Source: Octopus vulgaris
Lineage: Eukaryota
NCBI GenBank assembly: GCA_951406725.2
Contig: OX597829.1
Span: 11,904,001 to 11,968,000 of the forward strand
Length of the DNA stretch: 64,000 bases
Reading direction: 5' to 3'
Below are positions 1 through 64,000 of the stretch, in pieces (the first letter of the stretch is position 1; each line of letters starts with the position of its first letter). The notes beneath the pieces are model-generated. The model had not been told where the DNA came from. It searched no databases and worked only from the letters and a program-made list of their open reading frames with translations. Position numbers and translations under genes: made by a program.

Positions 1-3000
1 AAAATTTTTGTGACGTGTGATCTGTTAAATATAAATTTACTGATTGATGATAAGGATATATTTAAAATGTCAAAAGTTTTCAAGATACCTAATGTATCTT
101 GCAAAAAAGTACTAATAAAACAATAAATTGGAATTTGCAATCTTGTTCACATTGTTAGACATTTTTTATCTGAAAACTTTTGTGACGAGTAATTTCTTCG
201 GTAACTATAAGTTTAGTGGTTCATAATAATCTATATTTATTAAAGTCATCAGAAAAATATCAATACTTTGTCACATTCTGTTTACTGAAATATTTTGACA
301 TTTTTGTGATGTCTTATAATTTATGAGGTTTTCAGGTAAAAAATTTTGACAAAATATTGCAAATAAGCATAAAAATGTGAACATGAACAAAATCAGGTAA
401 CTATTATTTACCTAAGAAATTTCTTATTTCACAAAAGATTTCAGAAAACAAAATATGTTTAAATATTGGAAATAAACATGAAAAAGTAAAATTTAGGACT
501 CATTTGCAATATCTTCAAACATTTTGTAGCATGAAATTACCAAAGAGATTACCCAAGTGACAAAAGTTTTCCAAAAAATTTTTGAAAAGCATAAAAAAGT
601 AAACAAAATACAAATTTTAATTTTAGTACTCATGTGGAAAAAGTTTTCACTATACAAATAAAAGTAATAAAGTGATATTGCTGATTTAAATTTGTTAATA
701 AATTTATCACAAAACATTTTAACATTTTTTCTCCTGAAGATGACTGACAACTATATTGATGACAAAAGATTGCAAAATATTGTACATAAACATAGAAAAG
801 TGAAGAAAATTGCAAATTACAATCTTTTTTTTTTAGTACTTATTTGCAATATATTGACATATTTCGTATCATGAAAACGTCTGTCACTTGAGTGATCTCT
901 TTGATAAATGTAATCTTATCAATCAGTAAACTTATATTCATCCAAGAGTTTACTCAATTCACAAAAGTTTCAGATAAAGAATTTGTCAATATACTGCAAA
1001 AAAGCATAACAATGTGAAGAAAATGTGTCAAAATAATTCCTGAAATGCAACAAATTAAAATTTGCAATTTTTTTAACTTTTTAATGGTTATTTGTCTAAG
1101 GGATAACTAAAGTCACAGTAGATTTATGGATAGGGCATAAATATAAGCCCTATCAATAAATCTACTTTACATGAGTTATAAATTAACTCATATATATATC
1201 CAAGATTCTCAAAAGTTTTCATGATACAACTGTGTCAAAATATTGCACGTGAATACTAAAAAGCTTCAAATTTGAGTTAGCAATTTTGTTCACATTCTTA
1301 TGCTTATTTGCAATATTTTGACACCGTTTTCATCTGAAAATTTTTGTGACGTGTGATCTGTTAAATATAAATTTACTGATTGATGATAAGGATATATTTA
1401 AAATGTCAAAAGTTTTCAAGATACCTAATGTATCTTGCAAAAAAGTACTAATAAAACAATAAATTGGAATTTGCAATCTTGTTCACATTGTTAGACATTT
1501 TTTATCTGAAAACTTTTGTGACGAGTAATTTCTTCGGTAACTATAAGTTTAGTGGTTCATAATAATCTATATTTATTAAAGTCATCAGAAAAATATCAAT
1601 ACTTTGTCACATTCTGTTTACTGAAATATTTTGACATTTTTGTGATGTCTTATAATTTATGAGGTTTTCAGGTAAAAAATTTTGACAAAATATTGCAAAT
1701 AAGCATAAAAATGTGAACATGAACAAAATCAGGTAACTATTATTTACCTAAGAAATTTCTTATTTCACAAAAGATTTCAGAAAACAAAATATGTTTAAAT
1801 ATTGGAAATAAACATGAAAAAGTAAAATTTAGGACTCATTTGCAATATCTTCAAACATTTTGTAGCATGAAATTACCAAAGAGATTACCCAAGTGACAAA
1901 AGTTTTCCAAAAAATTTTTGAAAAGCATAAAAAAGTAAACAAAATACAAATTTTAATTTTAGTACTCATGTGGAAAAAGTTTTCACTATACAAATAAAAG
2001 TAATAAAGTGATATTGCTGATTTAAATTTGTTAATAAATTTATCACAAAACATTTTAACATTTTTTCTCCTGAAGATGACTGACAACTATATTGATGACA
2101 AAAGATTGCAAAATATTGTACATAAACATAGAAAAGTGAAGAAAATTGCAAATTACAATCTTTTTTTTTTAGTACTTATTTGCAATATATTGACATATTT
2201 CGTATCATGAAAACGTCTGTCACTTGAGTGATCTCTTTGATAAATGTAATCTTATCAATCAGTAAACTTATATTCATCCAAGAGTTTACTCAATTCACAA
2301 AAGTTTCAGATAAAGAATTTGTCAATATACTGCAAAAAAGCATAAGAATGTGAAGAAAATGTGTCAAAATAATTCCTGAAATGCAACAAATTAAAATTTG
2401 CAATTTTTTTAACTTTTTAATGGTTATTTGTCTAAGGGATAACTAAAGTCACAGTAGATTTATGGATAGGGCATAAATATAAGCCCTATCAATAAATCTA
2501 CTTTACATGAGTTATAAATTAACTCATATATATATCCAAGATTCTCAAAAGTTTTCATGATACAACTGTGTCAAAATATTGCACGTGAATACTAAAAAGC
2601 TTCAAATTTGAGTTAGCAATTTTGTTCACATTCTTATGCTTATTTGCAATATTTTGACACCGTTTTCATCTGAAAATTTTTGTGACGTGTGATCTGTTAA
2701 ATATAAATTTACTGATTGATGATAAGGATATATTTAAAATGTCAAAAGTTTTCAAGATACCTAATGTATCTTGCAAAAAAGTACTAATAAAACAATAAAT
2801 TGGAATTTGCAATCTTGTTCACATTGTTAGACATTTTTTATCTGAAAACTTTTGTGACGAGTAATTTCTTCGGTAACTATAAGTTTAGTGGTTCATAATA
2901 ATCTATATTTATTAAAGTCATCAGAAAAATATCAATACTTTGTCACATTCTGTTTACTGAAATATTTTGACATTTTTGTGATGTCTTATAATTTATGAGG

Positions 3001-6000
3001 TTTTCAGGTAAAAAATTTTGACAAAATATTGCAAATAAGCATAAAAATGTGAACATGAACAAAATCAGGTAACTATTATTTACCTAAGAAATTTCTTATT
3101 TCACAAAAGATTTCAGAAAACAAAATATGTTTAAATATTGGAAATAAACATGAAAAAGTAAAATTTAGGACTCATTTGCAATATCTTCAAACATTTTGTA
3201 GCATGAAATTACCAAAGAGATTACCCAAGTGACAAAAGTTTTCCAAAAAATTTTTGAAAAGCATAAAAAAGTAAACAAAATACAAATTTTAATTTTAGTA
3301 CTCATGTGGAAAAAGTTTTCACTATACAAATAAAAGTAATAAAGTGATATTGCTGATTTAAATTTGTTAATAAATTTATCACAAAACATTTTAACATTTT
3401 TTCTCCTGAAGATGACTGACAACTATATTGATGACAAAAGATTGCAAAATATTGTACATAAACATAGAAAAGTGAAGAAAATTGCAAATTACAATCTTTT
3501 TTTTTTAGTACTTATTTGCAATATATTGACATATTTCGTATCATGAAAACGTCTGTCACTTGAGTGATCTCTTTGATAAATGTAATCTTATCAATCAGTA
3601 AACTTATATTCATCCAAGAGTTTACTCAATTCACAAAAGTTTCAGATAAAGAATTTGTCAATATACTGCAAAAAAGCATAACAATGTGAAGAAAATGTGT
3701 CAAAATAATTCCTGAAATGCAACAAATTAAAATTTGCAATTTTTTTAACTTTTTAATGGTTATTTGTCTAAGGGATAACTAAAGTCACAGTAGATTTATG
3801 GATAGGGCATAAATATAAGCCCTATCAATAAATCTACTTTACATGAGTTATAAATTAACTCATATATATATCCAAGATTCTCAAAAGTTTTCATGATACA
3901 ACTGTGTCAAAATATTGCACGTGAATACTAAAAAGCTTCAAATTTGAGTTAGCAATTTTGTTCACATTCTTATGCTTATTTGCAATATTTTGACACCGTT
4001 TTCATCTGAAAATTTTTGTGACGTGTGATCTGTTAAATATAAATTTACTGATTGATGATAAGGATATATTTAAAATGTCAAAAGTTTTCAAGATACCTAA
4101 TGTATCTTGCAAAAAAGTACTAATAAAACAATAAATTGGAATTTGCAATCTTGTTCACATTGTTAGACATTTTTTATCTGAAAACTTTTGTGACGAGTAA
4201 TTTCTTCGGTAACTATAAGTTTAGTGGTTCATAATAATCTATATTTATTAAAGTCATCAGAAAAATATCAATACTTTGTCACATTCTGTTTACTGAAATA
4301 TTTTGACATTTTTGTGATGTCTTATAATTTATGAGGTTTTCAGGTAAAAAATTTTGACAAAATATTGCAAATAAGCATAAAAATGTGAACATGAACAAAA
4401 TCAGGTAACTATTATTTACCTAAGAAATTTCTTATTTCACAAAAGATTTCAGAAAACAAAATATGTTTAAATATTGGAAATAAACATGAAAAAGTAAAAT
4501 TTAGGACTCATTTGCAATATCTTCAAACATTTTGTAGCATGAAATTACCAAAGAGATTACCCAAGTGACAAAAGTTTTCCAAAAAATTTTTGAAAAGCAT
4601 AAAAAAGTAAACAAAATACAAATTTTAATTTTAGTACTCATGTGGAAAAAGTTTTCACTATACAAATAAAAGTAATAAAGTGATATTGCTGATTTAAATT
4701 TGTTAATAAATTTATCACAAAACATTTTAACATTTTTTCTCCTGAAGATGACTGACAACTATATTGATGACAAAAGATTGCAAAATATTGTACATAAACA
4801 TAGAAAAGTGAAGAAAATTGCAAATTACAATCTTTTTTTTTAGTACTTATTTGCAATATATTGACATATTTCGTATCATGAAAACGTCTGTCACTTGAGT
4901 GATCTCTTTGATAAATGTAATCTTATCAATCAGTAAACTTATATTCATCCAAGAGTTAACTCAATTCACAAAAGTTTCAGATAAAGAATTTGTCAATATA
5001 CTGCAAAAAAGCATAACAATGTGAAGAAAATGTGTCAAAATAATTCCTGAAATGCAACAAATTAAAATTTGCAATTTTTTTAACTTTTTAATGGTTATTT
5101 GTCTAAGGGATAACTAAAGTCACAGTAGATTTATGGATAGGGCATAAATATAAGCCCTATCAATAAATCTACTTTACATGAGTTATAAATTAACTCATAT
5201 ATATATCCAAGATTCTCAAAAGTTTTCATGATACAACTGTGTCAAAATATTGCACGTGAATACTAAAAAGCTTCAAATTTGAGTTAGCAATTTTGTTCAC
5301 ATTCTTATGCTTATTTGCAATATTTTGACACCGTTTTCATCTGAAAATTTTTGTGACGTGTGATCTGTTAAATATAAATTTACTGATTGATGATAAGGAT
5401 ATATTTAAAATGTCAAAAGTTTTCAAGATACCTAATGTATCTTGCAAAAAAGTACTAATAAAACAATAAATTGGAATTTGCAATCTTGTTCACATTGTTA
5501 GACATTTTTTATCTGAAAACTTTTGTGACGAGTAATTTCTTCGGTAACTATAAGTTTAGTGGTTCATAATAATCTATATTTATTAAAGTCATCAGAAAAA
5601 TATCAATACTTTGTCACATTCTGTTTACTGAAATATTTTGACATTTTTGTGATGTCTTATAATTTATGAGGTTTTCAGGTAAAAAATTTTGACAAAATAT
5701 TGCAAATAAGCATAAAAATGTGAACATGAACAAAATCAGGTAACTATTATTTACCTAAGAAATTTCTTATTTCACAAAAGATTTCAGAAAACAAAATATG
5801 TTTAAATATTGGAAATAAACATGAAAAAAAAAGTCAAAATTTAGGACTCATTTGCAATATCTTCAAACATTTTGTAGCATGAAATTACCAAAGAGATTAC
5901 CCAAGTGACAAAAGTTTTCCAAAAATTTTTGAAAAGCATAAAAAAGTAAACAAAATACAAATTTTAATTTTAGTACTCATGTGGAAAAAGTTTTCACTAT

Positions 6001-7140
6001 ACAAATAAAAGTAATAAAGTGATATTGCTGATTTAAATTTGTTAATAAATTTATCACAAAACATTTTAACATTTTTTCTCCTGAAGATGACTGACAACTA
6101 TATTGATGACAAAAGATTGCAAAATATTGTACATAAACATAGAAAAGTGAAGAAAATTGCAAATTACAATCTTTTTTTTTTAGTACTTATTTGCAATATA
6201 TTGACATATTTCGTATCATGAAAACGTCTGTCACTTGAGTGATCTCTTTGATAAATGATAAATGTAATCCTTATCAAAATCAGATAAAAATTTGTCAATA
6301 TACTGCAAAAAAGCATAACAATGTGAAGAAAATGTGTCAAAATAATTCCTGAAATGCAACAAATTAAAATTTGCAATTTTTTTTACTTTTTAATGGTTAT
6401 TTGTCCAAGGGATAACTAAAGTCACAGTAGATTTATGGATAGGGCATAAAATATAAGCCCTATCAATAAATCTACTTTACATGAGTTATAAATTAACTCA
6501 TATATATATCCAAGATTCTCAAAAGTTTTCATGATACAACTGTGTCAAAATATTGCACGTGAATACTAAAAAGCTTCAAATTTGAGTTAGCAATTTTGTT
6601 CACATTCTTATGCTTATTTGCAATATTTTGACACCGTTTTCATCTGAAAATTTTTGTGACGTGTGATCTGTTAAATATAAATTTACTGATTGATGATAAG
6701 GATATATTTAAAAATGTCAAAAGTTTTCAAGATACCTAATGAGTTAAAATATTGCAAATATGTACTAATAAACAATAGATTGGAATTTGCAATCTTGTTC
6801 ACATTGTTAGACATTTTTTATCTGAAAACTTTTGTGACATGGGTAATTTCTTCGGTAAATATAAGTGTAGTGATTATTAATCTATATTTATTAAAGTCAT
6901 TTAATATCAATATTTTGTCACATTCTGTTTACTGAAATCTTTTGACATTTTTGTGATGTTTATAATTTATGTGGTAACCTATAGTTATCCAAGAGATCAC
7001 TCAAGTCACGAAAGTTTAAAAAATGTGTCAAAATATTGCAAATAAGCATGAAACTGAACAATTTCAATTTGTTGTTTTTTTAGTACTTATTTGCAATATT
7101 TTGACGCCTTTTCTATCCTGAAGACTTTGACATTTTAGTG
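1..7140. repeat. 1336-bp tandem satellite, ~5.3 copies visible, continuing off the left edge and degenerating at the right
   Basis: AAAATTTTTGTGACGTGTGATC recurs at 1, 1337, 2673, 4009, 5344 and 6647. Units 1-3 are 1336 bp, unit 4 is 1335 bp, unit 5 is 1303 bp with an internal deletion near 6255-6285. The sixth unit diverges, and loose sub-repeats continue to ~7140. Confidence 0.97.
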
Positions 7141-7146
7141 ATCTAC

Positions 7147-7355
7147 TTGCCAGTTTAGCCAATAAAAATCACACGCACTATATATTTGGTGCTAATGATG
7201 AGGTCACGGGAGTGTGACGAAAGAACTCTGGCCAAAATAAGATTAAGATTAATGTAAAAAATGAATAACGCTGAAGCAAAGGAGCACCAAATATATAGTG
7301 CGTGTGTTTTATTGGCTAAACTGGCAAAATGACCCTTCCTAAATACAACAATATG
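7147..7355 (+). mobile_element. Penelope-like terminal repeat fragment with an inverted arm and a hammerhead-like core
   Basis: Arms 7147-7193 and 7283-7327 are reverse complements. Between them lies TGATGA-G-GTCAC-gggagt-GTGAC-GAAA-GAACTC (7196-7228). Confidence 0.6.
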
Positions 7356-8204
7356 TTATTAAACTTGTTTTTTTTTATTACAAGTTATTAAGAACTACTA
7401 CTAAAAGTCTTTAAGTAGTATTCAACTGAAATTCCATTTTTGCTCATCTTTTTGATAAAAATTGGCACACTATAACTCACAAGGAAATTTTAGAAAAGGG
7501 AAGTTTTGATACCTTGAGGGTACAGTGATATTTTCCGGAGAGGGAGGTACTCTTCCTAATTAAATTTTTTGATTGGGAGGGTAGTATGTCATATAAGAAA
7601 TTCTTCTTTGCCATGTGGTTTGAAATGTAAAACCAATGTACCCACTCCGTACAGGTATGGGAGTATTTGAAAACCTTTATTTGAAAAGACATTTTAATGG
7701 GGGCTATTGAAATTTTTTTATATTGTTGCTACCAATTAGCCTTAAAATTATTATTTGATTTTAAAATTTTATGAATATAAACATATTTTTTAATTTCAAC
7801 TATAGATTTAAGTATAAATATGCTTGTCCTGTAGTCCAGGTTTAATAACTTAAGAATATCAACCTCAATGCACTCGCATTTTTCATTGTAATCCACTTTT
7901 TCTCCAGGCAATGGACAATTAATTAGTGACAATTGATTATTCATAATTTTACTTGATTAAAAATTTTTCATCTTATTCAATACTGTTATAAAAATAGTTT
8001 GATGATTGAATTAAAATAAGAATAAGTATTTACTTAAATGAATTGTAAGAGCACTTTAGTTACTCTAGCTCGTGATAAATTTAGAGAAAAAGAGAAATCT
8101 TATTACGATGCAAGGGAGGCAACTGTGTGTATTTTATATAATATAATTATATATATATATATATTTATATATATCTTTGAGCTCATCTTTGTTTATCACT
8201 CAAA

Positions 8205-8382
8205 AATTGACCGTTATTTCTAAAGGGCCAATCAAACAAGTCCATTTTTTAAAGGTGTAGCGTTTGTAATAGTCTGGATAGAATTGACATATCGGTTCCA
8301 TTCTAGCAAAACCTGTCCGATGAACGGCAAAGGGAAACTCAAGGTAACAGGTTTTGTTGAATTTTCTGCTGCTTTAAATAAA

Positions 8383-8385
<3 letters not shown>
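8205..8385 (+). mobile_element. Hammerhead-bearing repeat (same family as 22750, 23515 and 37737), degenerate
   Basis: CAAAACCTGT-CCGATGA-acggcaaagg-GAAA-ctcaag-GTA-ACAGGTTTTG at ~8307-8356, followed by TTGAATTTTCTGCTGCTTTAAATAAAG as in the other copies; ends in (TA)n. Confidence 0.7.
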
Positions 8386-8424
<39 letters not shown>

Positions 8425-8425
<1 letters not shown>

Positions 8426-8960
8426 TAAAGGACTGGTTTTACAGACTCAGATGGAAGTTTTTTTATTTTGGCAAAAACAGGAAATACAAGACTCTGAAAA
8501 TAATTCAAATAGTGAAACTCATTCAATGATATTTAAAACGAAGACAACTCCTCTACCGAATAGTTATCTGGAAAAGTTTGAACAAGACTTGTGGAATACT
8601 ATTAAAAACCTGACATTGAAAAACACCCTCCTTGGAACAGTGTACATCAGTGTAAACTTAAGAGCCTAATGATGGAAATTTTGTGCACTCAGATAAAACA
8701 CAAAACACATACAACCTAAGCACTGAAACATCATAATTCACTACACAAAGATATTACAAAAAAAAATATAAGGTTGTAAGCAAAATCTATCCTTTCAATT
8801 ATTAATAAGCATTTTAACAATAAAGATCATGAAATTATTAATACTAAAACTATCAAAATAGGGTATAGTTTAACACAGAATCTGGCTACTATTATCTCTG
8901 CTATAAATAATAGGAAATTGGACTTATTCAATATATATAGAAAGGATTCTAACAGGAATG
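8425..8960 (+). pseudogene. Penelope-like element ORF relic, internally deleted
   Basis: Translated pieces FYRLRWKFFYF, FKTKTTPLPNSYLEKFEQDLWNTIKNL, HSDKTQNTY and KHFNNKDHEIINTKTIKIGYS...NLATIISAINNRK resemble PLE N-terminal and post-RT motifs. Confidence 0.6.
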
Positions 8961-9023
8961 TAAATATCTGTAATACTATTATGTATGTATGTATGTAATA
9001 CTATTATGTATATATATATATAT

Positions 9024-9170
9024 ATATTGTTATATTTCGGAATGATCATATTGCCAGTTTAGCCAAGTGCGTGTGTTTTTATTGGCTAAACTGGCAATAT
9101 GACCATTCCGAAATATAACAATATCTGTTTCAACACACGACTTCACATAAAAAATCTTGCACAACAAATA
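9024..9170. repeat. 43-bp-arm palindrome of the same repeat family as 7147-7355, next to (TA)n
   Basis: 9024-9066 versus 9082-9124 are reverse complements with 1 mismatch; shares TTGCCAGTTTAGCCAA with the 7147 copy. Confidence 0.85.
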
Positions 9171-9177
9171 TTTAAAC

Positions 9178-9241
<64 letters not shown>

Positions 9242-9254
9242 CTAATATATATAG

Positions 9255-9445
9255 TTAATCCAAACATGAAAACACAACAGCGCGAGGACGTGGAACAAGT
9301 ATAGTGTTATTGGACGCTCAGGAAAGGAAAAAAAGGAGGATTTAACGTCTCGAGCAGAGCTCTTCGTCAGAAACATAGGAAAAGGAAAGATCCAAGAAAG
9401 GGAAGACGGAGAAAAAAAATCGCCGATACACACCCGGTTACATGA
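9255..9445 (-). mobile_element. Penelope-like tail fragment with a minimal hammerhead motif (~9338-9375)
   Basis: Minus strand reads ttt-CTGACGA-A-GAGC-tct-GCTC-GAGA-CGT-TA-aat, with GAAA mutated to GAGA; adjacent to (TA)n at 9179-9240. Confidence 0.55.
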
Positions 9446-10059
9446 AGTATTTTCTTTCCGTTGTATAATTAAGCTCATTTCTCCATTTGTCATATTTCGT
9501 ATTAATTGTACTAAAATTAGTCTTATTATTTCATATTATTTAGTACTAAAGTGTGCCAAGTTAATAGTATATTGAGATGATTCCTGATTCACTGCTTAAA
9601 TACATAAATAAATCATTACTTCTGATTAGCTCTAATTTAAACAAGATATGCCCTGTTTAAATTTATTCACGCTTAGCTGCCTTTACATATATCTTTCCCT
9701 ACATCCCAGCTATGTATGAAAGCATTTTACGAAATTCATTGTAATTTATTTTTTATTTTATTTCCTCTTTTATAATGTTTATTTTCTTAATATTACATTT
9801 ACCCCCTATAGCATGTCATATGCTTGCTTCAGTGCATATTTACTTCCGGTTTATTAACGGAATGCGGTATGTCAAAAATTTTTAATTTTTTAAAATTCTT
9901 ACCTAATAGTTTATTATTATTGTTTTTTTACCTTAAAGGCTTGAAATAAATTCTCTCAAGGGATGAACAGATATAGTTTGTATTTTGATATTTTCTCTTT
10001 ATTGCTTTGAATTTGCTATTTATTCATTTATTTGATTATAAACATAAGCAATAAGTTAT

Positions 10060-11195
10060 TATATCGTCAGCTACAGCCATCACAAATTAGTGATCTGTAC
10101 GCTCGACATAGATAGCATGTGTAGATGCTCTTGTAAGGCGCTCTATTTGCTGCCAAAAGCCACTGAAGAGTGGGTTAGGGATGTCGTGGCTAAAAATGCG
10201 CAGACATGCGCTCAGACATAGCCACCTCTGGTTTTACCTGGACGGTGAGCAGGTATGGTCTCCGTTCTTCAAGCTGTTATTTCCACAGTTCACATCGTTT
10301 ACCAAACTGAACCCAAGGATCAAGTGTAGATCGAGGTTGGGCGTGTGGCATGTAGAGAGCGGGCAACGCCGGTGGCGGGGGTACTACCGCGTTCTTCTAT
10401 AGAGGGTTAGTAGAGTTTAAGTGTGACGACGTCCTGGGAGAAACCCTAGGCTTCGACGAACGTTCTGTCCGGGGCCTATGGATAATTACCAAAAGTCCCT
10501 GGCCTGGCAGTGTTGCAGAGGAGCTTTACCGGTTCGAGTTAAGCTCTTTAGACATGGGTGTGCACCTTCGCCGCTTTGTGCGAGATGTGAGAGGGACAGT
10601 GAAACTGTCCTGCACGCGATTGTGCAATGCCCCAAGGCGACTGAACTCTGGGCTTATGTCGAACACCTGCTGTCGTATACGAGAAGAGTACAACTGTCGA
10701 GCGAATCTGTAATTAAGATAGTTCCAGCGACCTCCCTGAATAAGGAGGAGCGAGCCTGTTTTCTTTCGGTAGTTGCTGTGGCGAAACAAATAGTATGGAA
10801 GACGAGAGTGAAAGGAATTGCAACAGGCAATCGAGCTAATCGACCTTTTCGTTTTCCACATGAAACGGAAAATAAGGCTGGAGAAGAAATGCCTGTCGCA
10901 AAGTGTGTTTCGTAACAGATGGAAGTCTATAGGAAATATGTTGCGAGTGAAAGAACCTGTTTAATCGGGAATGTAGAAAAGGAGAAAGCAAAGTCTTCAG
11001 TGTGAGTATGTGGTTTGTGGGGTCGACCGCGTCCTCCGCTTCATTTTTTTGTTAATCACTCATCCTCACTTAATTGTATATATTTTAATTGTTTATTCAT
11101 ACGTTTCGTCTAATTCGATACCCTGACCCCAACGTTTGTTTTGTCTGTCCCCGTATTGTCCCCCTTTCCTCAACCTTATGGTGAATAAAGAAATA
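10060..11195 (+). mobile_element. Tx1-clade LINE family 1, deleted 3' fragment
   Basis: Homologous to 17036-17100 joined to the 18868 region. Peptides KMRRHALR, AWQCCRGALPV and CARC...ETVLHAIVQC (zinc finger). Ends GGTGAATAAAGAAATA directly into (CT)n. Confidence 0.88.
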
Positions 11196-11490
11196 CTCTC
11201 TCACTCGCTTTCCCTCTCTCTCATTCTCTCACTTTCTCTCACTCTCTCTCACTCTCTCTCTCACCTATTCTCTGTCTCTCTCTATCTCACACTCTCCCTC
11301 ACTCTCTCTCACCCTCTCTGTCTCTCACTCTCTCTCTCGCTCCCTCTCTCCCTCACTCTCTCTCTCACTCTCTCTCTCTCACTCTCTCTCACTCACTCTC
11401 TATCTATCTCATTCTCTCTATCTCTCTTACTCTCTCTCTCACTCACTCTCTCTCTTTCTCTCTCTCACTCTCTCTATCTCCCTCTCTCTC
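11196..11490. repeat. (CT)n/(CTCA)n microsatellite
   Basis: Seen directly in the sequence. Confidence 0.95.
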
Positions 11491-11789
11491 ATGGCTTGAC
11501 AAGGAACAAACAAGCTCAGTATTATTATTATGACTATTGTTAATATTATTAAAGATTTATTTATTAAGTAATGGTTATAGGGCGATCTTTCGGTATAAGT
11601 ACACACGTGGATTTGTTTACATTTCTGAAGATAACAGAAACACCTTTCTCCCACCTCCACCCCTAATCCTGAATAGTAAAGGGAACTAACTCTGTTATGT
11701 TTCAGTTCTCTCCCTTGATTATGAAGTTAAGAGAATATACAAATCTGGCGCGATTTAAACGTTTAATCTCTTTTACTTTCTTCAGTTAT

Positions 11790-12148
11790 TTGACTGCGGC
11801 CATGCTGCAGCAGTGCCTTTATTCGAGCAAATCGACCCCCCCCCCACAGGACTTATTCTTTGTAGGCCTATCGGTCTCTTTCGCCGCACCGCTAGTGTTA
11901 TGGGCAACATAAATACCCGCAACAGTTATCAAGCGATGTTTAGGGGAGAAACACAGATATACAAACATATACACACACACACATATATATACATATATAC
12001 ATACATATATACGACGGGCTTCTTTCAGTGTCCGTCTACCAAATCCACTCACAAGGCTTTGGTCGGCGCCAGGCTATAGTAGAAGACACTTGCCCAATCT
12101 TCCACGCAGTGGGACTAGAACCAGAACTCTGCGGTTCGTAAGCAGCCC
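11790..12148 (-). mobile_element. tRNA-derived SINE (family S1, resembling octopus OK-type), 5' end degraded
   Basis: Reverse complement of the 37970 SINE: B-box-like GGTTCTAGTCCCACTGCGTGG, GGGCAAGTGTCTTCTACTATAGCC, TTGTGAGTGGATTTGGTAGACGG and an internal (TA/CA) tract. Confidence 0.8.
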
Positions 12149-12159
12149 CTCCCACGTCT

Positions 12160-12930
12160 ATCAATTTCTTTCACTCGCTATATCTTGCCTCCTCTCTCTT
12201 TCTCATTGTCTTACTCTCTCTCTCCCACTCTCTCCATCTTACTCTCTCTCTCCCACTGTCTTTCGCAGAATGTAAACAAACACGAAATGGGGGATCTATC
12301 TCTCTCACTCTCACTCTCTCTCACTCTCTCCCTCTCTCTCACTATCACTCTCACTCTTTCACTCTCTCACTCTCTCTCCATCTTACTCTCTCTCTCCCAC
12401 TGTCATTCGCAGAATGTAAACAAACACGAAATGGGGGATCTATCTCTCTCACTCTAACTCTCTCCCTCCCTCTCTCTCTCACTCTTTCTCTCTCACTCCC
12501 TCTCATTATGTCTATCTGTGACACCCTCTCTCTCACTCTCTTTCTCTCACATTTTCTCACTATCTCTCACACTCTCTCTCTAATTCTTTCTCTCACGCTC
12601 TCTCTTTCTCATTCTCTCTCTCTCGCACTCTCTGTCACTCTCACTCTCAGTCTCTAACTCACTCTCTCTCTCCCATACTCTCTCTTTCTCACTCTCTCTC
12701 ATTCATTCTCTCTATCTCTCACTCTCTTTCTTTCACACTCTCTCACTATCTCTCTCACTCTCCCTCTCTCTCACTCCCTCTCTCTCACTATCTCTCTCTC
12801 TCTCACTGTCTTACGCAGAATGTGAACAAGCACAAAATGGAGCATCTATCTCTCTCACTCTCTCTCTCACCCTCTCCTTCTCTCACTCTCTATCTCACCC
12901 TCTCTCTCACTCTCACCTTCTCCTTCTCTC
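12160..12930. repeat. (CT)n/(CTCA)n tract containing three copies of a ~45-bp cassette
   Basis: CACTGTC..CGCAGAATGT(A/G)AACAA.CAC.AAATGG..ATCTATC at ~12255, ~12398 and ~12804. Confidence 0.9.
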
Positions 12931-14241
12931 CTCCGCAAGATCTAGGGTGCGGAAAGTCAGCTTCGGCGTATGCGGACGACATCACCATCATCGTTTCCCG
13001 AGTCGAGCACCTACAGTGGGTGGGTGAGGCCTTAAGGGACTACGAAGCGGTGGCAGGAGCGAAAGTCAACCGGGATAAATCGGTCGGCTTGCAACTCGGC
13101 ACCTGGAGGGGCAAGTCGATGTCTTCCGACAACGTCGTAGGACGTTGGACGGAAGGACCGGTGAAAATGCTTGGAATCTGGTTAGGTCCAGATCTCCAGA
13201 TAGAGAACTGGAGCGAGGTGGCGAAAAAGGTAGCTCTCCTAACTCAGACCTGGTCTGAGCGGAAGCTGTCCTTGAAAGGGAGGGAGGAGGTTGCAGAGGT
13301 GTTTATCGCCTCTGTAATCACTTACCGCCTGACCGTCGTGCCTTGCCCCGATTCGTGGCTGAACAAACTGGAACGCATGCTCTTTCGCTCTTTGTGGAGG
13401 GGCAGCAGACCTCTTGTAAGGCGCTCTATTTGCTGCCAAAAGCCGCTGAAGGGTGGGTTAGGGATGCCGTGGCTAAAAATGCGCAGACATGCGCTCAGGC
13501 TTAGGCACCTCTGGATTTACCTGGCAGTGTTACAGAAGAGCTGGCCTGGCAGTGTTACAGAAGAGCTTTACCGGTTCGAGATAAGCTCTTTAGACATGAG
13601 TGTGCACTTTCGCCGGTTTGTGCAAGATGTGAGAGGGACAGTGAAACTGTCCTGCACGCGATTGTGCAATGCCCCAAGATGACTGAACTCTGGGCTTATG
13701 TAGAACACCTGTTGTCGCATTCGAGAAGAGTACAACTGTCGAACGAATCTGTAATTAAGATAGTTCCGCCGACCTCCCTGAATAGGGAGGAGCGAGCCTG
13801 TTTTCTTTCGGTAGTTGCTATGGCGAAAGAAGTAGTGTGGAAGACGAGAGTAAAAGGAATTGCAACAGGCATGTTTATCTCCAGTCTCGAGCTAATCGAC
13901 TTTTTCGTTTTCCACATGAAACGGAAAATAAGGCTGGAGAAGAAATGCCTGTCGCAAAGTGTGTTTCGTAACAGATGGAAGTCTATAGGAAATATGTTGC
14001 GAGTGAAAGAACCTGTTTAATCGGGAATGTAGAAAAGGAGAAAGCAAAGTCTTCAGTGTGAGTATGTGGTTTGTGGGGTCGACCGCGTCCTCCGCTTCAT
14101 TTTTTGTTAATCACTCATTCTCATTTAATTGTATATATTTTAATTGTTTGTTTATTCATATGTTTCGTCTCATTCGATACCCTGACCCCAACGTTTGTTT
14201 TGTACCCTCTTTTTCTCAACCTTATGGTGAATAAAGAAATA
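12931..14241 (+). mobile_element. Tx1-clade LINE family 1, 5'-truncated copy flanked on both sides by (CT)n
   Basis: RT motif SAYADDITII, KLSLKGR, PLKGGLGMP; same 3' UTR and AATAAAGAAATA end as 11195; internal deletion plus 20-bp duplication at ~13520-13570. Confidence 0.92.
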
Positions 14242-14530
14242 CTCTATCTCACCCTCTCTCTCACACTCGCTCACTATCTCTCACTTTCTCTCTCTATCAC
14301 TCTCTCTCTGATTCTCTCTCTCACTCTCTCTCACTCTCTCGCTCTCACTCTCTCTCTCTCACACTCTCTCTCTCTCAATTTCTAACTCACACTCTCTCTC
14401 TCCTCACTCTCTCTCTCTCACTCTTTCTCATTCATTCTCGCTTTCACTCACTCTCCTTCTCTCTCACTCTCTATCTCACTCTCTTTCTCTCACACACACA
14501 CTCTCTCTCCCCCCCTCTCTCTCTGTCTCT
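14242..14530. repeat. (CT)n/(CTCA)n microsatellite between two Tx1 copies
   Basis: Seen directly in the sequence. Confidence 0.95.
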
Positions 14531-14659
14531 CTCGGTCGGACTCTTATCGGTCGTGTTATTCTTTGCTCCGCAGTGAAAGATTGTTTTTGTGCTGAAAATT
14601 GTGAAAATTTGCTGTTTTGGTCGGCGAGACCACTTCTCTTCTGCTGTTGAAACAGAGTA

Positions 14660-15993
14660 TTGCCGTTGTTTCCCCCTTGTTTCAAGGGGGAAGCGGCGAA
14701 AGACATGAATTTGTCACCAATTTCTTCCGAGTCCAAGGAAATCTTTGAAAATTTGTTTGAAGGCATAAAGGCGAATATGTGGGAGGAGGGCGGTAAAGAT
14801 ATAGAGGCGAATATGTGGGAGGAGGAAGGTAAAGGCATAGAGGCGAATATGAGGGAGGAGAAAGGTAAAGGTATAGAGGCGTCGCACGCGCTCGTTACAA
14901 AGGCAGACAACAAAATGTCTAGCGAGGAAAAGTCAAAAATTAATTTTGCGAGTGCAGCAACTCGCCCCTGTGAAAATATAGTCATAAACAAAGAAGATTT
15001 AAATAAATTCCAAGGACTACTAAAAAAAGAAGGTGATAATGTGAAGTTGCTCCCTCCCAGTGAATTAATTTACGCGACGGAGAGAAAAACTGATATATAA
15101 AACATATGTAAAAACTAAAAAAAATTGATTTCGTACCGAGGAAAGCGATAGAAAAATGATTGAGGCCGATATGGCAACAAACAAGCTATATAACGAGGGG
15201 TAGTCGCTTCGGCACTGTAGAGGTGCGTTTCCCTAGCGAAGAAAAAGCTAGGGAAAATTCAACAATGACATTGAAGTCGGAAGAAGTAGTTCTCCTGCCG
15301 ACTTACATAGGAAAGAGAACTTCAAAAATCACGGTCACTGATATACCACCCGAAATAGATGTGGCCTGGATGATAGCCGCTATTCTCATAGGCAAAGAAG
15401 AAGAAAGTTCAATTCTTCAATCTAAGAGATACCACCACATGAACTGGGTTGGACAAGATTTAGAGCTTGTCATCCAAGCAAACCCCTCAGACTTAGAAAA
15501 AATGCCCAGTTCCCTTACAATTGGAGAAAATACCAGCCTGATGGTGATAGTCGAGGGGAGAAAGCCCAGATGTTACAAATGTGGCGAGAAAGGTCACATA
15601 AGGTCGAGCTGTAAGAAGAAGACAGCCAAAGGAAACGCAACAGAAGAGGCAAGCACGACGCCGAAGACAACGACCACACCACTAGAAATAGCAGCCACGT
15701 CGTGCACACCAATTGCCGACAGCGGGAGAAAACAACAACAACAACAACAACCAGGAGTGGGTCACCGTGGAACCTTCAAAAAGATGGAAACGGAAAAACC
15801 CACTCTCTTCGGATACACAGGACTATGCTCCAAGACAGACAAGCACACCCACACCCACAAATACAGTCGCAAACACACACGTAGCCAAAAAACACACACA
15901 CTGGAAAAGGCACACACAAACACACATACACCTACCACAAGCACACACACCTACAAACACCGACGCTTCTACAAGAACACACACACCCCCACA

Positions 15994-16042
<49 letters not shown>

Positions 16043-16062
16043 ACCACAATCGCCTAATATAA
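14660..16062 (+). pseudogene. Tx1 ORF1 (gag-like, CCHC zinc knuckle), interrupted
   Basis: RGSRFGTVEVRF and CYKCGEKGHIRSSC; stop and frameshift near 15100-15160 and a frameshift near 15710. Confidence 0.85.
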
Positions 16063-16399
16063 AAAAGAGAAACACCTTCACGGCGATGAACAAAAATAAT
16101 AAACTATTAAGAGACCAAATTGTTTTAATGAAATCGGCGAAAAAATATATCGCAACAGATGTAAATAGTATTATTCTTGAAAATGTCGAATTTTATACCA
16201 TTTCGAACTAAAAAAATCTTTTGCGGAGGACGTCGGCCCGTTACAGATGAACTTTTCGAGCTATCTCTACAGACAATTCGCGAAAAAAAAAATGACCTCG
16301 CAAACCACAACGCTCACAGACAGAAAAGAGGAGGGTGAAACTACACCCTCTCTCCCGTTAAAACAATAAGTTTTAAACATTCGACTAATTTTTCACATT

Positions 16400-18930
16400 C
16401 TCGTTTAAACTCGGTTGTTTAAATATTCGCGGCCTGGGGTCGTATTGGAAGCAAGGCTGCCTACATCGTTTGGATGTAGTGGTAATTACCGAATCCAGAC
16501 TGAGTGGGCTGCAGGCTTTTTAACCCCTTCTAAACGGCTACGAGAAATACGTTTCTCCCTGTCGACCTGGAGGGGGCGGAGGAGTGGCAGTGCTGATCAG
16601 AATAAACCTGGATTTAGAGATTAGAACTGTCTTTATAGATCCGGAAGGCAGGTTAGTCGTTTTGGATGTGACGGATAGCAGTGGTAAAGTGTTCAGGCTG
16701 GTCACTGTCTATGCTCCCTGCGAAGGAAAAAGCCGAGCAGAAAGATTACTTCAAAAGCCTAGAGAATTTTATCGGCACGTCGAACACGTTAGTATTGCTA
16801 GGTGACTTCAATATAATTTGCGATGCACACGTAGATTATGCTGGCTCGAGAAAGAATAGGAGGGGATTACTTCACCTCAACGATCTGCTAAGTCGTTTCG
16901 AGTTGGCAGATCGATTAAGACTGGACAACCCAGACGTTCCAGCGTGGTCCTGGGCAAGAAACGACGGGTCGTCCAGATAGAATAGAATCATAACTACAAG
17001 GAAAGATAAGAAAATACTTAGCTGTCCACAACACCATATCGTCAGCTACAGCGGTCACAAATTAGTGACCTGTACGCTCGATATAGATAGCATGTGTAGA
17101 CGAGGTACCGGTTACTGGAAGCTAAAAAAAAGTCACTATTGGGCTGTGAAGCCTACAGGAATCGGATGAAACAATTAGTAATGTTGGCGTTAACCGGATC
17201 CATTATCAACAACAAATGGTGGTACGCCCTGAAAAGAGCTATCAAATTTGAGTCAATTAGGTTTAGCAAAGAACTAGCTAGTGCTAGAAACAAAGTAGAA
17301 AAGGAACTAGTTAAGGCAATAGATGAGGCAATGGGGTCAGTCAGTGCATCGAAAGTGTTAGCGGCGAGGTTGGCACTCAACCAACATCTCAAAGCTAAAC
17401 ATGAAGGGTGCATTGTCAGGGCTAAGATCCGTGCAATGAGACAGGAAGGGATCAACGCAGCCGGATGGGCCCGGGTGGTAGAGTGCCAGCGTGGCAACAA
17501 CTCAACCATTCGATCTTTGACGGACCCAAATGGTCGATCAGTAAACGAACCCGTGGAGATGTGCAAGGTGCTTCACGATCATTTCGCCCAGCTATTCGGG
17601 AGGATCGGCGGACTGGAGCGCGGGGAGAAGCTCGCAGACTTCCTAGCCGGTTCGCCACGTCTATCGAGGCCAGATGCGGAATCTTGTGAGGAACCGATCA
17701 CAGCCAAGGAAGTCGAGGATGTGTTGGCAGACTGTGGCGGGGACAAATCGCCGGGACTCGATGGTCTGCCTCACGAACTCTATAGTAGCATGCCAGACTT
17801 GTTTGAGCACCAACTTGCATGCGTGTACACCAACTGGCAGCAGAACGGGAGAATTCCTAAGTTTGTGAGCCGAGGGGTGGTAGCGCTGTTAAGAAAGGAT
17901 CCAAACAAGGGGGATTCCATTGATAATTTTCGGCCCATCACTCTGCTTAACGCAGAGTTGAAGATTTTGGCCAAGGTCTTAGCAAAAAGGTTGGCGCGGG
18001 TCGTGGGTGAACTTGTTGGCGAGGCGCAAACTTGCGCCATCTCTGGAAGGAGCATCCACGACAATCTCCACTCTCTACGCTATGCCTTAGAAAACGTAAA
18101 TAGGATTCCTGGCAAGGGTGGGGCTGTGGTCCATTTGGACCAATCGAAAGCGTTCGATAAGGTGGACCATCAGTATCTGGCGGCGGTCCTCGCGGCGGCT
18201 GGCTTCGGCCCGACCTTCCGCGAATGGATCAACGCTTTATACAGCAATATCGAATCGGTAGTTCGGGTGAACAGTTTCTTTTCGGAGCCGTTCCGCATTG
18301 AACGTTCAGTACGTCAAAAGTGCCCTCTCTCCCCGCTTCTCTACGTTTTGGCCCTTAAGCCGTTGCTGAGGAGGTTGGAAACTATGAGGTGCACTCCGCG
18401 AGATCTAGGGTGCGGAAAGTCAGCTTCGGCGTATGCGGACGACATCACCGTCATCGTATCCCGAGTCGAGCACCTACAGAGGGTGGGTAAGGCCATAAGG
18501 GATTACCAAGCGGTGGCAGGAGCGAAAGTCAACCGGGATAAATCGGTCGGCTTGCAACTCGGCACCTGGAGGGGCAAGTCGATGTCTTCCGACAACGTTG
18601 GACGGAAGGGCCGGTGAAAATGCTTGGAATCTGGTTAGGTCCAGATCTCCAGATAGAGAAGAATTGGAGCGAGGTAGCGAGAAAGATGGCTCTCCTAACT
18701 CAGACCTGGTCTGAGCGGAAGCTGTCCTTGAAAGGGAGGGCGAAGGTTGCAGAGGTGTTTATCGCCTCTGTAATCACTTACCGCCTGACCGTCGTGCCTT
18801 GCCCCGATTCGTGGCTGAACAAGCTGGAACGCATGCTCTTTCGATTTTTGTGGAGGGGCAGCAGACCTCTTGTAAGGCGCTCTATTTGCTGCCAAAAGCC
18901 GCTGAAGGGTGGGTTAGGGATGCCGTGGCT
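16400..18930 (+). pseudogene. Tx1 ORF2 (APE endonuclease plus reverse transcriptase), frameshifted
   Basis: DPEGRLVVLD, TVYAP, LLGDFN, GYWKL, KSPGLDGLPHELY, NFRPITLLNAELKILAK, LDQSKAFDKVDH, VRQKCPLSPLLY, AYADDIT. Confidence 0.92.
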
Positions 18931-19129
18931 TTATTCAGATATTTTATTAGCTGCTTCAATTGCAGAGGAATAACTTATTGGATGAAAAAGTTATCTGTGA
19001 CCTGACTACTTTTCAAACTTTCTCAACTATGCTTTCTCAATATGATGATGCAATACTTTCACTCTCAATATGATGATGCAATACTTACAATATAATGAAG
19101 TCAAACAGATAGTGAGAAATCGAGAAATT

Positions 19130-21198
19130 AGAAATTACTCATTTTATCCCGGTTACTAATTTTGCCAACCAAAGTGTTTTGGATCTAGTGCTAAGCAATC
19201 ATGCTAACACTATCCATAATATCACAGTGGAAAGAACGCCCTGTCCGATTTGTAACCTCAATCTTCAGCATCCAAAGATATGGCATAACACAAGTGCACC
19301 CATTTGATAACATGAATTTACACAAGTCAAACTGGAGTGCGATCACTCAAGACTTATGGCAAATGGACTGGTCCTTCGCTCTTGCACAAACGCATGGCAA
19401 CTATTTGAGGGCACAGTCACCCTCATATGCTCAAAACACACACCCTCACGACTCATAAATAACAGGCTATGCAGGATTCTAAAACATAGAAAAGCGCTCA
19501 TCAGGAGAATAAGAAGAATAAACCGAAAAATCAATACACTAAAATACCACCATCGGCATCACCTCCAATCGAGAACATTAACAGCTGCAGGACTGTATAA
19601 GAACCGTCATAAACGACCGAGGAGCTCCAGAGAATAATCCTAAAGTTTTTACTCCTTTGCAAAAACACATAGGACCACAGTTTCCTCTATTGGCCCAATG
19701 GTTGACGGAAGCGGTATCCTTCACAGCGATGTCAAAGACATGGCTGACATTCTGCAAAGTCAATACTGCTCTGTTTACAGTGACCTAATTCAGTTGACTC
19801 AAGCTGCTTTGCTTCTTTGAATTCTCAACATGTCGTTTCCGACATAACCTTCAGCACTACTGACATCTCAACAAGCAATAAAAGAAATCAAACCTGATTC
19901 AGCAGTGGGTCCTGACAGGTTCCCTGCTAGAGTGCTGAAGGAATGCAGAGAGCAACTTGCGGCTCCTCTTGCAAATCTCTGGAGGAAATCACTGGATACC
20001 GGTCTTATCCCTCAAAAACCTTCTCTCCCAGTCAGTCGTTCCTATCTTTAAAAAGGGAATAAAACGCTTCAAGTAAGCTACCGTCCAATCTTACTCACCT
20101 CATATATCATTAAAGTATGTGAGAGACTGTTGAGATCAAGAATAACAGACTTCCTAGAGCAAAATCATATTCTAAATTGTAACCCGCATGGCTTTCGTGG
20201 TGGGAAGGACAGCTTCTCCACCATTTTGATGACATCTTAAATGCACTGAGGGCTCCAACGACGATGTCATATCAAGGCCTTTGACAGAGTCGACAACAAT
20301 ATACTGTTAAGGAAACTATCCAATGCTACTTCAATGGATTAGGTATTTCCTAACAAACAGGACCCAGTTGATGGCATCCACTCAAGACCAGCAAAAGTCG
20401 TCAGCTGAGCCCGGCAGGGTAGTGTGCTGGGTCCACTTCTTTTTAAGAGGGCACATTCCAACAACCATATACACTACCATCGGGAAACCTACTTGAACCG
20501 TCGGATAATATCAGAGACATAGGTGTAACTGTCGACAGCAACCTAAGCTGGAGTGTGCACATCAACAAAAAATGTTGCTCGCAGAATGTACTCATGGATC
20601 CTCAGAACTTTTCAATCTAGGGATCATGAAATCATCCTTCTCTTCACATTCACTAGGCCCCCACCTCAAATACTACTGTCCATTGTGGACCCCTAAAAAA
20701 AAGACAAGACATAATGAACATCAATCACTAAAAAAATAAATGGAATGAAGGGACTTGATTTGAAACAGCTGAAATCCTATTCCCTTCCACGCCGCCGTGA
20801 GCGATACATTATTTGCACCATGTGGAAAATATTCCGCCAATATTATCCAAATTATATCGGTATTGTGTCTACAATTCACCCTAGTGCAATGTGTCCCCTA
20901 CAAGAGTAAAGATCACATCACATAAGATCATTGCGACATAGTTTCTTCACTGCAAATGGTCCTGTTCTTTTCAATGTTATCCCAAAAGAAATTAATGTTA
21001 AAAAGACCTCACAACTTTCAAACAGTACTTGGACAAATTCCTCTAGAAAGTACCGGACAAACCACCTACACCTAGACACGTCTCAGCCAATAACAACTTT
21101 CTGCTTGGTATCCGAAATAATTAATTAAAACACTCTTCTACGTGGTGCTATTGAGTTAGTCATGGCCTGGGCCGATAATGGCCGAAACCAATCTAAAT
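19130..21198 (+). mobile_element. Degenerate CR1/L2-group LINE (RT region and 3' end)
   Basis: Pieces SAVGPDRFPARVLKEC, PLANLWRKSLDTG, VVPIFKKG, HGFRGG, KAFDRVD, QGSVLGPLL and RDIGVTVDSNLSW; 3' end GGTGCTATT..GTTAG..ATGGCCTGG..GGCCGAAAC before (TA)n. Confidence 0.8.
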
Positions 21199-21220
21199 TA
21201 TATATATATATATATATATA

Positions 21221-21726
21221 TCTATATATATAAAACTCTAGTTGTGTGAGTGTCTGTCCCCTTCGATTTAGATTCCTAACTCCTCCCACATTTTGCGGTG
21301 CAGTTTAACCAAATTCGGGTATCTTATAGTCGTGATTCATATCGAGCCCGTCTGACTATTAGCGCGCGTCAACGATGAGTCTACGATTTTAAAAATAATT
21401 TAACATCATTTTTTATTCCATTTTAATGCATAAAATGCATCGTATGTCGATGGCGGCGGAGTTGGCGTCCACGCTCACAGCTGCACCTGTTTGCTTCTCC
21501 CCCTTCCCTCCCTCGTGAAGCTGTGGGGAAGGGAGTGTAAAGAAATCAACGTCGTAATGCGTTGTGAAGGAAACCAGCGTTCTTTTAGAACAACGACTTC
21601 ATGGCTTGAAGACACCAAAACAAAAATGGCTAAGAAAGCCCGAATTTATAAGGGAAGTAACTCTCTAAAAATGCTTATATAGTTATTTCCCTTACAAACC
21701 CGAGCAACGCCGGGCGATACTGCTAG
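21221..21726 (+). mobile_element. Non-autonomous Helitron inserted in (TA)n
   Basis: 5' TC (TCTATATATATAAAAC) after an A; subterminal hairpin CCCG-A-GCAACGC-CGGG (21699-21714); CTAG 3' end followed by T. Confidence 0.8.
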
Positions 21727-21911
21727 TATATATATATATATATATATATAGTTATCGCCATACTAATATGGCATTCTTATAAAAATAAGAAAAAAGCTGT
21801 CCGCTTATTAGCTCCATGAGGCCATCGCCTTAAGTTAGCTATTTGATACACAAACTGTATCCATATAACCTTCGAACAATGGAGGTCAGTCGCTCCACAC
21901 TACTTGACCGG

Positions 21912-21962
21912 CAGCTACAGACGCGTTTCGGAGTATTGCCCCTTTTCAATGCAGCGTAGCCA
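21912..21962 (-). ncRNA. Minimal type-I hammerhead ribozyme motif (U3-A8 core variant)
   Basis: Reverse complement of the 22453-22502 motif. Confidence 0.65.
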
Positions 21963-22452
21963 GCCAGTAGGTGTCGCTTCCGACAATCTCTGTTCGATGG
22001 TTTTATTTACCTAGTTTCGGTGGAATACATTCACTTGTTTTCAATAATAGAAATATTAAAATTACTAAGTCTCTCTAAAAGAGAACAGCGGCAGCGTTCC
22101 CGGAAAATAATAGTTATCGCCATACTAATATGGCATTCTTATAAAAATAAGAAAAAAGCTGTCCGCTTATTAGCTCCATGAGGCCATCGCCTTAAGTTAG
22201 CTATTTGATACACAAACTGTATCCATATAACCTTCGAACAAGGGAGGTCAGTCGCTCCACACTACTTGACCGGCAGCTACAGATATTAGTATGGCGATAA
22301 CTATTATTTTCCGGGAACGCTGCCGCTGTTCTCTTTTAGAGAGACTTAGTAATTTTAATATTTCTATTATTGAAAACAAGTGAATGTATTCCACCGAAAC
22401 TAGGTAAATAAAACCATCGAACAGAGATTGTCGGAAGCAACACCTACTGGCT

Positions 22453-22502
22453 GGCTACGCTGCATTGAAAAGGGGCAATACTCCGAAACGCGTCTGTAGC
22501 TG
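22453..22502 (+). ncRNA. Minimal type-I hammerhead ribozyme motif (U3-A8 core variant)
   Basis: ggctac..tgca-TTGAAAA-GGGG-caata-CTCC-GAAA-CGCG-TC^-tgtagc; palindromic ACGCGT in place of stem III; GUC cleavage triplet. Confidence 0.65.
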
Positions 22503-22749
22503 CCGGTCAAGTAGTGTGGAGCGACTGACCTCCCTTGTTCGAAGGTTATATGGATACAGTTTGTGTATCAAATAGCTAACTTAAGGCGATGGCCTCATGG
22601 AGCTAATAAGCGGACAGCTTTTTTCTTATTTTTATAAGAATGCCATATTAGTATGGCGATAACTATTATTTTCCGGGAACGCTGCCGCTGTTCTCTTTTA
22701 GAGAGACTTAGTAATTTTAATATTTCTATTATATATATATATATATAGT

Positions 22750-23731
22750 TTATTTAAAAGCAGCAGAAATATAACAAAAGCTGTTACTCAGAGTTTTACG
22801 TTCCCGTTCGTCGGACAGGTTTTGTTAAAATGGAACAGAAATAACGATATAATCAAAACTAGTTAAAGGATACACTTTTAAAAATGGATTTGTTTCATTG
22901 GTCCTTTCAATTGACGTAATATGTTACACATATTCCGTCACCTATCTCTCTTTCTTTTTTCTTTCTTTCGCAAAGTATCATTTCTCTCCCTATTCGTTAC
23001 TTTGAAAGCGTCCTTAAACAATGCGTTCCTCTTCTGCCGCCTTTACCGCTTTCTTTCGCTAGGATTCTTCTTATTTTCTTTTTCTTCCCCCCTCCCTACG
23101 TTTAAGATATACTTCTTGCCTAACTTGTCTGTTATAACTGACTTCTATATGTATACACCAAGAGATTTTCGTACACGGGTATGGTTGCGTGCATATGTGT
23201 ATATGTGTACTTGTGCGTATATTCATATCTTACATTTATATGCCTGTATATGTATGTAACTATGTGCATGCATCTGTGTATTTTGATGTATATATGTATA
23301 TTATAGATTGTCTAGTGTGGGTATATACTGTTGTAAAATATTTATGTAATGCAGCGTGAAAATTTTAATTTATTAATCGACTTATATTTCGTATATAATT
23401 ATTTACAATATGTATTTTAAATCCACTCTTCGATTTAAGGTTTTCCTCGATTTTTATAATAGGATGAATTTATATTGAATTCATTTATTTTGTTCATTGC
23501 ATGCTTAAGACCGTTAATTGAAACGCCCAATGAAATAAATCCTTTTTTTAAAGGTGTATCCTTCAACTAGTTTTGATTATATCGCTATTACTATTCCATG
23601 TTAACAAAACTGTTCGACGATCGGGAACGTGAAACTCTAACAGCTTTTGTTATATTTCTGCTGTTTTTAAATAAAGCATATTACTCTACCTCTGGTATTT
23701 GAGTACTCTTTTTTCCACCTTGTTTCACTCC

Positions 23732-23732
<1 letters not shown>
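22750..23732. mobile_element. Penelope-like relic with ~170-bp inverted arms, each carrying a degenerate hammerhead
   Basis: 22750-22917 and 23512-23676 are diverged reverse complements. Motifs at 22773-22826 (minus) and 23601-23652 (plus) give consensus AACAAAACCTGT-CCGAYGA-ACG-GGAA-CGT-GAAA-CTCWGAG-TA-ACAGSTTTTGTT. Confidence 0.7.
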
Positions 23733-23813
<81 letters not shown>

Positions 23814-23974
23814 GATGGTTTGTTGCCAACTTAATGATGCAGTCCCAGGAGAGGGAAGAATGCTACTGCTACTTAGCCCAGTAAACAGCGTTTCCAATTG
23901 GCTATGTGACACAGGCGTACTATCTCGTTATGTCTTCAAACAGGGGAGACAAGCACCTCCACCCAGCAAACCCA

Positions 23975-24023
23975 GTACCCAGAGACTAGTTTCAGAGTCA
24001 TCGCTCTTCATCAGTGTGGAGTA
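23975..24023 (-). ncRNA. Minimal type-I hammerhead ribozyme with canonical core
   Basis: tactccaca-CTGATGA-AGAG-cgatga-CTCT-GAAA-CTAG-TC^-tctgggta; palindromic ACTAGT. Confidence 0.78.
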
Positions 24024-24591
24024 GCTTGGTTTGCTAACTGTCGAAAACATATAGAATTCACTGAACTACAAACTTAGAAATATTGCATTTCTAAATATCA
24101 CAGAGAGATTTAGGCAGTAGCAGCACGGTAAAGTGATGGTTTGTTGCCAAGTTAATGTGGCAGTCCCAGGAAATGGAAGAATGCTACTGCTATTTAGCCC
24201 CAGAAAACACCGTTTCTAGTTGGCCATGACACATTTTCTGTGTCGTTATGTTTTCAAACAGTGGAGACAAGCATCTCTACCCAGCAAAGCCAGCATCCAG
24301 AGACTAGTTACTGTCATTGCTCTTCACCAGTCTGGAGTAGCTTGGTTTGCTAGCTGTCGATGATTATTCACCTTTGAAAACATATGGACACAGTACGCTT
24401 GTGTCGCTTAGCCAACTAGGAACAGTTAACTGGGGCAACAAACCATCACTTTACCGTGCTGCTACTGTATAAGTCTCTCTGAGAGATTTAGAAATGCAAT
24501 ATTTCTAATTTTGTAGATCGGTGAATTTATTTCACTTGAAATTTTGTATGTTTTCAAAGGCAAATAAACATCGGCAGCTAACTAACCAAGC

Positions 24592-24639
24592 TATTCCAGA
24601 CTGGTGAAGAGCAATGACTCTGAAACTAGTCTGTGGATA
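24592..24639 (+). ncRNA. Hammerhead motif copy with A6>G
   Basis: tattccaga-CTGGTGA-AGAG-caatga-CTCT-GAAA-CTAG-TC-tgtggata. Confidence 0.6.
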
Positions 24640-25486
24640 TTTGGCTTTGCTGGGTGGAGGTGCTTGTCTCCCCTGTTTGAAAACATAAGGACACAAAACG
24701 CTTGTGTCACATAGCCAACCTGAAACGGTGTTTATTGGGGCTAAATATCAGTAGCATTCTCCCCTTTCCTGGGACTGTCACATTAAGTTGACAACAAACC
24801 ATCATTTTATCGTGCTACTACAGTATAAGTTTCTCTGAGGGATTTAGAAATGCAATATTTCTAATTTTATACACACACGCACACACACACATATAAGCAA
24901 CAGCTTCTGCGTATGTAGATACTTCCCTCTCTTTTTATGATTATTCATATCACTAGCGAACTATAATGCTTAGATATATGCAAATGTAGCCTATTTAAGA
25001 CTTCATTGATAATGGCATATAACCATGAAAAACATCAGTACATGTCAAAGTGACAAAGAAATGAGAAAGGAGGTCGTGAAATGAGTTAAAAACAACAGCT
25101 TAATCGCCCTTAAGTCACACACACAAAAGATTTTGTTTCTGCTTTTCATTATCATATAAATTCCTGTGTCCCCAAAGTAAAGAAAAGTTATGAGGGGGTT
25201 ATATGGGGTGTTTAAACTAGAATTTCGCCCAACTATTTAATTATTTATAACATACTGATGAAATCAACATTTTCCAAGATCTGTCTTTCAAAGGCGAACG
25301 CTCGAACGTGCATGCACCCAAGTAAAAGCTCATCCCAGCGCTTAATGATACGGTTAACTGCCGCGTAAAACCTACCAATTTGAAACTAAAAAAGGCAAGT
25401 ATTCCCTGATTGCAAATTAAAAGCAAAATACAAAAAAATATATGTATAATAACAAAAATAAAACGTCCACGTTTTATAACAATTGG

Positions 25487-25806
25487 TTATCTATCTATCT
25501 ATCCGCTCAGTCGAAGTCGACTCTCGGTTACTCGTTGGATCAGTGTCCTCCAGTCAGTTCTATCCTGGGCCGCTTCTTTCAGATTGACTATGTCCATTCC
25601 AGTATCACTCATGATGGTGTCAAGCCAGCGGGTTCTTGGTCGGCCTCTTCCTCTCTTGCCACTGACCTTTCCGAGCATGATGTCCTTCTCCAGGGATTTT
25701 CTCTGCATAATATAACCGAAATATGCCAATCTATGCTTGGTGATCCTAGCTTCTAGCGACATTTTCGGCCCGATCTGCTTGGTGAGCCTCGCTGTCCATG
25801 GAATCC
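25487..25806 (-). mobile_element. RTE-clade LINE 3' fragment with (GATA)n tail
   Basis: RLAYFGYIMQRKSLEKDIMLGKVSGKRGRGRPRTRWLD...AAQDRTDWR, typical of the RTE/BovB C-terminus. Confidence 0.88.
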
Positions 25807-26033
25807 AATTGGTTATACGTAATTTATCAGTTAAATTTTAACAACGTCAACAACTTTGGTTAAATTGACATATACTGAAGCATAACTTATGTGAATAATC
25901 ATAAAAAGTGGGGGGACTAAGTATCTACATATGCAGGCTGGCGCAGAAACCTATTGTTTGTTTGTGTGTGTGTGTGTGTGTATGTGTGTGTGTGTGTGTG
26001 TATACATACGTACATATGTGTGTGTATTTATTA

Positions 26034-26067
26034 TATAATAATAATGATGATAATAATAATGATGATG

Positions 26068-26150
<83 letters not shown>
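26034..26150. repeat. (TAA)n microsatellite
   Basis: Seen directly in the sequence. Confidence 0.95.
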
Positions 26151-26151
<1 letters not shown>

Positions 26152-27803
26152 TATGGATGACCTAAAACTATACGCTGCAAATGACAAACAGCTGGAAACA
26201 CTATTAAAGACAGTTCATGGATTTACCAAAGAAATAGACATGAAATTTGGATTAGAAAAATGCGCCAAAGTAACCATGAAAAGAGGAAAACTAGTTAAGA
26301 GTAACAACATCACACTAGATAAAACCAATGAAATAAAAGAATTAGACCAAAGCCAAACTTACAAATACTTAGGAATCCATGAACTAGATAAGACACAACA
26401 CACACAAATGAAAGAGAAAATAAAAAAAGAATATTATAGACGAGTTAGATCAATACTAAAAACAGAGCTCAATGCTAAAAACAAGATAATAGGTATCAAC
26501 ACTTTAGCTGTCCCAGTTATAAGTTACAGCTACAATATCCTTAACTGGACACGAAATGAACTGACCAAAATAGATAGGAAAACAAGAAAAATAATGACAG
26601 GATCTAGGATGCATCACCCAAAATCTGACATAGAAAGACTATATATACAACGTATAGAAGGTGGTAGAGGCCTTATACAGCTGGAAAACTACTATAAAAT
26701 AACCACCATAGGACTGCAAAAATATCTACTTCAGAAGGAAGGAAAACTGATCCAGAGAGCGGCAAAACACGAGCAAAACAAAAAACTGTTCTCAGTATTT
26801 AAGGAAGCTGACAAATACAAACAAGAAATCATACCACCTAATAAACATGAAGAAGAAGAAGAAGAAGATGAAGAAACAACAAAAGCTATAAAACAAATGA
26901 AATCCAAACTAAAAATAGAACAGCAACGAACCATGATAAAACGATGGCAAGAAAAGCCATGGTAAATACTGGACTAAACTAAACGCAAAAGAAATAGACA
27001 AAGAAAAATCCCAGCAATTGTTGAGAAGCTCAGGACTCAAAGCAGAAACAGAGGGATTTTTAATTGCAGCACAAGACCAAAGCCTCCCTACCAGAAATTA
27101 CCAAAAACATGTAATGAAAAGAAATATTACAAGTAACTGCAGAATATGTGGAGATGGACAAGAAACAATAAATCATATTATCTCTAGCTGCCCAGTCCTG
27201 GCTAAGAAGGAATATATTCACAGACATGACAGAGTTGGAACCTACATACATTGGAAGATATGCCAACATTATGGAATAACAACAGAAAAAAGATGGTATA
27301 GGCACACACCAGAAAAGGTCACAGAAAACGAGAAAGCAACCATACTCTGGGATATGCCGATACACACAGATAGAGAAATTAAGGCCAGCAGACCAGATAT
27401 AGTTGTCAGAGATCATGAAGAAAAAAATGCTTTCTAATTGATGTATCAATACCGGCTGATGACAACGTGTCTCTAAAAGAAATGGAGAAACTCTCAAAAT
27501 ACAAAGACCTGGAAATAGAGGTAACTAGAATGTGGAATCTGAAAACAGAAACAATTCCTATCATAGTAGGTGCATTAGGCATGATAAAAAAATATTCAGA
27601 CAAATACATAACAAAAACACCAGGACTTACAAACACATATAACATACAGAAAATTGCACTACTAGGCACTGCACACATCCTACGCAGAACACTTTCCATA
27701 CAATAACCATCAGAGCATCACAACAAATCACAGCACATACCCAAGGCACACAGAGCTGCGCTCGGTAGTGAAGTGAAAGCACGCTATAAAAATAAAACTA
27801 CTG
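26150..27803 (+). mobile_element. R4/Dong-type RLE retrotransposon family A, 5'-truncated at the YMDD motif, within (TAA)n
   Basis: YMDDLKLY, RLY..R..GGRGL, ETEGFLIAAQDQ, CRIC..ETINHIISSC, RHD, RPDIVV, K.SKYKDL; small frameshifts near 26960 and 27425. Confidence 0.93.
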
Positions 27804-27899
27804 AATAATAATAATAATAATAATGGTGATGATGATTATAATGATGATAATAATGGTGATGATGATAATAATGATAGTAATAGTGCTGATAATCTATCT

Positions 27900-27980
27900 A
27901 GTGCTATTAACTCAGGTGGTGCTATTAAGTTAGACATGGCCTGGACCAATCTTTGGTCGAAACATATCTAAGTTTTATCT
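27900..27980 (+). mobile_element. Isolated 3' end of a CR1-like LINE
   Basis: GGTGGTGCTATTAAGTTAGACATGGCCTGGACC..GGTCGAAAC is similar to 21143-21195. Confidence 0.6.
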
Positions 27981-28379
27981 ATCTACACACACACACACAC
28001 ACTCAAAGAGTTCAGCCAACACAAACCTCACCTCGGCTCTATTGTTAACCAAATATGAAAGTATTATTTGACAGGCAAGAACTCTGGCGTTGAAGACAGT
28101 CAGCCAGCCAACCACCAATCCAGCCAACGAGACAGACAGACACTACTGTGATGGTGATAATGATAAAAAACAAAAATAACAATAATAAGATACTGCTGTG
28201 ACTACACATAAAACAATATCATTGATGATGATGATGATGATGATGGCGATGGTGATGATGATAATGATGATGGTAATGGTGGTGATAATGATGATAGTGA
28301 TAATAACGGCGATGATAATAACGATAATAAGCCGACTACGGCTGCTATAATGTTACGATTATAATTGTAACGGCAATGA

Positions 28380-31300
28380 TGGCTGTCTCCCCACGAGCCA
28401 ATCAAAGCTCAAAAAGGATAACATTATCGTAGCACCAAAATGTTTTTGGAAACTAAAAGGAAAACTAAATCAGTATACCAAATTGCTTGTCCTATGGTTA
28501 ATCTGGAAGCGCGTCCCCCAGAGAAGAGCCAGCCTGGGGTCGAAAAGTCATCAACTGGCACAAACTCTTCTCCGAATACGGACATGGATGGTCACTTGAA
28601 CGGGAAATCCCCCAACTCGAGGGCTCCAAGTTCACCACCAGAACCACCACAGAAAGAAAATGTAAGCGGAACAAATGGACCCGAGAAGAGTATAAAGAAG
28701 TAATACACGCTTATTACTATGCATTAGGTAGGCCATCTCAAGAGAGACACACCGCAAACTCTTACAGTAACACGGAATCAAGACAGTAGGCCCTATTTGG
28801 ACGAGAACAACTTAGCAAATGTGAGGAGGGATATCCTTAGAAATAACAGACTCACAGACAGTGAAATAAGCGCGATCAAGCACGCAACGGAAAATGACAT
28901 AAATATAAGACACAAAGGAAATGAAGAATCAGATGAACAGTATAGCCCGCCACGAGGCTTAATTGAAAGACTGTCATCTGACCAAAGTACGCAAAGGCCT
29001 GAAGATACAAGAAATTCTATTGTACCTGTTAAAGATAGCCAGGAAAACGAAAAAACAACAGTAACTGAAGATCTCGCATTTGCTGAAGAACACAGAGAGT
29101 CTATGGCAGAAATGAGGCAGAAAATCCTGAATACGCTTGAAGTTGTAAGACATACAAGTATGAATGATAGAGAACCACTTCATAAACTCTCAAATACAAA
29201 CCAAAATAAAAAACAAATCCAAATTGGCAACTATGTAACAAATGAAATAATACGAGAATTAAAACCTGATTTTACTGAGTTAAATGAAATTATATACGCT
29301 TCTGCTAGGGCAATTGAAACCAGCTGTATGCCCCCGAAAAAACAAAGAAAACCAAACCTGGGAAGAAATCAAACCTGGAGAAGTAAAATTGAAAAAGAGA
29401 TTGAATTTATGAGAGGGGAAATATCAATATTAAATGAACTAATATGTGGAAATGATGTAAGATCCAGAACAGGAAGAAAGATGAAGAGAAAATTTGGATC
29501 CTCACCAAGAGAAGAACTGATATCAATAAAAGAAACGCTGAAACAAAAAGTCCAAGCAAAAGCCCAAAGAATACGAAGATTTGAGAAGAGAAACAAGTTT
29601 TACAAGCAAAATAAGCTGTTCACATCCAATGCCAAAAAATTCTACAGAGAAATAGGGAAGGAGAAAGTAACCGCTAAAGACCCCCTCCCATGGAAGAAGT
29701 TCAAAACTTTTGGAAAAGGATTTGGAGTGACAAGAAGACGTACAACATAAATGCAGACTGGATTATACAAACTGAAGGATCCTACCAAAATTTACAACAA
29801 GCATGGGAAGACATCACAATAGCAGACCTAAGAAAGGCACTCACGAAGGACCATAATTGGAAATCCCCCGGTAAAGATAGGGTGCCGAATTTCTGGCTCG
29901 CATCGCTCCCATGCGCACACGGTAAGCTAGTTCAGCTGCTCAATGGAATTATGAGAGACCCAAAGAAAACACCTGAATGGTTAGCAAGTGGTATTACTTA
30001 CCTACTCCCAAAGAACAACGAAACCAACCTTCCAAAAAACTATCGGCCTATCCACCACCACGTATAAAATCCTAACATCTATCCTGGCGGAGAAAACATA
30101 TGCATTCATGGAGAAGGACGATATTTTCCCCATTGAACAAAAAGGGTGTCGCCGAGGCTCTTACGGATGCAAAGATCAACTGCTAATTAATCGTATGATC
30201 CTTGAGAACTGTCACAACAAGCGCAGAAATCTCAGCTCCGCATGGATTGACTATAAAAAGGCCTTCGACAGTATACCGCATCCATGGATCTTGAGATCGC
30301 TGGACATCTTCAAAATTTCCCCTGTGATTTCAAGCTTCCTGAAGCACAATATGTCGTTGTGGAATACGAATCTCCAATTATACCACTCTAATGGAGTACT
30401 TGCCTCAGAAAATATAAACATCAACTGTGGAATTTTTCAAGGTGACTCACTTTCACCTTTAATATTCTGCATAGCCCTAATACCCCTTACAAGTGAATTA
30501 AACAGAACAGGGTATGGGTATAAAATTGCCAATAAAAAAATAAGCCATCTATTTTATAAGGATGACTTAAAACTCTATGGTAAAGACAATAATGAACTTG
30601 AAGGCCTATTGCGCACTGTGAAAGCATTCAGCGATGACATCGGGATGGAGTTTGGACTTGAGAAGTGTGCCAAGGCCACTTTCCAGAAAGGGAAAGTGAA
30701 GACCACAAATTCAGTCGTGTTAGATGTTGACACAGTCATAAGAGAGCTTGAGCAAGAACAAACATACAAATATTTAGGGATAAATGAAGGCTCTGGTATT
30801 CAGCATGCAAGCATGAAAGAGAAGATCAAGAAGGAATGTTATAGGAGAGTTCGTGCAGTCCTGAAATCTGAACTAAATGCACGTAACAAGGTGTTAGCTA
30901 TAAATTCCTTAGCAGTTCCAGTTGTTACTTATAGCTACAATGTGTTGAACTGGAATATGAGTGAAGTAAAGAATATAGATAGGAAAATACGCAAGCTGCT
31001 GAGTTGTAATAGGATGCACCACCCAAAGGCAGACGTAGATCGCCTTTACCTTCCCAGAGCCCAAGGAGGTCGAGGCCTGATCCAATTTGAATTAGCTTAC
31101 AAAACAACCACAATTGGACTGGCCAAATATCTCGAAATAACGAATGACTGGATGCTGAAGCTCGTGGAAAATCACGAGAGACGAAAGAAGCTTCATTCTA
31201 TCATAAAGGAAAGCAAAAAATTTGCTATTGATCTCGTGCAGGATACCCAAACTGAACAACCCGAGGGAAGTACGGCAACTATTATTGCAAAGAAGGTGAA

Positions 31301-32277
31301 AATAATGGCAACGAAAAAAGCGCACGAGCAATTGGCTGATAGGTGGGAGGAGAAACCTCTGCACGGCAAATATATGGCCCGCAGCAAACAAGCTGATGTT
31401 GACCAGAAGCAAACCCATCAGTGGCTACGGAGCTCAGGGCCAAAAGCAGAGAGCGAAGGTTTCATCCTGGCTGCTCAAGATCAAAGCCTATTAACCCGGA
31501 ACTACCAGGCCAATGTGATGAAAAATGGAGCAGACCCAAAATGCCGATTCTGCAACGACATGATTGAAACTGTGGACCACCTAATCTCTGGATGTAAAGT
31601 CTTAGCACCAGTGGAGTATAAATTAAGACATGACAGAGTTGACCAATATCTACACTGGCTAATAAGTCGGCATTACAATATCAAAGCTGCCGACAAGTGG
31701 TATAATCACCACCCTGAGGCTGTAACTGAAGGAGAAAATGTAACCATTCTGTGGGACTTTCCAGTACATACAGACCGAACCATCAAAGCCAATAAACCAG
31801 ATAGTGTTGTGAAAGACCAAAACAATAAAGTTTGCTTATTGATCGACATGAGCATCCCCTGTGATCATAATATCTCAGCGAAAGAATTTGACAAGCTCAG
31901 AAAATATAAAGACCTACTCATTGAAATTGAGAAAATGTGGCATCTCAAGGCGGTTACAATACCAGTGATCGTAGGAGCACTAGGAATGATCAAGAAGGGA
32001 ACCGAAAATTATATGAGAATGATCCCTGGCTTACCATCCCTGCAAGAAGTGCAAAAGATTGTCTTAACTGGTACATCACATGTATTGAGAAGGGCATTGT
32101 CGATGTGAGAACTGTTGCTGCTCATGTATTTTAATTTAATTAAAAAAAAAAAAAAAGAATGAACTATTGATTTTGGATTAATGGCCTACCAATGTATACT
32201 ATGAGTTTCTTTGCCCTAGGAGTCGGGAAGACACTCGGCAAGAAATGGAAGCAAATTTGAAAGAAGAAAAAAAAAGT
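28380..32277 (+). mobile_element. R4/Dong-type family B, near full-length single ORF with a few lesions
   Basis: N-terminal [55 protein letters not shown] (mutated YMDD), CRFC..H..SGC, RHD, KPD; stop at 32108; 3' UTR runs into (TAA)n. Confidence 0.95.
29988..32108 (+). pseudogene. RT + CCHC + restriction-like endonuclease reading frame of family B (706 aa open)
   Basis: ORF track; separated from upstream pieces 28797-29750 and 29690-30067 by frameshifts. Confidence 0.9.
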
Positions 32278-32298
32278 AATAATAATAATAATAATAAT

Positions 32299-32633
32299 AG
32301 ACTAAAACAATACCTATTGTCATAGGTGCCCTGGGAATGATAGCAAAAGGGGCTGATTGCTACCTAACTCAGATACCAGGAAACCCCAAAATGGCAGAAA
32401 TTCAAAAGATAGTGCTCATGGCAACTGCTCATGTCCTACGCAAAATACTTTCTATGTAATCTCAAGGTTTAAAACAAATATTTTTTTTAGACATCCACTA
32501 ATACAACACAAAAAACAACCAAATATATGGCACACTAGGCATAACAACAACGTGAACTTCCAACCTGTTGTCTCTTGAGGTCTCTGGGTGAGACTTGGAG
32601 CCAACTTGTACAGACATAAAGCAAAAGTCAAAC

Positions 32634-32637
<4 letters not shown>
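32299..32637 (+). mobile_element. R4/Dong family C, short 3' fragment between (TAA)n tracts
   Basis: TKTIPIVIGALGMIAKG...ILSM* and a 3' UTR shared with 44391 and 60384. Confidence 0.9.
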
Positions 32638-32683
<46 letters not shown>

Positions 32684-32686
<3 letters not shown>

Positions 32687-35600
32687 TCTTGTTTTATTGG
32701 CCACATGAAATGACAAACAGAGGACGATAAAAACAAATGGTTTTGCAAAAAGAAAAGTCCGTGTAAACATATGGTAACAAGAAAAATTTAACAGGTAAAA
32801 AGAACTCCCAATAGGGGAAGGCACATTGAAAGTTATTTGTGGAAAACCCCATAAAAGCCACAGGTGCCTGATCAACAGGGTGAGAGCCCCTTGTCCATTT
32901 ATATTCCTTTTGTTTTACAGGTGTAATCTCAGAATTGTTTCGTCCATACTGGCCATTCTTCCGACATTCACCCACCTTTTAATAAATTTGCTACAAGATT
33001 ACACTTCCCCCTCTTCTCTCATCTTCCTTTTCAAGTGGAACTTGAAAAAGTTAACGAGGCCTTGGCCAAAGAGGGAAGTGTCTGATTTTGGCCCTTTCAA
33101 ACGGGGCCACCATACCACCTCTTTCGCCACAGCCACTAGACAAATGAAAATTTTCCTTCCCCTCCCAGTTAGAGGAGGTCGGCGGGGCAAGCTTCACTAT
33201 GGATTCAGCTGATAGCCGGATCTGTCCTACACGCGACAGCAGCTGTTCGACATAAACCCTCAGGTCAGCAATGCTCGGGCACTGGACTAGTGTGTGCAGA
33301 ACGATTTCGTAGTTCTGAGCGCACCTCGGGCGGGCCCAGCTGGCGGCACTTCCTGCCGGTAGAGTTTATTCCGAACAGGTAACGCCCCCCGGTAGCACTG
33401 CCAGGCGAGGGACTTTTGGAAGCTATCCATGGGCCTCGGCCTGAAAGTTCTCCCAAACAGACTGCTTAGCTGGTCATCGTCGACGTCTAGAGTTTCCCCG
33501 AGAATGTCGTTGCACTTTTCCTGTACTAACCCTCTATAGAACGCTACTACCGATCGCATTGCCCGCCTGGAGGAAGACTGTGAGAGCTTGACGGCTTGAT
33601 CCAAGATTGCAGCTCGGTCAAAGAGACGAGCTGCGGAAAGGAGAGTCTGACGAACGGCGACCACACCTGCTCACCGTCCAGGAAACGCTTGAGATGCCGT
33701 AGCCTGAGCGCATGTCTACGCATCAGCAATCACGGTATGCCAAGGCCTCCGTTCAGCGGCTGTTGACAGCAGATAGAGCGCCTGACCAGTGGTACCTGAT
33801 CCTTCCACACAAATTGGAAGAGCAAACGCACCAGCTTGGCCAACAAGCGGTCGGGTCAAGGGACGACGGTTAAGTGGTAATAGATGACGGATGCGATGTA
33901 CGCATTCTCCACCCCGGTTCGACCTTTCAGTGACAGCTTCCTCTCGGCCCATTTCTGGGTGATATTGGCTACCATGCTTGTCACCTCGTCCCAGTTTTGC
34001 TCCACTTGGAGGTCCGGACCGAACCAGACCCCGAGCAATTTAACGGGACACTCTGTCCAGCGCCCCACGACGCTGTTGGACGGCATGGACTTGCCTCTCC
34101 AGGTGCCCACCGATTTTCCGCGTTAATTTTCGCATCTGTCACCGCTTCGTACTCGCTTAGCGTCTCGCCAATCAGGTCGATGTGGCTCGACACAATCATG
34201 GTGATGCCGTCGGCATAGGCAGACACGATCTTTCCACATCCCAGATCACGCAGGACACCCCTGAAAGCCTCCAATTTCCGCAGTAATGGTTCGAGAGTCA
34301 ATACGTAAAGGAGGGAGGAGAGAGGACATCCTTAGTTGACCGAAAGCAAGATGTTGAACGGCTCCGACAGGTGACCGTTCACCCGTATGACCGAGCAGAT
34401 GCCACTGTACAAAGCAGCGATCCACCCACGGAAGACCGGACCGAAACCAGCTGCCTTGAGAGCAGCTCTCAAGTATCGATGGTCGACCCTATCGAAAGCT
34501 TTAGACTGATCTAAATTGATCAAAGCCCCACCCTCTCTATGATGTAGCGCATGAAATGTAGGTTGTCGTGGATAGACCTGGTCGGGACGGCGCGGTTTGC
34601 GCCTTGCCAATCAGCTTGTCAACGACAAGCGCTAAGCTTTTGGCTCACACCTTGGCCAAAATCTTCAACTCTGCATTGAGCAGAGTGATGGCCGAAAGTT
34701 CTCTAGTGTTTAGCAGCACTCTGCCTCGTTGGCTGAGAGTCGCGGCAGGCCGACCAGGTACATACCGAAATTTGTCCCGTTGTCCGTCCCACCGCTCGTC
34801 CCCAACAGTCGAGCAGACTACTGCTGAAAGGCCGCACACATCTGTTTCGGTTCAGAAACCTCTCTCCCGTTCTGGTCCACCAAAGACCGAATGGTTGCCC
34901 TGTTGCCACGCTTCGTCTCCGCTACACGGGCCCATAGAGCGGCTTTAGTCCCCTCTTACCGAACGTGTCTTAGCTCTCTCAACGCAGCCTTCGTGTTTGG
35001 CGTCGAAGTGTTGGTCGAGGGCCTACCTGGCCTCCAATACGTCGGTCGCGATGCCTGTCCTAAGAGCCTCGTCTAGTTTTTTTTAACTAAACCTCGCTCT
35101 ATTTTCTTTGTTTCTACATCTAGAGCCCTACTAAACCTAATCGACTCTACTCTAATTGCTCTCTTGAGTGCAAACCACCAGTTGTTGTTGATGATTGCCC
35201 CCGTGAGTGCCCGCTTAACTAATAAGCTAATTCGGTCTCTGTAAGCTCTGCACACCGCTAACGATGCGTTTAGCTCCCAGTAACCGGGACCCTGTCTATG
35301 TAGCCTATCTAAGTCGACCGTACAGATCACGAATTTGTGGTCCGAGTAGCTGACTATGTGGAATTGTGGACACCCTATGCTGTCCTTATCCGCCGGCCTG
35401 CAGAAAACTCTAAGTACGATCTAGACGACCCGATGCGATTAGTCCAAGTCCACATTTGCACATTCGGGTTGTCTAGTCGATACCTGTCAGACAGTTGAAA
35501 GCGTCTGAGCAGGTTGGTGAGGCTTTTGCACCCCACTCTCCTATCAGATGCTCTCACGCCTACCCGATCGAAACGTTCGTCTAAGACAACGTTCCAATCC

Positions 35601-37650
35601 CCAACTAGCACTGAAGTGCGAGATGTACCCAGGAAAACCTTGAAATAATCCGACTGCCCTGATCCTGTCGGAGCATAGGCAGCCATCAGTCTGAAGGCAC
35701 CGCCGTCACTACTGTTCGCATCCAGGACCGCCAACTAACCATCCTGATCCAGGAAGACTGCCTTTATTTTCAAAGTCAGGCCTTTCCAAAATAGCACCGC
35801 AGTAACACCACTGCCCGCTCCAGGCCGACACAGAGGTAGAAAATCTCGTATCCGCCAAAAAGGGCTGCGAATTCCCGTGGGTCGGAGAGCCTGGTTTCGC
35901 TAATGGCTGCTACATCCACATTGTAAGACCTTTAGGGCGTTTAAGAAGTGACCTTGTTTTCAAGGCAACCCGAGGTCCCTCACATTGATGCTACCGATTC
36001 TGAGCATAACCATGTCGAAAAAGAGTTATGCAGGAGAAAATGCTCTACTTACCGCCGTTTTCTGGTGGGGTGACTCTCTTATGCTTTCGCGTGGGTATTT
36101 CCACCAAATTCTGGTATAATTTTTTCGAGAAACTTTTCCCGAGCGACCTAATATCATCTGGATATTTGTTCTTTATTATCTCGTAGTTTTCTTGTGTTAT
36201 TCTGAAACTGAGTATGTGTGCTGGTGGTGTGACGAAATCTGCCATTGTGATGTCTGTGTTTTCTTTTAAGTAGATTACAAGGTTTTCATTATTTATGTTT
36301 ATTGCTATGATGTTTGTATTGGTGGTGGTGGTGGTGGTGGTGATGTTGTCTGTGTGTTGTAATTTGTGTTGATGTTTGCGGTGGTAGTGCTGGAGGTGTT
36401 GTTGTTGTTGAACGTTGTTGAATGCATGTTGCTGTTGTTGTAGGGAAGCTCTGCTTTCTCGCGCCTCCTCACTTCATCGATTCTCTTTAGTTTTTTCTCT
36501 TCTTTTTCGGTGGTACGGTGTGCCACTCCCCCTTCTCGCTATCAGTGCTCGCACTGTCCGAGCTGATTTGGGGTCCGTTTAAACTCTTTCTAGTGTAGCT
36601 TCATTTGTTATTGAATGTGGTGCTGTTGTTGTTGGTGGTATATTTATCCTGGCCAGTGTCATCGACGTCAGTGTTGGACTGGTGATGGTAGGAGGTGGTG
36701 TCGCTTTTGTTGGTGGTGTTGGTGGTGCGGAAGCTTTTGTTCTCTGCCTCCGCTGCGTCTCTAGTTGTTGGTGTTTATTGCTGCTGCTGTTGCACTGAAG
36801 ATGTATCTGATACTGGCGCCTTCTTTCTGCCTCCATTCTCCCCTTGTATATGGGGCAATCCAATTTTAAATGTTTTTCGCTGCTGCAGAGGTAGTACTTT
36901 GGTTGTCGCCCCTTCACAGCAACGTGCAACCTTGTGCTGTCTGGTGTGGAGTAGGGTTTGGCATTTATGCTTTCTTGTTCAATTCGAACGAGAAGCTGCA
37001 TACCCATACCCGACCAGTTTTAACTGCAATTTGTGCACTTTTAAAACTGTGGCAGTGTCCTCTATGTCTAAGAGGACAGCTACCACTAGCCAGCATATAC
37101 TGAGTTCAGGTGGCACTTGCTCTATTTTTATTTTTGTAACGCGCCGACCAAGGTATGTCGGCACGAGCAGCAAATCCTCAGTTTTTAAGGGTACTGTGGA
37201 ATGCTGCTTTGCGTTCTTTTCAGTTGGGAAGCGAACTTCTACAGTTCCAAATCGTTTCCTCGCTTCCCCTTGGTTACATATTATTTCTTTGCCCGTATCG
37301 GCTTTAGCACTATCTCCAACTGCTGTGGCGTTGCCCCTTCTACTTTTTTGTGTTTTATGTTGAAAATTTTGTCGAAAATATGGTCCTTTTGTTTGTTTGA
37401 TATAGCAGTTGTTGTGCAGTGTTAAGGAAGACGTTGTTTCCATCTTTCTTTAACAAATCCTTTGCATTTTTAATATCGTCCATTGTGACATCGATTTCCT
37501 CCGAGCAGTGGCAGATGCCAAAACAAACAAACAACATTTAAAGCTTCAGCTCCAAGAACGCTAGGGCAAGAGTAAAACAACAAACGGAGTGGCAGTGAGT
37601 GACAGTCAGAGGTGGCTAATTGCAGGAAAACTGTTATGAGCTCTGAATTC
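32684..37650 (-). mobile_element. Tx1-clade LINE family 2, full-length but degenerate, 3' end abutting (TTA)n
   Basis: ORF1 pieces RKRFGTVEVRF and YYLCSSEKHLKLDCP; APE pieces (AYAP, LVGDWN, GPGYWELN); RT pieces (LDQSKAFDRVDH, SAYADG, KLSLKGR, AWQCYRGALPV); ends CCAATAAAACAAGAATTT then ATT repeats. Confidence 0.92.
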
Positions 37651-37736
37651 ACTTGTATTTTAATGAAAATAAAATAAAATTTTATCGTAAATTATATTTA
37701 TAAATTTTACACACACCCACCAACCCGCACCCACAC

Positions 37737-37891
37737 AAAATTCAACAAAACTTGTTACTCTGAGTTTCAACGTGAAACTCAGAGTAACAGGTTTTGTTGA
37801 ATTTTCTGCTGCTTTAAATAAAGCATATTACTCTACCACTGATATTTGAGTACTCTTTTTCCACCTTGTTGCCCATTTATGTGTTTACTCC

Positions 37892-37892
<1 letters not shown>
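37737..37892 (+). mobile_element. Fold-back fragment of the 8205/22750 hammerhead family
   Basis: 37737-37768 versus 37774-37805 form an inverted repeat centred on hammerhead stem II; the tail matches 23640-23732; followed by (TA)n. Confidence 0.8.
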
Positions 37893-37969
<77 letters not shown>

Positions 37970-37971
<2 letters not shown>

Positions 37972-38232
37972 CGCAAAAGTGGTTGTGCGGTAAGAAGCTT
38001 GCTTCCCAACAACATGGTTCCGGGTTCAGTCCCACTGCGTGGCACCTTGGGCAAGTGTCCTCTACTATAGCCTTGTGAGTGGATTAGGTAGGCGCAAACT
38101 GATAGAAGCCCGTTGTATATAATATATGTCTGTATTTATCTCCCCCACCATCGCTTGACAACCAGTTTTGGTGTGTTTACGTCCCTGTAACTTAGCGGTT
38201 CGGCAAAAGAGACCGATAGAATAAGTACTAGG
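37970..38232 (+). mobile_element. tRNA-derived SINE S1
   Basis: A-box-like TGGTTGTGCGGTAAG and B-box-like GGTTCAGTCCC; body homologous to 11790-12148. Confidence 0.85.
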
Positions 38233-38259
38233 CTGCCTGTCTATCGATACGACTTTTTG

Positions 38260-38394
38260 TCGTTCAGTTTCCGACTTTACAAGGCCCGAAGCTATAAGTA
38301 GAAAATACTTGCCCATGGTGTCACGCAGTGCGACTGAAGCCAGAATCATGTGGTTGGCAGGCAATCTTCTAACCACACAACCATGCTTACGCCT
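38260..38394 (-). mobile_element. SINE S1 5' part, inverted relative to the 37970 copy
   Basis: Reverse complement reads GGCGTAAGCATGGTTGTGTGGTTAGAAG...GCTTCAGTCGCACTGCGTGACACC. Confidence 0.75.
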
Positions 38395-39199
38395 AGATAA
38401 TTCGTCATTTTTTTCTTTCTCCCCTAGGAACGTTTGAAATTTTCCAATGCCAGTGAGAACAACTGTTCTGGTGGGAAAACTTTTAGCAACATCGGAACAT
38501 TAAAATTTAAAAAATTAAAAAAATTTTCTGGAAATGTGATCTGCAACCTTGCAGATTTATTTACAATATGTTGCTGACTGGAGCGGACCCTGCTTATTGC
38601 TCTGGCGGCCAGGTACTCGCTACTGATGATGAACCAACCACCTCGAAACTGAGTCAGTCATGACATCCGCCATCCTGCTGTCTTCTAGAGGGTGGCAGGG
38701 GTTCGCTACCCTTACTAGAAATATATAGGGTGCAGCGCTGCATCGATAACCAGCTGGCGCAAGATTTGCCTGGAGTTAAACTAGTAGTAACACGGAACAG
38801 CCACTTTGATGTGGCGATTAACTTTCCTGGTTAGTATGGTTACTACTCTGAGATTTTATAACTAGCTATATATGTATGTATGTACGTATGCATGTATGTA
38901 TGTATGTATGTATGTATGTATGTATGTATGTATGTATGTATGTATGTATGTATGCGTGTCTGTGTGTGTGTATACATACACACACACACACATATATATA
39001 GATAGATACACACATACATATGTATATATCTGTCATCTTATCATCATTTAATGTTCGTATTTTTCAGCTGCTATGGGTTGGATGGTTTGACCAGATCTAG
39101 CATCCAGGGCAGCTGGGTTGAATGGCCTTCCTAACGCCAACCACTTCACAGAGTGTGCTGCTAAGCATTTTGCCCGACATGCTAACAACCTTTATAACA

Positions 39200-39625
39200 A
39201 TAATAATGGCTTGAAATTTTGGCACAGATCCAGCAATTTCGAAATAAGGGATGTCGATTATATTGACCCCGTACTCAACTGGTATTTCTTCTATGAACGC
39301 GAAAAGAAGAAAGGCAAAGTAGACGCTACCAAATTTTGATCTCTGAACGTGAATACGGACGAAATGCTGCTATGCATTTTTACCGGTGTACTCTCGATTT
39401 TGATAGCCTACTGCTTTATTAATAACAATAATTGTTCCAAATTTTGGCAAAAGGCCAATAATTTTGGGCAAATGGGTAAGTCGATTACACTGTCTCCTGT
39501 GTCCAACAATGACTTGTTTTATCGACCTCGAAAGGATGAACGGCAGTCGATGTCAGCAGAATTTGATCTCAGAACGTAAAGACGGACGAAATAATGCCTG
39601 GAGTGCCAACAATTCAATCAGTTTA
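39200..39625 (-). mobile_element. Two degenerate tandem copies of SINE family S2
   Basis: GTCGATTA.ATTGACCCC..AACTGGTA..GAAAGGCAAAGT..AATTTGA.CTCAGAACGT pattern occurs twice, homologous to 41783-42105. Confidence 0.65.
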
Positions 39626-40099
39626 TCGCCTCCCATATGATAATACTCCATTATGATAGTTAGCACGTTATAGCACTCTTTCATGATATTTTCTAGGTGA
39701 AGAATCTCCCACAATAAGTCGTACCACCATCGTTGTTCTGGTTGTACCCTTTTCATTGCATGGATTATTGCTGGTTACTTTCTGCTCAAGGAGATGAACA
39801 GACAAATAAAACTCTATATAACCTTGTAAATAGGTATTTCATTTTATTTAAATAAAAGATTTTCTTTTAGATGCTTGATGCTCCATTGCTTCTTACTTTG
39901 GGCATATACAGTTGGTTTAAATGTAAATTGGTTTCATATTTTGACACAAGGCCAGCAAGTTCAGAGGAGGCGCTAAGTCAATAAATAACAAATTTATGAG
40001 CGAAAACAAAATGAAATAAAATAAATATTGAGTTTAAATTTTGGAACAAGCCTAAAAATTCCGGGGGTGGTGTAAGTCGATTACATCGACAATTTTTCT

Positions 40100-40660
40100 C
40101 CACTTTTAAGGGGAGAAAAATTAAATTATCTGTTATATATAGATGACTTAAATATCTTTGGGAAGATCGAATATTAAAAAAATGGTCTGGTGTAAACAGT
40201 GCAGATATTCAGTAAGGATATGGGAATGGAATTTAGGGCTAAAAAGTGTGAGAGCTGAGACTGATGGATATAAGTATCTGGGTATCTTAGAGAAAGACAA
40301 AATCAAGGGGAGTGAGATGAAAGAGAGCATTAGGCGAGAATACCGCAGAAGAACCAAATTAATTATGTAGACTGTAATTAAGTAGACTTAATGGAAAGAA
40401 CATGATCAATGAGTGAACACAATGCGATACGGTGCAGGTGTCGAGAGATGGAGAGAGAAGGAGCTCGAGAAAATGGATGACAATTAACAAGGAACTGCAC
40501 CCAAAATGCGATATTGAAAAACGGTATGTGCCTAAGAACGAGGAAGAGATCTGTGTTGCCAACGAGAAAAACTGTTTGGAACGGTACATCAAACAACAGA
40601 GTGAATCCTTGCTTGCCGCTGTAAGAAATAATATGATACCAACAGGAAATGTGACGTAAC
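40100..40660 (+). pseudogene. Highly degenerate R4/Dong-type RT fragment (family D)
   Basis: KINYLLYIDDL, MEFRAKKC, GYKYLGILE, IRREYRRRTKLIM, LHPKCDIEKRYVP. Confidence 0.75.
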
Positions 40661-41067
40661 CAAGTTTTTGCTTCTCTTTCACAGTTCAGTGGTTATGGGG
40701 ATCGGTCTTTAGCGGTCATAATGGTGTGAGTGTGTGTGTATATACGTGTTTGTGTTTGCGTGTGTGGGCCGTTTTTGATTGGTCCCAGGGTTTATTGTGG
40801 TGTATGTAAATGTGTCTGTGTGTGTTTAATATTTGGTAGGATGGTGTGTGCACGTTTGTGTGCACACAATATAGTCACTGATCAGGTCTAAAATAATAAT
40901 TAATAAAAAATAATAATAGAATAAATGTACTTATCTTAACTTATACTAATTATCAAATAAATATGCCTAAATGTACAGTAATGATTAGATATTCTTGTGG
41001 ACAACTGAGATGAAAAACAACCTATATAAAAAAAGACGTCAGAACCGGAAGTAATTTTACATCGATA

Positions 41068-41129
41068 AATAGAGTTTCTAGTCTTAGCAGTAATTCCTTA
41101 GAATTACTACTAAGACTAGAAACTCTATT
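41068..41129. repeat. 29-bp-arm palindrome with a 4-nt loop
   Basis: AATAGAGTTTCTAGTCTTAGCAGTAATTC-ctta-GAATTACTACTAAGACTAGAAACTCTATT, 1 mismatch. Confidence 0.9.
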
Positions 41130-41329
41130 AATTTTTTTCTGTGATAAACTGTCCGAATGCTTCAATTATGTTTTATTGCTTGTGAAAAGCTCAAAATGCT
41201 TAAATAAGTGATGATCAGTAGGAGAGATATCAGAGGAACAGGGAGGATGTTGCAAAATCTCATAATTGAGGCTTTGCAACTTTTAGACCGTAGCTTGAAG
41301 AGTGTGAGGACGTGCTTTGTGTCTATTCA

Positions 41330-41752
41330 CTAAACTGGCAATACGATGTTGCTGTTACCGTTTTTCCTTCGAGTCGTCTGTTTTTTTAATCTCATTCAGA
41401 TAATGTGGAACTAAACTATCCGTTTTCTTGACTTTTCCAATTTTTTTTACAGGTGTTTAAAAACAGTTGTGTGAGATGTTTGGAGTTCTGATGAAAGTTT
41501 TCGAACCTTTGATCTCGGATTTTGTTCAAACAAAGTATTTAATCCATCATGCCGAATAACTAATTTTGGCGTACTCCTTGGTTTATTTTCAAGCTATCAT
41601 CTCCTGAACGAGAGCTTTGGATTACTCTCGGAACAATTCTGATGTCAACAAAACCATTACCAAAGGCCCGCTTGATATTCCGTAGAGCTTCTGCGACAGA
41701 ACGACTCATACGAGAAAACCATTCAACATAGTTTGGTTGTTATCATTTTCAT
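41330..41752 (-). pseudogene. Mariner transposase N-terminal relic
   Basis: Across frameshifts: AEALRNIKRAFG, RSGDDSL, EQNPRSKVRKLSSELQTSHTTVFKHL and IGKVKKTDSLVPHYLNE, the last matching the WVPHEL-type motif. Confidence 0.7.
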
Positions 41753-41782
41753 AAGGGTACGAATTTTGTATACCAATATCAA

Positions 41783-42105
41783 CCCCAGTGCGTAACTGGT
41801 ACTTATTTAATCGACCCCGAAAGGATGAAAGTCGACCTCGGCGGAATTTGAACTCAGAACGTAGCGGCAGACGAAATACCTATTTCTTTACTATCCACTA
41901 GGGATAGAGAGGACAAACAAGGACAGACAAACGGATTAAGTCGATTACATCGACCCCAGTGCGTAACTGGTACTTATTTAATCGACACCGAAAATATGAA
42001 AGGCAAAGTCGACCTCGGCGGAATTTGAACTCACAACGTAACGGCAGACGAAATACCGCTAAGCATTTCGCCCGGCGTGCTAACGTTTTTGCCAGCTCAC
42101 CGCCC
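41783..42105 (-). mobile_element. tRNA-derived SINE family S2: one full copy plus a partial copy
   Basis: Minus strand GGCGGTGAGCTGGC.AAACGTTAGCAC..GAGTTCAAATTCC (B box); 41783-41880 duplicates 41953-42058. Confidence 0.85.
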
Positions 42106-42359
42106 TCCAAAAAATTGATATTAAAATATATTAAATAAATGAATTGTAAAATAATTAATAGTCTAAGTACCTTCAAGACAGAACTTTGAGTTATTTCCCC
42201 TGTAAAATTATAACTAACAAACCTTAGTTTTTATTTGTTAAATATAGCCGTGAATCTTACTATTTTTTGAACGAGTTTCTCTGCTATATTTTACTTAACG
42301 GCTCTTTTGAGTAGTGTTTTATTCTGGTGGACATATCCACTCTATATTAGAAAACCATG

Positions 42360-42880
42360 TAGATGCCTAGGCGTGTTTGTGTTGTAAGTAAGAAATTTTG
42401 TGTCGGAATAATTGTGAAGTATGTTCTACAAACCCATATATGAACTGCAGAAGGAGCTTGCGCGGTTATCCCAGAGTCATGTATTGGTGAGACTTCTAGG
42501 AGCATCAATGATAGGTTCAAAGAACACCTGGAAAACTACATTAAAAAAACTAAAAAAAGACAAACGGCAGCTTCTATCAGCACGTTGTAGACTGTGAAAA
42601 TGGCTCCTTAGGGAGACTTAGGTTAGATATCCTATTTACATATCCCACTGATGCAATCCTGAGACAAGTCATTGAAGTTGTCTTTATACAGGAATACAAA
42701 ACTACCCTTAACCATAAAACATGTAGAAAACCATACATACATGTTGGACCGCTAGCCACTGAAACTTTTTTCTTCTCTCTCTAGTTATTTTCTCATGTTC
42801 CTTTCTGTTGAAGAGCGTAGGCTAGAAACGTAAAAGACTTCTCACCTTCCCGAGCCTTAAACTACTGTCTTCGCCTTATT
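42360..42880 (+). mobile_element. Penelope-like 3' relic: GIY-YIG endonuclease followed by a minimal hammerhead
   Basis: IGETSRSINDRFKEHL (from 42483) and LRQVIEVVFIQEYKTTLN; then cttt-CTGTTGA-A-GAGC-gtag-GCTA-GAAA-CG-TA-aaag at 42801-42836. Confidence 0.8.
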
Positions 42881-43085
42881 TCTTTTTTTGTTTAATTTTG
42901 TACATTCCAAATATATATAATTGTATGTGTACATATATTAATATGTATGTACGTATGTGTAAATGTATGTGTATTTTAGGTTGCACGTGTATGTGTGTGC
43001 ATGTGTGTGTGTGCACGCGCGTGTGTGTATGAGTGCGTGTGAGTATATGTGTGTGTATGAATGCATATACGCATGCACATATGAC

Positions 43086-43138
<53 letters not shown>

Positions 43139-43152
43139 TATATATATGTATG

Positions 43153-43194
<42 letters not shown>

Positions 43195-43284
43195 TATATA
43201 TATATATATATATATAGATTTTTGGCCTCCTCAATACGCATCGTATGATTTGTTATAAAATGTTATTAGATTCATTAAGATGTT

Positions 43285-43410
43285 CTCAGTCATTTGAATG
43301 TTGCCATGCTGGAGCACCGCCTTTAGTAGGACTTATTCTTTGTAAGCCTAGTACTTATTCTATCGGGGTCTTTTGCCGAACCGCTAAGTTACAAGGACGT
43401 AAACACACCA
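43285..43410 (-). mobile_element. SINE S1 3' fragment
   Basis: GCCATGCTGGAGCACCGCC..GACTTATTCTTTGTAAGCCTAGTACTTATTCTATCGG..CGAACCGCTAAGTTAC matches 11795-11900 and 38170-38232. Confidence 0.75.
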
Positions 43411-43574
43411 CTAGAAAAAAACCTTCCCAGCTTCCCATTAATATTATAAAATAATTTCTAATAAATCAGTAAGAATATCATATTCTACTTTTCCAAATAG
43501 CTAGACTTAATAGTAAAAATATTAAGTTAGCTAGGGATAGAATAACAGCAATAATAGTAATAAAAATAAAAACA

Positions 43575-43639
<65 letters not shown>

Positions 43640-43643
<4 letters not shown>

Positions 43644-44587
43644 CCTCTCTATGGCAAATACCCAAAGAGAGCGAATAATGCAGATATTGACAAAGCCCTG
43701 ACCCATCAATGGCTAATGGCCTCTGGCTTAAAATCTGAAACAGACGGATTTATCATCGCAGCTCAAGATCAATGCCTACCAACAAGAAACTACCAGGCCA
43801 AAATATTAAAGAACGGCAGTAGCCCAACATGTCGTGTATGTCGACAACAAAAGGAAACCATTGATCATGTTGTCTCCAAGTGCAGTCTTCTAGCGCCTAC
43901 AGAGTACCTCAAAAGGCATGATAGAGCTGCACAATATATTCACTGGGTAATTTGCAAAAACCTGGATTTGCCCCATGAATAAAACTGGTGGGAACACAAT
44001 CCACCTCCAGTGCTTGAAAATGACCACATCTCACTCCTCTGGAACTTCTCCATTCAAACTGACAGAAAGATAGATGCAAATAGGCCAGGCATCATATTGA
44101 AAGACTTCAGACAAAGAACATGCCTCCTCATTGATATGACTGTCCCAATCGATATAAATGTATCTGTCAAGACCTACCAAAAACTGAGCAAATATAAAGA
44201 TCTTGAAATAGAAATCAGCAAAATGTGGAAACTGAAGACTAAAACAATACATGTTGTCATAGGTGCCCTGGGAATGATAGCGAAAGGGGCTGATTGCTAC
44301 CTAACTCAGATACCAGGAAACCCCAAAATGGCAGAAATTCAAAAGATAGTGCTCATGGGAACTGTTCATATCCTACGCAAAATACTCTCTATGTAATCTC
44401 AAGGTTTAAAAAATACATTTGAAAAAAAAAATTATTTATTAGACATTCACTAGTACAACACAAAAAACCCCAAATATATGGCACACTAGGCATAACAACA
44501 ACGTGAACTTCCAACCTGTTGTCTCTTGAGGTCTCTGGGTGAGACTTGGAGCCAACTTGTATAAACATAAAGCAAAAGTCAAACATA

Positions 44588-44589
<2 letters not shown>
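43640..44589 (+). mobile_element. R4/Dong family C, 5'-truncated, between (TAA)n tracts
   Basis: KPLYGKYP, AAQDQ, CRVC..DHVVSKC, RHD; in-frame TAA at 43980; ends CAAACATAGAA(TAA)n. Confidence 0.93.
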
Positions 44590-44686
<97 letters not shown>

Positions 44687-45059
44687 TAATAATAATAATG
44701 ATAATAATGGTAATAATAATAAGGATGATAATAATAATAATAATAATAAAAACATTAATATAAATAGTGATAATAACAACTTCAATAATATAGGTAGTAT
44801 AGATAAAAATGTAGTAGGTGATGATAATGAGGATATTGAATAACAATATAACTACAATTAGAGAAAATAACACAAATACTAATAACAACTCAAATAACAG
44901 AAATGAAAATCGAATTATCCATAAATAATACTAGTACAAGGAATTATCCCCCCAGGATTGTAGGATGAGATCGAAATGTCCGGTATTTGGTCCAAAATGT
45001 GATTTATAAATGTTTGGTCCAAAATGTGATTTATAAATGTACAATAATAACTTCAAATT

Positions 45060-45375
45060 AACAACTATCTTTATTTCAGTTGTTCGGTAGATTTAAAGAA
45101 ACGTTTAAACAATCATTTTTCCTCCTTTAGGCTGAAACACAAAGCAGGTTGGACAACGTTGTCTAGTAAAATTTGGGAACTGAAAAAGAATAATATAGAA
45201 TTCAACCTGAAATGGGATATAGTAAGAAAAGCACGGCCTTGATTGTGAACTTTGTTCTATGGAAACATAAAATTTTAAAACATAGGAGTAATACAAATCT
45301 GTTCAATAACCTTTCGGAGCTAGGAGTATCTTGCATACATCGCACAACCCGTACGTTTAAATATTTTAAATAATA
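45060..45375 (+). pseudogene. Penelope-like GIY-YIG C-terminal relic, second type
   Basis: FKERLNNHFSSFR..TTLSSKIWELKKNNIEFNLKWDIV..CELCSME..NLFNNLSELGVSCIHR. Confidence 0.75.
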
Positions 45376-46062
45376 ATATTGTGAATATTCCTAAATTTTT
45401 CAAATTTTTAATTCTTTATAACCAAATAAGAATGAATATACCATACTGGTTTTTAAGTCAACATACATAGATTACTAAAAAACTTGGAATTAAATTCTCC
45501 TTTTGTTTTTGATATTCTCTTATAATAAATAGTATAAATTCTATGTCCCTAAAAACAACTAATTATAAAGATGTATATAAGCATAAAAGAATCTCTGTAT
45601 TGTCTGTGAGTGGTCACTGTAACCATTTGATATTAACCTAGTTTTTTAATGCAAAATCTGTTTGCCAAATAGTGGTAAAAGGACTCTGTTGTTGTATTAC
45701 TACCCTTTCTCTCTACCTCAATTTCTTATTTAGAACTTTGACATCTATTTCACCCCTATTTCTATGAATTGAAAATCTGTCTTGTTTCCTTTCAATTTGT
45801 ATACATGACTGTTACCTTGTTGAAGATTGTATACACACATATAGACATATACAATCATATAATCACATACTCACAAATATACGTATAATCTTAACATACA
45901 TATATACATATACATATACACACACATATATATACACACATACATATATACATATATATACATACATATATACGCACATATATACATACATACATACACA
46001 AACACACATATATATTTATATATATATATATATTATACCCATACATACATACACACATACAT

Positions 46063-46122
<60 letters not shown>

Positions 46123-46599
46123 CACTCTCTTGAAGGACAACGGTTAAAATTCAAACCCATAGCAAAACCAACCAAAAGAGAAAGAACTATGAAATAGTTA
46201 ATTTATGAGTTACATTCACTACTATGCAAAAAATATACAAGAATAAACTTATACTGTAAATACCCAATAATATGAACAAAACCCACAGCCCGATACCCAA
46301 CAGAACACAAAGTGGGTTGCACAAACAACGCACAATATGCAACAGAAGACTTAAACCAAATTCCGTAACAAAACAGACTGATACAATACAATATCCACCC
46401 CCACCTCTCTCACAAAACACTGCACACACCATTCCACCAACACAATGGTGCAACAAATGATGCAATAAAAAGTTGCTTGAAACTTTCAGATGCCGAAAAC
46501 ATTACCTTACCTCAATTCATAAGAGACAGGGGTTTCCAAAGGAACTCTGGTTGTATCTTTAAGAGAAGGCCTCTCGCTCGACACTGGTCCAGATGCAGT

Positions 46600-49530
46600 A
46601 AAGATGCAGACTGATCACAGCTAACAAATGATAGAGCAAGGAAGTGGAAGGAGACCTGCAAAGAAAACATGACAGTGATGCAGTGCTACTTAGATAATGA
46701 ACCTAAAAGTAGGTTCTATAGGAAACGGATTACAGTGACTGAGCAGAGATTACTTGATCAAGCTAAAATTAATGCTATTTAGAGAGGAGCGTGGATATGA
46801 GAATTGGAGGTAGAAGGGATCACGAGAACTGGAAAAGAAAGAGCAGGCTGTAGGAAAGATAAACAATGATACAGCTCAAACCAAAGAAGAACCTAAAGGA
46901 AAAAATAATAATTGCAGGAAGTAATGAGTAAAGAAGTAAAAAATGATTACCAGCATTAAAAGGCACCAACAGTAGGAAGCTGCTGGATATGACTAGGAAT
47001 GTAGTATAAATACTAAAAAAATATAGGAGATACTACTTTCTTGATCTATGCAGAAGGTGTAGTAGTCACCAGAAAATTAGATATTTCACAGGGAAAGATA
47101 AAAAAGAGGGAATGAGACTACAAAGTAAAGTGAAGACTTTAAGAGAAGATCCGAATCGAATAGAAGCCAGGAAACTGAACAAGATAGGAAACACAAGATG
47201 CAAATCTTCCCCCGAGAAAAGATACTAAGTCAAAAGGAAAGGATTTGGGGTAGTAATAGAAGGGTTGAAACAGCGTATCATAGCAGCTGCTGGCAAGCTC
47301 TCCCGAAAAGAATAAATCAGTATTTGAGACAGACCAGAGGAAGTTTTATAACCAAATAAATAGCAGAGAATGAAGTACTCAAGGTGAAAAAGCTAATGCA
47401 GACGAAGCTAGAAAGTTCTGGAGAAATTTTGGGGATAAGCTAGTCAATCATAATGGAGATGAAGTATGGTTAAAGAAAGTGAGGGAATAAGTAGTGAGCA
47501 AGAAGCAGTCAGTTCTATGATTAATTCGTGCATTAATGAGTAAAGTGTTCGGAAATATCCCAATTTGGAAGGGCCCCAAGAAATTTAGTACTTTATATGG
47601 GAGGCTGAAGGAACAATTTCAGGATCGCCTTAATAGAGGAATAATACCAGATTGGATTACTAGAGGGAGTGCAATACTCATCATGAGAGATAAGAGCTAG
47701 GGTAATATAGCTAGCCACTATAGACCAATCACTTGCTTTACCATTATTGGGGAAACTGTTGACGAGAGAATTTACTGCCAGAAGAACAAAAAAGTTGTAG
47801 AAAGAAGGCATGATCTATTATATACACACAAAGCACTTCTAAATTAAGTAAAATCTAGAAAGAAAAATCTAACAGTAGCATGGATAGATTATAGGAAAGC
47901 CTATGACATGATCCCACACTCATGAATGAGTGAATGCTTAAGTTTATTTAGTATAGCGGACAATATAAAAGATTTGATTAGCTTTAGCATGAGGAAATGG
48001 AAAGTAGATCTCTACTCAAGTCACACACTCTTAGGAAAAGTTAATATCAAAAGAGGAATTTTCCAGAGGACTCGTTGTCCCCTTTAATATTTGTTTTATG
48101 CTTAGCCCCCACTCAGTTTAGTATTAAAGAAGGCAAAGTAGGGTATCAGTTCTGAAATAGTAAGGGGAAAATTAACCATTTTCTCTACATGGATGATCTG
48201 AAGCTTTTTAGTAAGAATGAAAATGAGATATATTCCTTAATACAGCCTCAAAGACTCTTCAGCATTGAGATATAGGCGTGGAATTTGACATAGATAAGTG
48301 TTCAATATTAGTCATGAGAAGGGGACAGGTAGCGAAGGCATTCAAATTACCTGATGGCCAGACATTAAAATCTTTGAAAGAAGGAGAGAGTTATAAGTAT
48401 CTCGGAGTATTAGAATCTGACAGGGTACTAACTACAGAAATGAAAACGAAAATTGAGGAGTACATACATCAGAAGGGTGAGGAAGCTAATGAATTCAAAG
48501 TTAAATGGCTTGAATCTAGTGAGGGCTGTAAATACTTGGACAGTATCATTACTTAGAAATTTTTGTGGATTGGACAAAAACTGAATTAGCAAAGTTAGTC
48601 GGAAGAACTAGGAAAGAAATCAACAGGGATGGAGGACTCCACCCAAGGGCAGGAGTAGCAAGATTATATTTACATAGAAAGGAAGGCGGAAGTGGATTTA
48701 ATATCAGTAAAAGACAGATTGGTGTAGGTAATAGAGCAGATATAGACTCCTCTGTAGAAAGTTTATTAAAAGCTAAATAGTCACAGCAAGAGAGAGAAAT
48801 CAAAAACCGAAACGAACTTAAAGAACAGAAAAAATAACAGAAATTATCTGACTGGCAGGAGAATGCGTTGCATGGTAGATTCCAAAAAGAAGACTGCAGA
48901 AAATAGTAGTAGTGAGACATGGTTCTGATTCCAGAAAGGAAAGTTGAGGAGGGAGACAGAAAATTTGTTAGTAGCTGCATAATATCGAGCATTAAGGACT
49001 AATTTGTATAAAAGCCAAGATAGACACAACCAAGTAGATTCCCAATGCAGATTATGCAAAGCAAAATAGGAAAGTGTCACAAAATAGGAAAGTGTCACAA
49101 AATAGGAAAGTGAATGTAGCATGCTGGTAAAGGGTGAATACAAGAAAAGATATGACAATCTAGGAAGAGTAAGCCACTGGAATCTCTGTAGAAAGGTAGG
49201 ACTTGAAAATACTGATAATTGCTATGAACATGAACCTCGTAAATACTAGAAAGTAAGAAATACAAAACGCTGTGGGACTTTAAAATTCAAACTGACAGAG
49301 TAATAGAAGCTAGAAGGTCTGATTTGACAGAGACTAGAAAGTGCCAGATAAATGACTTTACAGTTCCAAATGTTGAGCACATTAATATGAGAAGTATCGA
49401 AAAATAGTGAAGTACCAAGACCTCGCTATTGAAATAGAAACACTATGAAAATACGGGTAAAATTAGTAGTTATAGTTGCATTGGGAACTATCCCTAAAGA
49501 GCTGAACACATGGATAGAGGAAATAGACAT
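46600..49530 (+). mobile_element. Old, nearly full-length R4/Dong family E with many stops and deletions
   Basis: [97 protein letters not shown]. Confidence 0.85.
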
Positions 49531-49722
49531 AAATACACCAGGACTTACAAATATATATAGCATACAGAAAATAGCACTACTAGGCACCGCACACGTTCTA
49601 CGTAAAACACTTTCAATACAGAAACCATAAGAGCATCACATCAAACTACAGCATATAGCTAAGGCACACAGAGCTGCCCACGGTACTGCAGTGAAAGTAC
49701 GTTGTAAAGATATGACTACTGA
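49531..49722 (+). mobile_element. Family A 3' tail fused to family E
   Basis: ACACCAGGACTTACAAA...ACTACTGAATAA matches 27617-27806. Confidence 0.85.
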
Positions 49723-49746
49723 ATAATAATAATAATAATAACAACA

Positions 49747-49810
<64 letters not shown>

Positions 49811-49836
49811 TAATAATAACAATAATAATAATAACA

Positions 49837-49933
<97 letters not shown>

Positions 49934-49954
49934 TAATGATGATGATGATGACAC

Positions 49955-52183
49955 CGTAGCGATGAATAATAATGTACAAAACACAACAGACAAACACATG
50001 AATGAGAAGGAAAACGAAACAAATCTAAAATCTGGAAACAACGAAGGGGAGCCTAATGAATATGATACTATAAAAATGAGAATAATCAAAGAGCTGAAAA
50101 CCACAGATCTCAGAATGGACCACCGCCCATACCTCCCAAAAATATAATTAGACAAAAAAACAACATCAATAACAAATAGCATAAACTTGGCCGTCACGGA
50201 ACTAATAATCACAGAAACAAATGGTAATATCACTGAGCTAAATGGCATAGTATATGCAGCATCCACTGCAACCACAAAAGAAGCTGGATACTTCCTCAAA
50301 CCCATCCAAGCAGCAGTACCACCACCCAAACAAACCCTGTGGATAAATAACATAAAATAACAAAAAACAAAAAAGAGAAAAGATCTGTCGATTCTTCACG
50401 AAATTAGAAGACAGTCAACAAGAAGAAAACAAAAATACTGTGCAAGGACAACATCACAGAAATAGATTTAACGACATACAGGCAGAGCCAGAGACAATGC
50501 CTGAATAGCTCACGAAAGGGAAAACCATCGTAATTTTCAAATCCAATGAAACGGCAAAACCACAAAACTACAGACCTATAACCTGTCTCCCTACAATGTA
50601 CAAAGCCCTTACTGCAGTAATATTGCAAAGATTGAACAAGCACCTAGACGAAAATAACCTGTTCCCAGAAGAGCAGGGTGCTGCAAGGGCTCATATGGCT
50701 GTAAAGATTAACAAATGATCAATAAAGCCATAACTGAAAGAAGAAAGCCTCAGCCACAGAAAGAAGAAAGGCCTCAGTATGGCTTGGATCGACTACCGAG
50801 TCGAGGTAGCGCCAACAATTATAAAATACATGACACTCTATGAATAAATGGCAGACATATTACTACAGCTCCAAACAAAAGAGGAACTCGTGAAAACCAA
50901 ACCCATCCCCATTAGAAGAGGAATATTCCAGGGAGACGCGCTCTATCCACTCCTCTTCTGCTTGGCACTGACACCTCGATCTGATATGCTAAATAGACCT
51001 GGATGCGGATACAAATGCTACGGCAAAACAATCAGCCACCTTTTATATATAGATGGCCTAAAACTATACGCTACAAATGACAAACAGCTGGAAACACTAT
51101 TAAAGACAGTTCATGGATTTACCAAAGAAATAGATATGAAATTTGGATTAGAAAAATGCGCCAAACCAACCCTGAAAAGAGGAAAGAGTAGCAACATCAC
51201 ACTAGATAAAACCAATGAAATAAGAGAATTAGACCAAAGCCAGACATACAAATATCTAAGAATCCATGAACTAGATATGATACAACACACACATATGAAA
51301 GAGAAAATAAAGAAAGAATACTATAGACAAGTTAGATCAATACTAAAAACAGATAATAGGTATTAATACTTTAGCCGTCCCTTTTATAAGTTACAGCTAC
51401 AATATTCTTAACTGGACACTAAATGAACTAACCAAAATAGATAGGAAAACAAGAAAAATAATGACAGGATCTAGGATGCACCACCCAAAATCTGACATAG
51501 AAAGACTATATATATAAAGTATTGAAGGTAGTAGAGGCCTTATACAGCTGGAAAACTACTATAAAATAACCACCATAGGACTGCAAAAATACCTACTTCA
51601 GAAGCAAGGAAAACTGATACAAATAGCGGCAAAACACGAGCAAAACACAAAAATCTGTTCTCCAAATTTAATGCAAACAAAAAAGAAGATGAAACAACAA
51701 AAGCTATAAAACAAATGAAATCCAAACTAAAACTAGAACAGCAACGGACCATGATAAAACGATGGCAAAAATAGCCCCTTCATGGGAAATGCTGGACTAA
51801 ACTAAATGCAAAAGAAATAGACAGAGAAAAATTCCAGCAATGGTTGAGAAGCTCAGGACTCAGAAATTACCAAAAACATAACAAGTAACTGCAGAATAGG
51901 TGGAGATGGACAAGAAACAATAAATCATGTTATCTCTGGCCAGCAACCATGGGATATGCCAATACACAGAGAAATTAAGGCCAATAGGCCAGATATAGTT
52001 GTCAGAGATCACGAAGAAAAAATGCTTTCTAATTGATGTGTCAATACCAGCAGATGACAACGTGTTTCTAAAAGAAATGGAGGAACCAACAGAGCATCAC
52101 AACAAATCGCAACACATACCCAAGTCACACAAAGCTGCGCTCGGTAGTGAAGTGAAAGCACGCTATAACAATAAAACTACTGA
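49955..52183 (+). mobile_element. R4/Dong family A, longer but multiply deleted copy between (TAA)n tracts
   Basis: 51045-52183 is homologous to 26150-27803; upstream pieces NYRPITCLPTMYK, WIDY, RRGIFQGD; YIDG in place of YMDD. Confidence 0.9.
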
Positions 52184-52301
52184 ATAATAATAATAATAAC
52201 AACAACAGCAACACCAACACCACCACCAACAACAACAACAATAATGATAATAAAAATAATAATAATATTAATAATGATAATGATAATAATATTAATAAAA
52301 A

Positions 52302-52355
<54 letters not shown>

Positions 52356-55300
52356 CAATTCTTTTATTGGCCACAAGGGCTGACAAAAATTAATTATTAC
52401 AAAAATAGGACAAAAACAGGACGAGAAGTTACAAAGGGTTTTGTTCATTTGTGAAAAAATCGTGTAAAAACAGTGTAACAATCAAAAATTATAACAATGA
52501 AAAACTTCCAATAGGGGGTGGAAAAACCCATAAAAGCCTGGTCAAAAGTGGGGTAGAGAGCCCCTTTCTCCTTTTATATTACCTTTTTAAATCACAGGTG
52601 TAACCTCAGAATGGCTCCTTTCATCCTAGCCATTCTTGCGACATTTATCCACCTTTCAGCAAACTTGCTATCGGACAGCACTTCCCTCTCTACTTTCATC
52701 TTCCTTTTCAAGTGAAACCTGAAAAAGTTGATGAAGCCTGAGCCAAAGAGGAAAGTGTCTGACCTTAGCCCTTTCAAACGGGTCCACCATACCACCTCTT
52801 TCGCTACAGCCACTAAGGTAAAGGAAAACAGCCTTGCCCTCCCGGTTAAAGGAGGTCGGCGGGGCAATCTTCAGTATGGATTCAGCTGATAGCCGGATCC
52901 GTCCTATACGTGACAGTAGCTTTTCGACATAAACCCATAGTTCAGCAATACTCGGACACTGGACGAGTGCGTGCAGAACGGTTTCGTCGTCCTGGCAGCA
53001 CCTCGGGCAGGTCCGGCTGACGGCACTTCCGTGCCGGTAGAGTTTATCTCGAACAGGCAGAGCCCCTCGGTAACACTGCCAGGCGAGGGACCTCTGGAAA
53101 TTATCCATTGGCCCCGGCCCGAAAATCCTTCCGAACAGACTGCTCAGCTCATTATCGTCAACGTCTAGAGTTTCCCCGAGAACGTCGTCGCACTTTTCTT
53201 CCACTAACCCTCTACAGAACGCTAGAGTGGAACTACTACCGATCGCATTGCCCGCTTGGCAGAGGGCAGAGAGAGCTTGACGGCACTCGAGGTACCAAGC
53301 GCCCTTTCTCGGTCTACGTTTGATCCATGTTTGCAGCTCTGTTAAAGAGACGAGCTGCGGAAAGTCGCGTCTGACAAAAGACGACCACACCTGTTCACCG
53401 TCTAGGAAACGCTTGAGATGACGCAGCCTGAGCGTATGTCTGCGCATCAGTAACCACGGCATGCCAAGGCCTCCGTTCAGCGGTCCTTGACAACAGATGG
53501 ATCGCCTGACCAGTGGTACCTGACCCTTCTACAAACAGTCGAAGAGCAGGCGTACCAGCTTGGCCAACAAGCGGTCGGGACAAGGGACGACGGTCAAGCG
53601 GTAATAGATGACGGATGCGATGTACGCATTCGCCACCTCCACTCGACCTTTCAAGGACAGCTTCCTCTCGGCTCATTTCTGGGTGAGTTTGGCCACCCTG
53701 CTCGTCACTTCTTCCCAGTTTTTATCCACCTGGAGATCTGGACCGAACCAAACCCCGAGCAGTTTAACGGGTCCGTCTGTCCAGCGCCCTACGACGCTGT
53801 TGGACGGCATGGACTTGCTTCTCCAGGTGCCCAGTTGCAAGCCCACAGACTTTTCCGCGTTAATCTGGCCCCTGTCACCGCTTCGTACTCGTTTAGCGTC
53901 TCGCCGATCAGGTCAATGTGCCTGTGGCTCGACACTATCACGGTGACGTCGTCGGCATAGGCAGACACGCTGTTTCCACCTCCTAGATCGCGCGGGATAC
54001 TCCTCAAAGCCTCCAACTTGCGCAGTAATGGCTCGAGAGTCAATACGTACAAGAGGGAAGGAGAGAGGGCATCCTTGGCGGACCGAACGCGAGATGCCAA
54101 ACGGCTCTGAAAGGTGACCGTTCACCCGTATTACCGAGCAGATGTTGCTGTATAAAGCAGCAATCCACCCGCGGAAGACTGGACCGAATCCGGCTACCTT
54201 GAGAACAGTTGCCAGGTATCGATGGTCGACCCTATCGAAGGCTTTACTCTGATCTAAATTTATCAAAGCCCCACCCGCGCCAGTGTCGTTACCCACCCTC
54301 TCTATGGTGTAGCGCATGAGATGGAGATTATCGTGTATCGACCTGGTCGGCACGGCGCATGTCTGCGCCTTGCCAACCAACTCGCCCACAACAAGCGCCA
54401 ATCTCTTGGCTTACACCTTGGCCAAAATCTTCAACTCTGCATTGAGCAGAGTGATGGGCCGAAAGTTGCATATAATGTCCCCCTTGTTTGGGTCCTTTCT
54501 CAGCAAAGCCACCACTCCTCGACAAACAAAAGCAGGAATTCTCCCGTTTTGCTGCCAGTTGCAGTAAACGTTTGCCAAGAGGCCCGCAAACAAGTCCGGC
54601 ATTGAAATGTAAAGCTCGTAGGGCAGACCATTCAAACCCGGCGATCTACCTCTCGTGCAGCTTTTCATTGCTTCTTCCACTTCCCAGGCAGATATCGGCC
54701 TTTCGCAGCACTCTGTCTCGCTGTCCGAGAGTTACGGTAGGCCATCCAGGTACATACCGAAGTCTGTACCGTTGTCCGTCCCCACCGTTCGTCCAAAACA
54801 GTTGAGCAAAGTGCCGCTGAAACACCGCACACATCTGCTTCGGCTCGGAAACCTCGCTCCCGTTCTGGTCCACCAAAGACCGAATGGTCGCTTTGTTATC
54901 CCGCTTCACCTCCGCCACGCGGGCCCATCGAGCGGCCTTAGTTCCCTCCCCGCTTAGCGAACACGCCTTAGCTCTGTCAACGCAGCCTTCGTGTTTGGTG
55001 TCAAAGGTCGAGGGCCAACCTAGCCGCCAACACGTCGGTTGCGATGCCTGTCTCAAGAGCCTCGTCTAGTTTTCTAACGAAATCCCGCTCCGTTTTCCTA
55101 CGTTCTACAGCTAGAGCCTTACTAAACCTAATCGACTCTGCTCTAAATTGCTCTCTCGAGTGCAAACAACCAGTTGTTGTTGATGATTGCCCCCGTGAGT
55201 GTCCGTTTAACTAATAAACTAATCCGGTCTCTGTAGGCTTTACACACCGTTAACGACGCGTTTAGCTTCCAGTAGCCTATCTAAGTCGACCGTACAGATC

Positions 55301-55696
55301 ATGAATTTGTGGTCCGTGTAGTCGACTAGGTGAAATTGTGGACACCCTATGCTGTCCTTATCCGCTGGCCTACAGAACACTCTATCTAAGTACGATCTAG
55401 ACGACCCGATGCGATTAGTCCAAGTTCACATTGGCACATTCGGGTCGTCTAGTCGAAACCTATCGGACAGCTGAAAGCGTCCGAGTAGGTTGGAGAGGCT
55501 CTTGCACCCCCCCTCTCCTATCAGATGCTCCCCTGCCCACCCGATCGAAACGTTCGTCTAAGACAGCGTTCCAATCCCCAACTAGTACTAGATAGCGTGA
55601 CGTTCCCAGGCAAACTTCCAGATGCTTAAAATAATCGGACTGCCCTGCTCCTGTTGGAGCGTAGGCAGCCAGCAGTCTGAAAGCACCGCCATCACT
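52356..55696 (-). mobile_element. Tx1-clade LINE family 2, 5'-truncated within the APE domain, embedded in (TAA)n
   Basis: Homologous to 32684-35710; RSPGLNGLPYELY, NFRPITLLNAELK, VRQGCPL, SAYADDVT, CPRC..ETVLHALVQC; ends CCAATAAAAGAATTG then ATT repeats. Confidence 0.93.
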
Positions 55697-55716
55697 AACC
55701 CTAACCCTAACCCTAA
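55695..55716 (-). repeat. Short (TTAGGG)n telomere-type tract
   Basis: CTAACCCTAACCCTAACCCTAA at the 5' junction of the Tx1 copy. Confidence 0.85.
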
Positions 55717-55720
55717 TAAA

Positions 55721-55761
<41 letters not shown>

Positions 55762-55847
55762 CAACAACAACAACAATAATAATAATAATAATAACAACAA
55801 TAATAATAATAATATTAATAATAATAATAATAATAATAATAATGATG

Positions 55848-55926
<79 letters not shown>

Positions 55927-55934
55927 TGATGATG

Positions 55935-55989
<55 letters not shown>

Positions 55990-55997
55990 TGATGATG

Positions 55998-56088
<91 letters not shown>

Positions 56089-56104
56089 TAATAATAATAA
56101 TAAT
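55717..56104. repeat. Long (TAA)n tract with CAA and TGA variants
   Basis: Seen directly in the sequence. Confidence 0.97.
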
Positions 56105-56109
56105 ACACC

Positions 56110-57542
56110 ATATCAATGGTGCCTTGTTGATGCGGTGTATAATTTTAGTACTGATATCAGAATGATGTTCGGACTGAAAAAGTTCGGTTTGTTAGAGAGG
56201 CAAAATCAAATGTATGGATTGGCTAGCGATACCATCGGGGGAGGTTGTGAAGCAGGTAGAAGAGACGGGCAATAAGTAGTTGGGGATTTTGGAAATGGAC
56301 AAACTGCTGGAGAAAGAAGTGACAGAAAAATCTAAGGTGGAGTACTTGCGCAGATTGAGACTGATCCTTAAGTCGAAATTAAACGGACGGAATAAGATTG
56401 AAGCTATCAACACCTGGGTGGTTTCACTCTTTAGGTATGGAGCAGGGGTAATCGCATGGACAGTAGACGACCTAAACAATTTAGACAAAAAGACAGGGAA
56501 GTTTCTGACTAGATATGGGATACTCCAGCCCAAAAGTGGCATAGACAGATTGTATGTACTAAGAAAAAGAAGAGGACTGATTGGATGCGAACACAGTATT
56601 AAAGCAGAAGAAAACAACATATCGTGGTATGTAAAGATGCCACAGAACCGCTATTATTGGAAGTAAGAAGGTCATGTTTATGTAGGATGGAAGATTGCAA
56701 AGATAAAGCGCTGACAAAGAATTGAGAATGAATGAGACTGAAAATAGCTGTTTTAAGAAAAGAATGCATGGACAATTTCATAAAGATGTTGAAGATAAGA
56801 CAGACAGAGAAAAAAGATGGATGACTAAAAGTGAATTAAAACTGGAAGCGGAGTCGGTAATCTATGCTGCCCAGGAGCAAGCATTAAGAACCAATTACAT
56901 CAAATACAGAATAAACAACACATCAGAAAGTGATAAGTGCAGAATTTGTGGACAAAATGGTGAAACCGTATGGCATATTACTAGTCAATATACGCCACTA
57001 GACCAAAATGACTATGAAACGTCATGACAATATGGCAAGGAATGTCCATTGGAGACTTTGCAACAAGTATGGACTTAACAGAGCAAAAATGTGGTACGGA
57101 CATAAACCGGAAGGCATCCTCGACAATGATAATGCAAAGATCCTGTGGGATTTTATGAGTCAGTGCAACCATGAGATAGAGATTAGGAAACCAGATATAG
57201 TCTTAATTGAGAAAGAAAGCAAACGAGGCTGGATCATAGATATAGCATGCCCAGCTGACAACAAGGTATGCGATAAGGAAGAAAGAAAAGTTGATAGATA
57301 TGACAGGTTAAGCAGTTGTGGTCGATGAAAAAGGTGGTAGTAGTACCAATAAGTGTCGGAGCCTTGGGAACAGTGAGTAAGAATGCTGAGAAGTACATGG
57401 AACAAATAGGGGTTGTAATGAAGGTGGAGTAATTGCAGAAAGCAGAACTGCTTGGAACCGCTCGAATACTTCGGATGGTGCTCGAAAAATGAGGCGTTAC
57501 CTTAGTTCGCTGGTAGTGACTTCTGACACCGTAGTACATCTC
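56110..57542 (+). mobile_element. R4/Dong family F, degenerate 3' half
   Basis: STDIRMMFGLKK, EYLRRLRLILKSKLNGRNKIEAINTW, AAQEQALRTNY, CRICGQNGETVWHI, RHDN, KPDIVLIEK. Confidence 0.88.
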
Positions 57543-58268
57543 CGATTCTGTAACGATGAGATTGAAACATTAGACCACCTAATCTCAGGGTGTAGAGTTT
57601 TAGCACCTGCAGAATATAAAGCAAGACATGACAGAGTCGGTCAGTATTTACATTGGACAATATGTCGGCATTATAAAATCAAAACCGCTGACTAGTGGTA
57701 TAAACACCATCCTGAAGCTGTGACTGAGGGAGAAAATGTGTCGATTCTATGGGACTTCCCCGTACATACCGACAAGACTATAAAAGTTAATAAACCGGAT
57801 ATTATTATAAAAGATCAGACAAAAATGCTGTGTTTATTAATTGACATAAGTATCCCTTGCGATCACAATATAGCGGCGAAAGAATTTGACAAGATTAGTA
57901 AATATAAAGACCTATTAATAGAAATTGAAAAAATGTGGCATCTCAATGCGACTACAGTACCAGTGATTGTAGGATCTCTAGGAATGATAAAAAAAGGAAC
58001 TGAAACCTATTTGAAAATGATTCCAGGCTTACCATCCCTACAAGAAGTGCAAAAAATCGTATTAACTGGAACGGCTTATGTACTAATAGAGCATTATCGC
58101 TGTGAAAACAACATTAGCCATGAATTTATTTATTAATTTTTAAATACATATTTTATCTGTGAATTTGCGTGTGTAATCTGGGAATGCATACAATGAGCTT
58201 CTCTGCCCTAGGTGTATGGAAAACACTCGGCGAGAAACGGAAGAAAATTTGAAGAAAGAAGGAAATAC
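57542..58268 (+). mobile_element. R4/Dong family G (relative of B), 3' fragment
   Basis: RFCNDEIETLDHLISGC, RHD, KPDIII; UTR motif similar to 32200-32270; ends in (TAA)n. Confidence 0.88.
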
Positions 58269-58350
<82 letters not shown>

Positions 58351-58389
58351 TGATGATGATGATGATGACGACGACGACGACAACAACAG

Positions 58390-60584
58390 ACAGCAGCATA
58401 TTCCCTAATGAACAGAAAGGATGTAAACGTGGATCCTACGGCTGTAAAGATCAACTAATCATCAATAAGATGATCTTAGAAGATTGTCACAAACGACACA
58501 AAAACTTATCAATAGCCTGGATAGACTATAAAAAGGCTTTTGATAGCCTACCACATAGCTGGATTGGGAAATGCCTTGAAATGTATAAGATAGCACCTAC
58601 TCTGCGAAACTTTTTGACTGTAAGTATGAGATCATGGAGAACCACACTAACTCTGAACAGTGACAATGAATCCCTAAATGCTGGTGATGTAAAAATTTCA
58701 TGTGGCATTTTCCAGGGTGACTCACTGTCACCACTCCTCTTTTGTTTAGCCTTAATACCTCTCTCAAAACTGCTCAATGACGCGCAGTACGGGTATAAAA
58801 TGTTTGATAAAAATACAAATCATCTCATTTACATGGATGATTTAAAGCTTTTTGCAAAAAATGACCAACAACTCAAGGGCTTACTAGCGATAGTCAAACA
58901 ATTCAGTGACGACATCAGAATGCAATTCGGCCTCGATAAATGTGCAAAAGCTACCTTTATCAAAGGAAAAATGACAGAAACATCTAACGTTAACCTTGAC
59001 CAGCAGAATGCCATAAAAGAACTAGACCCAGCGGAGAGCTACAAGTACCTAGGGGTAATTGAAGAGAACGGAATAAGGCATTCAGAGATGAAGGAAAGGA
59101 TCAGGAGAGAATGTTATCGAAGAGTGAGAGCAATACTGAAGACAGAGCTGAATGCAAGAAACAGGATCGAAGCGATCAATGCATTAGCCATACCAGTCGT
59201 GACTTACAGTTTCAATATCGTTAACTGGTCAATTACTGAAATATGTAATCTTGACAGAAAAATACAAAAACTGTTGACAATGCATAGAATGCACCACCCT
59301 AAGGCAGATATAGAACGACTTTATCCGCCAAGAAAAGAGGGAGGCCGTGGACTTTTACAACTAGCATTAACAATGAAGATTGTCACAATTGGCCTAGACA
59401 CCTACAGGAAAAACTCTGAGGACTGGATGTTAAAACTTGTCTCAAAACATGAAAACAAGAAAGCATCATACTCAGCAACAAAACAGGCAAAGGAATATCT
59501 AAGTGAATTCCGAATACAACAAATTTCGGAATTAGAGATAGACATACAAGAAACAGGCACATAAAAAGCTAGGCGCATGAAAACCCGTGCCAAAACTGCG
59601 GCCTTAGATATTCAGAATAATAAATGGCAAGAAAAACCTCTCTATGGCAAATACCCAAAGAGAGCGAATAATGCAGATGTTGACAAAGCCCTGACCCATC
59701 AATGGCTAATGGCCTCTGGCTTAAAATCTGAAACAGAAGGGTTTATCATAGCACCTCAAGATCAATGCCTACCAACAAGAAACTACCAGGCCAACATATT
59801 AAAGAACGGCAGTAGCCCAACATGTGGTGTATGCCGACCACAAAAGGAAACCATTGATCATGTTGTCTCCAAATGCAGTCTTCTAGCGCCTACAGAGTAC
59901 CTCAAAAGGCATGATAGAGCTGCACAATATATTCACTGGGTAATTTGCAAAAACCTGGATTTGCCCCATGAATAAAACTGGTGGGAACACAATCCACCTC
60001 CAGTGCTTGAAAATGACCACATCTCACTCCTCTGGAACTTCTCCATTCAAACTGACAGAAAGATAGATGCAAATAGGCCAGGCATCATATTGAAAGACTT
60101 CAGACAAAGAACATGCCTCCTCATTGATATGACTGTCCCAATCGATATAAATGTATCTGTCAAGACCTACCAAAAACTGAGCAAATATAAAGATCTTGAA
60201 ATAGAAATCAGCAAAATGTGGAACATGAAGACTAAAACAATACATGTTGTCATAGGTGCCCTGGGAATGATAGCAAAAGGGGCTGATTGCTACCTAACTC
60301 AGATACCAGGAAACCCCAAAATGGCAGAAATTCAAAGGATAGTGCTCATGGGAACTGTTCATATCCTACGCAAAATACTCTCTATGTAATCTCAAGTTTA
60401 AAAACAAACATAATTTTCGTATGTTTTTTTTTTAGACATTCACTTGTACAATACTAAGTACAAAACCAAATATATGGCATACTAAGCATAACAACAACAT
60501 GAACTTCCAACCTGTTGTCTCTTGAAGTCTCTGGGTAAAACTTGGCGCCAACTTGTACAACTATAAAGCAAAAGTCAAACATAG
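58390..60584 (+). mobile_element. R4/Dong family C, RT to 3' end, between trinucleotide tracts
   Basis: [34 protein letters not shown]; in-frame stops near 59562 and 59973; ends CAAACATAGAA(TAA)n. Confidence 0.94.
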
Positions 60585-60624
60585 AATAATAATAATAATA
60601 ATAATAATAATGATGATAATGATA

Positions 60625-60674
<50 letters not shown>

Positions 60675-60684
60675 AATGATAATG

Positions 60685-60721
<37 letters not shown>

Positions 60722-60743
60722 CAATAACAACAATAATAATAAT

Positions 60744-60835
<92 letters not shown>

Positions 60836-60870
60836 CAGACTCACAGACTCACAATAATAATAATAAGAAG
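60585..60870. repeat. Compound (TAA)/(TGA)/(CAA) microsatellite
   Basis: Seen directly in the sequence. Confidence 0.95.
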
Positions 60871-60871
60871 A

Positions 60872-63800
60872 AGAAATAACAGACTCACAGACAGTGAAAT
60901 AAGCGCGATCAAGCACGCAACGGAAAATGACATAAATATAAGACACAAAGGAAATGAAGAATCAGATGAACAGTATAGCCCGCCACGAGGCTTAATTGAA
61001 AGACTGTCATCTGACCAAAGTACGCAAAGGCCTGAAGATACAAGAAATTCTATTGTACCTGTTAAAGATAGCCAGGAAAACGAAAAAACAACAGTAACTG
61101 AAGATCTCGCATTTGCTGAAGAACACAGAGAGTCTATGGCAGAAATGAGGCAGAAAATCCTGAATACGCTTGAAGTTGTAAGACATACAAGTATGAATGA
61201 TAGAGAACCACTTCATAAACTCTCAAATACAAACCAAAATAAAAAACAAATCCAAATTGGCAACTATGTAACAAATGAAATAATACGAGAATTAAAACCT
61301 GATTTTACTGAGTTAAATGAAATTATATACGCTTCTGCTAGGGCAATTGAAACCAGCTGTATGCCCCCGAAAAAACAAGGAAAACAAAACCTGGGAAGAA
61401 ATCAAACATGGAGAAGTAAAATTGAAAAAGAGATTGAATTTATGAGAGGGGAAATATCAATATTAAATGAACTAATATGTCGAAATGATGTAAGATCCAG
61501 AACAGGAAGAAAGATGAAGAGAAAATTTGGATCCTCATCAAGAGAAGAACTGATATCAATAAAAGAAACGCTGAAACAAAAAGTCCAAGCAAAAGCCCAA
61601 AGAATACGAAGATTTGAGAAGAGAAACATGTTTTACAAGCAAAATAAGCTGTTCACATCCAATGCCAAAAAATTCTACAGAGAAATAGGGAAGGAGAAAG
61701 TAACCGCTAAAGACCCCCCTCCCATGGAAGAAGTTCAAAACTTTTGGAAAAGGATTTGGAGTGACAAGAAGACGTACAACATAAATGCAGACTGGATTAT
61801 ACAAACTGAAGGATCCTACCAAAATTTACAACAAGCATGGGAAGGCATCACAATAGCAGACCTAAGAAAGGCACTCACGAAGGCCCATAATTGGAAATCC
61901 CCCGGTAAAGATAGGGTGCCGAATTTCTGGCTCGCATCGCTCCCATGCGCACACGGTAAGCTAGTTCAGCTGCTCAATGGAATTATGAGAGACCCAAAGA
62001 AAACACCTGAATGGTTAGCAAGTGGCATTACTTACCTACTCCCAAAGAATAACGAAACCAACCTTCCAAAAAACTATCAGCCTATAACCTGTCTATCAAC
62101 CACGTATAAAATCCTAACATCTATCCTGGCGGAGAAAACATGCATTCATGGAGAAGAACGATATTTTCCCCATTGAACAAAAAGGGTGCCGCCGAGGCTC
62201 TTACGGATGCAAAGGTCAACTGCTAATTAATCGTATGATCCTTGAGAACTGTCACAACAAGCGCAGAAATCTCAGCAGCGCATGGATTGACTATATAAAG
62301 GCCTTCGACAGTATACCGCATCCATGGATCTTGAGATCGCTGGACATCTTCAAAATTTCCCCTGTGATTTCAAGCTTCCTGAAGCACAATATGTCGTTGT
62401 GGAATACGAATCTCCTATTATACCACTCTAATGGAGTACTTGCCTCAGAAAATATAAACATCAACTGTGGAATTTTTCAAGGTGACTCACTTTCACCTTT
62501 AATATTCTGCATAGCCCTAATACCCCTTACAAGTGAATTAAACAGTACAGAGTATGGGTATAAAATTGCCAATAAAAAAATAAGCCATCTATTTTATATG
62601 GATGACTTAAAACTTTATGGTAAAGACAATAATGAACTTGAAGGCCTATTGCGCACTGTGAAAGCATTCAGCGATGACATCGGGATGGAGTTTGGACTTG
62701 AGAAGTGTGCCAAGGCCACTTTCCAGAAAGGGAAAGTGAAGACCACAAATTCAGTCGTGTTAGATGTTGACACAGTCATAAGAGAGCTTGAGCAAGAACA
62801 AACATACAAATATTTAGGGATAAATGAAGGCTCTGGTATTCAGCATGCAAGCATGAAAGAGAAGATCAGGAAGGAATGTTATAGGAGAGTTCGTGCAGTC
62901 CTGAAATCTGAACTAAATGCACGTAACAAGGTGTTAGCTATAAATTCCTTAGCAGTTCCAGTTGTTACTTATAGCTACAATGTGTTGAACTGGAATATGA
63001 GTGAAGTAAATAATATAGATAGGAAAATACGCAAGCTGCTGAGTTGTAATAGGATGCACCACCCAAAGGCAGACGTAGATCGCCTTTACCTTCCGAGAGC
63101 CCAAGGAGGTCGAGGCCTGATCCAATTTGAACTAGCTTACAAAACAACCACAATTGGACTGGCCAAATATCTCGAAATATCGAATGACTGGATGCTAAAG
63201 CTCGTGGAAAATCACGAGAGACGAAAGAAGCTTCATTCTATCATAAAGGAAAGCAAAAAATTTGCTATTGATCTCGTGCAGGATACCCAAACTGAACAAC
63301 CCGAGGGAAGTACGGCAACTATTGTTGCAAAGAAGGTGAAAATGATGGCAACGAAAAAAGCGAACGAGCAATTGGCTGATAGGTGGGAGGAGAAACCTCT
63401 TCACGGCAAATATGTGACCCGCAGCAAACAAGCTGATGTTGACCAGAAGCAAACCCATCAGTGGCTGCGGAGCTCAGGGCTAAAAGCAGAGAGCGAAGGT
63501 TTCATCCTGGCTGCTCAAGACCAAAGCCTATCAACCCGGAACTACCAGGCCAATGTGATGAAAAATGGAGCAGACCCAAAATGCCGATTCTGCAACGACA
63601 TGATTGAAACAGTGGACCACCTAATCTCTGGATGTAAAGTCTTAGCACCAGTGGAGTATAAATTAAGACATGACAGAGTTGGCCAATATCTACACTGGCT
63701 AATAAGTCGGCATTACAATATCAAAACTGCCGACAAGTGGTATAATCACCACCCTGAGGCTGTAACTGAAGGAGAAAATGTAACCATTCTGTGGGACTTT

Positions 63801-64000
63801 CCAGTACATGCAGACCGAACCATCAAGGCCAATAAACCAGATATTGTTGTGAAAGACCAAAACAATAAAGTTTGCTTATTGATCGACATGAGCATCCCCT
63901 GTGATCATAATATCTCAGCGAAAGAGTTTGACAAGCTCAGAAAATATAAAGACCTACTCATTGAAATTGAGAAAATGTGGCATCTCAAGGCAGTTACAAT
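60872..64000 (+). mobile_element. R4/Dong family B, second copy, 5'-truncated and running off the window
   Basis: Nearly identical to 28841-31960; intact YMDD and KPDI; 2-bp deletion near 62140. Confidence 0.95.

Follow-up and report, generated by a model that had tools for sequence, protein, structure and literature searches.

How did a 362-nt unit without coding capacity come to lie, as two arms pointing away from each other, inside a run of TA repeats? The question is raised by an element, here called F1, at 21748-22732 of the 64,000-nt stretch of Octopus vulgaris DNA analysed (the window). The first-pass annotation had described a 362-nt unit present as minus and plus arms joined head-to-head, with about 2 mismatches and in a (TA)n setting, and the window sequence bore this out: 2 mismatches were counted over the whole element, and the copies differ from one another at 21975 and 21880. 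The arms abut by their 5' ends at 22283, a base common to both, which was taken as position 1 of the unit. Of the bounds first proposed, the right end at 22732 was retained and the left end was moved, as the unit match reaches 21748 rather than 21751. The unit had also been called ORF-less, and in tandem form its longest ATG ORF was found to have 30 codons, with a GC content of 41%. No Pol III A/B box was found when one was sought in the F1 unit. Because (TA)n overlaps F1 by 3 nt at each end, a target duplication is unreadable.

Table 1. Positions of the parts of F1, its hammerheads and the sister element F2 (window coordinates unless unit positions are given).
Feature	Position	Strand	Description
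F1 minus arm	21748..22283	-	536 nt, 1.48 units; unit 211-362, 1-362, 1-22
F1 plus arm	22283..22732	+	450 nt, 1.24 units; unit 1-362, 1-88
Site A	unit position 22		outer end of F1 minus arm
Site B	unit position 88		outer end of F1 plus arm
Minus-arm head	22265..22283	-	3' half of hammerhead; starts 2 nt before predicted cut
F1 tail	22667..22732	+	66 nt between sites A and B; plus-arm outer end only
Left (TA)n target	21727..21750		overlaps F1 end by 3 nt
Right (TA)n target	22730..22747		overlaps F1 end by 3 nt
Complete type I hammerhead	22447..22511	+	distal helix, internal loop UAC/U, helices I-III
Helix I, plus hammerhead	22459-22464 with 22495-22500	+	GCUGCA with UGUAGC
Core U3-A9, plus hammerhead	22465-22471	+	
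Helix II, plus hammerhead	22472-22484	+	4 bp, loop CAAUA
GAAA, plus hammerhead	22485-22488	+	
Helix III, plus hammerhead	22488-22493	+	palindrome ACGCGU
C17, plus hammerhead	22494	+	predicted cut directly after
Second complete hammerhead	21903..21967	-	sequence identical to plus copy; U3 at 21949, C17 at 21920
F2 minus arm	23808..24384	-	decayed, about 1.8 units; aligned outer end at F1 unit position 28
F2 minus hammerheads	C3 at 24014 and 24330	-	CTGATGA; CTGGTGA with helix II broken
F2 plus arm	24373..24870	+	about 1.4 units with a single internal deletion; aligned outer end at site B
F2 plus hammerhead	C3 at 24601	+	CTGGTGA

Each arm of F1 covers the same unit positions twice, which argues for a template that repeated every 362 nt. 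A truncated ordinary ORF-bearing element cannot give this arrangement; it would go from its tail into the ORF, unlike the F1 arms. The identical units in both arms would fit either a circular or a tandem template. Both arms also carry the allele at 22031 (unit position 101), which makes up only ~0.2% of family depth in public sequencing runs, and this common rare allele suggests that the two arms derive from one source. Only 2 changes private to F1 were seen in 986 nt (21880 and 22439), which points to a young insertion and agrees with the recent mobility first proposed.

The two arms each contain one complete hammerhead motif. A full type I descriptor, which permitted five 3-8 pairs, gave exactly two matches on both strands of the 64 kb window, at +22465 and -21949. 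The motif TTGAAAA-GGGG(CAATA)CTCC-GAAA-CGCG-TC, which the annotation had assigned to each full unit, was present at these positions; complete hammerheads are restricted to the two, one per arm. Core 3-9, G12-A14, A15.1-U16.1, H17 and three helices with helix I open were all found, and the 3-8 pair is U-A. Among 5000 dinucleotide shuffles of the F1 unit, one gave any match, and none gave a match with helix I of at least 6 bp and helix II of at least 4 bp. The motif is far beyond chance, and the call of a type I hammerhead with a U3-A8 core is supported. When the whole unit was folded as a circle, pair probabilities were 0.94-1.0 for helix I and 0.91-1.0 for helices I and II taken together; the fold had a z of about -5.1, and none of 150 shuffles was equally stable. 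The stem gctac/gtagc, initially named as closing the motif, received a pair probability of 0.0 and was replaced by the predicted helix I, GCUGCA/UGUAGC.

The hammerhead had been described as minimal. Minimal hammerheads are defined by a helix II of 7-8 bp, a helix I of 4-5 bp and an extra base after A9 (PMC4209133, in part). In F1, helix I has 6 bp, helix II has 4 bp and no extra base follows A9, and by the definitions in the accessible text of PMC4209133 the build predicted from the sequence is canonical metazoan instead. The U3-A8 core is a natural variant, with about 1,300 matches in Schistosoma (PMC4209133, in part), and is likewise reported as natural, and active in vitro, in PMC3088659; it is therefore already published and not new. 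An Rfam search at E<=10 returned 14 matches with no hammerhead family among them; CUGANGA-only searches had been named at the outset as likely to miss the element. Co-folding of two 65-nt copies produced a double hammerhead (-54.9 vs 2 x -24.4 kcal/mol) with a 6-bp intermolecular helix III and both cores free, consistent with the idea of a palindromic helix III that acts in a dimer. Dimeric Penelope hammerheads were reportedly the subject of a 2017 paper in RNA Biology. The cut is predicted after C17 at 22494, the position named at the outset. Two consecutive motifs on the same strand are absent at the F1 locus; with one complete hammerhead per strand, no monomer release in cis is expected.

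A sister element, F2, was found at 23808-24870, 1.1 kb from F1, with the same inverted two-arm layout and in TA-rich repeats. F2 and F1 are collinear over the entire unit at ~66% identity (alignment score 178 vs a shuffle maximum of 85.5, n=200). The three F2 copies agree at 191 of 237 gap-free columns and carry 13-16 private changes each; on its sequence, F2 is older than F1. With 16, 13 and 15 shared sites, the three F2 copies gave no reason to group two of them more closely, and such a grouping was abandoned. Damage is evident in each of the three F2 hammerheads, which share C3-G8 and the palindrome ACUAGU; A6G is present in two of them. Between F1 and F2, compensatory changes were observed at 6 of 16 pairs, namely three in helix I, the 3-8 pair, one in helix II and one in helix III. 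In the alignment of five copies, which has 4 distinct rows, pairing holds in 91.9% of the 62 cells. Compensation at six pairs was reached by 2 of 500 shuffles and slid controls gave 0-1, a count that is not a probability, because the covariation spans two lineages only and the structure was drawn from F1. No family members beyond F1 and F2 were found with nhmmer over the window, where the next match had an E of 0.05.

Several other repeats surround the pair. Positions 1-6975 are a tandem array with a period of 1336 nt, about 5.2 copies that are 95-98% identical and internal inverted similarity; the ORFs scanned in it gave no Pfam match. Between two TA runs at 21221-21726 lies an element of ~500 nt that begins TCTATATATATAAAA and ends in a short GC hairpin plus CTAG, and which we take to resemble a non-autonomous Helitron. 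A MITE-like element with terminal inverted repeats of ~175 nt (87% identical) occupies 22743-23681, adjoining the right side of F1 in the same TA nest, and has a related copy near 8209-8412. The segments 23626-23809 and 37769-37969 have a 200-nt stretch in common (86%), each ending in (TA)38, and look like a TA-associated element end. A short repeat family of SINE-like look, partly tandem, is present at 39190-39593 and 41778-42091; these repeats were scanned for the hammerhead core and it was absent. Two LINE copies, 98% identical and set in (AAT)n, were seen at 28728-32108 and 60833-64000 (presumably of an R4/Dong-like clade), and domains from the ORF scan indicated further LINEs at 10100-19000, 32600-36000 and 52300-55700, which we assume to be L1/Tx1-like. 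An ORF of a LINE near F1 shows 99% identity, across 27% of its length, with a predicted protein of Octopus vulgaris (one of 24 matches), in keeping with a probable Octopus host.

The wider family was followed in public sequencing runs. Between 60 and 80% of the element's words were found in 20 of the 24 runs listed (9 studies, 5 organism labels); no RNA run was listed among those carrying it. Four runs, all in the form of assembled contigs, were mapped to one unit (21833-22194), and 1812, 2522, 3 and 5 contigs fitted it, figures that do not represent copy number. The 362-nt head-to-tail joint was present in all four, and longer head-to-tail arrays elsewhere are likely, judging from these joints. 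U3 (21949) and A8 (21944) were free of listed variants in all four runs, so U3-A8 is the majority state of the family. The absence of variants from the 42-nt core was alone not significant (P 0.11). For the unit as a whole, 18 of 32 variant rows were kept, being those at 5% or more in run X1 or X3; of the 14 dropped, one (21880) occurs in the window alone, and the other 13 attained 5% solely in individual contigs of the small runs. Ten of the 18 fall on unpaired positions, six keep a pair and two break a weak pair; ~40% breaks were expected (binomial P 0.009, with sites that are not independent). Depth in X3 was low over the ribozyme (80% of the run, filters applied). X5, whose RNA nature is a guess, has a closed contig of 392 nt that is equally compatible with a circle and with tandem DNA, since contigs alone cannot separate an RNA circle from tandem DNA. 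Neither metagenome contigs nor viral contigs contained a locus matching the pattern when scanned for it.

The outer ends of the arms recur. Those of F1 lie at unit positions 22 and 88 and those of F2 at aligned positions 28 and about 89, an agreement with a rough chance of 5e-4, for windows chosen after the data were seen. In both X1 and X3 the largest rise in summed depth was at the bin starting at 22106 (positions 26-14, site A), and bins 22041 and 22054 (positions 91-66, site B) were among the top five rises; depth of this kind does not measure copy number, and the end of a contig may be no more than a graph break. One contig fuses to (TA)n at 22105 (position 27). In X5, a record of 83 nt shows the inverted layout in miniature, its two arms reaching to 87 and 24; the joint of this record is also present in X3. 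The whole pattern agrees with two putative fixed 3' ends, separated by 60-66 nt, of which each arm has one.

Such an insertion resembles those of Penelope-like elements, which form partial tandems with an inverted 5'-truncated copy at microsatellite targets and carry a tail of 30-40 bp, often at one end only (PMC8557442, in part). F1 and F2 both have the inverted 5'-truncated copy, the partial tandem, the one-sided tail and the microsatellite target, with a tail of 60-66 nt that is longer than the 30-40 bp given in the available text. A Penelope protein was shown in vitro to nick AT-rich DNA on both strands, to extend both, and to use two internal start sites that bound the tail (PMC11167929, in part). 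A helper is plausible, as 30 recently active Penelope families are reported for O. vulgaris (PMC13282606). The window itself gave no GIY-YIG or Penelope-type domain in 109 of its 202 non-repetitive ORFs of at least 70 codons, a sample that covered all regions.

The domain matches obtained in those 109 ORFs were of LINE type (RVT_1, zf-RVT), and this abundance of LINE reverse transcriptases would suit a different origin, in which a LINE of RTE, R4/Dong or L1-Tx1 type inserted F1 through twin priming, at points where its RNA happened to have microhomology with the TA repeat. The plus-arm head (position 1) is 22 nt from the minus-arm outer end (position 22), a head/end geometry that the twin-priming model would give, and 3 nt of TA overlap each end. 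The heads of F2 depart from that geometry, however, neither a poly(A) nor a common LINE tail is present, and the same two ends occur in a sister of 66% identity and as depth steps in two runs. A LINE origin is accordingly considered extremely improbable, and the ends are read here as those of a Penelope-like mechanism.

If the enzyme was Penelope-like, the unit might still be part of an ordinary Penelope-like element. No ORF with RT plus GIY-YIG was found within F1, which is not an autonomous Penelope element. The unit could instead belong to a multi-unit pLTR array of an autonomous element, with this locus doubly 5'-truncated and falling short of the ORF. Every insertion feature matches Penelope elements (PMC8557442, in part), 190 families of Penelope-like sequence account for 6.83% of the O. 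vulgaris assembly (PMC13282606 supplement), and Xenopus retrozymes match pLTRs (10.64898/2026.07.22.740005, in part). Against this, the terminal repeat would have to hold at least 2-3 identical 362-nt units, and the minimal build prevails among metazoan pLTR hammerheads in the accessible text of PMC4209133, whereas the hammerhead of F1 is canonical. The share of contigs continuing into unlike sequence was 0 in three of the four runs, and the 13 loose ends listed were all diverged unit sequence or (TA)n; the contigs are short (listed pieces up to 392 nt), with 170 more loose ends beyond those listed, and a link to an ORF could hide there. On balance a pLTR array was judged unlikely, and F1 is treated below as a non-autonomous element.

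Three inversion joints were found in contigs, with heads at unit positions 192|343, 52|344 and 341|300 (21940|22151, 22080|22150 and 22153|22194). One side of each lies at unit 341-344, at the foot of a hairpin at 340-358; this clustering may possibly mark a stall or switch point, or be a mapping effect of the hairpin. The F2 junction is at a self-complementary stem (24373-24384), away from the cut site. As this junction and all three contig joints are away from the cut, the start of the F1 minus arm is no evidence for cleavage. The inversion junction as a mark of the cleavage site was dropped, since the 5 junctions, including one at the reference edge, provide 10 heads, and a single head was within 2 nt (chance ~13%).

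This lack of clustering of junction heads at the cut site is what would be expected if F1 was mobilised by Penelope with a hammerhead that no longer cuts, being copied from uncut linear tandem transcripts with neither monomer nor circle. Further points in that direction are A6G in two of three F2 copies, the eight of nine Xenopus dimers left uncleaved in vitro (10.64898/2026.07.22.740005, in part), and the use of unprocessed RNA by the anole Penelope protein, for which in vitro insertion did not need cleavage (PMC11167929, in part). Such a loss of function fits poorly with the compensatory F1/F2 changes in the core and in helices I, II and III, with family variants that avoid pair breaks, and with U3-A8 cores reported as active in vitro (PMC3088659). 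It was considered very unlikely, and a hammerhead that is predicted to cut is retained.

Small ORF-less tandem units with one type I hammerhead each are known as metazoan non-LTR retrozymes, of 350-390 bp in mussel and 330/350 bp in axolotl (Cervera and de la Pena 2020, PMC7229834, in part). F1 shares this build, together with a strongly self-paired predicted circle and a mollusc host, and its weak palindromic helix III is like the axolotl motif. The non-autonomous retrozyme kind first suggested for the locus is supported by the ORF-less head-to-tail unit with one type I hammerhead: the unit is within the ~150-450 nt of the class, coding capacity and LTR are absent, PBS and PPT presumably so, and GC is below 50% (on the 30-codon ORF and a GC of 0.41), and the family is multi-copy and dispersed, as seen from the 1812 and 2522 contigs in two DNA runs. 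In contrast to the elements in the accessible text of PMC7229834, F1 has a U3-A8 core, an inverted two-arm insertion and fixed ends, and its monomer has no stem pair beyond A15.1-U16.1/C-G. Cleavage and circles were shown for those retrozymes; in F1 cleavage is predicted and circles may form.

Animal retrozymes have been proposed as non-autonomous Penelope derivatives by Li, Clavereau and Pollet (2026, 10.64898/2026.07.22.740005, in part), who found one of nine Xenopus retrozyme dimers to be cleaved in vitro. F1 belongs to the same class, has the same proposed helper and a unit length in range. The evidence in the accessible part of that work is co-occurrence and pLTR phylogeny, mainly in vertebrates, with satellite-type expansion discussed, while that for F1 is an insertion footprint. 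An element counts there as active when two consecutive units have complete motifs, an arrangement that the F1 locus lacks. With Penelope-like elements F1 has in common the partial tandems, the inverted 5'-truncated copy, the tail at one end and the (TA)n target (PMC4209133, PMC8557442 and PMC11167929, each in part), and with their pLTR hammerheads the type I fold and palindromic helix III, as well as the U3-A8 of Schistosoma (PMC4209133, in part). It is unlike them, as far as the accessible texts describe them, in lacking an RT/GIY-YIG ORF, in its canonical hammerhead and in a tail of 60-66 nt against 30-40 bp. The class is a known one: there are published descriptions of retrozymes, of U3-A8 cores and of the Penelope pattern. 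Neither a cephalopod retrozyme nor the footprint argument was found in a literature search from whose scope most subscription papers, repeat databases and the PMC7229834 supplement were outside, and the O. vulgaris repeat paper (PMC13282606, text and supplement) does not mention ribozymes.

Taken together, F1 is probably a young non-autonomous non-LTR retrozyme that was copied into (TA)n by a Penelope-like RT/endonuclease, with cutting predicted. A head-to-tail ORF-less unit in a large family is the starting point. Tandem copies would be transcribed, and neighbouring hammerheads are predicted to pair via ACGCGU and to cut after C17, releasing 362-nt monomers. A host ligase may circularise these, and the lone hammerhead in a circle would be poorly active. 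A Penelope protein acting in trans would then nick both strands of AT-rich DNA and start reverse transcription from two fixed RNA sites about 60-66 nt apart, one per strand. Each cDNA would exceed one unit on the periodic (circular or tandem) template, and the two would be joined at their heads. The product, as seen at the locus, is two outward-pointing arms of which just one ends in the tail. The sister F2 and this fixed-end (tail) pattern supply most of the mechanistic evidence.

A more specific scheme is offered tentatively and is itself rather doubtful. The two sites would form a conserved Penelope start signal, and one protein dimer would prime both strands of a TA break, one per site, on the same circular RNA; the insertions would then be footprints of circle-templated retrotransposition, in sister families that swapped the 3-8 pair (C3-G8 to U3-A8) and the palindrome.

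Retrozyme copying in animals has so far been a hypothesis based on co-occurrence and phylogeny (PMC7229834 and 10.64898/2026.07.22.740005, each in part). The ends of F1 and F2 carry the marks of Penelope insertion and point, at single-base resolution, to two candidate start sites, in a large family that escapes Rfam and CUGANGA searches. Comparing the two elements also amounts to a swap experiment, done by nature, on the hammerhead 3-8 pair and on the dimer palindrome. The value of F1 would lie in the sequence evidence it brings to retrozyme copying, and what most deserves following is the sister pair together with the two fixed ends.
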